Source of the DNA: Oscillospiraceae bacterium
Lineage (GTDB): Bacteria > Bacillota > Clostridia > Oscillospirales > CAG-272
Length of the DNA: 64,000 nt
Direction: 5' to 3'
NCBI GenBank assembly: GCA_015063545.1
Contig: SVTX01000001.1
Location: 1,842 to 65,841 of the forward strand
How positions within the stretch are numbered: position 1 is the first letter of the stretch; each line of letters starts with the position of its first letter. Of the stretch, positions 1-64,000 are shown in pieces. A program made the position numbers and the translations under genes. Under the pieces are notes generated by a model, which made no database searches, was not told where the DNA came from, and was given only the letters and a program-made list of their open reading frames with translations.

Positions 1-2
1 AA

Positions 3-341
3 GCGATTCGCAACGTCTCAAGCCGAGAGGATATTTCGATATCTATTCAACGTTTTAGCCATATGGGGCAAGAAACTATTTATGAGCCGCACTTTGGCAG
101 ATACGCACATTTTACCAAAAGAGTTACTTTCTATTATTTTTCAACAGGTACCCAATGGAGACGTTACGACGTGCATAAGCATTATTCATGGAGCAAGGAA
201 TATTATATCAGCTCCAAAGGTCTTGAATATATATCTGTTGCAGGCGATGAATTTTATTACATCGAATTGCAAGGTCATCCGGACGTTGCATATATCTACC
301 CTTGTAAGAGCTTTGAGCTCGATGACAGTCTGAAAGAATAA
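3..341 (+). CDS. hypothetical Tyr-rich protein, C-terminal part (5' end probably outside the window)
   Basis: The frame of track ORF 63..341 has no stop back to base 3. TAA at 339-341 is followed by a hairpin terminator at 361-389. No family motif recognised. Confidence 0.35.
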   Translation, partial: AIRNVSSREDISISIQRFSHMGQETIYEPHFGRYAHFTKRVTFYYFSTGTQWRRYDVHKHYSWSKEYYISSKGLEYISVAGDEFYYIELQGHPDVAYIYPCKSFELDDSLKE

Positions 342-360
342 TTATCAATTTGTGGAAATA

Positions 361-389
361 AAACCGCACCCACAGATGGGTGCGGTTTT
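361..389. terminator. bidirectional rho-independent terminator between convergent genes
   Basis: Inverted repeat aaaccgcaccc / gggtgcggttt, with an A-run on one side and a T-run on the other. Confidence 0.6.
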
Positions 390-399
390 TGCCTTTTTG

Positions 400-424
400 G
401 ACGTCACCTTCAAGGTGACGTTTT
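400..424 (+). terminator. second hairpin plus T-run
   Basis: gacgtcacc ttcaa ggtgacgt followed by tttt. Confidence 0.35.
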
Positions 425-475
425 CATTATTCTTGTCTTTGATTATTCGAGTACCTGTGAACAAGCAAGCATACG

Positions 476-1012
476 TTAGCTCGTTTGTTTTTTCTTAACT
501 AATTTTTCAAGCAGCGCAATTGTCGGCACTATAAGAAGTCCCGCAGCGAGGTTGCCAAAAAAGTGCAATACGTCAAATACAAGCCCTGCGGATATCCAGG
601 CAAGTGTTTGCTCAAAGCTGAAATGAAACATCAGAGCTTGTACGGGTGCGTATAAAACGCCGAAAAATAATCCGTGGAGAGCGCAAATCGTGGGATATAC
701 TATAAGACATAACAGGCGGGGCATTTTTTTCGGGAGCAGCATAGTGATACCCCAAAGCACCGTCCATATATAGAGATAGGGAACCCACCATGCAGAAAAA
801 CCCGCAAAAATTCCGTTTAGCATTACGTATACGTATATAGGTATGAGAGCTTTCACTCTGAATACGACGGTATATGCTATAGTCAACATGCCGAGCAGGT
901 GTATATTTGGCAGAGCTTCCATGACTATTTTGGAGCAGAACATAAGTGCTCCGAGCATGGAAAATAACACCATTTCATAAATGCGTTGACGAGTCGTGCC
1001 TGTGCGTTTCAT
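476..1012 (-). CDS. small polytopic membrane protein, ECF-transporter S-component-like (possibly a CbrT-type B12-binding subunit)
   Basis: 178 aa with about six hydrophobic helices, the size and shape of ECF S components. It starts 3 nt after a DUF4430-like lipoprotein gene and sits behind a cobalamin-riboswitch-like leader. The call is by context, not alignment. Confidence 0.5.
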   Translation of the reverse strand: MKRTGTTRQRIYEMVLFSMLGALMFCSKIVMEALPNIHLLGMLTIAYTVVFRVKALIPIYVYVMLNGIFAGFSAWWVPYLYIWTVLWGITMLLPKKMPRLLCLIVYPTICALHGLFFGVLYAPVQALMFHFSFEQTLAWISAGLVFDVLHFFGNLAAGLLIVPTIALLEKLVKKKQTS

Positions 1013-1015
1013 ATA

Positions 1016-1429
1016 TTACTTCGTGTATTCGAGCTTGTATTTAGCACCCGCACTGATATCGGTGGTATCAACACCGCTCATAGCGTATTCGCCGTTTATG
1101 TAGAACGCCCAATAGCTCTGATCCTTGTCAAAATCGGCAGTTATGCCATTTACTGTTTTAAGGTAAAGTCCGTACTGAGAATCCTCGCCGTCAATGAGGT
1201 CATATTCTTTAAGTGCGTCACCAACGGTTTTCTTGTCGGTGTTTATTGTAAATGTGATGGATTCATCTCCCGCGGAGACTTCAACGTAAATGGTAGTCTC
1301 GCCCTTGCCGAATTCCTTGTCCTTACGGTAGGTCGCGTTTTCCCAAAGACCTTCTTTTGCAACCGTGTTGCAAGAAATGAGGGAGATGCAGATAATAATT
1401 AAAAGGGAAGCTGTCAGAATTTTTTTCAT
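1016..1429 (-). CDS. DUF4430-like secreted lipoprotein
   Basis: Start moved to ATG 1429 (GAAAGGA upstream), giving MKKILTASLLIIICISLISC with lipobox L-I-S-C. The C-terminal pattern TVGDALKE...YLKTVNGI...YWAFYINGEYAMSGVD...G.KY.LEY fits my recollection of DUF4430. Confidence 0.6.
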   Translation of the reverse strand: MKKILTASLLIIICISLISCNTVAKEGLWENATYRKDKEFGKGETTIYVEVSAGDESITFTINTDKKTVGDALKEYDLIDGEDSQYGLYLKTVNGITADFDKDQSYWAFYINGEYAMSGVDTTDISAGAKYKLEYTK

Positions 1430-1494
1430 AATTTTTATATCCTTTCTTTTTGAAGGGATAAAATAAAAGTACCCTTCCATGAGGGTACGTGTAT

Positions 1495-1745
1495 CGGCTC
1501 TGCCATGCCGAAAAAAGCCGGTATAACCGACTGCACATATCTCCTCAATTTGCCCAAGAGACTTTTATGTGTCACGAACCGATAAGCATTCCGACTTGGT
1601 TTGAAAGTATTGCTCTCAAAAGATACGGTAATGGCTGTTGCTGCGGATTCTCACCGCTATTTCCTTATCCCCGAACACATAATTCAGCTTATGTGCCCGA
1701 CAACGAGTTTCCTCAGATGATCCGTGTTTATTCCTTTGTGTCTAT
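1495..1745 (-). promoter_or_regulatory. candidate cobalamin riboswitch with terminator-type expression platform
   Basis: The minus strand reads ...cggggataaggaaatagcGGTGAGAATCCgcagcaacagccattaccgt... (core at 1625-1675). This resembles the GGGAA / GGUGnnAAnUCC / GCnACUGU core of RF00174. A B12-box-like aagtcggaatgc and a hairpin gtcggttataccggc + tttttt (about 1502-1535) follow. The match is imperfect. Confidence 0.45.
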
Positions 1746-1821
1746 TTTACATCAACAGCCGCCTTTTGTCAAGTGCAAAAAACAAAATCCGCTTGTGTAT
1801 GCAAGCGGATTTTAATGTAAC

Positions 1822-2520
1822 TTATCTGTTGAGAATAAGCTTTGTAAGCTCAACGGGCTCAACTATTGTGTCGCCCTTGTAAACTCTCATGTTACCCGAA
1901 GCGATCTCGTCAATGAGAACTACCTCGCCGTTGTTGTAGCCAAACTCAAACTTGATATCCCAAAGGTCAAGACCGATGGACGCAAGGTCGTCTGCAACTA
2001 TCTTTGTGATAGCGAGTGTTTGCTTTTTCATTTCAGCAAACATTTCGGGAGACATAACACCGAGGACTTCAAGTCCCTCGCCTGTTACAAGCGGATCGCC
2101 CTTTTCATCGTTTTTGAATGTGCACTCAACGTAACCGCCGGGGATGCGTGTGCCGTTCTTGATGTACTCGCCGTATCTGCGGATAAAGCTACCTGTAGCT
2201 ACGAGACGGCAAATAACCTCAAGTCCGCCGCCGCCCTGAGCCTTACCGAAGCACTCTGCGGGGAGAACTTCCATTGTTGCGTTGTCGATGTCAGCAGAAA
2301 CGTAGTGAGTTTTTATGCCCGCTGCCTTGAGAAGCTCAAAGTAGTGGATAGATGTCTGAAGATTAGCCTTACCGATACCCTCGATAGTGAGACCAACCGT
2401 GTTTTCGCCGGGATCGAACACTCCGTCTTTGCCTGTGCAATCGTCTTTGAACTTGAGCAGTACGTTTCCGTTTTCAAGCTCATATACGTCCTTTGTTTTA
2501 CCTGTGTAAAGCTTCTTCAT
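1822..2520 (-). CDS. purC: phosphoribosylaminoimidazole-succinocarboxamide synthase (SAICAR synthetase)
   Basis: 232 aa. [14 protein letters not shown]...LIDEI and the overall pattern are typical of PurC. Confidence 0.92.
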
Positions 2521-2573
2521 GTTTTTTATACCTTCCTTTTATATCGCCGTGGGCGATGAAATATAACGTAATT

Positions 2574-2602
2574 ATTGTATCACAATTTTTTTTGATTGTA
2601 CA
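2574..2602 (-). promoter_or_regulatory. candidate extended -10 promoter for purC
   Basis: The minus strand has TGTGATACAAT (TGn + TACAAT) with a weak -35 TGTACA 17 nt upstream. T/A tracts lie upstream. Confidence 0.35.
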
Positions 2603-2653
2603 TACTTTTTTTGCAAAAAATCGAAAAAAATTTGCAAAAAATTCTGTGCAAAA

Positions 2654-3424
2654 TCACTCATTTGCCTCATCTGCGTACTGACGTATGCCCTCAAGCCGTC
2701 CCGTATCGCGAAATCCGTCAAGTTCACCGCGCGTTATTGCGCCGAAAATGCGGTATCTTAAGCCCTTGTTTTCTCTCTCCAGCGTTCGAAGCAGAGTTTT
2801 CATTTCTTCACGTTCGGTATTCTTGTCTGCAGGGCAGGGGGAGGAAAGTACGGGAAGAGAATTTTTTTTCGAGAATTCCGCCACGTCCTTTTCGGGCATG
2901 TATATCATGGGACGGATGACGTTCAGTCCCACGCGTGAAAGATAAGTCACGGGAGAGAAACAGCCAAGCCTGCCTTCAAAGAAAAGATTGAGCATAAAAG
3001 TCTCTACCACGTCGTCAAAATGATGTCCGAGTGCCACTGAAGTACAGCCAAGCTCCTTGGCGGCATTGTGAAGCGCACCGCGGCGCATTTTGGCGCACAG
3101 CGAGCAGGGATTTTTTTCTTGTCTGACTTCAAAAATTATCTTGTAAATTTCTGAAGGCACGACGTGATATTCCACGTCAAGCTCTCTGCAAAGCTCCGCT
3201 ATTGCTGAAAAATCCTGTCTGGGTTCAAATCCCATATCCACTGTGATGGCTATAAGCTCAAATTTTTTGGGATAAAATCTGCGGAGCGCCGCCATGGCGC
3301 ACAAAAGCGTCAGAGAATCCTTACCCGCGGATACACCGACAGCTATTTTGTCGCCTTCATTTATCATTGAATAATCGTCTATCGCTCTGCGCGTGTAGCT
3401 CAGAGCGCGTTTCATATTTTCCAT
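2654..3424 (-). CDS. PP-loop ATPase, TtcA-like tRNA 2-thiocytidine synthetase family
   Basis: SAGKDS PP-loop, CSLCAKMRRG, and C-terminal SPCP cysteines. 256 aa. Confidence 0.75.
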   Translation of the reverse strand: MENMKRALSYTRRAIDDYSMINEGDKIAVGVSAGKDSLTLLCAMAALRRFYPKKFELIAITVDMGFEPRQDFSAIAELCRELDVEYHVVPSEIYKIIFEVRQEKNPCSLCAKMRRGALHNAAKELGCTSVALGHHFDDVVETFMLNLFFEGRLGCFSPVTYLSRVGLNVIRPMIYMPEKDVAEFSKKNSLPVLSSPCPADKNTEREEMKTLLRTLERENKGLRYRIFGAITRGELDGFRDTGRLEGIRQYADEANE

Positions 3425-3445
3425 ATATTTTCCTTGTTGTTGGGA

Positions 3446-4216
3446 TTATTTTTTCTTCTCGATAAATTCCTCAAACGAGCAAGTATCGTATATTTTTCTT
3501 GCATCGTCGGACAGAATACTGTTTTTGCTGTCCTCCAAGCTGTCGGACAGATAAAGCGGGCGGTAAAGCTTATTACCCGAAGCGCCACCCTTTACAGCCT
3601 CGGTCAAAATCATTGATGGCGGAGCAGAGGGATACGCGTGAATGAAAATTATTACCTTGGGCTCGAGTTTGTTTTCTCGGAGAGCACACATGAGGTCTGC
3701 AAGTCTATCGGGACGCCAGACCGTGTAAAATTTACCGCCGTGTTTGAGAAGTCGGCGCGCACAGGCGCAAAAGTCGTTTATTTGACCGTAAACCTCGTGA
3801 CGTGCAATGAATTTTTCATCGTGCTCATTGCGTTTTCCGCTATCAATCTTCATATAAGGCGGATTTGAAAAAACGCAATCCAACTCGCCGCCAACATCCT
3901 CTGCTTTTATATTTCGCAGATCGGCGCATATTGGAGTTATTTTGTCATTCAAGTGATTTTCATCTGCGTTCTTTTCTATCAAAGCTGCAAATCTTTCCTG
4001 TATTTCAATGGCGTAAATGTGATTGAATTTTCCCTTGGATTGGCAGAGAAGTGATATTACTCCTGTTCCGCTTCCAAGATCTGCGGCCGATTGCTTTGAG
4101 CCCCCCTTCATATAAGCGGCAAGCATATATGCGTCGGTGCCGAACGTCAAGCCGTCGGTGCTCTGCGACAGAACGAGATTTTCATTTATTTGTAAAGATT
4201 TTGTTTTTGAAACCAT
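3446..4216 (-). CDS. SAM-dependent N6-adenine methyltransferase (TrmN6/YfiC-like)
   Basis: GSGTG SAM motif and NPPY catalytic motif (FSNPPYM). Start moved to ATG 4216 (GGAGAAAG RBS), because the longer track ORF runs through the ferredoxin gene. Confidence 0.75.
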   Translation of the reverse strand: MVSKTKSLQINENLVLSQSTDGLTFGTDAYMLAAYMKGGSKQSAADLGSGTGVISLLCQSKGKFNHIYAIEIQERFAALIEKNADENHLNDKITPICADLRNIKAEDVGGELDCVFSNPPYMKIDSGKRNEHDEKFIARHEVYGQINDFCACARRLLKHGGKFYTVWRPDRLADLMCALRENKLEPKVIIFIHAYPSAPPSMILTEAVKGGASGNKLYRPLYLSDSLEDSKNSILSDDARKIYDTCSFEEFIEKKK

Positions 4217-4275
4217 AACTTTCTCCGTACATAAAAGTAAACGCCGAGTCGAGGACTCGGCGTAAACTAAAGTAA

Positions 4276-4446
4276 TTATGCCTGAACGGGTGCTCCTACG
4301 GGGCAAGTGTCTGCACAGTTACCGCAGTCGATGCATGTATCTGCATCAATTACATAGATGCCGTCGCCTTCGCTGATAGCGTCAACGGGACAGTCAGCAG
4401 CGCATGCGCCACAACCGATGCAATCTTCAGTAATCTTGTAAGCCAT
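4276..4446 (-). CDS. 2x[4Fe-4S] ferredoxin, 56 aa (absent from the ORF track)
   Basis: Hand translation: MAYKITEDCIGCGACAADCPVDAISEGDGIYVIDADTCIDCGNCADTCPVGAPVQA. It has two CxxCxxCxxxCP motifs and a GGAGGAAAA RBS. Confidence 0.88.
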   Translation of the reverse strand: MAYKITEDCIGCGACAADCPVDAISEGDGIYVIDADTCIDCGNCADTCPVGAPVQA

Positions 4447-4480
4447 AGTATTTTCCTCCGTTAAAATATTTTACGTGTAC

Positions 4481-4509
4481 ATTGTATCACAAAAAAACAA
4501 TTATTTCAA
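4481..4509 (-). promoter_or_regulatory. sigma-A type promoter for the ferredoxin gene
   Basis: Minus strand: TTGAAA, 17 nt, then TACAAT preceded by TGn (tgtgatacaat). Confidence 0.5.
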
Positions 4510-4535
4510 CACTAAATTGAAATTTTTTAAAAAAA

Positions 4536-5588
4536 TTATTTTTCCTCTTTTTTCTCGGGGCGTGAAAGCACCTTAACGTCATTTCTGTTGTAGAGCTTGG
4601 GAGCCACGTCGGGCTGGTCGTTAAGTCTTACTTTGATGTTTCCCGCAAGCGGGATAACTTCTGTTACAACGCCTATTCCGTCAGCGGTTTTTACCACTGC
4701 GTCGACAGGGGGGGTTTTAGCGGTCTCCTCCTCGTACGTGGAATATTCATATTGCAAGCAGCACATAAGCCTTCCGCAACAACCGGATATTTTTCCGGAG
4801 TTGAGAGAGAGATTTTGCTCCTTTGCCATTTTTATGGATACCTGAACAAAGTCGGAAAGAAATGTTGAGCAGCAAAGCGGTCTGCCGCATGCTCCAAGCC
4901 CACCCATGAGCTTTGCCTCGTCTCTGATTCCTATTTGTCTGAGTTCAATTCTTGTTTTGAATACTCCGGCTAAGTCTTTTACAAGCTCACGGAAGTCCAC
5001 TCTGCCCGCACTTGTAAAATAGAACAGGAGCTTTGAGTTGTCGAATGTGTACTGGGCTTCTACCAGCTTCATGTCAAGCTCATGTTTCTGTATTTTTTCA
5101 AGACAGATCTTAAATGCTTCATCTTCCTTTAATTTGTTTTCATCATGATGCTTTTTGTCTTCCGGGGTTGCAAGACGGATAACGGGACGCAAGGGAAGCA
5201 CGAGCGACGTTTCGGGAACGGACTTGTCACCGAATGCGACCTCTCCAAACTCGGGACCGCGTGCGGTCTCAACTATTACGAACATGCCTTCCTTAAGCTG
5301 AAAATCCTTTTTGTCGAAAAAGTAAATTTTTCCGCTGGCCTTAAATCTTACACCTGCAACGGATATTCTTGGAGTATCATCGGTAACAACCGCAACCGAT
5401 GTTTCGTGTTCATTGGAGTAATCATCGGGCGCAAACATGTCCTCTTCGGGAGCTTGCGGCGCTTCGGATACTGTGGAAATGTTTTCCGCATTTTCCTGTG
5501 CTGTTGGATTCTTGCGTTTTTTATTGTAATAAGGTCTTTTTTTGCGCTTCTTGTTCTGATTATTTTCAAAATTGTTATTTGAGTTCAT
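4536..5588 (-). CDS. ricT: PSP1-domain protein RicT/YaaT with an N-terminal basic low-complexity extension
   Basis: VAGVRFKASGKIYFFD..., then the PSP1 C-terminal domain with Cys clusters GACGRPLCCSTFL and GCCGRLMCCL. About 77 extra N-terminal residues are rich in N, K and R. Confidence 0.82.
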   Translation of the reverse strand: MNSNNNFENNQNKKRKKRPYYNKKRKNPTAQENAENISTVSEAPQAPEEDMFAPDDYSNEHETSVAVVTDDTPRISVAGVRFKASGKIYFFDKKDFQLKEGMFVIVETARGPEFGEVAFGDKSVPETSLVLPLRPVIRLATPEDKKHHDENKLKEDEAFKICLEKIQKHELDMKLVEAQYTFDNSKLLFYFTSAGRVDFRELVKDLAGVFKTRIELRQIGIRDEAKLMGGLGACGRPLCCSTFLSDFVQVSIKMAKEQNLSLNSGKISGCCGRLMCCLQYEYSTYEEETAKTPPVDAVVKTADGIGVVTEVIPLAGNIKVRLNDQPDVAPKLYNRNDVKVLSRPEKKEEK

Positions 5589-5604
5589 AACTGTCCTTTC
5601 ATGA

Positions 5605-6636
5605 TCAGATAAGTTCTGAATTTTTTAACATATTTATCAAGGTCAAACGCACGTTTGCGTTTTTGTCAAGGTCTGAAATTGCTCCCTCTGTTGCTGAAAA
5701 CATACACAGTAGCTTTTTGGACGAAAAATGAGTTGAGAGCTCGCATGCTTTTTCTCTGTCCGAGTAAAAACAAAGAGGAGCATCCTCACTTTTTTTCAGT
5801 AATATAAGATCTCTCAGGGCATATTGAATGTAGGAAAGTCTGTCGCAGATCTCCTGTCTTTTTGTGCCGAGAGAAGATATTATCTCAAGTTTTTCGCTGT
5901 TGTGCTTACCCGATGTGAGATCTATGAATTCTCTTGCTATGCGGCGATTTTCAAGAACGCCTTTGCGCTTTTTTTGGTCGAGGAGAGAAATGGCATAACC
6001 TATGCTTCCGTCCGCAGCGCAGATAAGCTCATTGAATTCATTCTGAGAGGAAAACTTGAGCTGTGCAGCTTGAGGCTCATTTTCAATGATGTATTTTTCA
6101 ATGTCCGAAGCGGATATCTTTTCCATGCGAAGAATGGGGGCGCGGCTCTTGACTGTTTCAAGGAGCGCTGAGGAATTCTCGCATATAAGGAAGAAAAGCA
6201 CGTACTCCGGAGGCTCTTCGAGAGAAAGAAGAAATGCGTTTTGCGCTTGAATCGTCATAGCATCTGCGTCGTTTATGATATAGGCTTTTACACCAAGCTC
6301 TGTCGGCGGCAAATATATGTCGCCTTTGAGAAATCTGATAGCATCAACACCAATGCTGACCTTATCACCTTCAAGTCCTATATGAGTTATATCCGAGCAT
6401 CTGTTCTCAAGAATTTTCTTGCAGAATCTGCATTCTCCGCAAGGTATGGGCTTGTCTGATAAGCTCTTGTTTGCGCATGAAATTGCGGCTATGGTTCTTG
6501 TAGCCAAAGTATGTCTTCCGCTTCCTGTCGAGCCTTCTATAATGTAAGCATGAGCAAGGGTGTTACTGTTTATTGCGCGTGAAAGCGTGGAGCAGACGGC
6601 ATTATTGCCGATTATTGAATCAAATGCGTTTCTCAT
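5605..6636 (-). CDS. holB: DNA polymerase III subunit delta'
   Basis: AHAYIIEGSTGSGRHT P-loop-like region, a CGECRFC zinc module and an SRA-type motif (VKSRAPIL). It sits upstream of ricT, as in Bacillus. Confidence 0.82.
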   Translation of the reverse strand: MRNAFDSIIGNNAVCSTLSRAINSNTLAHAYIIEGSTGSGRHTLATRTIAAISCANKSLSDKPIPCGECRFCKKILENRCSDITHIGLEGDKVSIGVDAIRFLKGDIYLPPTELGVKAYIINDADAMTIQAQNAFLLSLEEPPEYVLFFLICENSSALLETVKSRAPILRMEKISASDIEKYIIENEPQAAQLKFSSQNEFNELICAADGSIGYAISLLDQKKRKGVLENRRIAREFIDLTSGKHNSEKLEIISSLGTKRQEICDRLSYIQYALRDLILLKKSEDAPLCFYSDREKACELSTHFSSKKLLCMFSATEGAISDLDKNANVRLTLINMLKNSELI

Positions 6637-6672
6637 ACCGTCCTCCTGTTTGCAAACAATTACACAAGATAC

Positions 6673-6701
6673 ATTATATCAAAAACAGTCCCTTTTGTCA
6701 A
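6673..6701 (-). promoter_or_regulatory. consensus sigma-A promoter for holB-ricT
   Basis: Minus strand: TTGACA, 17 nt, then TATAAT with TGn (tgatataat). Confidence 0.55.
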
Positions 6702-6740
6702 GGATTTAATGCGGCTTGTAAGAAATTCTCAATATGAGCA

Positions 6741-6773
6741 AAAAACTCACCGCCCACAAGGCGGTGAGTTTTG
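6741..6773 (-). terminator. rho-independent terminator after the CBS gene
   Basis: actcaccgcc cacaa ggcggtgagt, flanked by A and T runs. Confidence 0.65.
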
Positions 6774-6776
6774 TCT

Positions 6777-7175
6777 TTACGCTTTTTTCTTAGCAAAATA
6801 TTTTATCACTGCATGTCGTGTAACTATTCCCATAAACATGCCGCGATCGTCTACCACGGGAACGAAGTTATGATCGAGTATATTGGAAACGAGGTCATCC
6901 ATGGACGCGGTGATCCTTACGGAAAAATCTTCCTTGTGTACCGCTTCGTCAATGGTGATTGCCTCTAAGTCTCTCATGTCTATGGTGCCTATGTTAAACA
7001 GGCTGCGTAAAAAGTCACCTTCGCTTATAAATCCGGCATATTTGCCGTTTTCGTATATAACGGGCAGGGCGGTATATCCGTGGCGTCTCAGTTTTTCAAG
7101 TCCTTGGCGCATACTGTCGCCCATTGTAAGATATGCAACGTTGTTTTTAGGTGTGAGAAAAAACGCAACATTCAT
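6777..7175 (-). CDS. CBS-pair domain protein
   Basis: Start moved to ATG 7175 (MNVAFFLTPK...), because the longer ORF overlaps the end of the upstream gene. Two CBS-like halves (TALPV...G.IS..D; FVPVVDDRGMFMGIVTRH). Confidence 0.7.
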   Translation of the reverse strand: MNVAFFLTPKNNVAYLTMGDSMRQGLEKLRRHGYTALPVIYENGKYAGFISEGDFLRSLFNIGTIDMRDLEAITIDEAVHKEDFSVRITASMDDLVSNILDHNFVPVVDDRGMFMGIVTRHAVIKYFAKKKA

Positions 7176-7203
7176 ATAAAATCTGTTCCTTTTCTGAAAT
7201 GTT

Positions 7204-9717
7204 TTATATTTTTTGGACTTTGCGAGTTCTTCTGAGAATGAATGAGCATATTCCTGCCGCAAGTATTGCAATGGGAATTACTGCGATAATTACCACACTC
7301 CACATGCGCGGGATGGGTGCGAGCTTTTGTGCTGTGCCGGATGTGCCACCTTCATTTCCAAAATCAAGGAATTGTCCGGTAACGTCAATGGAGTCTATGG
7401 TAAGACTTGTTTCAAAATCATCCGCGCCGCCAACGTATGACAGGGTTGCGAGCAGGTAATAAATATTTATCGGTCTGCTTTTAAGATATGCATCTGTGAA
7501 TGCTTCATATGACGAGAACCAGAACAGATTTGCTGCCTCTCCCGAAGATCCTATGGTTTTTTCTGCTATCCATCCCGGGAAGAAGGTTCTGTCGTTGTCT
7601 GTAGATGCCTCATCGTTTATCACAAGCGCCGCCTGATCGGATGTCGCAAACAATTCCGTTAACGTTACATTCTTTGGGACATTTGTGTACTTGGTTATGG
7701 GATGAGTGTTGGGAAAACGAGGCTTTGTGGATACTTGCTTTCCGTAGTATGCGTCTTCAACGAATTGAATAAGCTCATGTCCTGTATTGGTTTTAAGAAT
7801 AAGGTCGTACTGCTCACCGTTGTGCTGATAATGGTCCTTGTGTGTGTCGTGAATTATACCGTTTGCCGCTGTCATTCCGTATGCTTGCGTTACGGTAAGA
7901 AGATTGGGATAAAGCGCATTTTCGGGCGCGGTTATAAGTATAACGTCGCCGCCGCGGTCAAGGTAATCAATTATCTTTGCCGCGTCACTCTCACTTAGAT
8001 CCTGTTGGGGAGCACAAATAACGAGAGCAGAGCAGATACTGGGAACGCTATCGTGATTCGCAAGATGTAGGTCTTTATAGATTATGTTCGAGTATTTGAG
8101 ATTGTTGTAGAATTCGGCGGAGATGGGGCGTTCGCCGTGCCCTACAAGGGTGTAGACGGTATCTACCTCATCCAAAATTACGTATTCGATTGCCGATGCT
8201 ACGATTTTGTCAGCATCAAAGAATTTTGAATACTGTATCTGTGAGACGTCGTATCCTTGATTTGCGCAGTATTCTACATAGGATGCGAATTCCGACTCAG
8301 TGAAGCTCTTGTTACCTATGCGGTAGTGATAAAATTCAGACGAGTCGACAACCTTATGACGCTTGGAACTTTCAACTATAATGCTGTAATTATTGACGGG
8401 ATACTGTCCTGCGTCATTGGTTTTGTTGTATGCAATTCCCATATATTTTTCGGTAAATTCGGGGTGCTTGGATACGTTTACTATCTTGTATTTGATCTTG
8501 GAATTTGCCATGTTATATTTTTTGAGTACGGACTCTATTGCAGGGTCGGAAATACCCGATTCGCATAAAAGATATACCGTTACGGACTCATCAACGGATT
8601 TTGCAAATTTCTTTGATTCATCCGAAATCGAGTAAAGTCCTTTTCCAGACGCGTCGAACGTGGTGTGACCCGAGGGAATAAGATGTATTGCCACGTTAGT
8701 TATTGATACAACAGCTAAGAGCACCGCGCAGGCAATAACGGATTTCTGAACAGAGGTCTTGTGCTTAGCTCTTGCAGATTCCGAGTCGAGTCGTGTGACT
8801 TTTGCATCTCCCAATGAAATTTTGTAAAATCTTCTGTAAAGCAAGAACAGTAAAACTGCGACCAAGGACAAAAGATATACGATATCTGCGATATCCACCA
8901 CACCTTGCGCAAAGATCTTGAGTCTCTCGTAGGGAGATACGAACACGAAAAATTTATACATTGCCATAACGAAAGTCTTTTCCGCGACAATAGAAGTTAT
9001 TGCCGTTGGAATTATTATCGCGCCGAAAGCAATTCCGCCGATGTATAATTTTTTGGATATTCTCCATGCAATAATTCCCACGATGATGCCAATGATAACA
9101 ATTGCCGCAAATGCGATGGTTACGGTCATGTAGATCTTGGGAAAACGGTTTTGCAGCCATGCTGTCATTTTGAGATTAGGCAATATTGAGAGCAGAGTTG
9201 CACCCGAGAAAAGAATTGCTAACGCAAATATTCCCATAAGCAATGAGCCTACCGCCGTTTTGGCAAATGAGTTCAGCAGCATGCATATGGCAATAAGCAC
9301 CGCGCCCATCAAAAAATACGCCAGTACTGACGCGTATGAGGAAGCAAGGCTCACATCTCCGAACATTGAAAGGATTGCGGGGATTATGAGCATTACGATA
9401 CAGGGTATTGCAAACACAAACAAAGCCGCAAAATACTTGCCCATAACGATGCTCAAAGGCTTTATGGGCAACGAAAGAAGGAACTTGTCGTTCCCGCTTT
9501 TTCTTTCTTGACAGAAAGAGAACATGCACAAGAAGGGAACGGTTATGACGGTTGCCATGGCGATAGCGATTATTCCGTACTCAAACTGAGGAATTTTCTG
9601 TGAAAAGTTATATACGCATGCAAAGATTCCTATTACAGCTACGGATATTGCCATAAATATTGCGCCGAACAGATTTGTAAAGTGAGCTTTAAGCTCACGT
9701 CTGAATATCACTCCCAT
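7204..9717 (-). CDS. fused ABC-2-type permease (GldF-like) and GldG-like extracytoplasmic domain protein
   Basis: 837 aa. About six N-terminal TM helices are followed by a roughly 480-aa soluble region and a C-terminal TM helix (VVIIAVIPIAILAAGICSFIL). Its ATG overlaps the stop of the upstream ATPase gene (TAATG). Confidence 0.6.
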   Translation of the reverse strand: MGVIFRRELKAHFTNLFGAIFMAISVAVIGIFACVYNFSQKIPQFEYGIIAIAMATVITVPFLCMFSFCQERKSGNDKFLLSLPIKPLSIVMGKYFAALFVFAIPCIVMLIIPAILSMFGDVSLASSYASVLAYFLMGAVLIAICMLLNSFAKTAVGSLLMGIFALAILFSGATLLSILPNLKMTAWLQNRFPKIYMTVTIAFAAIVIIGIIVGIIAWRISKKLYIGGIAFGAIIIPTAITSIVAEKTFVMAMYKFFVFVSPYERLKIFAQGVVDIADIVYLLSLVAVLLFLLYRRFYKISLGDAKVTRLDSESARAKHKTSVQKSVIACAVLLAVVSITNVAIHLIPSGHTTFDASGKGLYSISDESKKFAKSVDESVTVYLLCESGISDPAIESVLKKYNMANSKIKYKIVNVSKHPEFTEKYMGIAYNKTNDAGQYPVNNYSIIVESSKRHKVVDSSEFYHYRIGNKSFTESEFASYVEYCANQGYDVSQIQYSKFFDADKIVASAIEYVILDEVDTVYTLVGHGERPISAEFYNNLKYSNIIYKDLHLANHDSVPSICSALVICAPQQDLSESDAAKIIDYLDRGGDVILITAPENALYPNLLTVTQAYGMTAANGIIHDTHKDHYQHNGEQYDLILKTNTGHELIQFVEDAYYGKQVSTKPRFPNTHPITKYTNVPKNVTLTELFATSDQAALVINDEASTDNDRTFFPGWIAEKTIGSSGEAANLFWFSSYEAFTDAYLKSRPINIYYLLATLSYVGGADDFETSLTIDSIDVTGQFLDFGNEGGTSGTAQKLAPIPRMWSVVIIAVIPIAILAAGICSFILRRTRKVQKI

Positions 9718-10397
9718 TACTTATTTTCCTCCTCTATCGATTGCTCAGATTCATATGATATGCCGTCAAATCCGAGCTTTCCAAAAGAAAGAGTCACAGT
9801 TTTATGGCAAATGCTCGCTACGTTAAGATCACGGCTGGCAATGATGACAGTTTTTGAGTGAGATATCTTTTTGATCAATTTGAACGTGTCGGCGGCATCG
9901 TCTCCCGAAAGTCCGGCTGTCGGTCCATCAAGAAGCAGAACAAGGGGATTTCCGAGTAACGCCTGAGCAATTCCCAAACGAGCCTTGCCCTTAGCAGACA
10001 TGCGGAATATAAGAGTACGCCTCATAGCTCCGAGATCGGTAGCCGCCAGAGCCTTGGATACTGCCGCAGGAATGTCGTCATACGCAACGCCCTTGATTTC
10101 GGCTATAAACGACATGTATTCTTCCACGGTCATTCGGTCGTAAAATGGCATTTTTTCGGGCATGTATCCGACCATGCGTTTTGCCGCCATGGGATTTAGA
10201 TATATGTCGATGCCGTCAATTAGTATCTGTCCGTCGGTGATCTGCATACAGCCCGCAATAGCTTCCATGAGGGTGGATTTTCCCGAATCCTTATCGCCTA
10301 TAATGCCGTATACTGTGTTTTTCTCCACCTCAAAATTTATGTTGTCAAGCACGACTATATCTTTACGTTTTTGAGTCAAGTTATTTATACGTATCAA
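9717..10397 (-). CDS. ABC transporter ATP-binding protein with degenerate catalytic motifs
   Basis: Start assigned to TTG 10397, with GGAGG 8 nt upstream. Walker A GDKDSGKST is present. The signature is MSAKGKAR, Walker B is LLLDGPTAGL (no Glu), and the H-loop position reads ASRDL. Confidence 0.75.
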   Translation of the reverse strand: MIRINNLTQKRKDIVVLDNINFEVEKNTVYGIIGDKDSGKSTLMEAIAGCMQITDGQILIDGIDIYLNPMAAKRMVGYMPEKMPFYDRMTVEEYMSFIAEIKGVAYDDIPAAVSKALAATDLGAMRRTLIFRMSAKGKARLGIAQALLGNPLVLLLDGPTAGLSGDDAADTFKLIKKISHSKTVIIASRDLNVASICHKTVTLSFGKLGFDGISYESEQSIEEENK

Positions 10398-10532
10398 CTC
10401 TGATGCCTCCGCGAACGAATTATTCTGTAATATAATTATATCATAAATCCGGATTGTGTCAAGTGCATGATGAAATTTTGAGATTTTCGGCAATTTGGCA
10501 GTATTTGTCGCAAAAATTCTATATTATTCTCA

Positions 10533-10562
10533 TTGACAAAGATGCATGCCGTATGATATAAT
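10533..10562 (+). promoter_or_regulatory. sigma-A promoter for the glycogen operon
   Basis: TTGACA, 18 nt, then TATAAT with TGn (tgatataat). Confidence 0.5.
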
Positions 10563-10621
10563 TAAAAGTGATTAAAATTTGTAAAAAGATGTAAAAAATC
10601 AAGAGCTTATTCGGAGGTAGT

Positions 10622-12547
10622 ATGTCAGAAAAATATTATTCCGACCACCAATATCTGTTCCATCAGGGAACGTCATGCAACGCGCATGATTATTTGGGCG
10701 CGCATATCGTGGGAGATAAAATATTTTTCCGTGTGTGGGCACCCAATGCGGAGTGCGCGTATGTCGTGGGCAGTTTCAACTCATGGGACGACAGCTGTGA
10801 AATGTCACGCGTTACGGACATGGGTATCTGGGAGCTTTCCTTGCCCGCTGACAGAGTAAGCTTCGGAGATATCTACAAGTACAAATTTATCAATAAGGGC
10901 AGGGAAATATATAAATCCGATCCGTACGGTGTCAGAATGGACTCCCCACCTCATGCCGCAAGCATTATTTACGATATTGAAAGAGAGTACGCTTGGCATG
11001 ATGAGGGCTGGATGTCATACAGACGGCAGCTTTCGGATGAGGGATATTATTCTCAGCCTATGAACATATACGAGATCCACATGGGATCTTGGAAAAGACA
11101 CGAGGACGGCTCGTATTTCAATTACAAGGAAATGGCAGATGACTTAGCGCCCTATCTCAAGCAAATGGGATATACTCACGTAGAGCTTATGCCGGTATCA
11201 GAACACCCGTTTGACGGTTCTTGGGGATATCAGGTGGGAGGATATTTTGCCCCCACGTCCAGATTTGGCACGCCGCATCAACTTATGAATTTCGTGGATA
11301 TTATGCACACCGCGGGAATAGGTGTTATTATGGACTGGGTGCCTGCGCATTTTCCAAAGGATGCTTTTGGGCTTTATGAATTTGACGGACAGCCTCTGTA
11401 CGAATATCAGGGGGCGGACAGAATAGAGCACAGTGGATGGGGAACGAGACGTTTTGACGTGGGACGTCAAGAGGTGCAGTCATTCCTTGTGTCCAATGCA
11501 TTTTACTGGATAGAAAAATATCATATAGACGGCATCAGAGTAGATGCTGTGGCATCCATGCTTTATCTTGATTATGACAGAATGCCGGGCGAATGGATAC
11601 CGAATGTATACGGAGATAACAGATGTCTTGAAGCTATTGCCTTTTTCAAAAAATTGAATTCTGCTATCAAGGACAGACATCCCGATGTTTTGACTATAGC
11701 CGAGGAATCCGGAGCGCAGCTCAAGCTGACAGGGTTTGAAAATGACGGGCTTGGATTTGATATGAAGTGGAATATGGGCTGGATGAATGATACGCTGTTT
11801 TATGCGGAGAAGGATCCTGTATACAGAAAATATCACCATGATAAGATAACCTTTTCGCTGATGTATGCGTTTAGTGAAAAATTTGTGCTTCCGATATCGC
11901 ACGATGAGGTCGTTCATGGCAAAAAGTCTTTTGTGGATAAGATGCCGGGAGATTATTGGAGAAAGTTTGCTGGCGCGAGAGTATTTCTTGCATGGCAGAT
12001 GACGCATCCGGGCAAAAAGCTTACTTTTATGGGTAACGAGATAGCGCAGTTCAGAGAATGGGACTACGACGCATCCATTGAATGGTTCATGCTTGATTAC
12101 GATATGCACGCAAAATATCAGCTCTATTGCGCAAGGCTTAACAATTTTTATCTTCAACATCCCGAGCTTTGGCAGGTCGATGACGGTTGGGCAGGATTTC
12201 AGTGGATAAATGCCGATGACAGAGACAGAAGTATAATTTCTTACAGGCGTATCGCAAAAAACGGGAAAGAGCTTATAATGGTTCTCAATTTTACGCCGGA
12301 AACCTACGAGAATTTCGCGTTGCCGGTGCCGCAACAGGGAGTATACACCGAGCTTTTCAATTCCGATGACAAAGAATACGGCGGAAGCGGAGTTACAAAT
12401 ACAGGCGCTCTTTTGCCAAGCAGCGAGGAAAACGGACAGCAGCTCGTGCATTTCAGAATGCCGCCGCTGGGTGCGGTCATACTGCACAGAACGGAACAGA
12501 CTCTTGAAGAAAAGAAGAAGTCAAGACGATCTAAGAAGACAAAGTAA
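10622..12547 (+). CDS. glgB: 1,4-alpha-glucan branching enzyme
   Basis: 641 aa GH13 enzyme with DWVPAHF, GIRVDAVASM, IAEES and SHDEVVHGK motifs. GGAGG RBS. Confidence 0.93.
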   Translation: MSEKYYSDHQYLFHQGTSCNAHDYLGAHIVGDKIFFRVWAPNAECAYVVGSFNSWDDSCEMSRVTDMGIWELSLPADRVSFGDIYKYKFINKGREIYKSDPYGVRMDSPPHAASIIYDIEREYAWHDEGWMSYRRQLSDEGYYSQPMNIYEIHMGSWKRHEDGSYFNYKEMADDLAPYLKQMGYTHVELMPVSEHPFDGSWGYQVGGYFAPTSRFGTPHQLMNFVDIMHTAGIGVIMDWVPAHFPKDAFGLYEFDGQPLYEYQGADRIEHSGWGTRRFDVGRQEVQSFLVSNAFYWIEKYHIDGIRVDAVASMLYLDYDRMPGEWIPNVYGDNRCLEAIAFFKKLNSAIKDRHPDVLTIAEESGAQLKLTGFENDGLGFDMKWNMGWMNDTLFYAEKDPVYRKYHHDKITFSLMYAFSEKFVLPISHDEVVHGKKSFVDKMPGDYWRKFAGARVFLAWQMTHPGKKLTFMGNEIAQFREWDYDASIEWFMLDYDMHAKYQLYCARLNNFYLQHPELWQVDDGWAGFQWINADDRDRSIISYRRIAKNGKELIMVLNFTPETYENFALPVPQQGVYTELFNSDDKEYGGSGVTNTGALLPSSEENGQQLVHFRMPPLGAVILHRTEQTLEEKKKSRRSKKTK

Positions 12548-12588
12548 AAAATAAATAATCACATTCATATAAAAAGGAGAGAGATGTT

Positions 12589-13776
12589 ATGTTCAAAAAG
12601 AAAGAATGCGTAGCCATGCTGCTTGCGGGCGGACAGGGCTCAAGACTTTACGCACTTACTACAAAGACGGCAAAGCCTGCGGTACAGTTTGGCGGAAAAT
12701 ACCGTATTATTGACTTTCCGCTTTCCAATTGTATAAATTCGGGCATTGATACCGTAGGAGTTCTCACTCAGTATCAGCCTCTTGTACTTAATGAATACAT
12801 CGGCAACGGACAGCCGTGGGATCTTGACCGTGTTTGGGGCGGAGTTACGGTGCTTCCTCCCTATCAGGGACAGAAATCCGCAGACTGGTACAAGGGAACG
12901 GCAAACGCTATATATCAGAACATGAAGTTCATAAATAGATATGACACAGAGCACGTAGTTATTCTTTCAGGTGACCACATCTACAAGATGGATTATGCAA
13001 AAATGCTTGCATATCACAAGGAAAAGAATGCAGACTGCACCATAGCCGTTATCGAAGTTCCCCTTGAGGAGGCAAGCCGTTTCGGCATCATGAGCGCATA
13101 TGAGGACGGAACTATATATAAATTCTCCGAAAAGCCCAAAAATCCCGACAGCACCAAGGCTTCTATGGGAATTTATATTTTCAGACGCGATAAGCTTGAA
13201 AAATATCTTACCGAGGATGATGCAGATCCCAATTCTTCAAACGACTTTGGAAAGAATATTATTCCCAACATGCTGGCGGCAGGAGAAAGAATGTTTGCGT
13301 ACGCGTTTGAGGGATATTGGAAGGACGTAGGAACCATTTCCTCTCTTTGGGAGGCAAATATGGATCTTCTCGGCAAAAAGCCCGTGCTTGATCTTTCATC
13401 CAGAGATTGGAAGATATATTCCAGACATTCTGCTCAAGGCCCTCAGTTTGTAGGCTCTGATGCCAAGATAGAGAATTGTTACATTACAGAAGGCTGTGAG
13501 ATATACGGAAGTGTTAAGAATTGTGTTATTGGCGCAGGCGTAAAGATAGAAGCGGGCGCATACGTTGAAGATTGCGTGCTCATGGGCGATATGACTATCG
13601 AAAGCGGTGCGGACGTAAGATATTCCATTATAGATGCAGGCGTAAGTATTGGCGCCAATGCCAAGGTGGGCGCTCCCCGTGAAAGCGCAAAGGGCGTTAC
13701 AGTAATAGGTGAAGGCGTAGAGATAAAGAGTGGCGCAGTTGTTGAGGACGGCGCTATGATGAGCGATTCAAACTGA
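12589..13776 (+). CDS. glgC: glucose-1-phosphate adenylyltransferase, catalytic subunit
   Basis: [11 protein letters not shown]...[16 protein letters not shown]-terminus and a left-handed beta-helix C-terminus. Confidence 0.93.
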
Positions 13777-13794
13777 TAGGAGGGAGAAGAAGAT

Positions 13795-14925
13795 ATGACA
13801 ACGGCAGGACTTATTTTTGCAAATATTCACGATAATACCATTCCTGAGCTTACACGCACGAGAAGCATGGCATCCGTGCCCTTTGGCGCAAGATACAGAC
13901 TTATCGATTTCATGCTTTCCAACATGGTAAATTCGGGTATTACCAAGGTTGGTATAATTGCCAACAATAACTATGAATCTCTCCTTGACCATCTCGGAAC
14001 AGGCAAGGACTGGGATCTTGCAAGACGTTCGGGTGGAATAAAGATACTTCCTCCCCATATAACATCGTTTGATAACACCACTACCGGTATATCCTCATCA
14101 AGACTTGAGGCTATAATCGGCGCGGCTAACTTTATCAACAGATGTAAAGAGGATTATCTCGTAATGGCGGATTGCGACGTTATTTGCAATATCGACCTTA
14201 CAAAGGCCATAGCGGCTCACGATAAGAGTGGCGCGGATATAACTTTTGTTACGCAGACAAAGGACCTTGCGGGAGTTGTTTCTGCAGAGAAGATCACGGT
14301 AATCGATGCTGATGAGGAGGGCAGAGTTACCGAATTTTCCGAAAAAAAGGTGTTTGAGGGCAAAACCCGTGTATATACAAACATAATGATAGTAAAGCGC
14401 ACTTATCTTGTAAGCATTATGGAAAACTCCATGGCTCACGGATATACAAGATTTTTGCATGATATACTTTCACGTTCAATAGGCACGGCAGATTACAGAA
14501 TATATGAGTACGACGGATTTTACGGAAGCATCAATTCCATGGAAACGTATTTCTCGTGCTCCATGCAGATACTTGAGCCCAAGGTAAGAGAGAACCTTTT
14601 CGGCAAGAAAAATTACCCTGTGCTCACCAAGGTGCGTAACTCTGCGCCCACACGGTACTGTGACGGAGCTAAGGTAACAAACTCTGTTATAGCTGACGGA
14701 TGTGTTATTGAGGGAACTGTTGAAAATTCCATAATATTCAGAGGTGTTCACGTTTGTCCCGGAGCCGTGGTCAAAAACTCCATACTTTTCCAGGATACTT
14801 ATGTTTGCTCTAACGCGACACTGAATTGTGTTATCGCAGACAAAAATGTTATGGTAAGAGAGGGCAGAGTGCTTTCAGGTCACGAGACCATGCCTTTCTT
14901 TATAGGCAAGTGCATAACAGTCTGA
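13795..14925 (+). CDS. glgD: glucose-1-phosphate adenylyltransferase, GlgD subunit
   Basis: GlgC paralogue lacking the GGxGxRL motif (LTRTRSMASVPFGARYRLIDF). It occupies the Firmicute glgC-glgD position. Confidence 0.88.
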   Translation: MTTAGLIFANIHDNTIPELTRTRSMASVPFGARYRLIDFMLSNMVNSGITKVGIIANNNYESLLDHLGTGKDWDLARRSGGIKILPPHITSFDNTTTGISSSRLEAIIGAANFINRCKEDYLVMADCDVICNIDLTKAIAAHDKSGADITFVTQTKDLAGVVSAEKITVIDADEEGRVTEFSEKKVFEGKTRVYTNIMIVKRTYLVSIMENSMAHGYTRFLHDILSRSIGTADYRIYEYDGFYGSINSMETYFSCSMQILEPKVRENLFGKKNYPVLTKVRNSAPTRYCDGAKVTNSVIADGCVIEGTVENSIIFRGVHVCPGAVVKNSILFQDTYVCSNATLNCVIADKNVMVREGRVLSGHETMPFFIGKCITV

Positions 14926-14952
14926 TCTGATTGGATTATAGGAGAAGTAATT

Positions 14953-16395
14953 ATGAAAAAAATACTTTTTGTAGGAGCTGAAACTATGCCGTTTGCCGCT
15001 ACAGGCGGACTTGGCGACGTAATGGGCTCTTTGCCCGCTGCTATTAAGGCAAAGGAAAAGGGCGAGGTGGATGTAAGAGTTGTAATGCCACTTTACTCCA
15101 TGGTATCTGAAAAGTGGAGAGAACAGATGACAGACGAGGCTGTATTTACTGTTCAACTTTCTTGGAGAAATCAGTACTGCGGAGTGAAAAGCCTTGTCAA
15201 GGATGGAGTAAAGTACTATTTCATAGACAACGAATATTACTTTGCTCGCGAAGGTCTGTACGGATTTTTTGATGACGGCGAAAGATATGCGTATTTTTGC
15301 AAGGCAGTTATGGAAATGCTTGCGCATATAGACTTTTATCCCGATGTACTTCACGCAAACGATTGGCAGTCTGCTATGTCGGTGGTATATCTTAATACAA
15401 AGTACCGTTACAGGGAAGGTTATGACGGCATAAAGACGGTATTTACCATACACAATATCGAGTATCAGGGAAAGTATGACTTTTCAATACTCGGAGACGT
15501 GTTTGATCTCGGTCCGGAGCATTATTCTCTCATGAAATATGACGATTGCATCAACCTTATGAAAGCGGCAGTCGAATGTGCGGATCACGTAAGCACCGTA
15601 AGCCCTAAGTATGCCGAGGAGATCAGAGGATGGGAATATTCTCACGGACTTTACCATATTCTTGACAGAAACAGCTACAAGCTTTCGGGAATACTCAACG
15701 GCATAGATTACGACTATTACAATCCCTCAAAGGATACGGCTATAGTCAAGAATTTTGACAGAAGAAGCTTTGTCAAAGGCAAGGCTGAAAACAAGATGGC
15801 GCTTCAGAGAGAGTACGGCTTGCCCGAAAGAGCAGACGTTCCTATGATAGCTATAATCTCACGTCTTGCAACTCACAAGGGACTGGACCTTGTACAGGAT
15901 ATAGCGTATAAGCTTGTACAGGAAAATGACGTACAGCTTGTAGTGCTTGGCAAGGGAGAAAAGAAATACGAGGACTTCTTCTGCGAATTGGAGAAAAATC
16001 ATCCCGACAAGGTGAAAGCTCTCATGCTTTATGACAGAGATCTGTCCAAGCGCATTTACGCGTCTGCGGATATATTTGTGATGCCCTCAAAGAGCGAGCC
16101 CTGTGGACTTTCGCAGATGATAGCATCCCGTTACGGGGCAATCCCGGTTGTAAGGGAAACGGGAGGACTTTATGATTCTATAAAGGGTTATTGGATATGT
16201 GACGGAGAGATCTGTGGAAACGGATTTACGTTTGCAAATTATTCATCCGATGAGCTTTATGACAGAATATGCGCGGCGCTGGCAGTTTACGCAGACAAGC
16301 CGCAGTATAAAAAATTTGCAAGCAAGATCATGGGAACGGATTTCTCATGGGAAGTATCAGCGGCAAAATATATGGAGATGTACGATCTCCTTTAA
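14953..16395 (+). CDS. glgA: glycogen synthase
   Basis: KILFVGAETMPFAATGGLGDV N-terminus and GT5 family features. Confidence 0.93.
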   Translation: MKKILFVGAETMPFAATGGLGDVMGSLPAAIKAKEKGEVDVRVVMPLYSMVSEKWREQMTDEAVFTVQLSWRNQYCGVKSLVKDGVKYYFIDNEYYFAREGLYGFFDDGERYAYFCKAVMEMLAHIDFYPDVLHANDWQSAMSVVYLNTKYRYREGYDGIKTVFTIHNIEYQGKYDFSILGDVFDLGPEHYSLMKYDDCINLMKAAVECADHVSTVSPKYAEEIRGWEYSHGLYHILDRNSYKLSGILNGIDYDYYNPSKDTAIVKNFDRRSFVKGKAENKMALQREYGLPERADVPMIAIISRLATHKGLDLVQDIAYKLVQENDVQLVVLGKGEKKYEDFFCELEKNHPDKVKALMLYDRDLSKRIYASADIFVMPSKSEPCGLSQMIASRYGAIPVVRETGGLYDSIKGYWICDGEICGNGFTFANYSSDELYDRICAALAVYADKPQYKKFASKIMGTDFSWEVSAAKYMEMYDLL

Positions 16396-16440
16396 TATCT
16401 CAACATTGTGACGGACGCGCCGCCACAGAAAGGTCTTTTA

Positions 16441-18864
16441 ATGAACAAAAATTACAGCACACAACAAATCAAGGAAAATATTGAACTCAAGCTTTCCAGA
16501 TATTTCGGATGTACCCCTGCCGAGGCGTCTAAGGAACAGATGTACAAGGCGGTCGCCATAACCGTAAGAGATATTCTTACAGAAAAAAGAGGAAGCTTTA
16601 AAAAGGCAGTCAACAAGCAGGGCGCAAAGCGCGTTTATTATATGTGCATGGAGTTTTTGCTTGGACGCTCACTCAAGACAAATCTTTGCAACCTTGGACT
16701 TTCCGAGGAATATGCGAAGGCGCTTGAGGGCTTTGGCGTAGAGCTTGATTCGCTTTACGACTGTGAGCCCGATGCGGGACTTGGCAACGGCGGTCTTGGC
16801 AGACTTGCGGCATGCTTTATGGATTCGCTCTCATCGCTTGATTATCCCGCAACAGGATTTTCAATTTGCTATGAGTACGGCCTGTTTAAGCAGAAGATAG
16901 TTGACGGTATGCAGGTGGAGCTTCCCGACGTATGGCTTCCCGGTGGAGAGGTCTGGCTTGTTCCGAGAACAGACAGAGCCTTTATCGTGCGTTTTGGAGG
17001 AAAGGTAAAGGAAAAATGGGTCAACGGACACATGGAAGTATATTATGAGGGGGCAGAGGAGATAGAGGCTGTTCCTTATGACATGATGATATCCGGTGCA
17101 GACAGTGATGCTGCTTCAAGACTTCGTCTTTGGCGTGCAAGAGATATTCAGAACTTCAACATGGGCTTGTTTACGCAGGGACAGTACGCGCAAGCGGTGC
17201 AGAACAGCACGAGAGCAGAGGCTATATGCAAGGTTCTTTATCCTTCCGATAATCACGAGGAGGGAAAGCTTTTGCGTCTCTCACAGCAATATTTCTTGGT
17301 TTCTGCGTCTGTTCAAAGTATAATTCGAGATCACATGGCTTTATATGGCACTCTTGAAAATCTCGAAGATAAGATAGCTATTCATATCAATGACACGCAT
17401 CCCGCACTTTGTATTCCCGAGCTTATGAGAATACTTATAGATGACTACTTCTATTCATGGGAGGACGCGTGGAGAAAGGTCGTAAAGATCTGCTCGTATA
17501 CGAATCACACAGTCCTTCCCGAAGCGCTTGAAACGTGGAACGAGGAGCTTTTCAGAATCAAGCTCCCCAGAATGTACCAGATCATCTGCGAGATAAATGA
17601 AAGATTCTGCCGTGAAGCATGGCAGGCATTCCCCGGAAATTGGCAGAGAATATCCAACATGAGCGTTGTCGGATACGGTGCGGTAAGAATGGCAAATCTC
17701 TCGGTCGTTGGTTCCCACTCTGTTAACGGAGTATCGCAGTTGCATTCCAACATACTCAAAAAGTCGGTATTTAACGACTTTTACAATATGTACCCCGAAA
17801 GATTTGACAACGTCACCAACGGCATAGCTCACCGTCGTTGGCTCTGTTATTCCAATCCCGATCTTGCGAACCTTCTCGATGAGACCATAGGTACGGGATA
17901 CAGACATAATCCTGAAGAACTTTCGGAATTTGCGAAGTTTGCAGACGATGCTGCTGTTCTTGACCGTATCAGAAACATCAAACATGAAAACAAGGTGAGA
18001 TTTGCCGATCATCTCTATAAGAAAACAGGCAAAAAGCTCAATACTCATACAGTATATGACGTACAGATAAAGAGACTTCACGAATACAAGCGTCAGCTTC
18101 TCAACGTGTTGAATATAATTGGACTTTATATTGACATAAAGAACAATCCCAATCTTGATATTCAGCCCCAGACGTTTATTTTTGGCGCGAAGGCGGCCCC
18201 GGGATATCAGATGGCAAAGAGAATAATCCAGCTTATCTGCGCTCTTTCCAAGGATATAGACGCGCATCCCGAAATAAAAGAAAAGCTCGATGTGGTATTC
18301 CTTGAAAACTATGATGTTACAACCGCAGAGATACTCATTCCTTCCGCGGAAATATCCGAACAGATATCTCTTGCGGGCAAAGAGGCAAGCGGTACCGGTT
18401 GCATGAAACTCATGATCAACGGAGCGCTCACGATAGGCACTCTTGACGGAGCCAATGTCGAGATGCTTGACGCGGTCGGTGAGGACAATATGTTCATCTT
18501 CGGCATGACCGCAAAGGAGGTTGAGGATCTTTGGACAAGAGGTTATCGCTCTACGGAATTTTATGCCAATAACGAGCGTCTGAAGAGAATAATCAACCAC
18601 CTTTATATAGGATTTGCGGGTGAATCCTTTGCGGATATAGCAACTTATTTGCTCTCAGGTCACGGAATTGCAGATCCGTTTATGTGTCTTGCTGATTTTG
18701 AATCTTACAGATTGACTCATGACAGACTCATTTCCGCATATAAGGACAGACAGAACTGGTCCAAAAAGTCGCTTCTTAATACTGCGGCGGCAGGATATTT
18801 TGCGGCAGACAGATGCATCAACGAGTACGCTGAGAAATTCTGGAACATCAAGCCGATAAAATAA
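16441..18864 (+). CDS. glgP: glycogen/maltodextrin phosphorylase
   Basis: Start moved to ATG 16441 (MNKNYS...). GLGNGGLGRLAACF and EASGTGCMKLMINGA (PLP Lys region) motifs. Confidence 0.92.
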   Translation: MNKNYSTQQIKENIELKLSRYFGCTPAEASKEQMYKAVAITVRDILTEKRGSFKKAVNKQGAKRVYYMCMEFLLGRSLKTNLCNLGLSEEYAKALEGFGVELDSLYDCEPDAGLGNGGLGRLAACFMDSLSSLDYPATGFSICYEYGLFKQKIVDGMQVELPDVWLPGGEVWLVPRTDRAFIVRFGGKVKEKWVNGHMEVYYEGAEEIEAVPYDMMISGADSDAASRLRLWRARDIQNFNMGLFTQGQYAQAVQNSTRAEAICKVLYPSDNHEEGKLLRLSQQYFLVSASVQSIIRDHMALYGTLENLEDKIAIHINDTHPALCIPELMRILIDDYFYSWEDAWRKVVKICSYTNHTVLPEALETWNEELFRIKLPRMYQIICEINERFCREAWQAFPGNWQRISNMSVVGYGAVRMANLSVVGSHSVNGVSQLHSNILKKSVFNDFYNMYPERFDNVTNGIAHRRWLCYSNPDLANLLDETIGTGYRHNPEELSEFAKFADDAAVLDRIRNIKHENKVRFADHLYKKTGKKLNTHTVYDVQIKRLHEYKRQLLNVLNIIGLYIDIKNNPNLDIQPQTFIFGAKAAPGYQMAKRIIQLICALSKDIDAHPEIKEKLDVVFLENYDVTTAEILIPSAEISEQISLAGKEASGTGCMKLMINGALTIGTLDGANVEMLDAVGEDNMFIFGMTAKEVEDLWTRGYRSTEFYANNERLKRIINHLYIGFAGESFADIATYLLSGHGIADPFMCLADFESYRLTHDRLISAYKDRQNWSKKSLLNTAAAGYFAADRCINEYAEKFWNIKPIK

Positions 18865-18871
18865 AAAAATT

Positions 18872-18900
18872 AATGGGGGATCCTATGGGTTTCCCCCATT
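18872..18900 (+). other. hairpin between glgP and the GH13 gene (weak or partial terminator)
   Basis: aatggggga ...loop... tcccccatt, followed only by a short T stretch. Confidence 0.3.
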
Positions 18901-18925
18901 TGAATAATAAAACTATGAGGTTATT

Positions 18926-20866
18926 ATGTTACCCAAGCTTTTTTGCGAGATAGATAAGACAGCAGATATACAGATACGTAAATTTGCAGAAGACACGGAT
19001 GTCTCTGCCCTTGGAGCATTTGAATACGGCACGGTAGTTGATTTCGAGCTTGCCGTGTCACGCTGTATGGGCATGACTACGCCTGTTTTGAGAATATGCC
19101 GTGACGGTCAGCCATCAAAGGATATACCGATGAATTTCAAGGGCTCGGACAATGTCAGCGATATGTACTGTCTTTGTATTGATACAAAGGAGTTGTGCGG
19201 CGAGGCGGAGTGCGGTTTGTTTTATTATGAGTTCGTGCTTGTGCGAGGAGCGAACACCGTATATACCGATGCGTATAACAACGTAGATTTCAGACTTTCG
19301 GAAAAGGAAGGCGTGAAATTCCGACTTCTTGTATATGAAAAGGGATTTAAAACTCCGGACAGCTTCAAGGGGGTCATGTATCAGATATTTCCCGACAGAT
19401 TTTTCAGAGGTGAGAGCGAAGAAGCCAAATCAGTTCCCGTCCGAGAGGATGCGATATTGAATAAGGATTGGGAAAACGGAATTCCTCAATTTGCGCTCAA
19501 GGTGGGCGATCCTTTGAAGAACAATATGTTTTTTGGCGGAACGCTTTGGGGTATTGCGGAAAAACTTGACTATCTTTGCGAGCTTGGAGTAAGTATTATT
19601 TATCTGTGCCCTATATTTGAGGCATATTCAAACCACAAATACGACACGGGAAATTATCTCAAGGTCGACGATATGTTCGGCGGAGACGACGCATTGAAAA
19701 ACCTTATAGATAAAGCCAAAGAAAAAGGCATCTCGATTGTTTTAGACGGTGTTTTTAACCATACAGGCGATGACAGTATTTACTTTAATAAATACCGCCG
19801 ATACGGTGATGGCGGAGCATATAATGATCCCGACTCTCCGTACGTTAAGTGGTATAATTTTAAGAATCATCCCGATGAATACGAATCATGGTGGGGAATA
19901 GAGATACTGCCGAGACTTGATCATTCAAATGATAATTGCCGAAAGTTTTTCACGGGAGAAGGCGGGGTAATTCAAAAATACATAGACATGGGCATCGGGG
20001 GCTGGAGACTTGACGTTGCTGATGAACTGTGTGATGAATTTTTGGACGAACTGAGAGACAGAGCAAAATCCGCATCAAACGGCGAGGCTGTAATAATCGG
20101 CGAGGTTTGGGAAAATGCTGCGGAAAAATCCGCTTACGGAAAAAGAAGAAGATATTTTCAAGGCAGACAGCTTGACAGCGTTATGAATTATCCGCTTAGA
20201 AGCGCGATAATTGATTTTTGCGTTTTCGGTGACGCGGAAATACTCTATAACACTCTCACCGAAATATATTCATCTTATCCCGTACATGTATCCAATAAGC
20301 TCATGAACATTATAGGAACGCATGATACGGAGCGCATTTTGACGGTTCTTGGAAGAGACATGGGGGATGAGGACAGAAGCATGGCGGAGCTGTCGGTAGC
20401 AAAGCTTTCCCCAAAGCAACGTAAAAAGGGAGTTGAGCTTTTGAAGATCGCAGCGGGACTTCAGTACACGGTATACGGCGTTCCATCACTCTATTACGGC
20501 GATGAGATAGGCCTTGAGGGATATAGGGATCCTTTCTGTCGCATGCCGTTCCCATGGCATGAGCTTGATGACGCGCAACGCGCGGAGATACTTGATTTTT
20601 ATAAAGCTCTCGGTAGAATCAGACGCACAGAACCTGCGTTAGATGACGGATTGTTTTGTATCATAGGCAGAAGTGAGGATTTTATTTGCTTTTTCAGAGA
20701 AAAGCAAGATTCTAAGCTTTTGATTGCTGCAAACCGCGGAGGGGAAAAATCAATAGATATCCCGGACGGATGTTATTACATTGATCTGATTTCAAACAAA
20801 GAATATACGGGCAACGTTACAGTGCCCGGTGACACTATTGCCATATTTAAGGAAGTACAACAATGA
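18926..20866 (+). CDS. GH13 alpha-glycosidase (neopullulanase/cyclomaltodextrinase-like)
   Basis: GH13 regions DGVFNHTG, GGWRLDVADE, GEVWE and GTHDTER. 646 aa. Confidence 0.85.
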   Translation: MLPKLFCEIDKTADIQIRKFAEDTDVSALGAFEYGTVVDFELAVSRCMGMTTPVLRICRDGQPSKDIPMNFKGSDNVSDMYCLCIDTKELCGEAECGLFYYEFVLVRGANTVYTDAYNNVDFRLSEKEGVKFRLLVYEKGFKTPDSFKGVMYQIFPDRFFRGESEEAKSVPVREDAILNKDWENGIPQFALKVGDPLKNNMFFGGTLWGIAEKLDYLCELGVSIIYLCPIFEAYSNHKYDTGNYLKVDDMFGGDDALKNLIDKAKEKGISIVLDGVFNHTGDDSIYFNKYRRYGDGGAYNDPDSPYVKWYNFKNHPDEYESWWGIEILPRLDHSNDNCRKFFTGEGGVIQKYIDMGIGGWRLDVADELCDEFLDELRDRAKSASNGEAVIIGEVWENAAEKSAYGKRRRYFQGRQLDSVMNYPLRSAIIDFCVFGDAEILYNTLTEIYSSYPVHVSNKLMNIIGTHDTERILTVLGRDMGDEDRSMAELSVAKLSPKQRKKGVELLKIAAGLQYTVYGVPSLYYGDEIGLEGYRDPFCRMPFPWHELDDAQRAEILDFYKALGRIRRTEPALDDGLFCIIGRSEDFICFFREKQDSKLLIAANRGGEKSIDIPDGCYYIDLISNKEYTGNVTVPGDTIAIFKEVQQ

Positions 20867-22095
20867 AATATGCAAACTCTTTAAAATACATAGAGAATTT
20901 CAGACCTTCCGGGACACAGAATACTGTTTCCGTGCGGCGCATATCAGAGCTTTGCAGCTCTCTCGGGAATATTAATCGCGGTGTGAGATTCATTCACGTG
21001 CCGGGAGGTGCGTCGGGACACGGATGTGCCGTGCTTATGGAAAATGTTTTCAAATGCGCGGGATACAAAACAGGCAGGATAGTCTCGCCATGCGGCAGAG
21101 ACTCGCGCACTTCTGTCTTTATAAACGGAGTGATAGCTCAGATAGAAGACTACAATAAATGTGTTGCCGAAATAAAAAACAAGGTTGGAAAGCACTACGA
21201 CACCGAATATTTAAAGGAAGAAATAATATTTGTACTGTCACTGCTTTTGTGCAGACTTAGCGGATGTGAATTCATTATTCTTGAAGGTACAGAAAAATTT
21301 GACCGTGTTTGCGCACCGTATGAGCTTGTTATCATCCCTGCAATTTACGATTCGGAAAACGCTATGGACAAAGTTGTGCGCCTGTGTGATTCTATTCGGG
21401 CGGGCGCGCGTGAGGTCGTCAGCGGAAATCAGAAGAGTGATGTGTATAATTATATTTCCAATGTTTGCGCGCCCTCGGGACAAAGACTGTTCATTCCCGT
21501 CAAGGCTCAGTTCTGTATAACGGAACAGAGCTCAAGAAGACTGGTGTTTAACTATAACGGCAGGGAAGGCTTCACCCTCAAAACCCCGTCTCTCATTATG
21601 AGAGATTGTGCCATGACTGTTATAGAGGCAATTATGGCGATCCGCAGAGAGGGAATAAGAATTCCCGTATCTGCTATAATTGAAGGCATGGCTGAGGCGG
21701 GAAGCGCAAACTCATTTGAGATAATTTCTTATACTCCCACTATCATAGTGGATAATTCATCAAACGCCGATGAAACGAAGCTTTTGTACAAGACATACTG
21801 TGAAGTGTTTGGAGATGATAGGGAATTTTCTATTTGCATTTTTGCAGAAAGTGAAGAGGAGATATCTTTGTTGCTTGGAGATATTCCACTCAATAAAATT
21901 AAAAGCATACTTGTGTGCGGTCATAATTATGATATGTGTTCATATAAAAATGTCCCGCTTTTGGTGTGCAGAACGCATAAGGATGCGGCGAGGATCATAT
22001 CAAATGTCGAAGACCAGGATAGCACGTGGGTGTGTTTCGGCGGAGATTTCGCTCAGCGAATAAAAGAGGAAATAGCAAAACTTATAAACTTTTAA
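20863..22095 (+). CDS. FolC/Mur-ligase-like protein with degenerate active-site motifs (probable pseudoenzyme)
   Basis: FolC-like N-terminus (ANSLKYIENF). The P-loop position reads HVPGGASGHG instead of GTNGKGS, and DGAHN is replaced by DNSSN. ATGA overlap with the GH13 stop. Confidence 0.6.
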   Translation: MKYANSLKYIENFRPSGTQNTVSVRRISELCSSLGNINRGVRFIHVPGGASGHGCAVLMENVFKCAGYKTGRIVSPCGRDSRTSVFINGVIAQIEDYNKCVAEIKNKVGKHYDTEYLKEEIIFVLSLLLCRLSGCEFIILEGTEKFDRVCAPYELVIIPAIYDSENAMDKVVRLCDSIRAGAREVVSGNQKSDVYNYISNVCAPSGQRLFIPVKAQFCITEQSSRRLVFNYNGREGFTLKTPSLIMRDCAMTVIEAIMAIRREGIRIPVSAIIEGMAEAGSANSFEIISYTPTIIVDNSSNADETKLLYKTYCEVFGDDREFSICIFAESEEEISLLLGDIPLNKIKSILVCGHNYDMCSYKNVPLLVCRTHKDAARIISNVEDQDSTWVCFGGDFAQRIKEEIAKLINF

Positions 22096-22123
22096 TTGAT
22101 ATAACAACAAAAGCTTGATAAAA

Positions 22124-22156
22124 AGGGCTTTTTCAGACAAAAGTCCTTTTTTATTT
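22124..22156 (+). terminator. rho-independent terminator at the end of the glycogen operon
   Basis: agggctttt tcagac aaaagtcct followed by tttttattt. Confidence 0.6.
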
Positions 22157-22266
22157 ATGCGTTGAATGCGTGAACGAGACATGTTCTTCATATAAATCGT
22201 TTTTTTGCATATAATGTTTTATGAAAGCAAAGAATAGTATCATCAAAGTTTTGGAGGTGTAGGATC

Positions 22267-23586
22267 GTGACAAAGCCACAGATCATAAAATGCAGTGCAA
22301 GAGAAATTTTGGATTCAAGAGGCAATCCCACAGTGGAAGCGACAGTCATGCTTTCGGATGGAAGCATAGGAGTGGCATCCGTGCCGTCGGGGGCTTCCAC
22401 GGGTATATATGAGGCGGTAGAAAAACGCGACGGAGACAAGTCAAGATATAACGGTAAAGGAGTGCTTTCCGCGGTAAACAGCATATGCAGAACCATATCG
22501 CCCGCCCTCATAGGTGTTTATGCGAGCGAACAAAATGAGGTCGATAGAATAATGTGCGAAATAGACGGCACAGAGAATAAGCAAAATCTTGGTGCAAATG
22601 CTATTTTGGCGGTATCTCTGGCAAATGCGCGTGCATGCGCTAACAGCTATCATATGCCGTTATTTCGCTTTATAGGTGGGATGGAGGCAAAAACGCTTCC
22701 AATACCCATGATGAATATTCTGAACGGCGGTGCGCATGCAAGCAACAATATAGAGATACAGGAATTTATGATAGTTCCTACGGCTGCGCCGTCTTTTTCT
22801 GATGCCATAAGAATGGGTAGTGAGATATATCATGAGCTTGGAGATATTCTCAAGAGGGAAAATCACTCTACGGCGGTAGGAGACGAGGGCGGATTTGCGC
22901 CCAATCTTGAATCTGACGAACAGGCAATAGAGTATATTTGCCGGGCGATAGACGCATGTGGCTATTCAGACAGCGTAAAGATAGCCTTGGATGCCGCATC
23001 ATCCGAATGGTATAGCGAGAAGGAAGACCGTTATAAGTTAAAAAAACGTGGAATGGAATATGACAGAGACGGATTGATAAACTTTTGGGAAAAGCTTTGC
23101 GACTCATATCCCATTATCTCAATAGAAGATGGATTGGATCAGCGTGATTTCTTCGGTTGGAGCCGTCTTACCGAAAAGATAGGGAACAGATGTATGCTGG
23201 TCGGAGACGATTTATTCGTTACAAATGTAAAGCGGCTCAAAGAGGGAATAGGTACCGGCGCCGCAAATGCCGTTCTTGTAAAGCCCAATCAAGTGGGAAC
23301 CTTGAGTGAAGTAATAGATGTGACCTCGACGGCATACTCCAAAGAATATCTTACCATCATGTCTCACCGTTCCGGTGAGACGGAGGATACGACAATAGCC
23401 GATCTTGCGGTGGGGCTTGGCGCGAAGTTTATAAAATCAGGAGCGCCCTGCCGAAGCGAGAGAGTGGCCAAGTACAACCGGCTTATAAGGATAGAGGCAT
23501 CTTTGGGTAAATCGGCAAAATACGGATTTAATTACGGAAGCATAAAACCCACCGTGAGAACGTTTTGCGGAGAGTGTATGGAATAA
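22267..23586 (+). CDS. eno: enolase
   Basis: GTG start with GGAGGTG RBS. AREILDSRGNPTVEA, SHRSGETED and KPNQVGT motifs. Confidence 0.93.
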   Translation: MTKPQIIKCSAREILDSRGNPTVEATVMLSDGSIGVASVPSGASTGIYEAVEKRDGDKSRYNGKGVLSAVNSICRTISPALIGVYASEQNEVDRIMCEIDGTENKQNLGANAILAVSLANARACANSYHMPLFRFIGGMEAKTLPIPMMNILNGGAHASNNIEIQEFMIVPTAAPSFSDAIRMGSEIYHELGDILKRENHSTAVGDEGGFAPNLESDEQAIEYICRAIDACGYSDSVKIALDAASSEWYSEKEDRYKLKKRGMEYDRDGLINFWEKLCDSYPIISIEDGLDQRDFFGWSRLTEKIGNRCMLVGDDLFVTNVKRLKEGIGTGAANAVLVKPNQVGTLSEVIDVTSTAYSKEYLTIMSHRSGETEDTTIADLAVGLGAKFIKSGAPCRSERVAKYNRLIRIEASLGKSAKYGFNYGSIKPTVRTFCGECME

Positions 23587-23601
23587 GGGTATTTTCAATG
23601 T

Positions 23602-23632
23602 AGGTCTCGCCTGAAAGGCGAGGCCTTTCATT
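23602..23632 (+). terminator. rho-independent terminator after eno
   Basis: aggtctcgcct gaa aggcgaggcct followed by tttca. Confidence 0.6.
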
Positions 23633-23800
23633 ATGATATAATATAACATTTGATACGGTATCAAGGTAAATAAATACAATTTTTGGTGTGAAAAGTTGTT
23701 ATTTTTGTCAATTTACTAAGTCATGGTATTGTGTTAAAATTAGATTATAGAGACATCATCGGATTGATATCCTCAATACAATAAAAAAGGAGAAAAGAAA

Positions 23801-26800
23801 ATGAAAAAAATCCTCTCTGCATCGATAGTGGTGATTATGATAATTGCACTGGCTATCGGCGCTACATTTGCAGCAAATGCCGTAGAGGCAGACTATTCCT
23901 TGACGGGAATGGGCGCGGCTGTTACAAAGCCTATTACGGTAAACGGTACGGACACGGGAGTTACACACACACAGATATCCGTGCCCGCAAATTCCAAGTA
24001 TAACCCTTATACGTCAGACAGCGTTGTTAACGTAATAGAGATATCCCCATCTGACACGAATGCAACGATGGCGGTTCTCAACTGCGGTAATTACAACTGG
24101 AGCAAGACCACTATGGGTACTGCTGCCAATAAATATAACGCAACGCACGACGGCACGGTAATTGCTGCGGTAAACGGTGACCCGTGGCTCGTACACCATA
24201 CGGACTACGACGGAGACGGTGTTGCATCTACAGGTCCTTCCGTAAAGCACGGCTCGGTATCCAGAGGAATAGTTATTGTTGATGGCGAGCTTTACAACAC
24301 AAGACAATCCGCGGCAGAAAACTACCTTCCTGCCAAAACAAGCGGAAGTGGCGCAGAGTACGGCGGAACTCCGTCGGGAGGAATGGTCTTTGCTGTAAAA
24401 GCAGACGGAAGCTACATGATAGGTACTCCCAGCCTTAATGTTTCTATGAAAAACGCAACCACAGGTGTAACGCTTACAGCGCCCACCGGAATTAACAGAC
24501 TTCCCGCACCTAACGCTATAATGATCTACAATCACAGAGTTGGTACAGAGTCTATGGCATACACCGACGCGTATGAGATATATCTTAAAACAGACGATAG
24601 TGCGTTCGGAATAGGCAAGACTGTTTCCGGTACTGTTACGGCAATATTTGAGAGCAATAGCGAAGAACCCCGTCCCGCTATTGATGCAAATACCATTATT
24701 ATTTCCGCGAGAGGTAATAAGATAGAAGGTCTTCAGGGACAGTTCACCATCGGTGATCAGATAGATTTCGGAGTACTTGTAAGAAACGATTCTTACTTGT
24801 CCGCTCAGAAAAGCGAATGGAAGAACGTTACTCAGGCGATCGGCGGATTCTTCTCTCAAGTAGATAAGGGTAACATCACAGGTGAGAACCGAGACAGTGC
24901 ATATCCTTGTCCTGTAGTTGGACTTAAACAGGATGGCACAGTTGTTGTTATGAGCGTTACCTCGCAGGCAGATGGTCTGTATAAGGGTACGACGATGAGG
25001 AACGTTGCCTATATATGTCAGGAACTCGGCATGTATACCGCGCTTATGTTTGACGGCGGCGGATCCACGCAGATGATAACCTATGATGATGGCGCATACG
25101 TAAGACGCGCATCCAGCGCTGACGGAGCAAACAGTGTCCGTGGAGTTATAAACGGACTGGCAGTAGTGTATAAAGGCGCGAATATTGACAATGTTATAAA
25201 CAATGAATCGTCGGCTGCCGGTTTCTACGGTGAAATAACCGGAGCTACGACGGATACGTTTGCGGCAGTAGTAAATAACGTAAACGGAGTTGGTCCCGAC
25301 GGAACAGTGAACACTAACTTTGCTCAGACACTTGTTTCAAATACTTCTTTTGTTGCAAGTGCTCCCATGCCGATAGAAATTAAGGATACTACCGTAAGTA
25401 TCAACGGATGGTTTATATCCAACGGCGGTCAGAACGACGAAATTAAATTCTCCGTAGACGGCGGACAAACATGGGTAGGTACATGCACCAACATAAATTG
25501 GATGGACGGTACATCAGACCATGTAGCGGCTGCCAATGCACACGGAGTAGAGAATGCATCTGCAACCCACGCGGTGTTTACCGGAGCTACTGCTGATCTT
25601 TCTCTGTTTGAGGGAAGAACGGTAGATGTTACGTTTGGAAGAACCGCCCCTTGGGGTGATACGGTGGCATTTGCGACCATAACCGGCGTCAAGGTTCCCG
25701 GTGTCGCAAAGCCGGATGTGGTAATTACAGCGGAGCCCACAGGCTCTTACCGTTATTATGTAACCGTAAGCAGTATCAACGGTATAGCCACAAGCCTTAC
25801 GGGCTACAGAGACGCGACAAGCGGAGTGACCGAGAGACGTGTTCCTGCAATCACGACGGGCATTTCTGTAGATGAAAATAACTGTATTTTGATATCCGGT
25901 ATGGCACAGGTCAACGGAGGTCAGTATGCCTATTACTGGTCGATTGACGGTAATAATTGGTATGAATTTATGGGAGGAGAATACGGCTCTGCTACGTCTG
26001 ACTTTGCCGCGGAGGCAAGAGAAAGCATTGCTAAGGTAACCAGCACGGGCATAGAAGCAAACGGTGCATTTACCAACCTCAAGGTTGATCTTACATCTTA
26101 TGCGGGGGAAACCGTTGACATATATTTTGCGGTTACGTCAAAGAGTGCAAATACAAGTCCTTGTCACTTCTTGACAATCGAGGATGTAGCAGTTCCCGCA
26201 CCTCATACTTGCACTCCCGGAGCTGACGCAACTTGTACCACAGACCAGACCTGCACAGAGTGCGGAGAAATTATAACCCCCGCGCTCGGACACGATGAGA
26301 TAACTCACGAGGCAAAGGCGGCAACCTGTACAGAGGATGGCTGTAATGCATACGTAAGTTGCTCAAGATGTGATTACACTACTTATGAGGCGATACCCGC
26401 AACGGGCCACACCGAAGTAATCGATGCGGCAGTAGCTGCAACATGTACAGAAACAGGTCTTACAGAAGGTAAGCACTGTTCCGTATGTGAGAAGGTTCTC
26501 GTAGCTCAGACAATAGTCGATGCTCTTGGACATACAGCTGGTAATACAGTTGTAGAAAATAATGTAGAGCCTGATTGTACAAATACAGGTTCTTACGATA
26601 CAGTAGTTTACTGTACATTATGTAACGTTGAACTCTCTAGAGAAACAACAACAGTTGATGCACTCGGTCATACCGAAGTGATCGACGCAGCAGTAGCTCC
26701 CACATGTACAGAGACAGGTCTTACAGAAGGTAAGCACTGCTCCGTATGTAATGAGATTATCGTAGCACAGGAAACAGTAGCAGCTCTCGGTCATACCGAA

Positions 26801-27520
26801 GTTGTTGACGCAGCTAAGGCGCCCACATGTACAGAGACAGGTCTTACAGAAGGAAAGCACTGTTCAGTATGTGAAGAAGTTATCGTAGCGCAGAACGTAG
26901 TTGACGCTCTTGGTCATACAGAGGAAGAGATCCCTGCGGTAGAGGCTACTTGTACAGAGGTGGGATGGAACACATACGTAATGTGCACAGTATGTGATTA
27001 CACTACATATGAAGAGATTCCCGCGCTTGGACATGACACGGAAGTTATTGCGGCAATAGATGCAACGTGTACTCAAAGCGGAACTACCGCCGGCGAAAAA
27101 TGTAAGGTTTGCGGCGACGTTATTGTTCCTACAACAGAGATTTCTGCGACAGGACACACTGAAGAGAAGATACCTGCGATCGCAGCTACATGTACCGATA
27201 GTGGAGGTACAGAAGGGAAGAAGTGTTCTGTTTGTGGCGAAATAACAGTAGTTCAAACGGAGATCGCTCCTCTTGGACACAAATTTGACAGTGATACAGA
27301 TGAGGAATGTAATACTTGTGGATATAAGCGCGAGATAACCACAGAAGCTCCTACGGACGGTTCTGCAGAGACTCCCACATCCAATAATCAAAATGGCTCT
27401 GATAACGCACAGTCAACAGACGAAGGCAATGGCGGTTGCGGATCATCGGTCGGAATTGGACTTATTGGCCTTACAACTGCTATGGCAGCAGGATATGTAT
27501 TCTCTAAGAAGAGAAGATAA
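23801..27520 (+). CDS. 1239-aa surface protein: signal peptide, phosphodiester-glycosidase (NAGPA/DUF2233)-like domain, two beta-sandwich-like repeats, about 10 His/Cys3 repeats, and a GCGS-TM-KKRR tail
   Basis: AAGGAG RBS. Signal [35 protein letters not shown] and [10 protein letters not shown] are reminiscent of NAGPA-type domains. Repeats are of the form [42 protein letters not shown]-terminus is [29 protein letters not shown]. Confidence 0.8.
26200..27310 (+). repeat. in-frame tandem coding repeats (about 10 units of 117-135 bp) encoding His/Cys3 modules
   Basis: Units start at each GH(T/D). Three units (about 26400-26520, 26660-26780, 26780-26900) are near-identical at the DNA level. 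Confidence 0.8.
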
Positions 27521-27539
27521 AAAAACAGAAAAAAGTTTT

Positions 27540-27567
27540 AGCGGTGTGTTCTTTTGAACACACCGCT
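27540..27567 (+). terminator. hairpin after the 1239-aa gene
   Basis: agcggtgtgttc tttt gaacacaccgct followed by ttg. Confidence 0.5.
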
Positions 27568-27573
27568 TTGTAC

Positions 27574-27612
27574 AAAAAAGCGAGGACACCGAAGTGTCCT
27601 CGCAATTTTTTA
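27574..27612. terminator. bidirectional terminator between the convergent Cys-repeat genes
   Basis: aaaaaa gcgaggacac cgaa gtgtcctcgc aatttttta. Confidence 0.65.
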
Positions 27613-27640
27613 TTGTTTTATAAAGTTGACTAAGTTAAAA

Positions 27641-30600
27641 TCAGTCTTCCTTCTTCTTAAAGCATACTGCTCCTGCAAGTGTGATGCTTCCGAGAATTGC
27701 AAGTGCGCTGAATCCAACAACGGATCCACAACCCTTCTTTTCTTCCTTCTTGCCGTCGTCTGCAGGCTTGTCGTTTCCGGAATTGCCGGAATTATTGCTG
27801 TTGTTATTGTTGCTTTCTTCCTTAGTTTCGCCACATACTGTGCACTTGTTGTTTTCAAACTTATGACCTGTTGCGGGAGCAACCTCGCCGTTACATACTG
27901 TACATACCTGTGCTGTTGTACATGTTGCCTCTGCACCGGGTGTGTGCTCAAGAGCTGCTACAAGCTCTGCGTTACATACTGTACATGTCTGAGCTGCTGC
28001 ACATGTTGCCTCTTCACCGGGTGTATGGCCGAGAGCTGCTACGAGTTCTGCGTTACATACTGTACATGTCTGAGCTGTTGTACATGTTGCCTCTATACCT
28101 GCTGTGTGACCTGTTGCTGCTGCGAGTTCTGCGTTACATACTGTACATGTCTGTGCAGTTGTGCATGTTGCCGCTGCACCGGGCTTGTGACCGTAAGATT
28201 CCACAAGAACGGTCTCACATACTGTACATACCTGAGCTGTTGTACATGTTGGCGCTTCACCGGGTGTGTGACCCGTTGCGCCTGCAATCTCTGCATTACA
28301 TACTGTACATACCTGTGCTGTTGTGCATGTTGCCTCTTCGCCGGGTGTGTGACCCTTTGCTGCTTCTATAACAATTTCACATACTGTACATGTCTGAGCT
28401 GTTGTACATGTCGCTTCTGCACCGGGGGTATGAGGAAGCTTTTCAATAGCTTCTGTTGCAATTGTTGTTCCACAGTCGTTACATGTCTGTACCTTTCTAC
28501 CTGCAGCAGAACATGTGGGATCAACTGTCTGTGTCCATGTCGTTTCAGCGTGGTCACAACCGTATCCGCAAGCACATACCGCGCCGCTTGTGAGGTCGTG
28601 AGCTACCTTTTCTGTTGTTGCATCACAGTCTTCGCACTTCTGCCAGTGGCCTTCATCATCGTAATTGTATGCGACGCTCCAGTCGTGAGGAAGAATCTCT
28701 GTTACTGTCTGCTCCTTAACTACTTCGTTACATCTAGCACACTTAGAACCGTCCGAAAGACCTGTTTCGGTACATGTTGCAGCCTTGCCGGGAATAACTA
28801 TTTCGTCGTGTCCAAGCGCGTCAATTACTGTCTGCTCCTTAACTACTTCGTTACATACGGAGCAAGTGCTTCCATCGGAAAGACCTGTTTCGGTACATGT
28901 TGCGGGCTTTCCTGCAACGGATACCTCCGTGTGTCCCTTAGCCGCAACAATTACCTTGCCACATACTGTACATACCTGTGCTGTTGTACATGTTGCCTCT
29001 GCACCGGGTGTACAATCCTGTACGGGAATAACCTCGGGATTTTTGATGATCTTTTCACAGTCGAGACACTTAATGCCCTCCGTAGAACCGATACCCTTGC
29101 AAGAAGCGGGAACTTCGGGAATAGTTTCTGTGTTTTCATGTGCGCAACCGGGGGCAACGTTCTCTACATAGGCTGCAGCGAAATCTTCAGCTGCGATATC
29201 GTCCTTGAAGAATCCTGCGTAGCAGAAATCAAAGTGGTTCTGACCGTCGTTTACGAGAATGAGGTTATTGAATACGAGCTGAACACTGTTGATTCTTCCG
29301 TTCCAGTCGGGAGTGAAATCGGGATCATCCATATAGAAGATGAAGAGCTTGTAATGATGTCCGTCGTCACCAATCCATGACGCTGTCATAGATTCATTGC
29401 TATAAAAGTGTTCATCGTCAGCTCCGAGGATGCTTCCTGCACAGTAGTACATGCTGAGTGTTTCTTCTTCGTAGCATTCATTTTCACCGGGAGCAAATAC
29501 GCAGCTGCAATAGTCTCTGAGGAGGACTGCTACGTACGGGAAGTCCGCTGCCTCGTAAGAAATTGCGTTTTTGGGTAATATTGTTATACTTACTGCATTG
29601 GTTGTTTTAGGATAAATCGAGAACGTGTTATCACTGTTCAAGTTGTAATCAAGATTGAGAGTGGAGGGGAGCTTGCCGGCTTTTTTGTAATCATCGTTTG
29701 CATTAGCACCGTCGAAGTAAAGTGCGGGCTGATCGTCTTCAATTGTGGAGGAATCGATCATTTCACCGATAGGCTCAGGAGTACCTGTAGCCTCACCTGC
29801 ATCTGTACCTGTGGGTGTTTCGCCATTGAATTCAATGATGGTGCAACGAGTTGTGCAGTCACTCTTGGAACCGAGAACGGAGAAGCCGATGTATGCCATA
29901 CCGTCAGCGAAACGGTACTTGAAGTACTGGTCAACAACCGCCTGAGTTACAGGAACTCCGCAAATATTCATTCCGTACAGGTTGGTGTTTGCATCATAAG
30001 TAATCTCCATAGTCAAAATGAAATCACCGTTTTCATCCTGCTCGGGAGGATTGTTTGCAAGATCGTTACCGAAGTCGATAAGATTGGACACCATGGGGGC
30101 AGATGCGCTACCAGGCTGAAGAGCTCCGGGAGTGGAGGTGTTGTAGTAAGATTGGTCAGAGATAAATGACTGGCTCTGTGTCCAGGAGATCTTACCTGTA
30201 CGGCTTACTGTGCCACGCAAAAGTCCAAATACACCCTGGCCGAATGTTCCTGATGCATTTCCCTGAGCTACAACGGGGCTGTCCCAAACAGAGAAGCTGA
30301 GCCACCAGTCTCCACCGTAAGCAAAATCGTCCATTCTGACTTTCATGGTTATGCCTTCCTGGAGGTTATGCTTTTCCTTGGACATTATGTTAAAGCGCTG
30401 TCCTGCGGGGGCCTTGAATTCTGCTGAAGCAAAAAATCCGTCCTCGTTGTATCCGTATCCGGGAACGATAGCGTTTTCAGGGACTATGGAATAGTCGAGA
30501 TTTCCGTCCTCATCCCTGTACATTCCTGCGTCGGAATAAACTTTCCAGTCGCCGCCGTTTTCTGTTGATGTGCTTATTACTTCATCGTCAGCAGCTGCGG

Positions 30601-30673
30601 GAGTAACTGCGATGGCAATAAGTGCTGAAAGGATCATTACAGCAACAAGTGCTGTACAAAGAAATCTTTTCAT
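27641..30673 (-). CDS. 1010-aa surface protein: signal peptide, lectin-like domain, unknown domain, mixed His/Cys repeats including 7 tandem 29-aa units, and a GCGS-TM-KKKED tail
   Basis: Start moved to ATG 30673 (AAGGAG RBS; MKRFLCTALVAVMILSALIAIAVTPAAA), because the predicted -10 lies at 30733-30738. MAYIGFSVLGS is legume-lectin-like. C-terminus is KKGCGSVVGFSALAILGSITLAGAVCFKKKED. Confidence 0.8.
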   Translation of the reverse strand: MKRFLCTALVAVMILSALIAIAVTPAAADDEVISTSTENGGDWKVYSDAGMYRDEDGNLDYSIVPENAIVPGYGYNEDGFFASAEFKAPAGQRFNIMSKEKHNLQEGITMKVRMDDFAYGGDWWLSFSVWDSPVVAQGNASGTFGQGVFGLLRGTVSRTGKISWTQSQSFISDQSYYNTSTPGALQPGSASAPMVSNLIDFGNDLANNPPEQDENGDFILTMEITYDANTNLYGMNICGVPVTQAVVDQYFKYRFADGMAYIGFSVLGSKSDCTTRCTIIEFNGETPTGTDAGEATGTPEPIGEMIDSSTIEDDQPALYFDGANANDDYKKAGKLPSTLNLDYNLNSDNTFSIYPKTTNAVSITILPKNAISYEAADFPYVAVLLRDYCSCVFAPGENECYEEETLSMYYCAGSILGADDEHFYSNESMTASWIGDDGHHYKLFIFYMDDPDFTPDWNGRINSVQLVFNNLILVNDGQNHFDFCYAGFFKDDIAAEDFAAAYVENVAPGCAHENTETIPEVPASCKGIGSTEGIKCLDCEKIIKNPEVIPVQDCTPGAEATCTTAQVCTVCGKVIVAAKGHTEVSVAGKPATCTETGLSDGSTCSVCNEVVKEQTVIDALGHDEIVIPGKAATCTETGLSDGSKCARCNEVVKEQTVTEILPHDWSVAYNYDDEGHWQKCEDCDATTEKVAHDLTSGAVCACGYGCDHAETTWTQTVDPTCSAAGRKVQTCNDCGTTIATEAIEKLPHTPGAEATCTTAQTCTVCEIVIEAAKGHTPGEEATCTTAQVCTVCNAEIAGATGHTPGEAPTCTTAQVCTVCETVLVESYGHKPGAAATCTTAQTCTVCNAELAAATGHTAGIEATCTTAQTCTVCNAELVAALGHTPGEEATCAAAQTCTVCNAELVAALEHTPGAEATCTTAQVCTVCNGEVAPATGHKFENNKCTVCGETKEESNNNNSNNSGNSGNDKPADDGKKEEKKGCGSVVGFSALAILGSITLAGAVCFKKKED
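27863..28471 (-). repeat. seven tandem 87-bp in-frame repeats encoding GHTPG-x-EATCTTAQ-x-CTVC-x8
   Basis: Protein reads HTPGAEATCTTAQTCTVCEIVIEAAKG / HTPGEEATCTTAQVCTVCNAEIAGATG / ... seven times. The periodicity is obvious in the DNA (gttacatactgtacat recurs). Confidence 0.85.
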
Positions 30674-30732
30674 GTTTTTCTCCTTATAAATAGTTTTTTT
30701 GGCGCGTTGTGCGTTCGGCGCCAATCATGTAT

Positions 30733-30761
30733 ATTATAGCATATAAGGTAACTTATGTCAA
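30733..30761 (-). promoter_or_regulatory. consensus sigma-A promoter for the 1010-aa gene
   Basis: Minus strand: TTGACA, 17 nt, then TATAAT with TGn (tgctataat). Confidence 0.6.
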
Positions 30762-30771
30762 CATTAAAATT

Positions 30772-30824
30772 GTAAAAAAAGACCAAAAAACAGATTTAAC
30801 AGTACGAAATCTGCTTTTGGTCTT
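30772..30824 (-). terminator. rho-independent terminator after addA
   Basis: Long hairpin gaccaaaa..cagattt / aaatctg..ttttggtc, followed on the minus strand by a T7 run. Confidence 0.65.
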
Positions 30825-30831
30825 TGAAGGT

Positions 30832-33800
30832 TTATACTTCCAAAGCTTCTCCCAAGGGGAGTGAAAGTATGTATGTTTTTTGGGGCTTTTTTCCGAATAT
30901 CTTTTCTATAGCCAATGAGTATTCGTTAAGCTGTGATTTGTGCATGCATCGAAGTCTTTTGCGCAGAAGCTCGGGATCTTGTTTTTCTTCGGGATATATT
31001 CTGTCGGTCTTATAATCGCAAAGATATATCGAGCCGTCGCTGTTTTCGATAAGCAGGTCGATAGAACCCTGGACGTAAACGGTGGTATCTTTTATGATAT
31101 CGGATAGTTGCTTGTTTTGCGTAAATTCCGATGCAGGCTTGGAAATTCCGAATTTGAACTCTCTGCGCACGTTCTGAGCGTTGAGAATGATTCCGAATAT
31201 ATTGCTTTTCAAAAAGCCCTCAAGCTGTCTTTTGTCAAGAATATCTGCCGTTGAGTGTGAAATAAAGCCCCGATCAAGCAATCTTGAAATTTCGCTGTCT
31301 ACTCCGTTTTCTTTCATGTTTTTGTAATCGCAGTACTGCAGGAAAAGATGCATTGCTACGCCTTTGTCTGCCGCGGTTATCTTTTTCGTTATATGTTCAA
31401 AATACGTAATATCTGTGGGCCGCGAGCGCATGAGCTCTATTCTGTTTTTCAAATTCTTCGACAACTCATCATCCAATGTATCAAAGGCCGTGTTGCTGTC
31501 GGTTTCCTGTGAAAAAAACGCGCGTGTGAAGCCTGCAAGGCTTTCATCGAGCATAGATGGAGATGCCTTTGATGCCGCTATGTTTGAAGGAATGGCGGAA
31601 AGTATCATTTCATCAGGGCTTCCTGAAGGCGGGGTGAGAATCAGCTCGGAGTAATTTGAGTGCGCGCTGTTTTCGGGACAGGAACCGCTGACGTCCTCAC
31701 TGTAAATGGGCTGAGCGAGAGGTGTATTGTTGAATACGGAATGAAGTGTTACGGTATAAGTTGACTTGTCGTGTTCTGTGAAAAGTCCACCCACGATCCA
31801 ACCAAGAAGGGAAGGCTGAGATGCAGTGGAGACGTCGGAAATACCGTACAGACGGAATTTATCAAAGAAAGTTTCAAATTTAGATTTTCCACCGACAGTA
31901 CCGAAAATATACAGCCTTTCTTCCGCGCGCGTCATGGCGACGTACAGAATACGCATCTCCTCCTCTTTAGCCTTGCTTGAAAGATCTGCTGCCAAGACTC
32001 TGTGAATGATGCAGTCGTTTTTCAGAATGTTTATGTTGTCCTCAACTCTTGAGGGCATGTGCATTCCCACGCAAAATTCTTTGTCATAAAGAAGAGATTT
32101 TTGATATTCCTTTACGTTGAATTCTCCGCCAAAGCCATAAAGAATGCAAGTGTTATACTGAAGGCCCTTGGAGTAATGTACGGTTATTATGTTCACCGCG
32201 TTTTGAATAGGCTGTACCTCTCCGCTGACATTCGAATGTTCTGCAATATCGGCAAAATATGAGTTGAAGCCTGACAACCCGTTCCAAAAGCTCTTGGTGT
32301 ATTTGCATGCGTAATCGTACATGAATCTGAAGGCATCGCCTTCTGTGAAGCTGCCGAAAACATCGTCTGCAGTAAGAAACTTGAGAAATTTATCTACTGA
32401 AAGCTTTACTGACATTGATCTCAGATAGCACAGTTTTTTGACGATTTCACGGCATTTTGCGCTCAGCAGAGTATCAAGCGGATCACCTATACCGCTTTCT
32501 CCGTATTGACAAATCGCGTCATAAAGCGACAGACTTTTATCGGCATGTTTCCTAACGGTAACCGTCTCTCCGATTGAAAATCTCAAATGTTCGGGCAGAA
32601 GTTCGCACGACAGGACACTGCACAAGGGAATGTCATTTCTGGGATTATCGATTATAGTGCACAGCTCTCTCAAAAGCACCATTTCGCGGCTTTGCAGAAG
32701 CTCGCTTTTTGATGCTACAAGGTATTCTATGCCAAGTGCGCGTAACGCGGAAGTTATTTCGGGTATGGCATCCTTTTTTCTTACAAGAATGGCAATATCC
32801 GAGGGGGCTATGGGCGCGCCGTTGCTTTTTTTGCCGTTTTGAATAAGCTCGGCTATGGTGTTGGCGGCAACTACTGCTTCTTCGCATAACCCGCTGCCGT
32901 TTTGTGAATCGTCCGCTTTAAGATAATCTTTGGCGGTATCCGTGACAAAAGCATGGGGGAGATTTTGCTTTGCGGTCCATGGGTCTCCCTTGGCGAAAAT
33001 GTTTACGGACACCTTGGGACAGGTATATTCCTCGTGACATTTTTTGGTAAATACCAGATCATCCTCGTCCTTATATCCTATGCTGTTTTTGCAGGACTTG
33101 AACATGGGGGAGCATATCGTATTTGAAAATTTTATGACATTTTCATCACTTCGGAAATTGTTGGACATGAATATGGTAAAGCCTTGCGGATTTTTCTCAT
33201 ATTCCTTTCCGTATGGAGTGTATGTGCTTCTGTAATTGGAGAAGAATGTTGGCTCTGCATCACGGAATCCGTAAATGCTCTGCTTAATATCTCCCACCAT
33301 AAATCTGTTGTTTTTACCGATAAGCTCAAATATCTTGTCCTGTATCTCGTTTACGTCCTGATATTCGTCAATATATATTTCATCGTATGAATCAGAAATA
33401 TTTTTCGCTGCCTCGGTAGGAGTTCCGTCCGAGTTTTGCAAAAGCGCCATCATGTATCTTGGCATATCCGAAAAATCATATATGCCGAGATCTTTTTTTG
33501 TTGACATCAGCTTTTTGTCAAAATCCGACAGCAAAGTATAAAGTACAGACGTGATCTGCGCGGTCTTTATGTAGGAGTCGGATATATCCTTGGGTGAAAT
33601 ACCAAAATATTTGTCCGTGATGTTTTTGATCTGCTTTTTGATATCGTCACGCGCTGCGCGTAGCATTTCGCTTGTGTGGCTTTTTTGATGTGCCTTGAGA
33701 GTTCCGATTTTTTGAGAAGGAAATCGGGACAACGCCTCTCCGAGAGCATCATATCCATTTTGTACGGTCTTCTCTATGGAGAGAAGCTCTGATATGTCTG

Positions 33801-34590
33801 CCTCAAATGTAGGAAGATATTTTTCGCGGAGCAGGTCATCCTCGTTCATAACGTCTCTATGGTGTTCAACAAACGAAACTGCACCGGCAATGGTCTTCTT
33901 TAGCTCGTTTATCACGAAAAGCCCTTCCTTGGTCTCCAAAAAATCTTTCTCTGAATCCGCGCTCAGACGTTGCGAAAAATCCGAGAGCAGATCGACGCCT
34001 TTTGGGGTGGTTATGAGCTTTCCGTGGAGCCTCAGAAGATAAGGAATAGTATCCGATGAGTCCTTTACCGTGGTAGTAAGCAGGGCAAAAAGCTCGGTAA
34101 GAGGGGAATTATCATCTATATCGGAGAGCTTGCCACTGCGGCATATTCCGTATTTTTCGTACAGAGAGTCCATGACCTCTGCCATTATATTATGGGAAAG
34201 CGCGGTTACTTCCGCTTCGTCAGCAATACGCATGGAAACGGGGAGACCGAGCTTTTCAAAATTTTCGCGAACGGGGCGTGACAAAAATGAATCTATTGTA
34301 CAAATGTCTGCGCCGCCGAGCTTTAAAAGTTGATTCTGAAGGTGAGTATTGTCGGGATTTTGCGCTATTGCGTCCATGAGTGCCGAGGATATTCTGCTTT
34401 TAAGCTCGCCTGCCGCGGCGCGTGTAAAGGTGACTACCAAAATGCGGGATATATCTGCATTTTTTTCGAGAATGTTTTTTATTATTCTTTGTGTCAGGGT
34501 GTAAGTTTTACCTGAACCTGCCGCTGCGCTGACAAGCACATTGTTTCCGCTTATTTCAAGCGCCTGCTGTTGTGCGGGTGTAAATGCCAT
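30832..34590 (-). CDS. addA: ATP-dependent helicase/nuclease subunit A
   Basis: UvrD-like N-terminus (VSAAAGSGKTYTL) and a C-terminal RecB-type nuclease (GSIDLL...CDYKTD). 1252 aa. Confidence 0.9.
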   Translation of the reverse strand: MAFTPAQQQALEISGNNVLVSAAAGSGKTYTLTQRIIKNILEKNADISRILVVTFTRAAAGELKSRISSALMDAIAQNPDNTHLQNQLLKLGGADICTIDSFLSRPVRENFEKLGLPVSMRIADEAEVTALSHNIMAEVMDSLYEKYGICRSGKLSDIDDNSPLTELFALLTTTVKDSSDTIPYLLRLHGKLITTPKGVDLLSDFSQRLSADSEKDFLETKEGLFVINELKKTIAGAVSFVEHHRDVMNEDDLLREKYLPTFEADISELLSIEKTVQNGYDALGEALSRFPSQKIGTLKAHQKSHTSEMLRAARDDIKKQIKNITDKYFGISPKDISDSYIKTAQITSVLYTLLSDFDKKLMSTKKDLGIYDFSDMPRYMMALLQNSDGTPTEAAKNISDSYDEIYIDEYQDVNEIQDKIFELIGKNNRFMVGDIKQSIYGFRDAEPTFFSNYRSTYTPYGKEYEKNPQGFTIFMSNNFRSDENVIKFSNTICSPMFKSCKNSIGYKDEDDLVFTKKCHEEYTCPKVSVNIFAKGDPWTAKQNLPHAFVTDTAKDYLKADDSQNGSGLCEEAVVAANTIAELIQNGKKSNGAPIAPSDIAILVRKKDAIPEITSALRALGIEYLVASKSELLQSREMVLLRELCTIIDNPRNDIPLCSVLSCELLPEHLRFSIGETVTVRKHADKSLSLYDAICQYGESGIGDPLDTLLSAKCREIVKKLCYLRSMSVKLSVDKFLKFLTADDVFGSFTEGDAFRFMYDYACKYTKSFWNGLSGFNSYFADIAEHSNVSGEVQPIQNAVNIITVHYSKGLQYNTCILYGFGGEFNVKEYQKSLLYDKEFCVGMHMPSRVEDNINILKNDCIIHRVLAADLSSKAKEEEMRILYVAMTRAEERLYIFGTVGGKSKFETFFDKFRLYGISDVSTASQPSLLGWIVGGLFTEHDKSTYTVTLHSVFNNTPLAQPIYSEDVSGSCPENSAHSNYSELILTPPSGSPDEMILSAIPSNIAASKASPSMLDESLAGFTRAFFSQETDSNTAFDTLDDELSKNLKNRIELMRSRPTDITYFEHITKKITAADKGVAMHLFLQYCDYKNMKENGVDSEISRLLDRGFISHSTADILDKRQLEGFLKSNIFGIILNAQNVRREFKFGISKPASEFTQNKQLSDIIKDTTVYVQGSIDLLIENSDGSIYLCDYKTDRIYPEEKQDPELLRKRLRCMHKSQLNEYSLAIEKIFGKKPQKTYILSLPLGEALEV

Positions 34591-34608
34591 TTTTGCAGTC
34601 TCCTTTCT

Positions 34609-37600
34609 TTAATATTTTGATTTGCACGCTACGGGACAAGATGAGCGCACGGGGCAAAATCTACAGCTTTCAGCCGAGGGGGAACGTCTGATGTTTCCTG
34701 AGAATATCTGTGTTCCCGTTTCTTTGACGGTGTTTATCAGAATATCCCTCATCTCATCCATTTCTTCCTTGGACAAAAGCTCCGGGCAGGGAGCGGAACT
34801 ATCTTTTTGAGCCGCTTTTTCTGCCGCAGTGCTTATAAAGCTGAAATCGAGATTTTTGTTTGTAGCCGTTAAAATATCCGGATGATCGTATATCATGCCG
34901 CTTCTTGCTATAGAAATATCCCCTTTGGTTTCAACAGCCGAAACGTAGAGAGAGGCGCAGGGAAGTATTTTTTTAGCTCCCACGTAGGCAGAAATATTCT
35001 TTTCATCGGATGCGGCAAACAGGTATGCAGGGAGCTGGAGGTCTGCTCCGGATATAACCTTTTCGGCATCAAACGACACAGCGCCTGTTTTATAGTCTAT
35101 TACTCGGATATACGTAACGCCGTCTTTTTCATACGTATCTATGCGGTCTGCGTTGCCGCCGAGATAAACCGTGGGGGCGCCCTGGATATCATCAAGAGAA
35201 ATTTCCAAGGATCTTAGACTGTCAGATCCGCGAGCGGATATCTTTTTTTCAAACGAGTGTATCCTGAATTCTGAATTTTCAAATTCTTCAAAAATGTTTT
35301 TTGCCATGAGAAAAGCCATGTTTCGAAGGTTTGAAAACGCATACATAAGCGCAGGAGTTCTTGGACACTGTATTGCGTCAATATAGCAATTTACCCATTT
35401 GTCCGTAGCCTCAAGGACTTGATCCGATGACAAATTGCCAAGCTGTCCGTTTGACGTTACGTTTTCCTCTAAAATTTTTTGGAGCACGTAGTGGATCAAC
35501 CTGCCTGATTCCGACAGACTCAGCTTGGCGTTTGTACGCTCTCGCAGATCCAATACACTATTGCTCCAGAAAAGCATGGGACAGCGAACAAAACTTTGAA
35601 TTTTGGATTTTGACAGATAAAGCTCATTTCCAAAAACCGAACGTACAACGTCAGGTGAAATGGTTTCACAGTGTTCATTGTCACATCCGAAAAATTCTGC
35701 CTTGTGCGCCTCAAGCAACGCGGCATCCTGCGCATTTTTCTGTGATTGAGCAAGTTTATGTACTGCTTTAGCGTTGAATTCTTCTACTGTGATATCAAAC
35801 AGAGACAAAAGCCTTCTCCACGGAGCAGACGGAGCTTTTGAACCTCCGCATATGCCTGAGGAATATGTTGTTACTATAAGCTTTTCGGAAGGCTTTGAAA
35901 GCGCGCGGTAGACGTAGAAAAGCTCATCAGACATAAGTCTTTGGCGACGCGCCTTGAATGTGAGCCCAAGATCTTCAAGGCTTTCCTTATCGTTATCGCA
36001 CAAAAGACCTCCGTCGCCGGGCACGGAGGGGAAAACTCCTTCGCACATTTCCATTACTATGGCTGTTTTTATGCCTTCAACTCTCAGCGTAGCGGCAGAG
36101 CCTACAGTTACGAATTCTCTGGTTGAGGGAACGGAAGAGATATCGGTATGAGACAACATTATCTCTATGGCGGTTATAAAATCATCGGTGGAAAGCTTGG
36201 TGTCCTTCATCACCGTATAAATGTCCGAAAGCGAGGACAGCAGATGGTCGTATACTCTTAGTATCTCGCCCGCTTGTTTTATGTTGCCGAGTGATAGCTC
36301 AAGCTCCGCAAGATCCGAGAGACGCTCTGGAAGCTGATGATGCTCCATGTAAGAAAGAAGCGCGCCGATAAGCTCTGCGGTGTTTTGTCCCGCTGCAGAG
36401 AATTTTACTCTTAATTCATTCAGTGGTGTTATAAGCTGAGCGCGAACCCTGTTTGCTGCCGAAAGAATTTTTTTGCTTCGCTCATTTGTGTCTGTCACAT
36501 ATCCCGACGGGTTCATGTTCCATACGGGGGAGAGAAATGCTTTTCCCTGAATATCCCAAGTAAGACAGTATTCCTCAAAAAGGTCCGCATCCTCGTTTTC
36601 TATTCCGCATAAGCCCGTTTTTAAAAGGGTCAGAACATCGCTCAGGCGGTAGTTGCGGGATATGCATCTCAAAGACGCAAGAATAAATCTTGCGGCAGGA
36701 GTGGCTGTAAGTTGCGCCTTTTCGGATATGAAATAAGGGATATTGTACTTTGAAAAGATCGCGTCGATAACTCCCGAGCGTTCCTCGGGATGACGAAGTA
36801 TAACGGCTATCTGAGAATATTTTGTGCCGTTTTTGTGAGCTTGAAGTATTTTAAGCGCGGCGCACTCCGTTTCCTCATATTCATTAGAGCAACTGACAAG
36901 CTCTATATCGCCGGGCATTTTATCAGATGAACAGTTGAGAGTTTGCTTGCTTGCCGAAAAATCCCACAGATGCTTTTCGAGCAATTTAAGCTGAGGGCTG
37001 TGTGTGCGTGTGTTTCCGTTAAGCGTAATATCGTCAAATTCTTTGCCGCTTTCTCTTGCGGCGCGAGTAAGACGTTTGACGGTATCCGATACGCTTTCGG
37101 TGTGAGGTGCCTTGAAGCCTCTGGCGGGAGAGCATACAGATATGCACATATTATCCGCCTGTTTCATGATCTGCGAAAGTATCCTGTGCTGTATTCCCGT
37201 AAAGTCGGTAAATGAATCCACAAATACAGTCGAGCTTTCAAAAAAATTATGTTTTGAGAGTGTGTCGCACAGCCTCTCAAGCTTGTCCTCAAACATTACT
37301 GCTTGCTTGCCGAGCAATGCTTCAAGACTGTCATTATACGCCTGTGTAAGCGCGCTTATATCCGACAGCTTATTTTTTAAGTCGGGGCGCATTTCCAAAT
37401 CAAGTATGCACTCAATTTTGTCGCTATGTATTGAATTTGCCTTTAATTCGTCTGCTGTCTGAAGCATAAGGTCGGCAAATTCGGGACTTGGCGGTGTAGA
37501 TCCGTATTCCAAAAGAACAGGGGAGAGCTCTTTGATGCTTTTCCACATGATAAGGCTTCGCATGCCGGAGGATATCGGTGTGTATGCTCTGCCGCCGTAA

Positions 37601-37818
37601 CGGTCAAAAACCATGTCGCACATGCGAGAAAAGCTTATTACCTTAAAGTACAGCCCGGCTTGCGCAGGCATATCTGCGAGCATATGTTCAGCCGTAAAAA
37701 GCTGTTGGTCGGGAACGAGCAGATATGTAGTTTTTTTCGCTTGTACGGATTCTTTGATTTTCTTTACAATATACTCGGTCTTGCCGCTTCCCGAACATCC
37801 GAAAAGTATATTTATCAT
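34609..37818 (-). CDS. addB: ATP-dependent helicase/nuclease subunit B
   Basis: Start moved to ATG 37818 (AAGGGGGA RBS; MINILFGCSGSGKTEY). C-terminal VIDYKTG nuclease motif and Fe-S cysteines (CRFCPVRSSCPVAC). Confidence 0.88.
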   Translation of the reverse strand: MINILFGCSGSGKTEYIVKKIKESVQAKKTTYLLVPDQQLFTAEHMLADMPAQAGLYFKVISFSRMCDMVFDRYGGRAYTPISSGMRSLIMWKSIKELSPVLLEYGSTPPSPEFADLMLQTADELKANSIHSDKIECILDLEMRPDLKNKLSDISALTQAYNDSLEALLGKQAVMFEDKLERLCDTLSKHNFFESSTVFVDSFTDFTGIQHRILSQIMKQADNMCISVCSPARGFKAPHTESVSDTVKRLTRAARESGKEFDDITLNGNTRTHSPQLKLLEKHLWDFSASKQTLNCSSDKMPGDIELVSCSNEYEETECAALKILQAHKNGTKYSQIAVILRHPEERSGVIDAIFSKYNIPYFISEKAQLTATPAARFILASLRCISRNYRLSDVLTLLKTGLCGIENEDADLFEEYCLTWDIQGKAFLSPVWNMNPSGYVTDTNERSKKILSAANRVRAQLITPLNELRVKFSAAGQNTAELIGALLSYMEHHQLPERLSDLAELELSLGNIKQAGEILRVYDHLLSSLSDIYTVMKDTKLSTDDFITAIEIMLSHTDISSVPSTREFVTVGSAATLRVEGIKTAIVMEMCEGVFPSVPGDGGLLCDNDKESLEDLGLTFKARRQRLMSDELFYVYRALSKPSEKLIVTTYSSGICGGSKAPSAPWRRLLSLFDITVEEFNAKAVHKLAQSQKNAQDAALLEAHKAEFFGCDNEHCETISPDVVRSVFGNELYLSKSKIQSFVRCPMLFWSNSVLDLRERTNAKLSLSESGRLIHYVLQKILEENVTSNGQLGNLSSDQVLEATDKWVNCYIDAIQCPRTPALMYAFSNLRNMAFLMAKNIFEEFENSEFRIHSFEKKISARGSDSLRSLEISLDDIQGAPTVYLGGNADRIDTYEKDGVTYIRVIDYKTGAVSFDAEKVISGADLQLPAYLFAASDEKNISAYVGAKKILPCASLYVSAVETKGDISIARSGMIYDHPDILTATNKNLDFSFISTAAEKAAQKDSSAPCPELLSKEEMDEMRDILINTVKETGTQIFSGNIRRSPSAESCRFCPVRSSCPVACKSKY

Positions 37819-38654
37819 GCCTGTCCCCCTTTCTTTTTTGATTCTGTGAGGCTGAGATTCCTGAGTACTGTTTCTTTTTTTCTCCACGAATATGCACGGG
37901 CAGAGAATTCCTTGTCACTCATGCCTTCAACAAGCTGAATGGAAAGATCCTCGGTTCTGTCTGTTTTGAAAAAATCTATAGGTGTGTATATGGTGTTGTT
38001 TGCTATTGCCGCCAGCGTATGAGGACAGCATTCCTGACATATATCGCATCCCCATGCGCTTGAATACTTCTTGATATGATTTTGTTGTTCCTCAGTCAAC
38101 AAGCCTTTTTCCTGCGTTAATGCGGAAAGGCATATTCCTATGTCTTTTTTGGGGCATGCGGCTTTGCATATCCCGCAATTTTTGCAAAATGAAATAGCGT
38201 TTTTTTGTGTGACTTGGATGGGAAAGTCGGTTATCAGTTCACCGATGAAAACGTAAGAGGAATATTTGGGAGTGATGAGCAACCCATTCTTACCTATTAT
38301 GCCCAGTCCTGCGAGCGCTGCGGCATGCACCTCGTCAATGGGAGATGAATCTGCAAAGCCTGCGAATTTGTATTCGGGAAATTCTTTTTGAAGCTGTGGA
38401 ACGATCTCCGAAAAAAGCTCCGAAAAAAAGATGTGATAATCCTTACTTTTGGCGTATGCGGAGATATTTGTTTTATCCGCATTTACGAAATACGGAACAG
38501 TGAAAACATAGGCAAAAATATCCCTATCGGCACTAAATCCACACGCATCCAGCTTGCGCTCCAGTATGATCTTACAGTCTGAAAGACGAACGGCTGCAGC
38601 ATCGGCAATATTATATTTTGCAAGCATTGATTTCAGGCGCGCGCAGAGATCCAT
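37815..38654 (-). CDS. queG: epoxyqueuosine reductase-like 2x[4Fe-4S] protein
   Basis: CKNCGICKAACP and CDICQECCP ferredoxin motifs with a QueG-like N-terminal region. 279 aa, shorter than classical QueG. The stop overlaps the addB ATG (ATGA). Confidence 0.6.
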   Translation of the reverse strand: MDLCARLKSMLAKYNIADAAAVRLSDCKIILERKLDACGFSADRDIFAYVFTVPYFVNADKTNISAYAKSKDYHIFFSELFSEIVPQLQKEFPEYKFAGFADSSPIDEVHAAALAGLGIIGKNGLLITPKYSSYVFIGELITDFPIQVTQKNAISFCKNCGICKAACPKKDIGICLSALTQEKGLLTEEQQNHIKKYSSAWGCDICQECCPHTLAAIANNTIYTPIDFFKTDRTEDLSIQLVEGMSDKEFSARAYSWRKKETVLRNLSLTESKKKGGQA

Positions 38655-38817
38655 ATCCGTTTCCTTTCCGTGGAAATATTATTTATTACATTATAACAGA
38701 AAATTTGTCTAAAAACAAGAATCTTTTTAATTATTCAATGACTTTTTAATTGTTCGTCATTAAATCGTCACAAATTTTGAATATAATGGAGTTAACTCAT
38801 ATACAAGGAGTACATTT

Positions 38818-40173
38818 ATGAACGATTTTCAAAATAACGACCGAGATAACGTCGGCGATAATTACAATAGAGAGTACGGACAGGATATAGGCGGAGAGTA
38901 TTCATACAGCTATACGCCAAAAAACACACCGCCTCAACCCACAAAGGGCATATTCAGAAAATATGTGTTTTGGTCTGTTGTAGCAATAATTCTTGCGTTG
39001 CTGATCGTCTGTTCGGGTATAGTGATGGGATCTCTTGTGGTAAAGTCTTTGATAAACAACAGTTCAGACGAAGCACCGCAAAAATTTTCACATGAAAACG
39101 TGATCATAGACGACGCGGATCCGGAAAATGAAAGCTCCGGCAAGCAAGACGGTATTGCCGAGAGCACGCAGGAGATATTGATACCGAAGCCTCTGTCTCA
39201 AAATCAGAACGGTCTAACCAGCGCAGGTCAGCCGTATAATTCCATTACCGAGGTGTATGGGGCAGTATCCGATAGTGTGGTGGAGATAACTACCGAGGTG
39301 GTTCAGAACAGCGCATGGATGGGACAGTATGTTTCTACAGGCGCGGGCAGCGGAGTTATTATACACGCTGACGGATATATCGTTACAAATCATCACGTCA
39401 TAGACGGTGCGAATAACGTGACTGTCACTTTGAAAAACGGCAATATGTACAAGGCAAGTTTTATCGGAACGGATGAGAAAAACGATATAGCTGTAATAAA
39501 GATAGAAGCCGACGAGCAGCTTTCTGTAGCAGTCATGGGGTGCAGTAACGATCTTGTTGTCGGCGAAGACGTTATAGCTATAGGAAATCCCCTGGGATCA
39601 CTTGGAGGTACCGTAACAGAGGGAATTATAAGCGCCACAGAGCGTCATATCAGCATAAACGGTGAAGATATGGTCCTTTTGCAGACAAGTGCTGCCATAA
39701 ATCCCGGAAATTCCGGCGGCGGTCTGTTCAATATGGCGGGACAGCTTATAGGAGTGGTGAATGCCAAAGCGGCAGGAGAGGATATTGAAGGATTGGGATT
39801 TGCCGTACCGATAGACACGGCACACCCTATAGTAAGTGATTTAATAAATTACGGATACGTGCGCGGCAGAGTGGATCACGGAATTACCGCGGTTGACGTA
39901 ACCTCGGACAATCTTTTCTATTACACGAGATACGGAATTACCCAGGTCGGAGTAATCGTTATTGAATCGTTGTACTGTGATGAGTTGCTTTTCGGCGATA
40001 GGATAATTGCTTTGAACGGTATTCAAATAGATCTGGCGTCCGACATGGAGGACGTTTTTGAGGAATTTGAGGTCGGAGATACCGTGACTGTAAAAATTAT
40101 GAGAAACGGAGAGAGCTTTGAGACCGAGACGGTACTCAAAGAGAAGGTCCCGGGTTACACAGACATGAAATGA
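38818..40173 (+). CDS. htrA: membrane-anchored HtrA/DegP-family serine protease with PDZ domain
   Basis: N-terminal TM helix, then TNHHV (His), DIAVIKI (Asp), GNSGGGLFN (Ser) and a C-terminal PDZ-like region. Confidence 0.85.
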   Translation: MNDFQNNDRDNVGDNYNREYGQDIGGEYSYSYTPKNTPPQPTKGIFRKYVFWSVVAIILALLIVCSGIVMGSLVVKSLINNSSDEAPQKFSHENVIIDDADPENESSGKQDGIAESTQEILIPKPLSQNQNGLTSAGQPYNSITEVYGAVSDSVVEITTEVVQNSAWMGQYVSTGAGSGVIIHADGYIVTNHHVIDGANNVTVTLKNGNMYKASFIGTDEKNDIAVIKIEADEQLSVAVMGCSNDLVVGEDVIAIGNPLGSLGGTVTEGIISATERHISINGEDMVLLQTSAAINPGNSGGGLFNMAGQLIGVVNAKAAGEDIEGLGFAVPIDTAHPIVSDLINYGYVRGRVDHGITAVDVTSDNLFYYTRYGITQVGVIVIESLYCDELLFGDRIIALNGIQIDLASDMEDVFEEFEVGDTVTVKIMRNGESFETETVLKEKVPGYTDMK

Positions 40174-40224
40174 TCCCAAGCGGATTTACAATTTGAGCCG
40201 CTTTACTACGGAGGAGGAACAGCT

Positions 40225-40929
40225 ATGTATCAGATACTTGTGGTTGACGACGAGGCGAGAATTCGCTCGATAATCAAAAAATACGCGGAGTTTGAAGGGC
40301 ATATAGTCACCGAAGCGGGTGACGGTATGGAGGCGGTAAGACTTTGCCGCAAAGAGAGTTATGACATTATTATCATGGACATCATGATGCCGGAGCTTGA
40401 CGGATTTTCAGCATGCAGAGAGATACGGAAAATATCACAGACACCCATAATAATGCTTTCCGCGCGCGGAGAAGAATATGACCGTATAAACGGCTTTGAG
40501 CTTGGTATAGACGACTATGTTGTCAAGCCTTTTTCTCCCAAGGAGCTCATGCTCAGAATAGGCGCTGTCATGAAACGTGTAGCGTCAGGTTCTGCGGCAG
40601 GCGCTGCGGTGCAGAAAAAGCAAAACGTTATAATAGAGCTTGACGGCGGCGGACTGAAAGCAGACGTTACGGCGCGTATAGTTTACATAAACGGTCAGAG
40701 AGTGGACATGTCGCCGAAGGAATACGACCTGTTCTTTTACATGCTTGATAACCGTAACGTCGCGCTTTCCAGAGAAAAGCTTATAAGCGAGGTCTGGGGA
40801 TACGATTTTTACGGTGATGCGAGAACGCTTGATACTCACATAAAGCTTTTGAGAAAAAGTCTCGGTGAGTATAGCAGATACATAGTTACACTCAGAGGCG
40901 TAGGTTACAGATTTGAAGGCGAAGCCTGA
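40225..40929 (+). CDS. OmpR-family response regulator
   Basis: Receiver domain (DIIIMDIMMPELDG, KPF) plus a winged-helix domain (LRGVGYRF). Confidence 0.88.
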   Translation: MYQILVVDDEARIRSIIKKYAEFEGHIVTEAGDGMEAVRLCRKESYDIIIMDIMMPELDGFSACREIRKISQTPIIMLSARGEEYDRINGFELGIDDYVVKPFSPKELMLRIGAVMKRVASGSAAGAAVQKKQNVIIELDGGGLKADVTARIVYINGQRVDMSPKEYDLFFYMLDNRNVALSREKLISEVWGYDFYGDARTLDTHIKLLRKSLGEYSRYIVTLRGVGYRFEGEA

Positions 40930-40956
40930 TGCATTGACATTAATAAGGAGAAGGAT

Positions 40957-42443
40957 ATGAGAAAGGACAAAAACAATCCGTCCGAAACATACCGAAAAAA
41001 ATATAGCCGCCGTGAGCCGGGTATCTCATGGCGGTTGTTTGGCATTTTGCTTATTTTCACGGCTTTTATTTTGGTAGTTATCTGGATATTCCAGGTTGCC
41101 TTGCTGAACATTTTTACGAGCAGACCAAAATGGAGGAATTCAGTGCCACCGCGGAGTTACTGTCCTCGCATCTCGACGATGAAAAAAAGCTTAACGCAGA
41201 GGCGATAAAGCTTTCTTCAAGATACGATGAATGTATTCGCATACTAACAGTAAAAGACGGAGAAGGGCGTGAGCTTGTGCACAATATATGTACTACGCAG
41301 TCATGTATCCTGCACAACCTCGATAGCCGAGCAAAGCTTTTGGAATACTGCAACAAAGCACTTGCGTCGGAGGACGGGGTATATATCGATAAAATAACCG
41401 ACAATGATAACTCATCTCGCAGACGCGGCACGGTGTACGTCAGCGCTCAAGAAAGGGATGGCGAGTTGTATTTTATAATGCTTAACTCCGAGCATATTCC
41501 GCACAATGCGACCGTAGATACGCTTGAATTGCAGTTCGGCTGGATATCCTTTGTTTTGTTTATATCTGCATTCGTACTTGCCCTGATAATCTCCAGAAGT
41601 GTGTGCAGACCGCTAAAAGAGATGGGTGAATCTGCAGAGCGACTTGCCAAGGGGGATTACAAAGCACATTTTAAGGGTGGAAACTATCGCGAGGCTCAGG
41701 AGCTTGCAGATGCGCTCAATTACGCCGCCGAAGAACTTTCGCGAGTTGACAGATTGCAAAAGGAACTTGTGTCGAACATTTCGCACGACCTCAGAACCCC
41801 GCTTACTATGATAAAGGGTTACGGTGAGGTTATGAGAGATATTCCCGAAGAAAATACCCCCGAAAACATTCAGGTAATAATAGATGAAACCGAGAGACTT
41901 AATGAGCTTGTAAACGATATGCTGGATATATCCAGAATTCAGTCGGGTGTGAGAAGGCCCGATAGGGAGATATTTAACCTCACACAGACTGTAAAAGAAG
42001 TCATGTCAAGATACGTAAAGCTTACCGAGCATGACGGCTACAATATAATTTTTGATTTTGACAGGGAAATATACGTCAACGCCGACAGAACCATGATACT
42101 TCAGGCGATATATAACCTGGTAAATAACGCAATCAACTATACGGGTGACGATAAATACGTAAAAATATCCCAAATACACTTGGATGGACGCGTAAGAATA
42201 TCCGTCACCGATACGGGCGAGGGAATTGCCAAAGAAGATATGCCTCTCGTTTGGGACAGATACTACAAGGTCGATAAGGTACACAAGAGAGCGAGAGTGG
42301 GAACGGGACTTGGACTGTCCATAGTTAAAGGCGTTCTCGAAGCCCATAATGCTGCATACGGACTTAACAGTAAGCTCGGTGAGGGTTCTACGTTCTGGTT
42401 TGAGCTTGACGTAGAGAAATGCGAGTTCGTTGCGCTTGAATAA
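40957..42443 (+). pseudogene. sensor histidine kinase interrupted by a 1-nt frameshift in a T5 run (41111-41115)
   Basis: Frame A (ATG 40957, AAGGAG RBS) encodes TM1 (WRLFGILLIFTAFILVVIWIFQVALLNIF) and stops at 41208. Frame B continues YEQTKMEEF... through TM2, HAMP, the HisKA H-box (SHDLRTPLT) and HATPase (GTGLGLSIV). One extra T would fuse them. Confidence 0.7.
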
Positions 42444-42533
42444 TAAAAATTTTGAGATACTATTGAATTTTATCTGAAACAGTGGTATAATTATGCGGTG
42501 TGACTTTGATGCATGAAGGGAGAGAGTATTTTG

Positions 42534-43367
42534 ATGGGTGAAAATACAGCAGTAAAGAAGATACTCAGATGCCCTGTGTGCGGCGAGGACATGTATGCCT
42601 CAGAAGGCAACAAGAGCTTGTTTTGCTACGGGCAAAAGAGGCATTGTTTTGACTTTTCCGCAGACGGATATATCAACCTTTCGCGTCAGGGAACGGGAGA
42701 TTCCAAGCAAGCGGTAAACGCAAGAAAGCTGTTTTTGTCAAAGGATTATTATCTTCCTGCGGCAGAAAAAATATGTGAAACTGTTCGCAGATACGTCGGA
42801 GAGGATGCGGTAGTTCTTGACGCGGGATGCGGAGAAGGATATTATACCAATAAGCTTGCGAAAAATTGCGCTGATGTATTGGGCTTTGACCTTTCGAAAT
42901 TCGGGGTGAGCGCGGCGGCGAAGGCGGCAAAGCGCGAGGGAATGACAAATGCGTTTTATGCTACGGCGAGTGTATTTGAATTGCCGGTCAAGGATAGTTC
43001 GGTGGATTGCGTTGTGAACATTTTTGCGCCCTGCGCCGAGCAGGAATATATGAGAGTGCTAAAACCCGGCGGAGTGCTTTTAGTAGTCGGTGCGGGTAAG
43101 GATCACCTTATGGGGCTCAAGCGCGTACTTTACGAGAGCACGTATGAAAACAAGGAAAGAGCAGACCTTCCCGTAGCTGCAGAGCTGTGCGAGAAGATAA
43201 ATGAAAGCTTTGAGATAACCGTATGCGGCAGAGAAGAGCTTGACGCTCTGTTTTCGATGACGCCGTATTATTGGCGCACATCCGAGAGTGACAAGGAAAA
43301 GCTTTTGGCGATAGACATTTTAACAACAGAGACAGAATTTGAAATTTACGTTTACCGCAAGGTATAG
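42534..43367 (+). CDS. RlmA-like 23S rRNA (guanine-N1)-methyltransferase
   Basis: Start at ATG 42534 (GGGAGAG RBS). N-terminal zinc module LRCPVCGE...C..(x).HCFD..GYINL and the SAM motif LDAGCGEGYY. Confidence 0.65.
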   Translation: MGENTAVKKILRCPVCGEDMYASEGNKSLFCYGQKRHCFDFSADGYINLSRQGTGDSKQAVNARKLFLSKDYYLPAAEKICETVRRYVGEDAVVLDAGCGEGYYTNKLAKNCADVLGFDLSKFGVSAAAKAAKREGMTNAFYATASVFELPVKDSSVDCVVNIFAPCAEQEYMRVLKPGGVLLVVGAGKDHLMGLKRVLYESTYENKERADLPVAAELCEKINESFEITVCGREELDALFSMTPYYWRTSESDKEKLLAIDILTTETEFEIYVYRKV

Positions 43368-43389
43368 GTGCGGCAAGGAAGGATAAAAA

Positions 43390-44103
43390 ATGAAATTTTC
43401 GCTTTGTATTCCCATGTATAACGAACAGGCTATAATACGCGAGAGCGCACAGGCTTTGTCGGACTACATGTCGGAAAACTTCGATGATTATGAAATAATT
43501 TTTTCCAATGACGGATCTACAGACAGTTGCGGAGATATAGTAAAGCAAATGCAGCTTCCGAACGTCCGGGTAATAGAAAATGCGCAAAACATGGGCAAAG
43601 GCTATGCGGTTCGCGCTGCTATGCTTGCCGCAGAGGGAGACGTTGTGATGTTTACAGATGCGGACCTCGCGTACGGAACAGACGTCATTTGCCAGGTGCG
43701 TGATACTTTTGAAAGCCAACCTGAGACAAAGGTGCTTATAGGCTCGCGCAACCTCTCAAAAGACGGATACGAGGGTTATACGTTTATAAGACGAATAGCC
43801 TCAAAGACATATATAAGAGTTCTTTGTGCGGTTGGCGGATTTAAGCTTTCGGATTCTCAATGCGGATGCAAGGCTTTTTCGGGGGATGCGGCAAAGGCTA
43901 TTTTCAGTCGATGCGAAGTGAACAGATTTGCGTTTGATTTTGAATGTATTTTGTGGGCGTCAAAGCTTGGCATGAACATTCAGGAAATGCCCGTAAAAGT
44001 CATAAATCATCGCGAATCCAAGGTGAGCGTCGTAAAGGACGCAATAAAAATGCTCCGTGACGTTTCGAAGATGAAAAAGAGGATAAAGAACGTAGAAATT
44101 TAA
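43390..44103 (+). CDS. family 2 glycosyltransferase (polyprenyl-phosphate sugar transferase-like)
   Basis: IPMYNE..., NDGSTD, DADL and typical GT2 organisation. 237 aa. Confidence 0.8.
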   Translation: MKFSLCIPMYNEQAIIRESAQALSDYMSENFDDYEIIFSNDGSTDSCGDIVKQMQLPNVRVIENAQNMGKGYAVRAAMLAAEGDVVMFTDADLAYGTDVICQVRDTFESQPETKVLIGSRNLSKDGYEGYTFIRRIASKTYIRVLCAVGGFKLSDSQCGCKAFSGDAAKAIFSRCEVNRFAFDFECILWASKLGMNIQEMPVKVINHRESKVSVVKDAIKMLRDVSKMKKRIKNVEI

Positions 44104-44108
44104 TATAG

Positions 44109-44145
44109 AAAAGCCGCACGGATTTCCGTGCGGCTTTGTGTTTAT
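44109..44145. terminator. bidirectional terminator
   Basis: aaagccgcacgg atttc cgtgcggcttt. Confidence 0.65.
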
Positions 44146-44153
44146 AAGTTGTG

Positions 44154-44546
44154 TTATTTTTCATGCCATACAGCTAATACTTTTCCCGTGTCACCTTCCA
44201 TAATGATGTGTGCTACACCGCCTTTTGCGTTAGATTTCATGGAACCTGTCACCAACCAAACATCACTTTTCTCATCATAGAATACTTGATACGGCTTTTC
44301 TTTTTTTATGTTTTTTCCGTATAGCTTTAACCAAACAGTTTCTGCTTTTTTTGTAGCCCCTCTAGCATTTGAGATGCTGCCAACGTTCTCATCTGATGAG
44401 AAGTTTTCGATATAGTATTGGTAATCTTGTGTTTGAAAGCTTTTCACTTTTGGAAAATTGATTTTAATAACCGCTATAATAATTCCACAAACGAGAATTA
44501 TTGCTACAAGTACTAGCACAAGAACAACAATCTTTTTCTTCTGCAT
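44154..44546 (-). CDS. membrane-anchored NTF2-fold (Imm-NTF2/YbbC-YhhH-like) protein
   Basis: N-terminal TM helix, then ...KKAETVWLKLYGKNIKKEKPYQVFYDEKSDVWLVTGS...KGGVAHIIMEGDTGKVLAVWHEK. This fits the pattern I recall for NTF2-fold immunity proteins. Confidence 0.5.
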   Translation of the reverse strand: MQKKKIVVLVLVLVAIILVCGIIIAVIKINFPKVKSFQTQDYQYYIENFSSDENVGSISNARGATKKAETVWLKLYGKNIKKEKPYQVFYDEKSDVWLVTGSMKSNAKGGVAHIIMEGDTGKVLAVWHEK

Positions 44547-44601
44547 GATTGTCTCCTAACGACATAGTATGTTCGGTATGTTGCTACCGCTTGAAAGTCA
44601 T

Positions 44602-44934
44602 TTATCGCCCTTTTTTCTTTGGCCTCGCAATTTTAGCCCTTTTTGCGTATTTAGCTTTTTTGGCTTTTTTTAAGATCAACACTCCTGTGTGTTTATCTAT
44701 TCGTGCGTATTTTTTGATTTTTTTGTTTTTCTTTTTGACCTTTTTGGGATCGGGGGCGCTGTGCAGTATCTTGTTTATCTTGGAAAGTGTGCGTGCCACC
44801 TGTTCAAGCTTGTCCAGAGCGTTGTAAATCTTACCGTTGCTTGATGTTTTTGACGCTTTGGGGCTTGTCTTTACCTTATACACGGTAACAACACGTTTGG
44901 AGTTGCCGTTCTTTTTCATTTTTTTATTCATCAA
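44602..44934 (-). CDS. 110-aa extremely lysine-rich hypothetical protein
   Basis: ATGA overlap with the udp stop. About one third of residues are Lys or Arg. No motif recognised. The opposite-strand ORF 44549..44827 is its shadow. Confidence 0.45.
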
Positions 44935-45719
44935 AGATTACCGAGTCGAGACTTATCCTCAGGGATGAGACGTTTGATAGCGTCTATTGCTACCTTTATT
45001 GCAAGATCGGTGTCGTGTGTCTCGTCACTGTCTGTGTCAAGACCGGCCTCAAATCTCTCCTGATTCCATACCACAGAGAATACTGCGCCGCAACGAACAC
45101 CAAGACATGCCGCAACAGTAAAGAGCGCGCCCGATTCCATTTCACTTGCGAGAACGCCAAGTCTTCTCCATGCTTCCCACTGGTACAGAAGCTTCTGACT
45201 TGTGGGCATGCGCTTGGGTGAGTGTTGACCGTAGAAGGAATCCTTTGCCTGAACTACACCTGTATGATTATGTGTACCGAGGGCTTTTGCAGCGCTCTTA
45301 AGCGCGAAGAGAACGTCACTGTCGGATACGGCAGGGAATTCTATGGGAGCGTATTCCAAAGATGTGCCGTCCTGGCGCACAGCGCCGGAGGCGATAACTA
45401 CGTCTCCCGCTTTTACGTCGAGAGAAATACCTCCGCATGTTCCAACGCGAATAAAAGTATGCGCACCGCATGCCGCAAGCTCCTCCATGGCAATAGCTGC
45501 TGAGGGACCGCCGATGCCCGTAGAGCATACCGTTACAAGCTCTCCGTTGATATAGCCGTTATATATGTTGTATTCGCGATTGGTGGATACGTGATAAGCA
45601 CCCTCAAAATAAGCAGCGATCTTCTCGCATCTGCCGGGATCTCCGGGAAGAATGCAGTATCTTCCAATGTCACCCTCGCCCACGTTTATGTGATATTGAA
45701 TTTTCTTCGATTCCAACAT
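44931..45719 (-). CDS. udp: uridine phosphorylase
   Basis: [37 protein letters not shown] and EMES motifs align by eye to E. coli Udp. Confidence 0.85.
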
Positions 45720-45867
45720 AAAAAACCTCCGTCGAAAAATTCGATTTTTCCATATTTAACAATATTATAGCATGGACAAGAAAAAATTTCAACACTTTTA
45801 TCAAAAAATTAATGTATATTGCGACAATAGGGGCAGAACAATAAAAATAAAACGGCAGGAAATTGTA

Positions 45868-46854
45868 ATGGGAATTATCAATCTCAACTCTTCATTCATA
45901 GCATATGGAAACGCGGTAGGGGAGAAAGAACACGAAGGACCACTCTCGGACAGATTTGATATGCATGATAAAACGGACAGATTCGGACAAAAAACATGGG
46001 AAGAGGCAGAGGGTGAAATGCTCCGTCTCTCGCTCAATATTGCCCTTAACAAATGCGGACTTACTTTTGAAGATATCGACGCGCTGTTTGCGGGGGATCT
46101 TTTAAATCAATGCACAAGCTCTGCATACGGATTTCTCGGGTGCAACATACCTTATTTTGGAATATACGGCGCCTGCTCCACCTCTGCGGAGGGGATCATG
46201 CTTGCGTCGGTCATGACTACCAATAACGTATATAACATTTGCGCTGCGGCAACATCATCTCACAACTGCGCTGCCGAAAGACAGTACCGCACGCCTATAG
46301 AATACGGAGGGCAGCGTTCTCCTACCGCACAGTGGACGGTCACCGGAGCAGGCTCTTTTATCATAGGGGGATCCGGAGAGGGAAAGGTTAAAATAGCCCT
46401 CGGCATGCCGGGCAGAGTGATAGACGGCGGTGTGCGCGACGCGTCAAATATGGGCGCGGCTATGGCGCCGGCGGTGGCAGATACCTGTGTGCGCTTTTTT
46501 CGCGAGAGTAACACAAATCCCGCCGATTATGATCTCGTTCTTACCGGAGATCTGGGGCATGAAGGCGGAAAGATATTTCGCGAGCTTATGAAGATGGACG
46601 GATACTGTGTGGATGGAGTTTATAACGATTGCGGAATGATAATATTTGACAAAAACACGCAGGATACGCATGCGGGCGGTTCCGGATGCGGCTGCGCGGC
46701 AAGCGTGCTTTCGGCATATATTTTACCGGAAATGGAGAAGGGAAGGCTTAAAAACATTCTCTTTGTTGCGTCGGGAGCTATGATGAGTCCTGACAGCCTA
46801 AAACAAGGGCGGTCAATTCCTGCCATAGGACATCTTTTGAATTTCAAAGTATAG
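45868..46854 (+). CDS. spoVAD: stage V sporulation protein AD
   Basis: Start moved to ATG 45868. Thiolase-like fold pattern and GEKE..GPL...FD, typical of SpoVAD. Confidence 0.82.
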   Translation: MGIINLNSSFIAYGNAVGEKEHEGPLSDRFDMHDKTDRFGQKTWEEAEGEMLRLSLNIALNKCGLTFEDIDALFAGDLLNQCTSSAYGFLGCNIPYFGIYGACSTSAEGIMLASVMTTNNVYNICAAATSSHNCAAERQYRTPIEYGGQRSPTAQWTVTGAGSFIIGGSGEGKVKIALGMPGRVIDGGVRDASNMGAAMAPAVADTCVRFFRESNTNPADYDLVLTGDLGHEGGKIFRELMKMDGYCVDGVYNDCGMIIFDKNTQDTHAGGSGCGCAASVLSAYILPEMEKGRLKNILFVASGAMMSPDSLKQGRSIPAIGHLLNFKV

Positions 46855-46866
46855 GAGGACGAGGAT

Positions 46867-47235
46867 ATGTTTGACGCAGCACAACTTTTAAGGGCGGTAC
46901 TGTTTGGCGGCGGTCTTTGTGTTATCGCGCAAATATTGATAGACAAGACCAAGCTCACACCTGCCAGAATACTTGTTTTGTACGTTATCGTAGGCGTTTT
47001 GCTTGGTGCGGTGGGACTGTATGAGCCGTTTGCAAAATTTGCGGGGGCGGGAGCTACCGTTCCGCTTACGGGATTTGGATACAATATATCAAAGGGTATC
47101 AGGGAAGCGGTGGATAAGGATGGCATTGTCGGAATACTCAGCGGCAGCTTAACCGCCGCGGCGGTAGGAACTTCGGCAGCATTGCTTTTCGGTTATCTGG
47201 CAGCGCTGATATTCAGGGGAAACAGAAGAGGATAA
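46867..47235 (+). CDS. spoVAE: stage V sporulation protein AE (SpoVAEB-type)
   Basis: 122-aa membrane protein. FGGGLCVIAQILID.T.LTPARILV...GAGATVPLTGFG is typical. Confidence 0.82.
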   Translation: MFDAAQLLRAVLFGGGLCVIAQILIDKTKLTPARILVLYVIVGVLLGAVGLYEPFAKFAGAGATVPLTGFGYNISKGIREAVDKDGIVGILSGSLTAAAVGTSAALLFGYLAALIFRGNRRG

Positions 47236-47237
47236 AA

Positions 47238-47924
47238 TCAGGTCAGCAAACCGCGAAGCTTTTCAAGCGCGCTTTTTTCAATGCGGCTCACGTATGAACG
47301 CGATATTCCGAGCTTTTCAGATATCTGCTTTTGCGTTTGTTCGGGAATTCCGTGCAGACCGTAGCGCATGACTATTATCTGACGCTCACGTTGTGTCAGC
47401 TTAGTCTCGACAAACCTCAGAGCCTTGTCGGTAAGTATCATTCTGTCCACTTCCTCCGCCATATTTTCGTCACTGCTGAGAACGTCTATGTAGGTCAGGG
47501 GATTGCCGTCTCTGTCAACGTCGATGGTGTCGTTGATAGAGACCTCGCATGCCCTTTTTTTCTGTGCGCGGAAGTTCATAAGTATCTCATTCTGAATACA
47601 CTTTGATGCGTAAGTTGCAAACTTCGTTCCGTTGTCGCAGTTGAAGGAATCTACCGCTTTTACAAGCCCTATCGTACCTATTGATATTAAGTCCTCTTGA
47701 TTTTTGGATGATGAATAATATTTTCTGACGATGTGGGATACAAGTCTGAGATTATGCAATATCAGAATTTGTCTTGCCTCCTCGTCCCCCTTGGATTTTC
47801 TTTGGAAATAAAGATTTTCTTCTTCTTTTGTCAAGGCGTTTGGAAAATTCTGCACGCTTCCTATCCCCAGAACAGGCTGAATAAGCTTTGCAAGTGTCGC
47901 GAGTATCAAAGTGAAGATTATCAT
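47238..47924 (-). CDS. sigK: sporulation sigma factor, SigK-type pro-sigma (uninterrupted)
   Basis: Start at ATG 47924 (AAAGGAG RBS). KGDEEARQILILHNLRLVSHIVRKY, DLISIGTIGL, GTKFATYA and GISRSYVSRIEKSAL are closer to B. subtilis SigK than to SigE by eye. Short hydrophobic pro-sequence. Confidence 0.7.
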   Translation of the reverse strand: MIIFTLILATLAKLIQPVLGIGSVQNFPNALTKEEENLYFQRKSKGDEEARQILILHNLRLVSHIVRKYYSSSKNQEDLISIGTIGLVKAVDSFNCDNGTKFATYASKCIQNEILMNFRAQKKRACEVSINDTIDVDRDGNPLTYIDVLSSDENMAEEVDRMILTDKALRFVETKLTQRERQIIVMRYGLHGIPEQTQKQISEKLGISRSYVSRIEKSALEKLRGLLT

Positions 47925-48075
47925 GCCCGCAGTCTCCTTTCGGTAATAGTTTGTTAGCATATCTTATGTATGGCTTGCATGTACTTATCACGAAGGACAA
48001 TCACGAAAAAATAAAATTTTTTGTGTCGGCTTTGGGAGAGATTTGTAAATAAATCGTAAAGGCGGCAAAATTATC

Positions 48076-48104
48076 TTGACAAAGGGCGGTGCGTGTAGTA
48101 TAAT
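48076..48104 (+). promoter_or_regulatory. consensus sigma-A promoter for the TPP riboswitch-thiT unit
   Basis: TTGACA, 17 nt, TATAAT. Confidence 0.6.
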
Positions 48105-48134
48105 TCAAGAGTCGCAATGCGAACACCGCATAAA

Positions 48135-48268
48135 AAATCGGGGGTGCTGAACGCATACACGCACAATCTAATGTGCTGATGGCCAAGGCTGAGACGGAAG
48201 GTTCCGAACCCTGGGAGCAGAGCTCCCGTACCTGATACGGATAATACCGGCGTAGGAAAGATGATATA
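48135..48268 (+). ncRNA. TPP (THI-box) riboswitch
   Basis: GGGGTGC...GGCTGAGA...AACCC...ACCTGATACGGATAATACCGGCGTAGGAAAG matches the THI element consensus. It lies upstream of thiT. Confidence 0.85.
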
Positions 48269-48296
48269 AGTGATTTCCCTTATGAAATCGCAAAGA

Positions 48297-48340
48297 ATTT
48301 GTCCACCGGAAGATTTTTCGTGCGGACAAATTTTTATTTT
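48297..48340 (+). terminator. riboswitch expression-platform terminator
   Basis: atttgtcc...ggacaaat hairpin followed by tttttatttt, immediately before the thiT RBS. Confidence 0.6.
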
Positions 48341-48355
48341 AAGGAGGAAATCACA

Positions 48356-48955
48356 ATGAAGAAAAGAATTCTTTGTGTCACAGAGGGCGCGGTAATGATA
48401 GCATTGGCGTTTGTGCTTGAGCTGCTCTGTGTATGGCTAAACGCAGCAACGGGTGTCAGTGCGCTGTTACCCTTCGGTGGAACTATAACTGTCAGTATGC
48501 TTCCCATAGCGTACTACTCGTTCAGACGGGGAATAGGCTGGGGAGTGGGAGTAGGACTTATTTACTCGTTTCTCCAGATGATGCTCGGCTTTTATGTGCC
48601 GCCCGCAAATACGTGGTGGGCAGTAGCTCTTTGCGTATTGCTTGACTACGTTATCGCATTTTCCGTCGTCGGAATGGCGAATCTTTTCGTAAAGCCCTTT
48701 GGTAAGCACAGACTTGTCGGATACGGAGTCGGCGCGGTTGCGGTCTGCCTTATCCGCTTTGTTTGCAGCTTTTTGTCGGGTGTTATACTTTGGGGATCGT
48801 ACGCTCCCGAAGGAATGAACGTGTGGCTGTACTCGCTGGTGTACAATGCATCGTATATGATACCCAATGCGATACTTACGGGTATTCTTGCGGTAGTTGT
48901 CTGCGCAGCCCTTGATCCTGTAACGCTGAAAAGAATGCAGAAAAAAGCAGAATGA
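48356..48955 (+). CDS. thiT: ECF-type thiamine transporter S component
   Basis: Start at ATG 48356 (AAGGAGG RBS). 199-aa six-TM protein behind a TPP riboswitch. Confidence 0.8.
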   Translation: MKKRILCVTEGAVMIALAFVLELLCVWLNAATGVSALLPFGGTITVSMLPIAYYSFRRGIGWGVGVGLIYSFLQMMLGFYVPPANTWWAVALCVLLDYVIAFSVVGMANLFVKPFGKHRLVGYGVGAVAVCLIRFVCSFLSGVILWGSYAPEGMNVWLYSLVYNASYMIPNAILTGILAVVVCAALDPVTLKRMQKKAE

Positions 48956-48956
48956 T

Positions 48957-48991
48957 AAAAGCTCCCTCGAAGCATCTTCGAGGGAGCTTTT
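48957..48991 (+). terminator. rho-independent terminator after thiT
   Basis: aaaagctccctcgaag catc ttcgagggagctttt. Confidence 0.75.
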
Positions 48992-49078
48992 ATGTTGTTT
49001 TTTATAACGGCAGTCGTGCTTTTTATAACGTTGGTCATAAAAGTGAGAATTATATACAATATAAAAATAAAAAAAGTG

Positions 49079-49107
49079 TTGACATTATGTAGAGACAGTG
49101 ATAAAAT
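49079..49107 (+). promoter_or_regulatory. sigma-A promoter of SipW locus 1
   Basis: TTGACA, 17 nt, then TAAAAT with TGn (tgataaaat). This leaves a 5' UTR of about 135 nt. Confidence 0.55.
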
Positions 49108-49243
49108 TATCGTGAAGACTTGTACTCTGAACCCGTAACAGAGCAAAAAATGGGATAATGTATTTGCGCTTGAACATAGGAGTACTTGTTTGAATTCAGT
49201 CCGCAAAAGAAAGTTTTGCGAAAAAAAGAAAAGGAGAAAAACC

Positions 49244-49750
49244 ATGAAGAAAAGAAGAATTGCCATTATCGCGTTCATTCTCGCAGCAGTACTCACCATC
49301 AGCGTAGGTTACGCGGCACTTACACGTGATCTTAAGGTCGAAGGTAAAGCTAAGTCCACGCCCGACAACCTCAACGTTGTATTCAGCGCGTCTGAGCTTG
49401 TTCTTGCTGAGACAACCGATGGAGCCGAGGCTTCTTCCGCTGTAGGCGCTCCCGGCGACTTTGCTATCAGTATGACGGCAGCAAATCTCGTAAAGATTGG
49501 TGACAAGGTAGTAGCTAAGTACACAATCAAGAACAACAACGAGTATGACGTAACGCTTGCTGAGCCCACTATTTCCGAGACAGGCCATTCGGATTATTTT
49601 GAAGTTTCTACCGACTGGGGAACAGGAACATTCCTGCTTGAAGCGGGTAGGACGAAGGACGTTATTGTAACGGTTGAGCTTGTTGATTCTTCCGCTGATC
49701 CGCTTGCCTGCGATTTTGTAATCACCATTAACGCAAGCGCAGGTACCTGA
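49244..49750 (+). CDS. 168-aa exported TasA/camelysin-like small beta-sandwich protein with a class-A N-terminal signal
   Basis: Start at ATG 49244 (AAAGGAGAAAAA RBS). N-terminus is MKKRRIAIIAFILAAVLTISVGYAALTRDLKVEGKA. KIGDKVVAKYTIKNNNEYDVTL resembles the TasA L.PGD....F.F.N.G strand pair. Confidence 0.6.
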   Translation: MKKRRIAIIAFILAAVLTISVGYAALTRDLKVEGKAKSTPDNLNVVFSASELVLAETTDGAEASSAVGAPGDFAISMTAANLVKIGDKVVAKYTIKNNNEYDVTLAEPTISETGHSDYFEVSTDWGTGTFLLEAGRTKDVIVTVELVDSSADPLACDFVITINASAGT

Positions 49751-49811
49751 TACGTAAAAAACAAGTAGATTGGGGATTTCCCCATAAACTAAAGGAAAGG
49801 AGGGGCAGAGC

Positions 49812-50948
49812 ATGAGACGTCTCTCGGAAATACCGAACGACAAACGTGTTTTATACATAATATCGACAGCACTTGTCTGCCTGCTCCTCCTTCTCCTGAT
49901 TTTGCCGATAGGGCAGTACAAGCTCATTCTGTCGTTGCTGTTGGTGGCTTTTGCCGTGGCAACGTGTATGGCTGTGAAAAAAAGAAGCATACTTTCCATG
50001 CATAAATGGCAGGTGCTGTTTCTTATTGCTGTATCGGCAGTGCTGTATTTGATGATCTACTACCTGACCGGAATACACTTCGGCTTTGTAAGGTTTCACG
50101 CAGGACTTTCGTGGTCATCATTTGCAAAAAACATTATCCCTATCGCAACAATAATCATTGCGATAGAAATCATAAGAGCCGTGCTTCTTGCTCAGCAGAA
50201 TAAGCTTGCGAGCATTCTTGTGTTTGTAAGCTGTGTGGCTGTTGATATGCTTATCAGCGGCAGTATGGGTAAGATAGTCGAATTCAACGGATTTATGGAC
50301 GCTATAGGTATGGTATTCATGCCCGCGATAACAAGCGGTGTTTTATACCACTATCTTTCCAAAAATTACGGTATGTATCCCAATATCGTATTCAGACTTG
50401 TAACGACACTTTATGCGTACATAATACCGATACAACCCGCGATGCCCAACGCTATAAAAGCATTTTTCAGACTTTTTGTGCCTGTTATTCTCTTATTGTT
50501 CATCAAAGCTCTGTACGAGAAAAATAAGAGCTTTGTTACACGAAAGGGCAGAATAGTCTCCGTTGCGGTTTCAGCTTGTGCGGCGGTTGTTATGATTTCC
50601 ATTGTAATGCTTGTTTCTTGCCAGTTCTCTGTCGGAATGATCGTCATAGGATCGGACAGTATGACGGGGGAACTGAACAAGGGCGATGCAGTTATTTACC
50701 GTGAATACGAGGGCCAGAAAATTCAGCCCGGTCAGGTTATCGTATTTAACAAAAACAACGTCAAGGTGATTCACCGAGTTGTTGATATACAGACCATAAA
50801 CGGTCAAACGCGTTATTATACAAAGGGTGACGCGAACGATAACGTGGACGACGGATATATTACCCATAGCGATATTGTAGGAATTACAAGCTTCAAGGTT
50901 TCATACGTTGGATATCCTACATTGTGGCTGAGAGGACTTTTTGAATAA
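49812..50948 (+). CDS. fusion of an 8-TM domain of unknown family to a SipW/Sec11-type (S26B) signal peptidase
   Basis: GGAGGGG RBS. Residues 1-255 hold about eight hydrophobic helices. A ninth helix is followed by GSDSMTGEL (Ser box), VKVIHRVV (His box) and TKGDANDNVDD (box E). There is no C-terminal TM helix. Confidence 0.7.
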   Translation: MRRLSEIPNDKRVLYIISTALVCLLLLLLILPIGQYKLILSLLLVAFAVATCMAVKKRSILSMHKWQVLFLIAVSAVLYLMIYYLTGIHFGFVRFHAGLSWSSFAKNIIPIATIIIAIEIIRAVLLAQQNKLASILVFVSCVAVDMLISGSMGKIVEFNGFMDAIGMVFMPAITSGVLYHYLSKNYGMYPNIVFRLVTTLYAYIIPIQPAMPNAIKAFFRLFVPVILLLFIKALYEKNKSFVTRKGRIVSVAVSACAAVVMISIVMLVSCQFSVGMIVIGSDSMTGELNKGDAVIYREYEGQKIQPGQVIVFNKNNVKVIHRVVDIQTINGQTRYYTKGDANDNVDDGYITHSDIVGITSFKVSYVGYPTLWLRGLFE

Positions 50949-50965
50949 ATAAGGAGGCGATTGAT

Positions 50966-52414
50966 ATGTCAGAAGCCGAAAAGAAACGACGAGCCGAATA
51001 TCAGCGATTGCGAAAAAACAGAATATGGATACAGGCGGCAGTAATAATTCTGATCGCTGTATTGCTGATAGCATCTTGCATTACGTATTTCAGACTGAGT
51101 AAGACAGATTACATAAATTATACGCAGTCATCCACAGTGAACTATAAGGTGCATCTGAAGGAGAACGACATGTTTGACGAGGATATACTCGGCCCTAACA
51201 TGACATATATTGCAAATGTGATCGATAAGTTGGACGTGGATTTTAGTTACGTTATGGATATGCAGGATACCGATGCGGCGCACACGTATTCATACGGTAT
51301 AGTAGCTAAAGTGCTTATTACGGACAATAAGACCGGAAACGTGATCCATGCGCCAGAGTATGAACTCGTCAATGCCGAAAATCTCAAAAAGAAGAGTGGC
51401 GGAGAGCTTAAGATACGCGAGAGTGTTTCGATAGATTATTCTGAATATGATAAGATCGCTACCGAGTTTTTGAATGTGTACGATATACGCGAAGAAGCTA
51501 CGGCAACTCTTGTGCTTACGTTGAACGTGGATGTCACCAGCAGATGTCTCTCGTCCGGCATAACAACGGCAAATGGAGACAGTAGCTACAATACGTCATT
51601 GAGCATGCCTTTGGCAGTTCAGATGACATCTGCGCAAACCGAGGCAAGCGCGCCCAACGGCGAGACGCAGGTTTTGGCTTGCACAGGTAGCTTGAATCCA
51701 ATGATATTTAAGGTTATTGCCATTGTTTTGTTTGTTGTTGAACTGATATTGGCAGGTATTCTTATCGCATTTATCTATTTGACCAGAAACCATGATATCA
51801 ACTATGCTATCAAGGTTAAAAAATTGATGAACAACTACAAGTCCTATATTCAGCAGATAAAGAATGAGTTCGACAGAGAGGGTTATCAGATACTTTATGT
51901 CAGCCAATTCTCCGAAATGATGGAGATAAGAGACACGATACAGTCTCCCATTCTTATGTACGAGAATGAGGATAAGACGCGCGCAGAGTTTTTCATTACG
52001 ACGAACACAAAGATACTTTATCTGTATGAGATCAAGGTAGAGGATTACGATGAGATATACGCTCAGCAGCTTCCCGAAGAATCAGATGAGCCCGAAGAAC
52101 TCATAGAGGAAGATCTTGTTCTTGAAGAGATCGACTATGTTGATGAGATCGACGAAGAAACAGATGACGGTGTTGAGGTAATCGGTGTTGTATGGCCCGA
52201 AAAGGAACACAAAAACAAAATATACAGATACGATCCCAACGGCGAGACCGTGTATGACGGAGACATAGTGCTTGTTCCCTCAAGAGACCATCATTCAAAC
52301 AAAGACATTGTTCGCAAAGCGGCAGTAGCTCACGGAAATCACAGGGTTGATCCCGCGATGCTCAAGCACCCGCTTAAAAAGATAATAAGCGTTGTAAAAC
52401 GCAGACACGAATAA
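50966..52414 (+). CDS. 482-aa bitopic (2-TM) membrane protein with an acidic linker, unknown function
   Basis: AAGGAGG RBS. TM1 is IQAAVIILIAVLLIASCITYF, followed by a roughly 200-aa external domain and TM2 IFKVIAIVLFVVELILAGILIAFIYL. The cytoplasmic part carries EESDEPEELIEEDLVLEEIDYVDEIDEETDDG and a C-terminal KIYRYDPNGETVYDGDIVLVP module. Confidence 0.6.
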   Translation: MSEAEKKRRAEYQRLRKNRIWIQAAVIILIAVLLIASCITYFRLSKTDYINYTQSSTVNYKVHLKENDMFDEDILGPNMTYIANVIDKLDVDFSYVMDMQDTDAAHTYSYGIVAKVLITDNKTGNVIHAPEYELVNAENLKKKSGGELKIRESVSIDYSEYDKIATEFLNVYDIREEATATLVLTLNVDVTSRCLSSGITTANGDSSYNTSLSMPLAVQMTSAQTEASAPNGETQVLACTGSLNPMIFKVIAIVLFVVELILAGILIAFIYLTRNHDINYAIKVKKLMNNYKSYIQQIKNEFDREGYQILYVSQFSEMMEIRDTIQSPILMYENEDKTRAEFFITTNTKILYLYEIKVEDYDEIYAQQLPEESDEPEELIEEDLVLEEIDYVDEIDEETDDGVEVIGVVWPEKEHKNKIYRYDPNGETVYDGDIVLVPSRDHHSNKDIVRKAAVAHGNHRVDPAMLKHPLKKIISVVKRRHE

Positions 52415-52436
52415 AATCTAATAAGGAGGACACAGG

Positions 52437-53528
52437 ATGAAAAGATTGATAAAGTCAATTGGATTGATACTCGTGTTCTCCTTTGCTTTTGGATTTTTGT
52501 GCGTAGGATATGCGAAGATTACAAGAGATTTGAATATAGAAGGGCAAGCAGACTATATACCGCCGATTGACGTGTTTATTATTGATGCTGAAGCGCCTGC
52601 CGGTGGTGTTATTAACGGCTATGTTATGTCAACGCTGAACAGCACAGTAACACTGGATAACAATTCAAATTCAAGCGCGAGATTTCTCGTGACCGTTTAC
52701 AACAATACAGGCGAGGAATACGGATACAATGCCACAAAACATCCGGCAGGAGAGGAAACTTATACAAACGTTGACATTGCCTATCGACTGATCAAAGCAG
52801 ATTCGGGCGAGGAGTTGGCATTCAAAACTCCCGTAGCATCGAAATCACATCTTACGTTTTACGTTGAATTTTATTACAAGGACGGCGTAGTGCCCGACGA
52901 TAAGACTTTAAATTCCATCCTTCTGTTTGAGTTTCTTCCAATGAGCGAGCTACCCGAGGATGAGGAGGAGGTAGCGGTGCGCGGCGCGCTTGACAAGTTC
53001 GGGGAGATATTGAATACACCGGAGGACTATAAAACCTTAACCGACTCTATGGATGCTCACGCGGCGGGAAATACGCGCTCGTATATTGGTAATGTTATTG
53101 ACGCAGGCGACACGGATTCCTTGATCGTTGAGGGCTTGTTTGAGGGTGAGCTTACTCTCAATATCAACGGCGAGAATAAGGAAATGACGACAATTATCAA
53201 GCGCGAAAACATCGATGGAAGCACAAGAACGGGTGATTCCTACGATTACTATAATTTCTGGGAGCGAACGGGCTGTGAAATGGTTCTTTATATGACAGAT
53301 GTCGACTTGTCTACGGTTTCCGCAGGAACGCGAGTTACGGTGTACGCTGCGGTATTTACGTGTCAGCAGAGTTCCGGCGGAATTCCTACGGGGCAGTGGT
53401 ATCAGATCGGAGAGCTGTTTAAGGGTACTGCGCAGGTCGTTGCGTACTCAGGCGCAAGCGGAAACGGTTCATTCAATACGGATACGTGGCGCTCCGAAAC
53501 CAATAGGACTATTGAGAATATGATATAA
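52437..53528 (+). CDS. 363-aa exported protein with a class-A N-terminal signal
   Basis: AAGGAGG RBS. N-terminus is MKRLIKSIGLILVFSFAFGFLCVGYAKITRDLNIEGQA, which shares VGYA-x-x-TRDL-x-[VI]-EG-x-A with the 168-aa protein. Confidence 0.6.
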   Translation: MKRLIKSIGLILVFSFAFGFLCVGYAKITRDLNIEGQADYIPPIDVFIIDAEAPAGGVINGYVMSTLNSTVTLDNNSNSSARFLVTVYNNTGEEYGYNATKHPAGEETYTNVDIAYRLIKADSGEELAFKTPVASKSHLTFYVEFYYKDGVVPDDKTLNSILLFEFLPMSELPEDEEEVAVRGALDKFGEILNTPEDYKTLTDSMDAHAAGNTRSYIGNVIDAGDTDSLIVEGLFEGELTLNINGENKEMTTIIKRENIDGSTRTGDSYDYYNFWERTGCEMVLYMTDVDLSTVSAGTRVTVYAAVFTCQQSSGGIPTGQWYQIGELFKGTAQVVAYSGASGNGSFNTDTWRSETNRTIENMI

Positions 53529-53560
53529 AAAAATCCCGACAACCGTCGGGATTTTTTGTT
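53528..53560. terminator. bidirectional terminator (locus 1 / trpS)
   Basis: aaaaaaatcccgac aacc gtcgggattttttg. Confidence 0.75.
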
Positions 53561-53568
53561 TTGCATTA

Positions 53569-54570
53569 TTATCTTACCTGAACGAATCCAAGCTTTTTCT
53601 GTACCTTTGAAAGTGTGCGGCGGGCGACGTATGACGCCTCCTCGGCGCCTTTTTTCATCTGCGCCTCAAGTCCTGCCTTGTCGGAGAGTATTTCATTATA
53701 ACGCTTCTGTACGGGCGCGAGAGCGTCCGCGCAAGCCTCACCGACTGCCAATTTGAATTCGCCGTAGCCTTTGCCGTCGAACTCACGCTCTATCTCGTCG
53801 AATTCCTTGCCTGTAAAGCAGGAATAAATGGACATAAGATTATTTATTCCGTCCTTGCCCTCGGCATAGCGAACAACTGTATCCGAGTCGGTAACGGCTC
53901 TCTTGAACTTGCGGATTATGGTATCCTTATCGTCAAGGATATAAACTATCGCGTTGGGATTTTCATCCGACTTGCTCATTTTTTTCGTGGGATCGGCAAG
54001 CGACATTATTTTCTTTCCGCTTTTTGCGATTATGGGTTCGGGAACAGTGAACAGATCGGGGTAGAGCTGATTCATACGCATAGCGATGTCGCGGCAAAGC
54101 TCGACATGCTGCTTCTGGTCTACGCCCACGGGAACAACGTCTGTCTGATAGAGAAGAATGTCTGCCGCCATGAGCGCGGGGTAGGTGAACAGTCCTGCGT
54201 TGATGTTGTCTGCATGTCGCGCGGACTTATCCTTGAACTGCGTCATTCTTGACAACTCACCAAACATGGTAAAGCAGTTGAGGATCCATGCAAGCTCCGC
54301 GTGCTCGTGGACGTGTGACTGAACGTAAAGAGTGTTCTTTTCGGGATCAAGTCCTGCCGCCATGTAAAGAGCCAATGTCTCGTAAGTGCGGCGGCGAAGG
54401 TCTGCGGGGTTCTGACGCACAGTTATGGCGTGCTCATCAACCACGCAGTAAAAGCACTTATATTTTTCCGAATACGACGCGAAGTTTTTAAGCGCGCCGA
54501 GGTAGTTACCAATGGTGAGATTTCCGCTGGGCTGAATACCAGAGTAGGAAACAAGTTGATTTTGAAACAT
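53569..54570 (-). CDS. trpS: tryptophan--tRNA ligase
   Basis: GIQPSGNLTIGNYLG (HIGH-type) and KMSKS motifs. 333 aa. Confidence 0.92.
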   Translation of the reverse strand: MFQNQLVSYSGIQPSGNLTIGNYLGALKNFASYSEKYKCFYCVVDEHAITVRQNPADLRRRTYETLALYMAAGLDPEKNTLYVQSHVHEHAELAWILNCFTMFGELSRMTQFKDKSARHADNINAGLFTYPALMAADILLYQTDVVPVGVDQKQHVELCRDIAMRMNQLYPDLFTVPEPIIAKSGKKIMSLADPTKKMSKSDENPNAIVYILDDKDTIIRKFKRAVTDSDTVVRYAEGKDGINNLMSIYSCFTGKEFDEIEREFDGKGYGEFKLAVGEACADALAPVQKRYNEILSDKAGLEAQMKKGAEEASYVARRTLSKVQKKLGFVQVR

Positions 54571-54602
54571 ATTGAAACTCCAATTTGAATGTAATTATAA
54601 TG

Positions 54603-54631
54603 AGTATATCACATTCACAGCGTAATTTCAA
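54603..54631 (-). promoter_or_regulatory. sigma-A promoter for trpS
   Basis: Minus strand: TTGAAA, 17 nt, then TATACT with TGn. The leader is only about 30 nt. Confidence 0.5.
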
Positions 54632-54732
54632 GAGGGAAAAAAGATTTTCTGTTCCTTGCGCGAGGGATATAGCTCAAAATTTGGCATTTTGCACAAAAAT
54701 TGCATTTGAGATGATTTTCTTCTTATAAACTA

Positions 54733-54761
54733 TTGCATTTGATTAGGATTTGTGCTATAAT
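54733..54761 (+). promoter_or_regulatory. sigma-A promoter of SipW locus 2
   Basis: TTGCAT, 17 nt, then TATAAT with TGn (tgctataat). Confidence 0.55.
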
Positions 54762-54873
54762 GTTGACAGAATTATACTCATAACTATACGTGTTTGTACA
54801 GTATCAACAAATGTATATACATCATTGTGTGCGAAAAGACGAAAAGCATAAGAACATAAACGGAGGACCCCCA

Positions 54874-55647
54874 ATGGAAGAAAAAATTCAGGCTGCTGAA
54901 CAGCAAGCCGAAGTCAAGAAAAAGAGCGCGAAAGAAAAAGTGCCGACAATAATTGGCATAGTTTTGTGTGCTATTTTGATACCGATGCTCATTATCAACG
55001 TGATAATGATAATAAACAGCTTTGCAAAAAAGGATGAAGTTCCCGGATTCTTTGGCTTTAAGCCCATGATCGTACTTACCGAGTCCATGCATCCTACCAT
55101 AAAGGGCGGCGACCTTATCGTATGTAAGAAGGTTGAGGCTGACGAGATAAAAGAGGGAGATATCATCTCATTCTTCGATCCCATGAGCACCAAGGGCACT
55201 GTTGTAACTCACCGTGTTAAGAAGATAATCCACGAAGACGGAAAAATATATTTCAAAACACGAGGCGATAACAACGCGGGCGATGACTACAAGCCCGTAC
55301 CCGAGGAGAACCTGGTCGGAAGATATTGCTTCCGTATTCCGTGGATAGGCAGAGTGCTTATGTTCATGCAGACTACCGCGGGACTTATCACGTGTATCGG
55401 TGTTCCTCTTGCGCTTCTTATAGGATTTGAGATCTTCCGCAGACGCAAATATGAGAAGGGCAATCAGGAAGACCTCGACCAGATGCGTGCCGAGCTTGAA
55501 GCGCTCCGCGCCGAAAAGGAAAGGCAGGAAGCAGCAGAGGCGGTAGCGGCGGAGCAAGTATCCACCGAAGATCAACTTCAGACTGATGAACCAATTCAAA
55601 CAGACGAAATCCCCACAACCCCGCCCGAAGATAAGGACGAGGGATAA
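54874..55647 (+). CDS. sipW: SipW/Sec11-type signal peptidase I with a long acidic coiled-coil-like C-terminal tail
   Basis: Start at ATG 54874 (GGAGG RBS). LTESMHPTI (Ser), VVTHRV (His) and TRGDNNAGDD motifs, with N- and C-terminal TM helices. The tail reads EDLDQMRAELEALRAEKERQEAAEAVAAEQ... Confidence 0.8.
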   Translation: MEEKIQAAEQQAEVKKKSAKEKVPTIIGIVLCAILIPMLIINVIMIINSFAKKDEVPGFFGFKPMIVLTESMHPTIKGGDLIVCKKVEADEIKEGDIISFFDPMSTKGTVVTHRVKKIIHEDGKIYFKTRGDNNAGDDYKPVPEENLVGRYCFRIPWIGRVLMFMQTTAGLITCIGVPLALLIGFEIFRRRKYEKGNQEDLDQMRAELEALRAEKERQEAAEAVAAEQVSTEDQLQTDEPIQTDEIPTTPPEDKDEG

Positions 55648-55649
55648 AT

Positions 55650-55790
55650 AGCCTTCCCATCGAGGGGAAGGTGGCGCCGTAGGCGACGGATGAGGTGGAG
55701 CACCGACTTGAATAACGGATGCTCCGCATCCTACACCTCATCACCTGCTCCGCAGGAGCTTCTCCTCAGGGAGAAGCCAAAAGGCGGAAT
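55650..55790 (+). other. GC-rich multi-hairpin intergenic element (structured RNA or REP-like element)
   Basis: Nested inverted repeats: ccttccc/gggaagg, gatgaggtg/cacctcatc enclosing gagcaccg/cggatgctc, gctcc/ggagc, and gcttctcc/ggagaagc. The element is much more GC-rich than its flanks. Confidence 0.5.
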
Positions 55791-55902
55791 TTCAACTATT
55801 GTATTATTCTTCCCTCGAAAGCCACGTTCGGGGAGTGAATATATAATTTCCCGAATTTAAAAGGGAAGAATTTAATAAAATTTTAAAAGGAGCATTACTA
55901 CT

Positions 55903-56502
55903 ATGAGAACAAATAAAACATTGAGAATTGCTTCTGTACTTTTGATAGCAGTTCTTATGACCGCTTGCGTAATCGGCGGTACACTTGCTAAGTACACCAC
56001 AACTATTAGCACTCCCGAAGAGAGCGCTCGTGTTGCTAAGTGGAACATCACTTACAATGATCAGGACGCTTCTCAGGTGAGCAACATTACTTTTAACCTT
56101 TTCGACACTACCTATGATGAAACAGTTGCATCTAGCAATAGCGATAAGGTTATCGCTCCCGGTACAGCTGGCGAATTCGAGTTTTCACTTAAGAACCTTT
56201 CCGAAGTTGATGCAGAATACACAATCGCTCTTACTGTTACTAACGATGGTAACATCCCGATTGAATTCTCCGTTGACGGTGGATCAACATGGGCAAGTGA
56301 CCTCTCTGCAGCAAATGTAGCTACAGCAACTGCACTTGATGCAACAGGTGAGACAGTTAGCATCATGTGGCAGTGGGTATATGAGGCAGGCACATCTACA
56401 GTGTATGGCTCTAATACGGATGCCGCTGATACAACTCTTGGTCTTGCAGGAACCGCTGAGGTTACTGTATCCGCTGAGATCGTTATCAACCAGGTAGACT
56501 AA
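55903..56502 (+). CDS. 199-aa TasA/camelysin-like exported protein with a class-B (SipW-cognate-like) signal
   Basis: AAAGGAG RBS. N-terminus is MRTNKTLRIASVLLIAVLMTACVIGGTLAKYTTT (compare TasA GGGTWAAFND). IAPGTAGEFEFSLKNLSEVDAEYTIALT is present. C-terminus is ...IVINQVD. Confidence 0.7.
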   Translation: MRTNKTLRIASVLLIAVLMTACVIGGTLAKYTTTISTPEESARVAKWNITYNDQDASQVSNITFNLFDTTYDETVASSNSDKVIAPGTAGEFEFSLKNLSEVDAEYTIALTVTNDGNIPIEFSVDGGSTWASDLSAANVATATALDATGETVSIMWQWVYEAGTSTVYGSNTDAADTTLGLAGTAEVTVSAEIVINQVD

Positions 56503-56547
56503 TCTACACACTAATTTAAATAGTAATACTTACTAACTAAAATAAAT

Positions 56548-56590
56548 TGCTCCCTGCCGACTACGTGGCAGTTGGCAGGGTAGCAGTTTG
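56548..56590 (+). terminator. hairpin after the tasA-like gene (possible partial terminator)
   Basis: tgctccctgcc ...loop... ggcagggtagca followed by gtttg. The T-run is weak. Confidence 0.4.
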
Positions 56591-56665
56591 AGCCGCGACT
56601 AATACATATCGTATAGCACATAAGCGCATTTTGTGTTATACAATGCGTATTAGAGGGTGGATTTA

Positions 56666-57229
56666 ATGAAGAAAAAGAAACTGATAGGAAGAATAGTACT
56701 TATACTTGTCATAAGCCTTCTGTTCGGTTTTTGCGCGTACAAGATAAGCGCGACAGGTTTCGCGGGCAATCAGCTTCCCATGCCGTTTGGATTCGGCATG
56801 TCGGTAGTACAGTCGGGAAGTATGGAGCCTGAACTTTCCGTGGGCGATCTTATAATAGTACAGAAGACCAAAAACTACGAGCTCGGAGACATGATAGTAT
56901 TTCAGTCGGGACGTTCTCTTGTTGTACACCGAATAGTCGCTATGGACGATCAAAAGGTAGTTACAAGAGGAGATGCCAACAACGCGGCGGATGAGGAATA
57001 CGTAAAATACGACAGTATCAAGGGCGAGGTCACGGGAGTAGTTCCTAAGATAGGATACGTCGTTGACGTTTTAAAGTCAACTCCCGTTATGGTAACGCTG
57101 TTGGCGCTTTCGGTAGTGCTTTACGTGCTTTCCTTGAAAAAGGAGCGCAGAGAACGGGTCGCGGAAAATAAAGACAGAGATGATCTTCAGCGTCAGATAG
57201 ACGAGCTGAAGAACCAGCTTGGCAAGTAA
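56666..57229 (+). CDS. sipW: SipW/Sec11-type signal peptidase I
   Basis: Start at ATG 56666. SGSMEPEL (Ser), LVVHRIV (His) and TRGDANNAADE motifs, two TM helices and a short charged tail (DRDDLQRQIDELKNQLGK). Confidence 0.82.
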   Translation: MKKKKLIGRIVLILVISLLFGFCAYKISATGFAGNQLPMPFGFGMSVVQSGSMEPELSVGDLIIVQKTKNYELGDMIVFQSGRSLVVHRIVAMDDQKVVTRGDANNAADEEYVKYDSIKGEVTGVVPKIGYVVDVLKSTPVMVTLLALSVVLYVLSLKKERRERVAENKDRDDLQRQIDELKNQLGK

Positions 57230-57275
57230 CCATTATATTAAAGGTAGAAAAGAGATTTCAAATGGAGGTGATTCC

Positions 57276-57926
57276 ATGAGAAAATTGAATATACCCGTGT
57301 GGAGAATAGCGCTTATTCTGCTTGCGGCGTTCGGCATTACGATGCATCTGAGCGCGGGATTGTACGCAAAGTACACGTCGCGAACCGATGGAGATTCGGA
57401 AGTGCGTGTCGCTAACTTTGACGGTGGCTCTGTGCGACTTCCGGCAAGCTCGATACAGAGTGGGGTAAGCACAGTTACAAAATCGGGGAATCACGTATTC
57501 GTATCCTCGTGCGAGGTAGTGTTTGATGCGTGTGAGGTATCAAGAAGATTTACTCTTACCGTTTCCACTACTGACGAGATGCTTTCCTTTGCGTGTCCTG
57601 AGGGTAATCTCTACACACTTGAAAGCTGCGGAGGAAGTGTTGCGTTTTCGAAGGAAGACGTAGAGTGTACGCTTGACGTAGCTTCGGGCAAGGCATACGT
57701 TGCAATTGCCGACATTACAGACGGTGTAGCAAGCTACACGTGGTATGAAGCGCAGGTCAGCAACGACGGCAAGACGCTTACCGCGGTAAGTGATAAGCTT
57801 ATCACGATGGACGCGGAGAGCTATAGCGTTAAGGTGCTGTACTTTAGTAATTTGACAGGCATCGGAGAGGAATACTCCGAGGATGTAAATATAACATTCA
57901 ACTTAAACTGCGAACAGGTGGATTGA
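57276..57926 (+). CDS. 216-aa exported protein with a class-B signal, paralogue of the 199-aa tasA-like protein
   Basis: Start at ATG 57276 (GGAGG RBS). N-terminus is MRKLNIPVWRIALILLAAFGITMHLSAGLYAKYTSR. It shares RVA(K/N)(W/F) and the C-terminal ...N.(E)QVD with the 199-aa protein. Confidence 0.6.
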   Translation: MRKLNIPVWRIALILLAAFGITMHLSAGLYAKYTSRTDGDSEVRVANFDGGSVRLPASSIQSGVSTVTKSGNHVFVSSCEVVFDACEVSRRFTLTVSTTDEMLSFACPEGNLYTLESCGGSVAFSKEDVECTLDVASGKAYVAIADITDGVASYTWYEAQVSNDGKTLTAVSDKLITMDAESYSVKVLYFSNLTGIGEEYSEDVNITFNLNCEQVD

Positions 57927-57927
57927 T

Positions 57928-60873
57928 ATGAAGAAAAGAATTGTAAGATCATTCTTCGTATTCATGATAGCTGTCGCGGCGATGTGCTGTATATTCTTCT
58001 CGCAGTCAACGTATGCAAAATACTCGGCGAGCAGTAATGCCACACAGACAGCACAGTATACATATCAAGCCGTAGGATGTACAGGCGGTACTGCTACCTG
58101 TAGTCAAAAAGCTACGTGTACGATATGCGGCAATCAATACGGAGATTATAATCACACAGGTGCTAAGGATTGGAGATATATCGAATCCGGACACTGGAAA
58201 ATATGGGAATGTTGCGGTGCTATCGCGACCGACATTTCTGAACACGTTTATGTGGAAGGCGTATGCGAATGCGGCAGAGCCAACCATACTCACCAAAAGG
58301 TTTTAGTACCCGCCAAGGATCCGACTTGTACCGAAAGCGGAAACGTGACATATTACGCTTGTACGTGTGACAAATTATGGACAGAGGACGGAATAACCGA
58401 GACTCTCATGGAAGTGGTAACTATTCCTGCAACAGGACACAAGTGGTATCTTGCTACGTGTGCAGCGCCCAAGACTTGTCAGAATTGCGGCGAGACAGAA
58501 GGCGTTGCTCTTGAACACACGCTTGAAACTCTTGCGGCAGTAGAGCCAACTTGTAACAGCACAGGTCTCACCGCCGGTGAGAGATGTACTGTATGCGGTA
58601 CTGTTACGGTAGCGCAGCAGGAAATAGGAATGCTTGCGCATACACCTCAGACCATTCCCGCAGTTTCTGCAACGTGTAGCAACGACGGCGCGAGCGAAGG
58701 CTCGGTGTGTTCAACTTGCGGAACTATAATTACGGCTCCCGAGACGATACTTGCTCTCGGACACACAAAACAGAAAATTTCGGCAATAGCCGCAACGTGT
58801 ACGACGACCGGACTTACGGAGGGCGAGAGATGTACTGTTTGCGGAGTTATAACAAAAGAACAAGAGATAGTTGATAAACTCGGACACATTGAGGTTTCAA
58901 CTCCCGCGCTTGCAGCAACGTGCACTCAGGCAGGACATACCGCCGGTGTAAGATGTAGCAGAGCAGGTTGCGGAGAGGTGCTTGTACCTCAGACGCCGAT
59001 AGAAGCTATCGGACACACTGTGGTAGCTATGCCAGAGGTTTCTGCATCCTGTCTTGAAGAGGGATATTCGGGCGGAACACAGTGTAGCGTATGCTACGAA
59101 ATAATTTCGGCACAGACGATCATACCCGCGCTCGGACACACGATGCTTAAAGATAGCATAATTATTCCAGCAGTTGCTCCTACGTGTGCTGAAACAGGTC
59201 TTACGCAGGGCATCAAGTGCGGCAGATGCGGCACGTTGACGACAGCTCAGGCAGTAGTTCCCGCAAACGGACATACGGAAGTGACAGATACAGGCTTTGC
59301 GGCAACGTGTATAAAGAACGGTCTGACTAACGGCGCTCACTGTACGGTTTGCGGTGAGATAACAGTGCCTCAGACTATCATACCTTATTCCGGACATAAT
59401 GAAACAACTCTTGCGGCGAAGGATGCAACCTGTACGAGTACAGGTCTTACAGAAGGTAAGCAGTGTACAATATGCGGAGTTATTACTGTAGCTCAGCAGA
59501 CTATTGGTAAGAAGGATCACACCGTAGTGGCCGATGCGGCAGTAGCGGCAACCTGTACGTCGGCAGGTAAGACGGCAGGATCGCATTGTTCTGTATGTGA
59601 TACGGTTATTGTTGCGCAGACAGTAATTCCCGCAACAGGACACAGCTGGAAGGCTGCGACCTGTACGGCGGCTCAAACATGTAAGAATTGTGGAGCAACT
59701 CAAGGTGCAGCTCTTGGACATACAGCGGCAGCTAATTATTCCTCAGACGCAAGTAACCACTGGAAAGAGTGTACTGTTTGCGGTTATGATATTGGCAAGA
59801 CAGCACACACGGCATCCGGTACCTGGTCCACGGATAACTCTAACCACTGGAAGGAGTGTACTGCCTGCGGATATGATACTAACAAGGGTGCCCACACAGA
59901 ATCGGGTTGGAAGACTGATGGAACAAACCACTGGAAGATTTGTAATACGTGTAGTAAGATAACCACGGCAAAGACAGCTCATACACCCAATAGTACGTGG
60001 TCCACGGACAATTCTAACCACTGGAAGGATTGCTCTGTTTGCGGATACGATACAAACAAGGGAGCGCATAACCAGAATACCAATGGTGGTACAGCAAGCG
60101 TACATAAGAAGTGTAGTGTCTGTGGCAAGACCACCAGCACGTCCCACTCGTACTCATCAAGTGTTCAAACGGCGGCGACCTGTACGGCAGTCGGAACAAC
60201 CAAATATAGTTGCGCTTGTGGATATAGTTATACATCAAATGATATCCCGGCAACAGGACATTTGACGACGGTAATAGACAACTGGACGGTTTACGGCAAC
60301 AACTGTTCCGGTGCGGCAACCTGTTCCAGATGCAATATTACGATTACTCCCACGGTATTCTTCGATCCTTTGTGGGTTGGTGATACCGCTAAAAATACTT
60401 ATCTGAACGGTTTCCCTCTGGCAAGAGCTTACGACGTTACAGCTGCCGGAGTTGACGCTACTCACGGCCAGGCATGGGCGTTGCTTCAGGCAAATGTTAC
60501 CAACGGCGCATTTTTGCACTTGAATAAGAACAATGTGCTTATGGGTAAATATATAGTCCTTCACTACGGTTCTTCTAACGTACCTGTCGGTTCACAAATA
60601 AACGTGGTAGTAAATAACGGCGGCTCAGGACAGGTTAACTGGAGAATGGCTAACCCGGGTACCGGCTTTACGTCATCGTTGTTCTCTCTACCAAACAATG
60701 CGGGTGATAACCCGTTCTATATGAATATCAATGGTTCGATTATCTATATCAGAGGTATTGCAACGTTTAATGATATCAATCAGGCGCGCGCATATCAGGC
60801 TCTCCTGACGGGCATTCAGTGCAAGGACGGAAGAAAGACAACCAACAGCGGAGATGCAACCTGTGTTGGATAA
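57928..60873 (+). CDS. 981-aa exported protein: class-B signal, about 12 His/Cys3 repeats, 4-5 HW-C2H2-like repeats, and a C-terminal beta-sandwich-like domain
   Basis: ATG lies 1 nt after the upstream stop. N-terminus is MKKRIVRSFFVFMIAVAAMCCIFFSQSTYAKYSAS. Repeats are of the form GHTKQKISAIAATCTTTGLTEGERCTVCGVITKEQEIVDKL and NSNHWKECTACGYDTNKGAHT. No C-terminal TM helix. Confidence 0.8.
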   Translation: MKKRIVRSFFVFMIAVAAMCCIFFSQSTYAKYSASSNATQTAQYTYQAVGCTGGTATCSQKATCTICGNQYGDYNHTGAKDWRYIESGHWKIWECCGAIATDISEHVYVEGVCECGRANHTHQKVLVPAKDPTCTESGNVTYYACTCDKLWTEDGITETLMEVVTIPATGHKWYLATCAAPKTCQNCGETEGVALEHTLETLAAVEPTCNSTGLTAGERCTVCGTVTVAQQEIGMLAHTPQTIPAVSATCSNDGASEGSVCSTCGTIITAPETILALGHTKQKISAIAATCTTTGLTEGERCTVCGVITKEQEIVDKLGHIEVSTPALAATCTQAGHTAGVRCSRAGCGEVLVPQTPIEAIGHTVVAMPEVSASCLEEGYSGGTQCSVCYEIISAQTIIPALGHTMLKDSIIIPAVAPTCAETGLTQGIKCGRCGTLTTAQAVVPANGHTEVTDTGFAATCIKNGLTNGAHCTVCGEITVPQTIIPYSGHNETTLAAKDATCTSTGLTEGKQCTICGVITVAQQTIGKKDHTVVADAAVAATCTSAGKTAGSHCSVCDTVIVAQTVIPATGHSWKAATCTAAQTCKNCGATQGAALGHTAAANYSSDASNHWKECTVCGYDIGKTAHTASGTWSTDNSNHWKECTACGYDTNKGAHTESGWKTDGTNHWKICNTCSKITTAKTAHTPNSTWSTDNSNHWKDCSVCGYDTNKGAHNQNTNGGTASVHKKCSVCGKTTSTSHSYSSSVQTAATCTAVGTTKYSCACGYSYTSNDIPATGHLTTVIDNWTVYGNNCSGAATCSRCNITITPTVFFDPLWVGDTAKNTYLNGFPLARAYDVTAAGVDATHGQAWALLQANVTNGAFLHLNKNNVLMGKYIVLHYGSSNVPVGSQINVVVNNGGSGQVNWRMANPGTGFTSSLFSLPNNAGDNPFYMNINGSIIYIRGIATFNDINQARAYQALLTGIQCKDGRKTTNSGDATCVG
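58285..59720 (+). repeat. in-frame tandem coding repeats (about 120-130 bp units) encoding His/Cys3 modules
   Basis: Recurring ...gcaacgtgt/acctgtac...ggtcttac...tgtac.gt.tgcgg... blocks. A 23-nt stretch at 59440-59462 is identical to 26453-26475. Confidence 0.75.
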
Positions 60874-60889
60874 TTAATCAAATACAAAC

Positions 60890-60923
60890 CCAACACCGAG
60901 GGCTTATGCCCTCGGTGTTTTTG
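60890..60923 (+). terminator. rho-independent terminator after the 981-aa gene
   Basis: aacaccgaggg cttatg ccctcggtgtt followed by tttgcc. Confidence 0.7.
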
Positions 60924-60955
60924 CCTTCGGTTATAAAGGGAGGTCTGTTTTTTTA

Positions 60956-60984
60956 TTGACATCTGCGATAATTTATGATATAAT
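60956..60984 (+). promoter_or_regulatory. consensus sigma-A promoter for the flavin reductase / lipoprotein unit
   Basis: TTGACA, 17 nt, then TATAAT with TGn (tgatataat). Confidence 0.6.
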
Positions 60985-61021
60985 ATATTATGTAGAAATA
61001 TCCTCAAAAACGGAGATAATA

Positions 61022-61606
61022 ATGGCAAAACAGCATTGGAAAGGCGGCACTTTGCTCGCCCCCGCGCCACCTGTTATGGTGAGCTGCGGAGATATGGAAA
61101 AATCAAATATAATAACTATTGCTTGGACGGGAATAACCAATACGATTCCGCCGAAAACCTATATTTCGGTGCGTCCAAACCGTTATTCATACAATATTAT
61201 CAAGGAAAGCGGAGAATTTGTGATAAATCTCACCCCCGCATCACTTGTAAAACAAGCCGACTATTGCGGTATTTATACAGGCGCGAAGGTGGACAAATTC
61301 AAAAAGTGCAATTTTCACAAGGAAGCGGCGCAAAACGTGTCCTGTCCTGTAATAGCGGAATGTCCCATTTCGCTTGAATGCAAGGTGACGGACATTATTC
61401 CGCTTGGCACGCACGATATGTTTTTAGCGGATATTGTCGGTGTTAACGTGGACGAGAGCTTGCTGGATAAAAACGGCAAGCTGTGTATAGATAAGGCGTC
61501 TCTTTGCGCTTATGCGCACGGGGATTATTATGAGCTTGGTAAAAAGATTGGCAAATTCGGTTTTTCTACCGATAAGAAAAAGAAGAAAGGTAGGGCTAAG
61601 TCATGA
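61022..61606 (+). CDS. flavin reductase-like (FMN-binding split-barrel) protein
   Basis: Start at ATG 61022. PAPPVMVSCGD...NIITIAWTG...YISVRP.RYS...I...GEFVINL is typical of the flavin reductase/flavoredoxin family. Confidence 0.7.
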   Translation: MAKQHWKGGTLLAPAPPVMVSCGDMEKSNIITIAWTGITNTIPPKTYISVRPNRYSYNIIKESGEFVINLTPASLVKQADYCGIYTGAKVDKFKKCNFHKEAAQNVSCPVIAECPISLECKVTDIIPLGTHDMFLADIVGVNVDESLLDKNGKLCIDKASLCAYAHGDYYELGKKIGKFGFSTDKKKKKGRAKS

Positions 61607-64000
61607 GAATAATGAAATCAAAATTAATCAATATACTTAAAATTTTGGTGATCATCACAGTGCTGTCCCTGTGCTTGCCTGCGGTGCTGACCGCATGCGG
61701 AAAAGCAGATAGTACAGACGGCGAGCCTACCGTCGGCGTAACGGTTTCGCCTACGGAGGAAAATACCGAAACGCCAACACAGAAACCCACCGATAATTTG
61801 ACGGAAAAACCTACAGAAAAACCCACGGAGAAGCCCTCAGAGAAGCCTTCAGAGAAACCCTCGGAGAAACCCTCAGAGCAGCCCTCGGAGAAGCCTTCAG
61901 AGAAACCTTCGGAGCAGCCCTCGGAGAAGCCCTCGGAGAAACCGTCAGAGAAGCCCTCGGAGAAACCCTCAGAGCAGCCCTCGGAGAACCCGGATGATCC
62001 TCATGTTTGTGAGGGCAAAGAATGGGTTGTGATCAAGGAAGCAACTTGTAGCAGTGAGGGTGAGAAGACGCTTATTTGTGAGTGCGGCGAGATCGTAGAA
62101 ACTCAGAAAATTGATGCTCTCGGTCATGAATGGCTTGAGGTGTATTCGTACAATCAATCGCAACATTGGAGGTCTTGTAACGAATGCGGTGAAACCGAGA
62201 CTTCATCTGAGCACGTATATGACGGAAGTATTTGCAACATATGTGGATACGGATGCGCGCATGCATCGGTTGAATGGATCACTGTAAAACAACCTACGTG
62301 TTTTGAGCCCGGAAGAAAAGCGGCGGTATGCCTAATTTGTAATGTAGCTGTTCGTACGGATAATATTCCAATGTCAGAGCATACTCCCGGAGATCCTGCG
62401 ACCTGCACCGATGCTCAGACATGTACTGTTTGCGGATATGAAATATCTCCAAAGATCAATCATATTATTCAGATAATAGAAAGTGTTGATCCCACTTGCA
62501 CTGAAGAGGGTTATACACAGGGTGAGATCTGTACTCAATGCGGAGAGCTTGTCACACAGCCTCAGCCCATATCCGCGCTCGGACACACCGAAGAGGAATT
62601 AGACGGAGTAGACGCGACATGTACGCAGAACGGAATGACAAGTGGCATCAGATGTTCCGTATGCGGATATATAATAGTACAACAGCAGATCATTCCGAAA
62701 ATTGATCATAATGAAAAGATCCTTGCGGCAGTAGAACCCACGTGTACTGAGCCCGGACTTACGCAGGGAAAGATTTGTGAAGTGTGTAATGAGATCTTAG
62801 TTGAGCAAACAGAAACCTCTTCGCTTGGACACAACGTTGTAAATGTTGATGCTGTTCCGCCAACATGCACGGAGACGGGACTTACAGAGTCGAAAAAATG
62901 TGACAGGTGCGGAGCGATAGTTGTTTACCCATTCAGTATACCTGCAACGGGACATTCATACGATAACGATATGGATTCCGACTGTAACTCGTGCGGCGAG
63001 ATAAGACAAGTGATATTTGAGCCGGGCGAGAATTACGACGGGGTAGTTATATCAAAGGTGTTTGGCACAGGCGGAAAAGTCGATGCGGCTATGGGTAACA
63101 GCTTTATAGAGCTTTACAATACATCCGAAAAAACCGCAAAGCTCAACGGAACGGCTTTGTATTACGGAGAAGGTGATTCATTTACCGCGATAGATCTCAA
63201 CGGTTATACGATAGCGCCCAAGTCTTACATGCTCATAAAGTGCGCGTACGTCAGCGGATACGATACGTCTTTTGAGGTCATGCGAATTGATGAGTTTGAT
63301 ATGGAGTGTGGCATAACAATAAATAACAAGGAATTTGAGCTTGTTTATGCCGAAAAAGGCTCCGAAATTACACCCAAAGGTGATTTTGGAAACTCAGCCG
63401 GAGTAATATCTTATCTTGTGGCGTGCGAGATCGAAAACGTGGACGTGTATTGGGTACACAACCTCTCCAAAAACCGCATGATAGTAAGAACAGAGCTTAC
63501 AAAGGAATCGGGATACCATCGTATAAATCTTTCAAAGTCGGGCACTTCGGATCTTATAAAGGTAACTCCCCAAACCTCAAACGGCAATGTTAATACACAC
63601 GTTGTATCAAAATTCAACGAGGTTATCTTCTCACAAGAGGGCGGAATATATGATGCAAATATGCTTCGCATAAAGCTTCAAGCGCCTGAAGGATGGGATA
63701 TATTCTATACGCTGGACGGAAGCGATCCCAGAGTGAACGGAGCAGCATATTTAAGTGGTATAAGAATATACTCAACCAACAGTGTTAGCTGGGGAGCCAC
63801 GATAAATCTTGGAATTTCCCGCGATCCCGCGGCAAAACCGTATGCAAACGAAATGTTCGGCGGAACTGTAATAAAGGCATATGCAACCAACGGAGTGGAA
63901 AGTACGGCAGTATATACTCAAACGTATTTTAACAGTGAGACGCTTGAAGGACTTGACGCAAAGATAATTTCAATGTCTGTATCAGCAGAGGAATTTTTGG
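61603..64000 (+). CDS. large lipoprotein (partial, runs off the window): lipobox, (S/T)E(K/Q)P linker, His/Cys repeats, lamin-tail-like domain, CHB_HEX_C-like domain
   Basis: Not in the ORF track. I translated 61603-64000 by hand and found no stop. N-terminus is MRIMKSKLINILKILVIITVLSLCLPAVLTACGK (lipobox LTAC). GVVISKVFGTGG...SFIELYNTS...LNGYTI is lamin-tail-domain-like, and DIFYTLDGSDP is as seen in CotH-associated domains. ATGA overlap with the flavin reductase stop. Confidence 0.8.
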   Translation, partial: MRIMKSKLINILKILVIITVLSLCLPAVLTACGKADSTDGEPTVGVTVSPTEENTETPTQKPTDNLTEKPTEKPTEKPSEKPSEKPSEKPSEQPSEKPSEKPSEQPSEKPSEKPSEKPSEKPSEQPSENPDDPHVCEGKEWVVIKEATCSSEGEKTLICECGEIVETQKIDALGHEWLEVYSYNQSQHWRSCNECGETETSSEHVYDGSICNICGYGCAHASVEWITVKQPTCFEPGRKAAVCLICNVAVRTDNIPMSEHTPGDPATCTDAQTCTVCGYEISPKINHIIQIIESVDPTCTEEGYTQGEICTQCGELVTQPQPISALGHTEEELDGVDATCTQNGMTSGIRCSVCGYIIVQQQIIPKIDHNEKILAAVEPTCTEPGLTQGKICEVCNEILVEQTETSSLGHNVVNVDAVPPTCTETGLTESKKCDRCGAIVVYPFSIPATGHSYDNDMDSDCNSCGEIRQVIFEPGENYDGVVISKVFGTGGKVDAAMGNSFIELYNTSEKTAKLNGTALYYGEGDSFTAIDLNGYTIAPKSYMLIKCAYVSGYDTSFEVMRIDEFDMECGITINNKEFELVYAEKGSEITPKGDFGNSAGVISYLVACEIENVDVYWVHNLSKNRMIVRTELTKESGYHRINLSKSGTSDLIKVTPQTSNGNVNTHVVSKFNEVIFSQEGGIYDANMLRIKLQAPEGWDIFYTLDGSDPRVNGAAYLSGIRIYSTNSVSWGATINLGISRDPAAKPYANEMFGGTVIKAYATNGVESTAVYTQTYFNSETLEGLDAKIISMSVSAEEFL
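61801..61992 (+). repeat. 16 tandem 12-bp repeats encoding (T/S)E(K/Q)P
   Basis: acggaaaaacct acagaaaaaccc acggagaagccc tcagagaagcct ... tcggagaacccg. Confidence 0.9.

What the first reader, a model, noticed from the sequence alone, without database searches (positions are those of the whole stretch)
26200..27310. Definition of the repeat module: G-H-x(10-13)-C-T-x2-G-x(5-6)-C-x2-C, a possible extracellular Cys3His (zinc-ribbon-like) bead
- Each unit of about 41 aa has exactly one His and three Cys at fixed spacing.
- Example: [41 protein letters not shown].
- A short variant (29 aa; HTPGAEATCTTAQTCTVC) compresses the first spacing to C-x5-C-x2-C.
- An odd number of Cys per unit argues against simple intra-repeat disulfide pairs.
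- A four-ligand H/C3 set is what a structural Zn site would need.
- All carriers are predicted to be extracellular, where zinc-ribbon beads are not a described stalk material as far as I know.
- I cannot name a Pfam family for this module from memory.
Basis: partly seen in the sequence, partly recalled or inferred. Interest (0 to 1): 0.6.

Follow-up and report, generated by a model that had tools for sequence, protein, structure and literature searches.

The report
Metal-stapled stalk repeat of gut Clostridia
The repeat is real: it is a very common, uncatalogued building block of cell-surface proteins in gut Clostridia, it most likely forms a stiff rod pinned together by zinc, and it was noticed before only in one bacterial antibody-cutting enzyme in 2025.

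Summary
The repeat is real. Window 26195-27331 encodes ten units of protein A, and three more secreted proteins in the window carry arrays. The motif occurs 34 times against 0.44 in shuffles.

- **Conservation:** across 3,685 unique units from 274 proteins, the His and three Cys are 97.7-100% conserved.
- **Catalogue status:** Pfam, NCBIfam and PDB hold no matching family. A unit profile finds 33,600 protein clusters.
- **Known relative:** the repeat is homologous to the ZBD1/ZBD2 (CTD2/CTD4) domains of the Thomasclavelia ramosa IgA protease (E 1.4e-8 through a homologue; 5.9e-4 directly from the window). Two 2025 papers proposed these, from AlphaFold models and SAXS, as a new zinc-linked rod ("periscope") fold. 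Zinc binding is unproven.
- **Fold:** AlphaFold2 gives a confident all-beta rod (pLDDT 92.8 and 96.4).
the unit is probably not a self-contained zinc-ribbon bead. Last units lose the single Cys (52/68 vs 26/3699). First units gain a Cys/His beside the His (60/103 vs 69/3200). Internal losses are compensated in the next unit. This indicates each Cys3His site joins two successive repeats.
- **Role:** a stalk between membrane anchor and distal domains.

Verdict: partly supported; new member of a recently noted, uncharacterised kind.

The parts
26195..27331 (+). Repeat array of protein A (aa 799-1177): a first short unit with an extra Cys (PAPH-T-C), eight units of 36-45 aa, and a terminal cap [16 protein letters not shown] that lacks the lone Cys. 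This is the finding's region.
26405..26521 (+). It contains two His.
26585..27046 (+). The 3.5-unit fragment modelled with AlphaFold2: pLDDT 92.8, pTM 0.60, all-beta, no helices.
23801..27520 (+). Carrier A, in order: signal peptide; NAGPA phosphodiester glycosidase domain (24746-25165); two unassigned regions; the repeat array; a Ser/Thr/Asn-rich linker; and a G-C-G-S + hydrophobic helix + KKRR tail (27419-27517).
27821..29149 (-). Repeat array of protein B (aa 526-968): a first unit with extra Cys (G-C-A-H), long units, one His-Trp unit, seven 27-aa short units, and the cap GHKFENNKCTVCG.
27893..28438 (-). Short-variant sub-array of protein B: seven 27-aa units GH-x7-C-x5-C-x2-C. At the DNA level it is an 81-bp tandem repeat of 6.7 copies with 78% matches.
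27641..30724 (-). Carrier B, in order: signal peptide (likely start MKRFLC...); an unassigned N-terminal region of about 500 aa; the repeat array; and a G-C-G-S + hydrophobic helix + KKKED tail (27644-27748).
58069..60339 (+). Repeat array of protein C (aa 48-804): ten canonical units detected by the unit profile, plus short, long-connector and His-Trp variants.
59716..60123 (+). His-Trp (His2Cys2) sub-array of protein C: [AG]-H-T-x(9-12)-H-W-x2-C-x2-C-G. It is directly similar to ZBD1 and ZBD2 of the T. ramosa IgA protease (E 5.9e-4).
61996..63006 (+). Repeat array of protein D (aa 132-468): a first unit with extra Cys (P-H-V-C), His-Trp, short and canonical units, and the cap GHSYDNDMDSDCNSCG.
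61603..64000 (+). Carrier D, which runs off the window end. In order: lipoprotein signal (LTAC); PT-rich linker; the repeat array; then LTD, CHB_HEX_C_1 and Fn3_assoc domains.

Best explanation
**What it is.** The unit is one module of an extracellular rod-forming ('periscope' or stalk) repeat of Bacillota. It is homologous to the putative zinc-binding domains ZBD1/ZBD2 (= CTD2/CTD4) of the Thomasclavelia ramosa IgA protease.

**Fold (inferred).** Each module of about 41 aa (GH - 11 residues - C - 10 residues - CxxC - 14 residues) most likely forms a flat, three-stranded up-down-up beta sheet without a real hydrophobic core. Modules stack end to end.

**Metal site (inferred).** At each junction a tetrahedral metal site, most likely structural Zn(II) with Cys3His ligands, ties three elements together:
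- the top turn of the lower module (its lone Cys);
- the through-going chain (the His of GH);
- the bottom turn of the upper module (its CxxC).

The four ligands therefore come from two successive repeats, not from one contiguous H...C...CxxC stretch.

**Role (inferred).** The array acts as a stiff spacer that holds enzymatic or binding domains away from the membrane anchor.

**Shown here:** the repeat, its conservation, the ligand bookkeeping at array ends, the homology, and a confident all-beta model. **Inferred:** the metal, its identity, the exact ligand set and the rigidity.
For: **Ligand conservation.** In 3,685 unique units from 274 proteins, His is 99.8%, the lone Cys 97.7%, and the CxxC Cys 100% and 99.9% conserved.

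**Cys/His exchange, which is typical of metal ligands:**
- a C-x-N-D-x2-H knuckle replaces CxxC in some homologues;
- His-Trp units carry His in place of the lone Cys;
- the lone Cys is replaced by His in 6 units.

**Inter-repeat site:**
- Terminal units lack the lone Cys in 52/68 cases (48 proteins) against 26/3699 elsewhere (odds ratio 459, p 6e-83).
- 59 arrays in 46 proteins end in a cap H-x(4-13)-CxxC with no lone Cys.
- First units carry an extra Cys/His within -4..+3 of the His in 60/103 cases against 69/3200 (p 3e-63).
- Internal loss of the lone Cys is accompanied by an extra His or Cys (eight His, one Cys) beside the next unit's His in 9/16 cases against 33/2412 (p 6e-13; 4 independent proteins).
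- Three of the four window arrays obey both end rules.

**Three-strand ladder:**
- AlphaFold2 gives pLDDT 92.8 for 3.5 units and 96.4 for one unit, all-beta.
- The strand blocks 31-34 | 49-52 | 58-60 and 37 | 45-46 | 64-65 match in length across the three segments.
- In the 45-aa unit, the Cys-to-CxxC segment and the following segment are continuous 8-9-residue strands joined by the CxxC turn. This puts the lone Cys far from its own CxxC.
- The three segment lengths shrink together in the short variant (11/10/14 to 7/5/9).
- The Cys-to-CxxC length correlates with the following connector (rho 0.88), not the preceding one (rho 0.24).

**Homology.** P0042, a homologue found with the window repeat at E 9e-108, matches PDB chain 9qa6_A (IgA protease) at E 1.4e-8. 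The His-Trp units of window protein C match it at E 5.9e-4.

**Literature on that protein:**
- SAXS shows an extended rod with G5-like single sheets (PMC12415215).

**Stalk position.** In all four window carriers the array lies between the membrane-proximal anchor and the distal domains. In P0002 it lies between a lipoprotein signal and a secreted nuclease.
Against: - No metal has been measured for this fold in any protein. The IgA-protease sites are also only predicted.
- I could not read model coordinates, so the ligand geometry and the inter-repeat assignment rest on sequence statistics and the secondary-structure string, not on distances.
- Canonical units that precede His-Trp units keep their lone Cys (18/18). 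That would leave five candidate ligands at such junctions.
- PMC12237041 describes the ZBD1 sites as His2Cys2. That leaves the lone Cys of ZBD1 subdomain I unassigned.
- 42% of first units show no nearby extra ligand, and 16 of 68 terminal units keep the lone Cys.
- Foldseek similarity to SasG/Aap G5 rods is weak (E 0.079 and above 1).
- The unit set was selected with a profile that rewards the conserved residues. This inflates the conservation figures, though not the end effects.
Confidence: 0.62

Rival explanations
1. Self-contained Cys3His bead. The contiguous H...C...CxxC of one repeat binds one zinc in a compact zinc-ribbon-like mini-domain, and beads are joined by linkers.
For: - Each repeat contains exactly the four candidate ligands at fixed spacing.
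- Weak partial matches to zinc-knuckle and zinc-ribbon Pfam models appear on the CxxC region.
- A single 49-aa unit is predicted with pLDDT 96.4.
- PMC12237041 notes a distant resemblance of ZBD1 subdomain I to the TFIIS zinc ribbon.
Against: - It does not explain why the lone Cys is lost specifically in last units (52/68 vs 26/3699) while His and CxxC stay.
- It does not explain why arrays end in H+CxxC caps, or why first units gain an extra Cys/His next to the His.
- It does not explain why loss of the lone Cys is compensated in the next unit.
- In the 45-aa unit the model shows a continuous 8-residue strand between the lone Cys and its own CxxC.
- There is only one knuckle per unit. No zinc-ribbon model passes its threshold and there is no Foldseek match.
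Confidence: 0.12
2. Shifted register. The site is formed by the lone Cys and CxxC of repeat n plus the His of repeat n+1, with the two intervening segments acting as hairpins that return to the same site.
For: - It explains the coupling of the lone Cys with the next unit's His.
- It explains why the His of His-Trp units, 3 residues before the CxxC, could replace the lone Cys of the same unit.
- The strand-break-strand pattern of the model could be read as hairpins.
Against: - Arrays would then end at a bare His. Instead, about 95% of units with a lone Cys are followed by His plus a knuckle; only 4 are followed by a His with no further Cys nearby.
- Conserved caps keep a CxxC that would be orphaned.
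- The extra ligand next to the first His would have no partner.
- Hairpin arms would be unequal (2 vs 4 residues), whereas the ladder reading gives matched blocks.
- A short unit that follows a long one keeps a short His-to-Cys segment. That fits the ladder, not this geometry.
Confidence: 0.1
3. No metal. The Cys form disulfides (a CxxC disulfide and/or inter-repeat disulfides) or stay as free thiols, and the His has another role.
For: - The proteins are extracellular, where disulfides are usual in many organisms.
- The IgA protease behaves heterogeneously without DTT (PMC12237041, legend of S4 Fig), so its thiols are oxidation-prone.
Against: - There is an odd number of Cys per unit.
- The His is as invariant as the Cys (99.8%).
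- Cys-to-His and His-to-Cys replacements occur at ligand positions.
- The hosts are strict anaerobes of gut or rumen samples (names).
- No disulfides were seen in experimental or predicted IgA-protease structures (PMC12237041).
Confidence: 0.07
4. The metal sites are functional rather than purely structural. The arrays might sense, store or scavenge zinc or another thiophilic metal, or act as redox- or metal-switchable stalks whose stiffness reports the environment.
For: - Up to 70 sites per protein and 33,600 protein clusters amount to a large extracellular metal-binding capacity.
- The PNAS authors suggest the function may be regulated by environmental zinc (PMC12415215).
- A second conserved His sits directly before the CxxC in 53% of units and has no assigned role.
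Against: - Fully coordinated Cys/His sites are typical of inert structural zinc.
- The constant position between anchor and distal domain fits a passive spacer.
- There is no linkage to metal transporters in the window; the neighbours identified by Pfam are enolase and alpha-amylase, and I read the adjacent large ORFs as AddA/AddB-like from their translations only.
Confidence: 0.09

Closest known systems
ZBD1/ZBD2 (= CTD2/CTD4) of the Thomasclavelia ramosa IgA protease (UniProt Q9AES2; PDB chain 9qa6_A; PMC12237041, PMC12415215)
   Same: - Sequence homology: E 1.4e-8 via P0042 and E 5.9e-4 directly from window protein C.
- Shared motifs: GH...C-T-x2-G-N-x-A-Y-Y-x-C-x2-C-x-K-x-F and GHT...N-H-W-x-E-C.
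- Both are extracellular, all-beta and rod-shaped, with Cys/His sites described at the junctions of three-stranded sheets.
- Both sit between a catalytic domain and the cell anchor.
   Different: - The protease has only 3 + 2 non-identical subdomains, mostly His2Cys2 (His-Trp type).
- The window proteins have tandem arrays of at least 10 units, dominated by the 41-aa Cys3His form and a 27-aa short form.
- The papers did not report a family, a repeat consensus or the end rules.
- The metal is unproven in both.
G5-E repeats of SasG / Aap (Staphylococcus; Pfam G5 PF07501)
   Same: Both are elongated rods built of single three-stranded sheets without a hydrophobic core, used as surface stalks. SasG is the best, though weak, Foldseek match of the 3.5-unit model (3tiq_B, E 0.079). 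Aap/SasG entries recur for the single unit at E above 1. The PNAS authors make the same comparison.
   Different: There is no sequence similarity and no G5 Pfam match. G5 has no Cys. Aap binds zinc between protomers through His/Asp/Glu for dimerisation, not within the chain.
Zinc ribbon / zinc knuckle domains (for example the TFIIS C-terminal domain; Pfam zinc-ribbon models)
   Same: A C-x2-C-G knuckle sits at a beta-hairpin turn and a tetrahedral Cys/His site is proposed. Piles of weak partial Pfam matches fall on the knuckle (zf-Vps39_C, Auto_anti-p27, Zn_ribbon_Nudix).
   Different: There is one knuckle per unit, not two. The remaining ligands are a lone His and a lone Cys far apart in sequence and probably from different repeats. 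The window proteins match no zinc-ribbon model at all; in homologues only summed partial matches to the knuckle appear. The setting is extracellular and tandem.
Periscope proteins / fibrillar-adhesin stalk repeats (Rib, SHIRT, Big and others; Whelan 2022, cited in PMC12415215)
   Same: Tandem, variable-number repeats form a rod between the cell anchor and the functional head.
   Different: Those stalk domains are Ig-like or other sandwich folds stabilised by hydrophobic cores, isopeptide bonds or calcium. None is known to be held together by intrachain Cys/His metal sites.

Membership tests
T. ramosa IgA-protease ZBD / 'metal-associated periscope domain' (CTD2/CTD4) | Significant sequence similarity to ZBD1/ZBD2 | tested here: met
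   P0042 (found with the window repeat at E 9e-108) matches 9qa6_A residues 853-913 at E 1.4e-8. The window protein C His-Trp array matches 9qa6_A 903-965 and 1071-1131 at E 5.9e-4. The canonical-unit profile alone is only borderline (E 0.045).
T. ramosa IgA-protease ZBD / 'metal-associated periscope domain' (CTD2/CTD4) | Three-stranded up-and-down beta sheets placed end to end as an extended rod | tested here: inconclusive
T. ramosa IgA-protease ZBD / 'metal-associated periscope domain' (CTD2/CTD4) | Four Cys/His ligands converging at the junction between subdomains | tested here: met
   Sequence bookkeeping supports this. Terminal units lose the lone Cys, first units gain a Cys/His, caps exist, and internal losses are compensated in the next unit. 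Geometry itself was not measured.
T. ramosa IgA-protease ZBD / 'metal-associated periscope domain' (CTD2/CTD4) | Zinc actually bound | not testable with these tools
   Zinc binding is also unproven for the reference protein (PMC12237041: 'pending experimental validation').
Classical zinc ribbon | Two C-x2-C/H knuckles on two beta hairpins within one domain | tested here: not met
   There is one C-x2-C per unit. The other ligands are a lone His and a lone Cys 11 and 10 residues from their neighbours.
Classical zinc ribbon | Match to a zinc-ribbon profile above its curated threshold, or a structural match | tested here: not met
   The window proteins give no zinc-ribbon Pfam or NCBIfam match at E up to 1-10. 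In homologues, summed partial matches to the knuckle alone sometimes exceed a whole-protein cut-off (for example zf-Vps39_C, Auto_anti-p27, A24_N_bact), with no full-length domain match. Foldseek of the single unit against PDB gives a best E of 2.9.
G5 domain (SasG/Aap) | Match to Pfam G5 and the G5 sequence signature | tested here: not met
   There is no G5 match in any window carrier. Only weak Foldseek similarity was found (E 0.079).
EGF / laminin-type EGF (PF24973, listed for many homologues) | Six to eight Cys in a disulfide pattern and a match above threshold | tested here: not met
   Units have three Cys. The window proteins give no match, and a single unit scores 15.5 bits against a cut-off of 27. 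In homologues the score accumulates from many partial matches.

The most novel reading that the evidence does not exclude
Every metal site is shared between two successive repeats, so the whole array would be one cooperative, metal-dependent ladder. Its length and stiffness, and hence the reach of tens of thousands of gut Clostridia surface enzymes and adhesins, would switch with zinc availability or oxidation, for example under host zinc withholding or oxygen exposure. That would be a new principle for building and regulating bacterial surface stalks.
Probability: 0.2. Interest if true: 0.8.

Novelty: new member of a known kind. Interest (0 to 1): 0.6.

Why it matters
- **Scale.** This is one of the most abundant uncatalogued repeats of gut and rumen Clostridia. 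A unit profile finds 33,600 clusters at 50% identity, with up to 70 copies in proteins of up to 7,211 aa.
- **Carriers.** It holds glycosidases, nucleases, cohesin/dockerin, SLH and leucine-rich-repeat proteins on the cell surface.
- **Structural principle.** If the sites bind zinc as inferred, it would be an extracellular rod held together by intrachain Cys/His metal staples rather than hydrophobic cores, isopeptide bonds or calcium.
- **Practical gains.** A profile for it would annotate large stretches of 'hypothetical' surface proteins, give domain boundaries for structural work, and supply a short, confidently modelled fragment for the experimental test that two 2025 papers on the IgA protease left open.

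Tried and rejected
- **Pfam and NCBIfam** on all four carriers, on isolated units and on homologues gave no dedicated family. They returned only summed weak matches to zinc-knuckle, EGF and Kazal models, which I judge spurious.
- **PDB by sequence** with the array alone gave nothing. The canonical-unit profile gave only borderline matches, including CTCF zinc fingers and Kazal inhibitors. I rejected these as knuckle or Cys-spacing coincidences.
- **Foldseek against PDB** with the 3.5-unit model and the single-unit model gave nothing significant.
The scan with protein A found only four loci, related through the repeat region (the best also just upstream of it), and not the source genome.
- **Full-text search** for consensus peptides found no paper. 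Two keyword searches found nothing on this repeat; the first keyword search had already listed the T. ramosa IgA protease preprint, but I recognised its relevance only after the PDB profile match.
- **Relaxation of the lone Cys before His-Trp units** could not be tested properly: 18/18 keep the Cys and the sample is too small.
- **Enrichment of the second His (before the CxxC) in units lacking the lone Cys** was checked by eye only on about 10 examples. No enrichment was seen.
- **Model coordinates** are not exposed, so ligand distances could not be measured.
Full report
**1. What is there**

ORF 23801-27520 (+) encodes a 1239-aa protein, here called A. Its parts, in order:
- a signal peptide;
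- a NAGPA phosphodiester-glycosidase domain (aa 316-455);
- a repeat array at aa 799-1177 (window 26195-27331);
- a low-complexity linker;
- a hydrophobic, positively charged C-terminal tail.

Splitting the protein at every C-x2-C gives ten successive units: one short first unit, eight of 36-45 aa, and a short cap. Three more ORFs carry the same repeat:
- B: 27641-30724 (-);
- C: 57928-60873 (+);
- D: 61603 to the window end (+).

A pattern for the motif matches 34 times in the six-frame translation, always in these four frames. Shuffled DNA gives 0.44 on average, and residue-shuffled carrier proteins give at most 0.15 each.
- The short variant has a 27-aa period (81-bp DNA repeat, 6.7 copies), not 29.
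- The example begins ATGH, not ALGH.

**2. Conservation and size of the family**

A search with the array found more than 7,600 proteins at E below 1e-5, which was the candidate cap. They come from Clostridia metagenome bins and are named hypothetical, SLH, leucine-rich-repeat or fibronectin-type-III proteins. They co-occur with dockerin, cohesin, SLH, LRR_5 and Flg_new domains.

A 49-column unit profile run against 1.84 billion representative proteins found 33,600 proteins at E up to 1e-3 and 21,938 at up to 1e-10. Individual proteins hold up to 70 copies and reach 7,211 aa.

The 41-residue period dominates (489 spacings). The consensus is [41 protein letters not shown]. In 3,685 unique units from 274 proteins, conservation is as follows:

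| Position | Conservation |
|---|---|
| His | 99.8% |
| Lone Cys | 97.7% |
| First Cys of C-x2-C | 100% |
| Second Cys of C-x2-C | 99.9% |
| Gly 4 residues after the lone Cys | 99.9% |

These units were selected with a profile that rewards the same residues, so the figures are somewhat inflated.

**3. Is it catalogued?**

- Pfam and NCBIfam give no family for the repeat in any carrier.
- On homologues, Pfam shows only piles of weak partial matches to zinc-knuckle, EGF or Kazal models.
- A PDB sequence search with the array is empty.
- No paper in the library holds the consensus peptides.

**4. A known relative**

The unit profile touched PDB chain 9qa6_A, 'IgA protease', at E 0.045. Two stronger links followed:
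- P0042, a homologue whose arrays mix canonical units with a long-connector variant, matches that chain at E 1.4e-8. The aligned stretch is THNLTLVAAKAATCTTAGNSAYYTCDGCDKWF...PGHT.
- The His-Trp units of window protein C match it directly at E 5.9e-4. GHTAAANYSSDASNHWKECTVCGYD...AHT aligns with GHTAGTEWKSDDTNHWHECTVAGCGVI...AHT.

This protein is the Thomasclavelia ramosa IgA protease. Three papers bear on it:
- **EMBO J 2025 (PMC12402451)** solved only residues 323-878.

The kind of domain has therefore been noticed, in one protein and from predictions. Neither its metal nor its family has been established.

**5. Structure prediction here**

- A 3.5-unit fragment (window 26585-27046), with 61 aligned homologous fragments, gave pLDDT 92.8 and pTM 0.60, all-beta.
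- A single 49-aa unit gave pLDDT 96.4.
- Foldseek against PDB found nothing significant. The best match for the rod is the SasG G5-E-G5 module (E 0.079). The single unit gives only E above 2, with Aap/SasG and eukaryotic zinc-ribbon ribosomal proteins scattered in the list.
- Coordinates are not exposed, so I could not measure ligand distances.

**6. Which residues form one site?**

I compared three models:

| Model | Ligands of one site |
|---|---|
| Y | Lone Cys and C-x2-C of unit n plus the His of unit n+1 |
| X | Lone Cys of unit n-1 plus the His and C-x2-C of unit n |

Evidence bearing on the choice:
- **(a) Terminal units.** Units with no further knuckle within 70 aa lack the lone Cys in 52/68 cases (48 proteins), against 26/3699 for other units (odds ratio 459, p 6e-83).
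- **(b) Caps.** 59 arrays in 46 proteins end with H-x(4-13)-C-x2-C and no lone Cys. Proteins A, B and D of the window end this way: [45 protein letters not shown].
- **(c) First units.** Units with no knuckle within 70 aa upstream carry an extra Cys or His within -4..+3 of the His in 60/103 cases, against 69/3200 (p 3e-63). A, B and D begin P-H-T-C, C-A-H and P-H-V-C.
- **(d) Compensation.** When an internal unit has lost the lone Cys, the next unit has an extra His or Cys (eight His, one Cys) beside its own His in 9/16 cases, against 33/2412 (p 6e-13; four independent proteins). An example is EPTETED...GH-D-HT.
- **(e) What follows the lone Cys.** About 95% of units with a lone Cys are followed by a His and then a knuckle (3,525 of 3,707). 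Most of the rest are a long-connector variant in which the next His lies further downstream, or a C-x-N-D-x2-H knuckle. Only 4 are followed by a His with no further Cys nearby.

Points (a) and (d) contradict Z. Points (b), (c) and (e) contradict Y. Under X, every site along an array has exactly four ligands.

**7. Geometry consistent with X**

- In the model's secondary-structure string, the three segments of a unit show matched strand blocks: 31-34 | 49-52 | 58-60 and 37 | 45-46 | 64-65. This is what an up-down-up three-stranded ladder with a central break would give. The segments are His to Cys, Cys to C-x2-C, and C-x2-C to the next His.
- In the 45-aa unit type, the second and third segments are continuous 8- and 9-residue strands joined by the C-x2-C turn. 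The lone Cys therefore cannot reach its own C-x2-C.
- The three segments shorten together in the 27-aa variant, from 11/10/14 to 7/5/9.
- The length of the second segment correlates with the following connector (rho 0.88) and much less with the preceding one (rho 0.24).
- The picture matches the published description of ZBD1: three-stranded up-and-down sheets with sites at the interfaces.

**8. Caveats**

- Canonical units that precede His-Trp units keep the lone Cys (18/18).
- PMC12237041 counts the ZBD1 sites as His2Cys2, which leaves one Cys unassigned.
- 42% of first units have no obvious nearby substitute ligand, and 16/68 terminal units keep the Cys.
- All geometric statements are inference from the secondary-structure string and sequence statistics.

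**9. Metal or disulfide?**

Evidence for a metal:
- a His as invariant as the Cys;
- an odd Cys count per unit;
- Cys/His exchanges at ligand positions: a C-x-N-D-x2-H knuckle, His-Trp units, and the lone Cys replaced by His;
- strictly anaerobic hosts;
- no disulfides in the IgA protease (PMC12237041).

Zinc is the most likely metal for a Cys3His structural site, from general knowledge of zinc sites. Nothing here measures it.

**10. Function**

In A and B the order is distal domains, then array, then C-terminal membrane tail. In D it is lipoprotein anchor, PT linker, array, then LTD, CHB_HEX_C_1 and Fn3_assoc domains. In C it is signal sequence, array, then a C-terminal domain. In P0002 the array lies between a lipoprotein signal and a secreted nuclease.

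The array always sits between the anchor and the working domain. This is the position of a stalk, as proposed for the IgA protease. At about 35 A per unit (from 110 A for three subdomains; PMC12237041), protein A's array would span roughly 30 nm. That figure is an inference.

**11. Verdict**

A Cys3His metal module of extracellular proteins with no catalogued family is right. 'Zinc-ribbon bead' and 'not described' are not.
- It is a new member, and the canonical tandem form, of a kind that was flagged in 2025 in a single protein and remains experimentally uncharacterised.
- The end rules and compensation pattern found here give a specific, testable model of inter-repeat metal staples.

Noticed in passing
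window 27419-27517 (+) and 27644-27748 (-): Proteins A and B both end in G-C-G-S, a hydrophobic helix and a basic tail (KKRR / KKKED). The tails resemble an LPXTG-type anchor without the LPXTG motif. TIGR01167 scores 15.2 bits against a cut-off of 15.9 and matches only the helix and charged part. This may be an unrecognised sorting or lipid-attachment signal with an invariant Cys.
   Followed up: partly
window 27554-29380 (+): A 608-aa, extremely Cys-rich ORF lies on the strand opposite protein B's repeat array. I read it as a mirror artefact of the repeats, not a gene. Similar shadow ORFs lie opposite A's array (26618-26860 and 26864-27391, -).
   Followed up: no
window 59716-60123 (+), also B aa 680-700 and D aa 180-195: A His-Trp variant of the unit, [AG]-H-T-x(9-12)-H-W-x2-C-x2-C-G, gives a His2Cys2 ligand set. 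It has no lone Cys, and a His sits 3 residues before the knuckle. This is the form that dominates in the T. ramosa IgA protease.
   Followed up: partly
all arrays; consensus position directly before the C-x2-C: A second His immediately before the first knuckle Cys (K-H-C-S-V-C) occurs in 53% of 3,685 units and 76% of close homologues. Its role is unknown. By eye on about 10 examples, it is not enriched in units that lack the lone Cys.
   Followed up: partly
homologues P0003, P0126, P0141, P0149 and others; window C aa 336-348, D aa 155-165: Knuckle variants occur. C-x-N-D-x2-H-T replaces the second Cys with His on a longer loop. C-x4-C appears in window C (CSRAGC) and in the IgA protease (CTVAGC). 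C-x-C appears in window D (CEC) and window C (CTC).
   Followed up: partly
window C aa 121-175 (about 58288-58452); P0042; IgA protease ZBD1 subdomain I: A long-connector variant, C-T-x2-G-N-x-[AT]-Y-[YW]-x-C-x2-C-x-K-x-[FYW]-x-D-x2-G, is followed by 20-25 residues before the next His. In P0042 it triggers C2H2 zinc-finger Pfam models above their thresholds (zf-met 59 bits). I judge this spurious.
   Followed up: partly
window 27889-28433: The seven short units of protein B form an 81-bp DNA tandem repeat (6.7 copies, 78% matches). The long units of A are 123-bp repeats at 76-80% matches. The arrays therefore grow by unit duplication and then diverge.
   Followed up: partly
window 24746-25165 (+), 62000-64000 (+): The distal domains are sugar-related. 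Protein A has a NAGPA phosphodiester glycosidase domain. Protein D has a PT-rich linker and, downstream of the array, LTD (below Pfam's cut-off), CHB_HEX_C_1 and Fn3_assoc matches. The large N-terminal region of B and the C-terminal domain of C match no Pfam family.
   Followed up: partly
window 18926-23586 and 30832-37887: The neighbours are housekeeping genes: alpha-amylase family (18926-20866) and enolase (22267-23586) by Pfam. Two large ORFs (30832-34590 and 34609-37887, -) read like AddA/AddB helicase-nuclease subunits from their sequence alone. No metal transporter or dedicated maturation gene is evident next to the carriers.
   Followed up: partly
whole window: The same contig region occurs in JGI metagenome 3300031555 (Ga0318466_10029918, 30.7 kb). 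The species-representative genome scan did not find the source genome. The nearest carriers are Acutalibacteraceae bins and a goat-cecum Clostridia bin (35-59% identity over the repeat).
   Followed up: partly

Follow-up and report, generated by a model that had tools for sequence, protein, structure and literature searches.

A widespread cysteine-containing C-terminal signal of Clostridia and its linkage to an operon encoding an Lgt-like protein and a CPBP protease

Introduction

Why do two convergent genes in a 64-kb stretch of DNA (the whole stretch analysed here, called the window) end in the same short tail? The common tail of these genes, A and B, consists of a low-complexity linker, a G-C-G-S motif, a hydrophobic stretch of about 20 residues and a cluster of Lys and Arg, and an earlier note on this DNA took it for a candidate tripartite C-terminal sorting signal. 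Four Cys-type signals (MYXO-, JDVT-, Synerg- and CGP-CTERM) have been paired with CPBP enzymes (Haft preprint); Lgt, diacylglyceryl transfer and lipoboxes are nowhere mentioned in that preprint. Experimental evidence exists for the CPBP enzyme MrtX, and an as yet unidentified 'Lgt-like acyl-transferase' has been postulated (PMC11980579). Here we ask what the tail is, how far it has spread and which enzymes could act on it.

Results

Gene A (open reading frame at 23801-27520, + strand, with its translation) encodes a protein of 1239 aa in which a signal peptide and a phosphodiester glycosidase domain of the NAGPA family (Pfam PF09992, 4.6e-18) are followed by repeats rich in Cys, a linker of low complexity and finally the G-C tail. 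The signal peptide (23801-23881, +; 27 residues of the translation) was called by manual reading of its n-h-c layout and A-x-A end. At the other end of the protein, the G-C-G motif (27434-27442, +; Cys codon 27437-27439) is followed by a hydrophobic helix of 20 residues (27443-27502, +) and by the basic cluster SKKRR with the stop codon (27503-27520, +). This KKRR end is atypical among the tails, which are typically Lys-rich and end in Asp. A protein identical to that of gene A is on record from a Ruminococcaceae MAG.

Gene B (27641-30673, - strand, 1010 aa) lies in an open reading frame that spans 27641-30724 from a TTG; its likely start is the Met at 30673, directly before the signal peptide MKRFLCTALVAVMILSALIAIAVTPAAA. 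This signal peptide is followed by a domain for which the Pfam scan of gene B matched no family, by Cys-rich repeats of 27 aa, by the low-complexity linker ESNNNNSNNSGNSGNDKPADDGKKEEKK and by the G-C tail, and the protein ends in ...EKKGCGSVVGFSALAILGSITLAGAVCFKKKED before the stop codon. The tail comprises the G-C-G motif (27725-27733, -; Cys codon 27728-27730), the hydrophobic helix SVVGFSALAILGSITLAGAVCF (27659-27724, -) and the charged C-terminus KKKED (27644-27658, -), in keeping with the KK[KR](E)D end usual in the gene A family. Both gene products are predicted, from their sequences, to be secreted surface proteins. The motif, helix and basic tail that the earlier note had described on A and B are thus present, each preceded by a low-complexity linker in the translation; only the adjective 'giant', applied there to these genes of 1239 and 1010 codons, was overstated. 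The two genes are separated by a 120-nt spacer with two hairpin terminators (27540-27567 and 27580-27603), the second of which scores on both strands; the spacer analysis gave 4 terminator-like sites versus 0.3 expected from shuffles. Besides A and B, no further such tail is found in the window.

We gathered 120 homologues of gene A through the N-terminal NAGPA domain (about 42% identity), and 107 of them have a Cys at the tail position. Within this tail-bearing set, the Cys is preceded by Gly in 106 (the extraction pattern admitted five residues there), the +2 position after it is S, A or G in 106, K is found at -4 in 94 and 83 finish with D, the end reading KK[KR](E)D. Positions -6 to -2 before the Cys are unconserved and the linker ahead of the motif is hypervariable. 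Because G-C is kept in 107/120 homologues despite this hypervariable linker, the tail is no mere relic of A/B paralogy.

A 41-position profile of the tail retrieves 1524 clusters (50% identity) at E<=1e-3 among 1.84 billion representatives. Among the best 150 of these 1524, all 149 newly recovered proteins contain G-C, which the profile itself favours, and in all 149 the match reaches the last residue or ends within about three residues of it. Most of the longer recovered proteins have a signal-peptide-like N-terminus. The passengers are diverse: a set of 58, made up of A, B and 56 long proteins, falls into at least 21 unrelated groups, and the few Pfam matches are surface or carbohydrate-binding domains. 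A DNA-pattern scan with a strict filter yields true tails in 53 of the 119 loci listed, plus two variants found by eye, and every genuine genomic locus comes from an uncultured Clostridia MAG; the remaining loci are chance matches in other phyla, frame-shifted or non-hydrophobic. Several Clostridia MAGs carry at least 2-6 tails each in the narrow pattern scan. Two of the features by which the Haft preprint defines such signals in general are found here: the order motif, helix, basic cluster at the very end of proteins that begin with a signal peptide, and one tail on many unrelated passengers, several per genome. For a third, co-occurrence with a cognate processing enzyme, the evidence is that of gene neighbourhood (below). 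We found no description of this tail in the literature, and it appears to be a widespread, apparently undescribed sorting signal carried by numerous surface proteins of Clostridia from gut and rumen. The tripartite signal suspected earlier is therefore modular (at least 21 passenger families), abundant (1524 clusters) and restricted to Clostridia, instead of being confined to two paralogues with no co-occurring enzyme, a case that the earlier note counted against the idea; an enzyme pair is linked to it elsewhere, as described below.

None of the NCBIfam r20 sorting-signal models reaches its cut-off on the tail except for one marginal LPXTG_anchor match, which is confined to the helix and basic tail, as is the weak LPXTG_anchor match in gene A. 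Against 69 tails, the Cys-type models give weak matches only: 10 for Synergist_CTERM, the most of any (best E 2e-5, apparently below the cut-off), 3 each for MYXO-CTERM and JDVT-CTERM, 2 for GC_trans_RRR and 1 for CGP_CTERM. Ten further tails have no match at E<=1 to the MYXO-, JDVT-, Synerg-, CGP-CTERM or GC_trans_RRR models. With regard to the hallmarks of Cys-type, CPBP-processed signals, the invariant Cys is present in 107/107 tail-bearing gene A homologues, and an Arg-rich end is absent, the cluster of the tail being Lys-rich and usually ending in Asp.

Which enzymes could process the tail? The gene order at one locus of another genome (L086) is a tail gene, an Lgt-like gene (PF01790, 2e-26) and, overlapping the latter, a gene for an Rce1-like protein (PF02517, 1.1e-18). 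The CPBP protein of this locus has a coherent family of homologues. Across the inspected loci (CPBP >=260 bits, upstream sequence available), an Lgt-like gene lies directly upstream of the CPBP gene in all but one, the exception (L159) having a high-scoring CPBP and no Lgt in the 595 nt upstream. The two genes overlap by 4-26 nt wherever both are called. Among 21 independent, non-ascertained Lgt-CPBP loci, seven have a G-C tail at the end of the gene immediately upstream on the same strand, and no adjoining tail gene is seen at the other 14; one more locus with such a gene was found through its tail, which makes 8 loci in total, all in other genomes. The binomial probability of 7/21 adjacencies is about 1e-7 at an assumed background of 2%. 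The upstream tail proteins fall into four unrelated families, and four of the seven adjacent ones belong to a single family, so that the count is one of about four independent juxtapositions, not seven. Elsewhere in those Lgt-CPBP loci (279 kb) there is no genuine tail; the one further pattern match, at L206, is an A-C sequence, which we judged to be a false positive of the relaxed filter. Of about 53 tail loci (blocks of 8 kb), a single one contains the enzyme pair, and this sparse adjacency fits a housekeeping enzyme with dispersed substrates.

The linked CPBP protein has the features of a PF02517 glutamic intramembrane protease, i.e. the Pfam match, the catalytic motifs and an Rce1-like fold. 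The motifs EExxxR, FxxxH and HxxxN/D (E123, E124, R128, F157, H161, H204) are invariant in 55 CPBP sequences, and the AlphaFold model (pLDDT 88.5) has MmRce1 (4CAD; TM 0.52, probability 1.0) as its best PDB match. On this basis the protein looks catalytically active. Its best or near-best NCBIfam matches are MrtJ, Mrt_core, MrtS, MrtP and MrtC; the myxosortase models (equivalogs MrtX/C/P/J/S, and Mrt_core NF040914) score it at 20-33 bits versus cut-offs of 75-250. The Gly-Cys kind of signal with an intramembrane protease, as proposed in the earlier note, is thus supported by the CPBP/Rce1-like gene linked in other genomes; the tail itself does not belong to MYXO-CTERM or GC_trans_RRR, which yield 2-3 weak sub-threshold matches among 69 tails.

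The Lgt-like protein scores 57-87 bits against TIGR00544, below the cut-off of 118.9, and a profile built from 18 such sequences finds E. coli Lgt (5AZB) at 1e-15. R143 and R239 are kept, with no variation in GR.G or in the R of EF.R..D.R. However, all 18 sequences read GRxGC[LF]xxGCC[HY]G where the E. coli-type signature is GRLGNFINGELWG; the signature running from G142 to G154, with N146 and E151, is absent from all of them, and the H103 position of the HGGL motif is Y, F or L in 18/18. By these comparisons, the protein forms a distinct subfamily. In E. coli Lgt, E151 binds the phosphatidylglycerol donor, HGGL is the proposed acceptor-peptide site, and the H103Y and E151A/Q variants are inactive (PMC4728403). 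In view of these inactive variants, the Lgt-like protein may catalyse a different reaction or have no activity at all.

Discussion

We consider it probable that the tails of A and B are a Cys-type C-terminal sorting signal of the MYXO-CTERM/Synerg-CTERM kind, in which lipidation of the Cys would precede removal of the helix. As read from the sequence, the N-terminal signal peptide would route the protein through Sec, and the C-terminal helix and Lys/Arg cluster would halt transfer, giving an N-out/C-in topology with G-C on the outer side of the membrane. The Lgt-like transferase could then load the Cys thiol with a lipid, for which diacylglycerol is the likeliest choice, after which the Rce1-like CPBP protease would cut off the C-terminal helix. 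In its mature form the protein would be fixed to the cell surface through the lipid at its C-terminus, and the low-complexity linker would serve as a stalk. Computation establishes that the signal exists, is conserved and modular, has the taxonomic range described and is genomically linked to the Lgt-like/CPBP operon; we infer the last three of these steps, from lipidation onwards, from that linkage and the published MYXO-CTERM/myxosortase model.

The closest published relatives of this scheme share its architecture in part. Synerg-CTERM and its enzyme MrtS (TIGR04564, NF040589; Synergistales) resemble it in having a Gly/Ser-rich run leading to one invariant Cys, then, with no spacer between, helix and basic cluster, and a CPBP/Rce1-like protease as the cognate enzyme. 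In contrast, the present tail occurs in Clostridia and not in Synergistota, without a context of type II secretion, and its basic cluster is rich in Lys and in most cases closed by Asp or Glu; the linked CPBP scores 20-24 bits versus a MrtS cut-off of 130 and is translationally coupled to an Lgt-like gene. MYXO-CTERM (TIGR03901; also GC_trans_RRR, TIGR03382), with MrtX, MrtC and MrtP, is likewise tripartite with an invariant Cys after Gly, has many substrates per genome and a protease of the CPBP family, and its published model has the Cys lipidated and the protein then cleaved distal to it. However, its end is Arg-rich with a generic GCGC motif, an outer membrane and type II secretion are required, and the lipidating enzyme is not encoded beside MrtX. 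In the JDVT-CTERM/MrtJ system (NF033191, NF033192), the substrate gene adjoins the CPBP gene, and MrtJ is the best NCBIfam match for three of the four scanned Lgt-coupled CPBPs and the second best for the fourth (27-33 bits, cut-off 75); that system is, unlike ours, a dedicated one-substrate system in Proteobacteria, whereas most substrates here are dispersed in the genome.

A second comparison is with the Lgt/LspA lipoprotein pathway, which also pairs an Lgt-family enzyme with an intramembrane protease and has as its target a Cys on the outer side of the membrane, beside a helix that is removed. The tail sequence C-[GA]-[SA]-[VAST]-[VIL] is the lipobox reversed, taking the consensus [LVI][ASTVI][GAS]C as quoted in PMC12462473. 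In the tail, however, the helix follows the Cys on its C-terminal side, which inverts the topology; a CPBP protein stands in place of LspA as the protease, and the Lgt-like protein is without the H103, N146 and E151 of E. coli Lgt. We tentatively suggest that the divergent Lgt-like protein coupled to CPBP might be the long-sought lipidating enzyme for the Cys of C-terminal sorting signals, an identification in which we have less confidence than in the signal type. If it is correct, the enzyme would act on this mirror-image lipobox, on a helix of inverted topology, the Lgt-like and CPBP proteins would be the C-terminal counterpart of the Lgt/LspA pathway, and genes A and B would encode two substrates of the Lgt-like enzyme. 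The outcome would be surface proteins anchored through a C-terminal diacylglycerol in bacteria that we take to be monoderm, i.e. without an outer membrane. Given this presumed cell plan, the gain from swapping a helix for a lipid anchor is not obvious.

The alternative that survives best is a plain tail anchor, in which helix and basic cluster hold the protein permanently, without cleavage, and G-C serves in helix capping, S-acylation, a disulfide or contact with the wall. A few gene A homologues (P0010, P0060, P0069, P0099, P0118) do have an ordinary helix anchor without G-C, so that a bare anchor can apparently suffice. Moreover, the window encodes no processing enzyme: its ORFs of at least 150 aa that were Pfam-scanned or had precomputed Pfam matches contain no sortase, exosortase, rhomboid or CPBP gene, in agreement with the earlier note, and a window-wide search of the 64 kb with our own profiles finds neither an Lgt-like nor a CPBP gene. 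Nevertheless, a near-invariant dipeptide at a fixed distance from the C-terminus in over 1500 clusters, and on passengers of at least 21 families, is not expected of a passive anchor, which also leaves unexplained why the Lgt-like/CPBP pair adjoins tail genes at a third of the 21 loci, always as the adjacent gene and with four passenger families. We consider this explanation rather unlikely.

It is less likely still that the operon encodes a housekeeping Lgt and an LnsB-like N-acylation helper for N-terminal lipoproteins, the tail adjacency being incidental and the tail processed otherwise or never. The CPBP-like LnsB of S. aureus does take part in lipoprotein N-acylation (PMC7387801), the operon has housekeeping surroundings (pyr, his, ftsK, spoIIIA), and the Lgt-like gene may not be a second copy beside a canonical Lgt. 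However, LnsB is without the CPBP catalytic motifs, all of which the linked family keeps, and the Lgt-like proteins do not reach the equivalog cut-off for Lgt and have H103, N146 and E151 replaced. The low chance probability of the adjacency, with its assumed background, also argues against coincidence, as do the signal peptides of the adjacent tail proteins, which on manual reading end A-x-A-like and have no lipoboxes.

A degenerate Ruminococcus-type NPXTG/LPXTG signal, cut by a sortase, is very improbable. The sortase signals share the order of motif, helix and basic C-terminal cluster; from the Gly on, helix and KKK(E)D resemble the Ruminococcus NPXTG tail, and 36/69 tails match Rumino_NPXTG weakly and 31/69 LPXTG_anchor. 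Yet the Rumino_NPXTG matches begin at profile position 5 or later, past NPXT, and reach 12-19 bits versus a cut-off of 23.5; the tail has an invariant Cys instead of an (L/N)PXT motif, there is no P-x-T-G-like motif before the helix in the unconserved -6 to -2 region, the scanned ORFs of the window include no sortase and we found no link to one. The candidate to which the earlier note pointed, a SipW-type peptidase with a polytopic domain fused to it (49812-50948), is the sole unexplained polytopic protease-like protein of the window. It is a poor candidate for tail processing and hardly credible in that role, because 22 kb separate it from the tails, because it belongs to a group of three clustered SipW-type peptidases with expected substrates of their own, interleaved secreted proteins sharing the N-terminal signal-peptide end ...A(K/L)(Y/I)T, and because no SipW-like gene occurs in more than one tail locus (clustered neighbouring ORFs) or among the called, Pfam-annotated genes of the Lgt-CPBP loci.

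As to where the Lgt-like/CPBP pair of the proposed lipidation route might reside in the present case, one contig with an Lgt-like/CPBP pair (L213) derives from the metagenome sample that also yielded the window. L212, a longer twin of this contig, has a tetranucleotide correlation to the window of 0.917, the highest of all foreign loci and within the 0.89-0.92 found for the window's own 5-kb pieces, which is suggestive, and only that, of the pair being present in the window's own organism.

Architecture of genes A and B

Gene A (23801-27520, + strand; 1239 aa) encodes a signal peptide, an NAGPA phosphodiester-glycosidase domain (PF09992, 4.6e-18 in Pfam), Cys-rich repeats, a low-complexity linker and a C-terminal tail, in which a Gly-Cys (G-C) pair is followed by a hydrophobic helix and a basic cluster. 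The convergent gene B occupies an ORF at 27641-30724 on the - strand, whose likely Met start at 30673 gives a 1010-aa protein with a signal peptide, a region unmatched in Pfam, Cys-rich repeats, a linker and the C-terminus EKKGCGSVVGFSALAILGSITLAGAVCFKKKED. These repeats are 27 aa long and stand in at least seven tandem copies (GHTPGxEATCTTAQxCTVCNAELxAA). The 120 nt between the two genes contain two hairpin terminators, and no ORF of the window beyond genes A and B has a tail-type C-terminus. Re-reading of both genes confirmed the coordinates and sequences quoted in the earlier note, which overstated their size in calling them giant. The source is a Ruminococcaceae MAG (JGI sample 3300031555), in which the genes are flanked on one side by a glycogen-metabolism and enolase block and on the other by two long ORFs. 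The former spans 10622-23586 (GlgB, GlgC/D-like, glycogen synthase, phosphorylase, amylase and enolase); the latter, at 30832-37887, resemble the AddA/AddB helicase-nuclease on a by-eye reading.

Conservation of the tail

Homologues of gene A were collected through its N-terminal enzyme domain (~42% identity), and the same tail layout is found at the end of 107 of the 120 listed. The Cys is invariant in these 107 proteins and is preceded by Gly in 106 of them, at a position where the extraction pattern permitted only five residues. It is followed by G/A/K/S at +1, S/A/G at +2, and V/A/S/T and V/I/L at +3 and +4, and lies 25-30 residues (inclusive) from the C-terminal end, which reads KK[KR](E)D. 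The six residues ahead of G-C and the entire linker are unconserved among the homologues. Five of the 120 carry a plain helix anchor devoid of G-C, and in another eight the tail is replaced by unrelated repeats. The chief alternative to a processing mechanism, a tail that acts as nothing more than a passive anchor, we consider unlikely. The cytoplasmic end of the tails is usually KKK(E)D, with an acidic last residue (D in 83 of 107); the KKRR of gene A is a minority form, and other sorting signals end Arg-rich.

Comparison with known sorting signals

NCBIfam release 20 was scanned with the two window tails, with 69 tails and then with 10 more. None of its models recognises the tails, the matches being partial and sub-threshold save for a marginal one between the 31-aa tail of gene A and LPXTG_anchor (16.5 bits, cut-off 15.9), which involves the helix and basic tail alone. 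The commonest matches among the 69 tails were to Rumino_NPXTG (36), LPXTG_anchor (31) and Synergist_CTERM (10), with 1-3 each for MYXO-CTERM, JDVT-CTERM, GC_trans_RRR and CGP_CTERM; in the matches with alignment details, coverage is limited to the helix and basic end. A variant sortase signal is rejected because the residues ahead of G-C are unconserved and the Rumino_NPXTG matches, spanning profile positions 5-30, stay sub-threshold (12-19 bits, cut-off 23.5). Membership of any known CTERM family is likewise rejected, since the matches in NCBIfam r20 are below threshold and partial.

The Cys-type signals described in the Haft preprint are MYXO-, JDVT-, Synerg- and CGP-CTERM, and Firmicutes and Clostridia go unmentioned there. 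The tail belongs to none of these four families and, as far as sequence and context tell, works like them. On this tail, or on an Lgt/CPBP pairing, our literature search yielded the MYXO-CTERM papers and the LnsAB paper on S. aureus and nothing else.

Passengers and taxonomic range

A 41-position tail profile (14 linker positions plus the tail, from alignment A2) was searched against 1.84 billion representative proteins and returned 1524 clusters at E<=1e-3; a word-indexed search with the tail profile gave just 11 short fragments. Among the best 150 of the 1524, all 149 newly recovered proteins contain G-C, and their matches end at the last residue or at most about three residues short of it. 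The presence of G-C in all profile matches is partly circular, because the profile rewards it, and the independent test is provided by the gene A homologues. The tail proteins recovered among these best 150 are 43-2082 aa long, and most of those at the longer end have a signal-peptide-like N-terminus. Once the final 60 residues were trimmed off, genes A and B and 56 proteins of 300 aa or more fell into 21 single-linkage passenger groups. Most of the passenger proteins have no Pfam domain, and the others contain Laminin_G_3, FIVAR, F5/8 type C, CBM9, GLUG or Big_2.

The back-translated pattern TGCGGNWSN-N{51,72}-AARAARMRNGARGAYTRR, scanned over one genome per species, gave at least 119 loci. 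By a strict filter, 53 of the 119 listed bear true tails, and two more, L118 with an S-C tail and L072 with a spaced one, are variants. The rest are chance matches from other phyla or other Firmicutes, either frame-shifted or lacking a hydrophobic stretch. Among the matches listed, every true tail lies in a MAG from human, ruminant or other animal guts, labeled Clostridia, Eubacteriales, Oscillospiraceae, Ruminococcaceae, Candidatus Scatosoma, Lachnospiraceae, Clostridium sp. or Mageeibacillus, and none in a cultured strain. Tandem tail genes are frequent, with four in L073 (1-8000) and five in L101 and L102; the last two loci are one contig (JAFQPM010000021.1, 88-104 kb), and both arrays consist of paralogues.

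Judged from sequence, the tail is a new and abundant Cys-type C-terminal sorting signal of Clostridia. Conservation, modularity and range support the main interpretation of the earlier note, that of a C-terminal sorting-type signal. In the uncultured Clostridia of gut and rumen, a neglected group, it marks considerably more than a thousand families of surface proteins, several of the Pfam-matched ones being carbohydrate-binding. No library searched recognises the tail, and a dedicated model would improve surface-proteome prediction in these organisms.

A coupled Lgt-like/CPBP gene pair

No recurrent enzyme was found among the clustered neighbours of 51 tail loci (8-kb blocks), which is what a single housekeeping enzyme acting on scattered substrates would give. 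A Pfam run on the multi-helix neighbours of tail genes provided the lead. Locus L086, from Clostridiales bacterium UBA7573, has a tail gene ending at 855, followed on the same strand by an Lgt-family gene (PF01790; 1087-1863) and an overlapping gene of the Rce1-like CPBP membrane proteases (PF02517; ~1850-2641). The latter belongs to a coherent family of 260-290-aa homologues with 35-45% identity. In six fetched CPBP neighbourhoods, a PF01790 gene lies directly 5' of the CPBP gene and overlaps it by 4-26 nt. Beyond the pair, the surrounding genes vary (pyr, his, ftsK, spoIIIA, peptidase S66). Scanning metagenomes with the alignment of the family brought in 80 more loci. With our own HMMs, every CPBP of at least 260 bits with enough upstream sequence has an Lgt-like partner except that of L159 (1-1429; 309 bits, no Lgt-like gene in 595 nt upstream), the sole exception to the coupling seen. 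A sister CPBP subfamily (~180-250 bits on the family HMM; L141, L145, L149, L150, L158, L160, L163, L167, L170, L175 and L186) has neither an Lgt-like gene upstream nor G-C tails in its flanks. The Lgt-like ORFs of one lineage (L130:8658-9842, L132, L133, L136) reach 386-394 aa vs the usual 255-290, with ~120 extra C-terminal residues and a >100-nt overlap with the CPBP frame.

Among 21 independent Lgt-CPBP loci picked without regard to the tail, seven (L124/L125, L128, L138, L139, L146, L162 and L165) have a G-C tail on the same-strand gene immediately 5' of the Lgt-like gene, at a gap of 39 to about 320 nt. L086 is an eighth such locus, left outside this count as it was ascertained via its tail. 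Assuming that 2% of genes carry tails, the chance of at least 7 of 21 at that one position is ~1e-7. The 279 kb of the 21 loci contain no further genuine tail, the one other pattern match being an A-C sequence in L206, judged a false positive of the relaxed filter. The eight upstream tail proteins represent four unrelated families (L124, L128, L138 and L139; L146 and L165; L086; L162), none with a significant Pfam match (L086 has a sub-threshold CBM9 only), and the feature common to the four is the tail. The coupled Lgt-like/CPBP pair of these other genomes is, as far as gene context indicates, the likely machinery of the tail.

The two enzymes

The CPBP motifs EExxxR, FxxxH and HxxxN/D are invariant across 55 sequences, and the AlphaFold model (pLDDT 88.5, pTM 0.86) best matches MmRce1 (4CAD). 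The best or near-best NCBIfam matches are MrtJ, Mrt_core, MrtS, MrtP and MrtC, all far under cut-off. The kept motifs, the Rce1-like model and the weak Mrt matches together mark the CPBP as a new subfamily, probably an active protease, unlike S. aureus LnsB, which lacks the three motifs.

The Lgt-like proteins score 57-87 bits on TIGR00544 (cut-off 118.9). PDB sequence searches with a single Lgt-like sequence or with a CPBP profile found no relative; E. coli Lgt (5AZB) was reached, at 1e-15, only once 18 Lgt-like sequences were combined into a profile. The Lgt-like proteins keep R143, R239 and the glycines of the Lgt signature (E. coli numbering), of which R143 is essential in E. coli (PMC4728403), and these kept residues are compatible with a lipid-transfer enzyme. 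All 18 read GRxGC[LF]xxGCC[HY]G where E. coli reads GRLGNFINGELWG (N146 to C, E151 to C), and all 18 replace H103 of the E. coli HGGL by Y, F or L. E151 is the residue of E. coli Lgt to which the phosphatidylglycerol donor binds; substitutions at it (E151A/Q) or at H103 (H103A/N/Q/R/Y) abolish activity, and HGGL is the proposed lipobox-peptide site (PMC4728403). The residues that differ are the ones associated with donor selection and with binding of the acceptor, which is consistent with a changed acceptor but no proof of it. The tail sequence C-[GA]-[SA]-[VAST]-[VIL] is the N-terminal lipobox [LVI][ASTVI][GAS]C (consensus as excerpted from PMC12462473) in reverse, an order that, we infer, matches the inverted position of the helix.

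Cys-type C-terminal signals have been described in Myxococcota, Synergistota, some Proteobacteria and Thermococcales, and only their protease step has been identified and tested. MrtX takes off the MYXO-CTERM helix in a Cys-dependent manner (2025 myxosortase paper, PMC11980579). According to that paper the Cys-lipidating enzyme is unknown; an "Lgt-like" activity is predicted and Lgt is the leading candidate, with the missing lipobox and inverted topology also noted. The Clostridial cassette of tail protein, Lgt-like protein and CPBP has the arrangement predicted by the myxosortase model. A full mechanism in which the tail would be both cleaved and lipidated is the reading we moderately favor. 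A protease gene overlapping a distinct Lgt-family gene, with putative substrates directly upstream, is a comparative-genomic clue missing for other Cys-type systems, and Cys lipidation is now testable in a defined three-gene cassette.

The window and its SipW-type cluster

The scanned ORFs of the 64-kb window include none of the Lgt-like, CPBP, sortase or rhomboid type, and for those ORFs the earlier statement that it holds no sortase, exosortase, rhomboid or CPBP gene stands. Nor is there an Lgt-CPBP pair in ~2.6 kb past one window end (JGI contig); the gene at the other end has no database record. An Lgt-like/CPBP contig, L213 (protein P0308; pair at 751-2296), comes from the same metagenome sample as the window (3300031555). 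Its 13.6-kb twin L212 (pair at 9208-10753; GC content 43.8%) correlates with the window at 0.917 in tetranucleotide usage. No other foreign locus reaches this value, which is similar to the 0.89-0.92 that 5-kb window pieces give against the rest or the whole of the stretch. This is suggestive only, and the L212/L213 pair may come from the same organism as the window.

The region 49190-60873 encodes three archaeal-type (SipW-like) signal peptidases, at 49812-50948, 54790-55647 and 56657-57229, with 80-107 bits on TIGR02228 (cut-off 51.85); the first has about seven membrane helices in its N-terminal part. Interleaved with them are unannotated secreted proteins whose signal peptides share a terminal ...G(Y/L)A(K/L)(Y/I)T motif, and the whole resembles a multi-substrate system of the SipW/TasA type. 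The fusion at 49812-50948, whose protein has no database record, had been pointed to earlier as the only unexplained polytopic protein near the tails; it is rejected as the tail enzyme, being part of this separate cluster with its own likely substrates. The Cys-rich modules of gene A (26200-27300) and gene B (27800-29100), of the form C-x(5-9)-C-x2-C, recur in a 981-aa protein of the cluster (57928-60873), and no Pfam model covers them.
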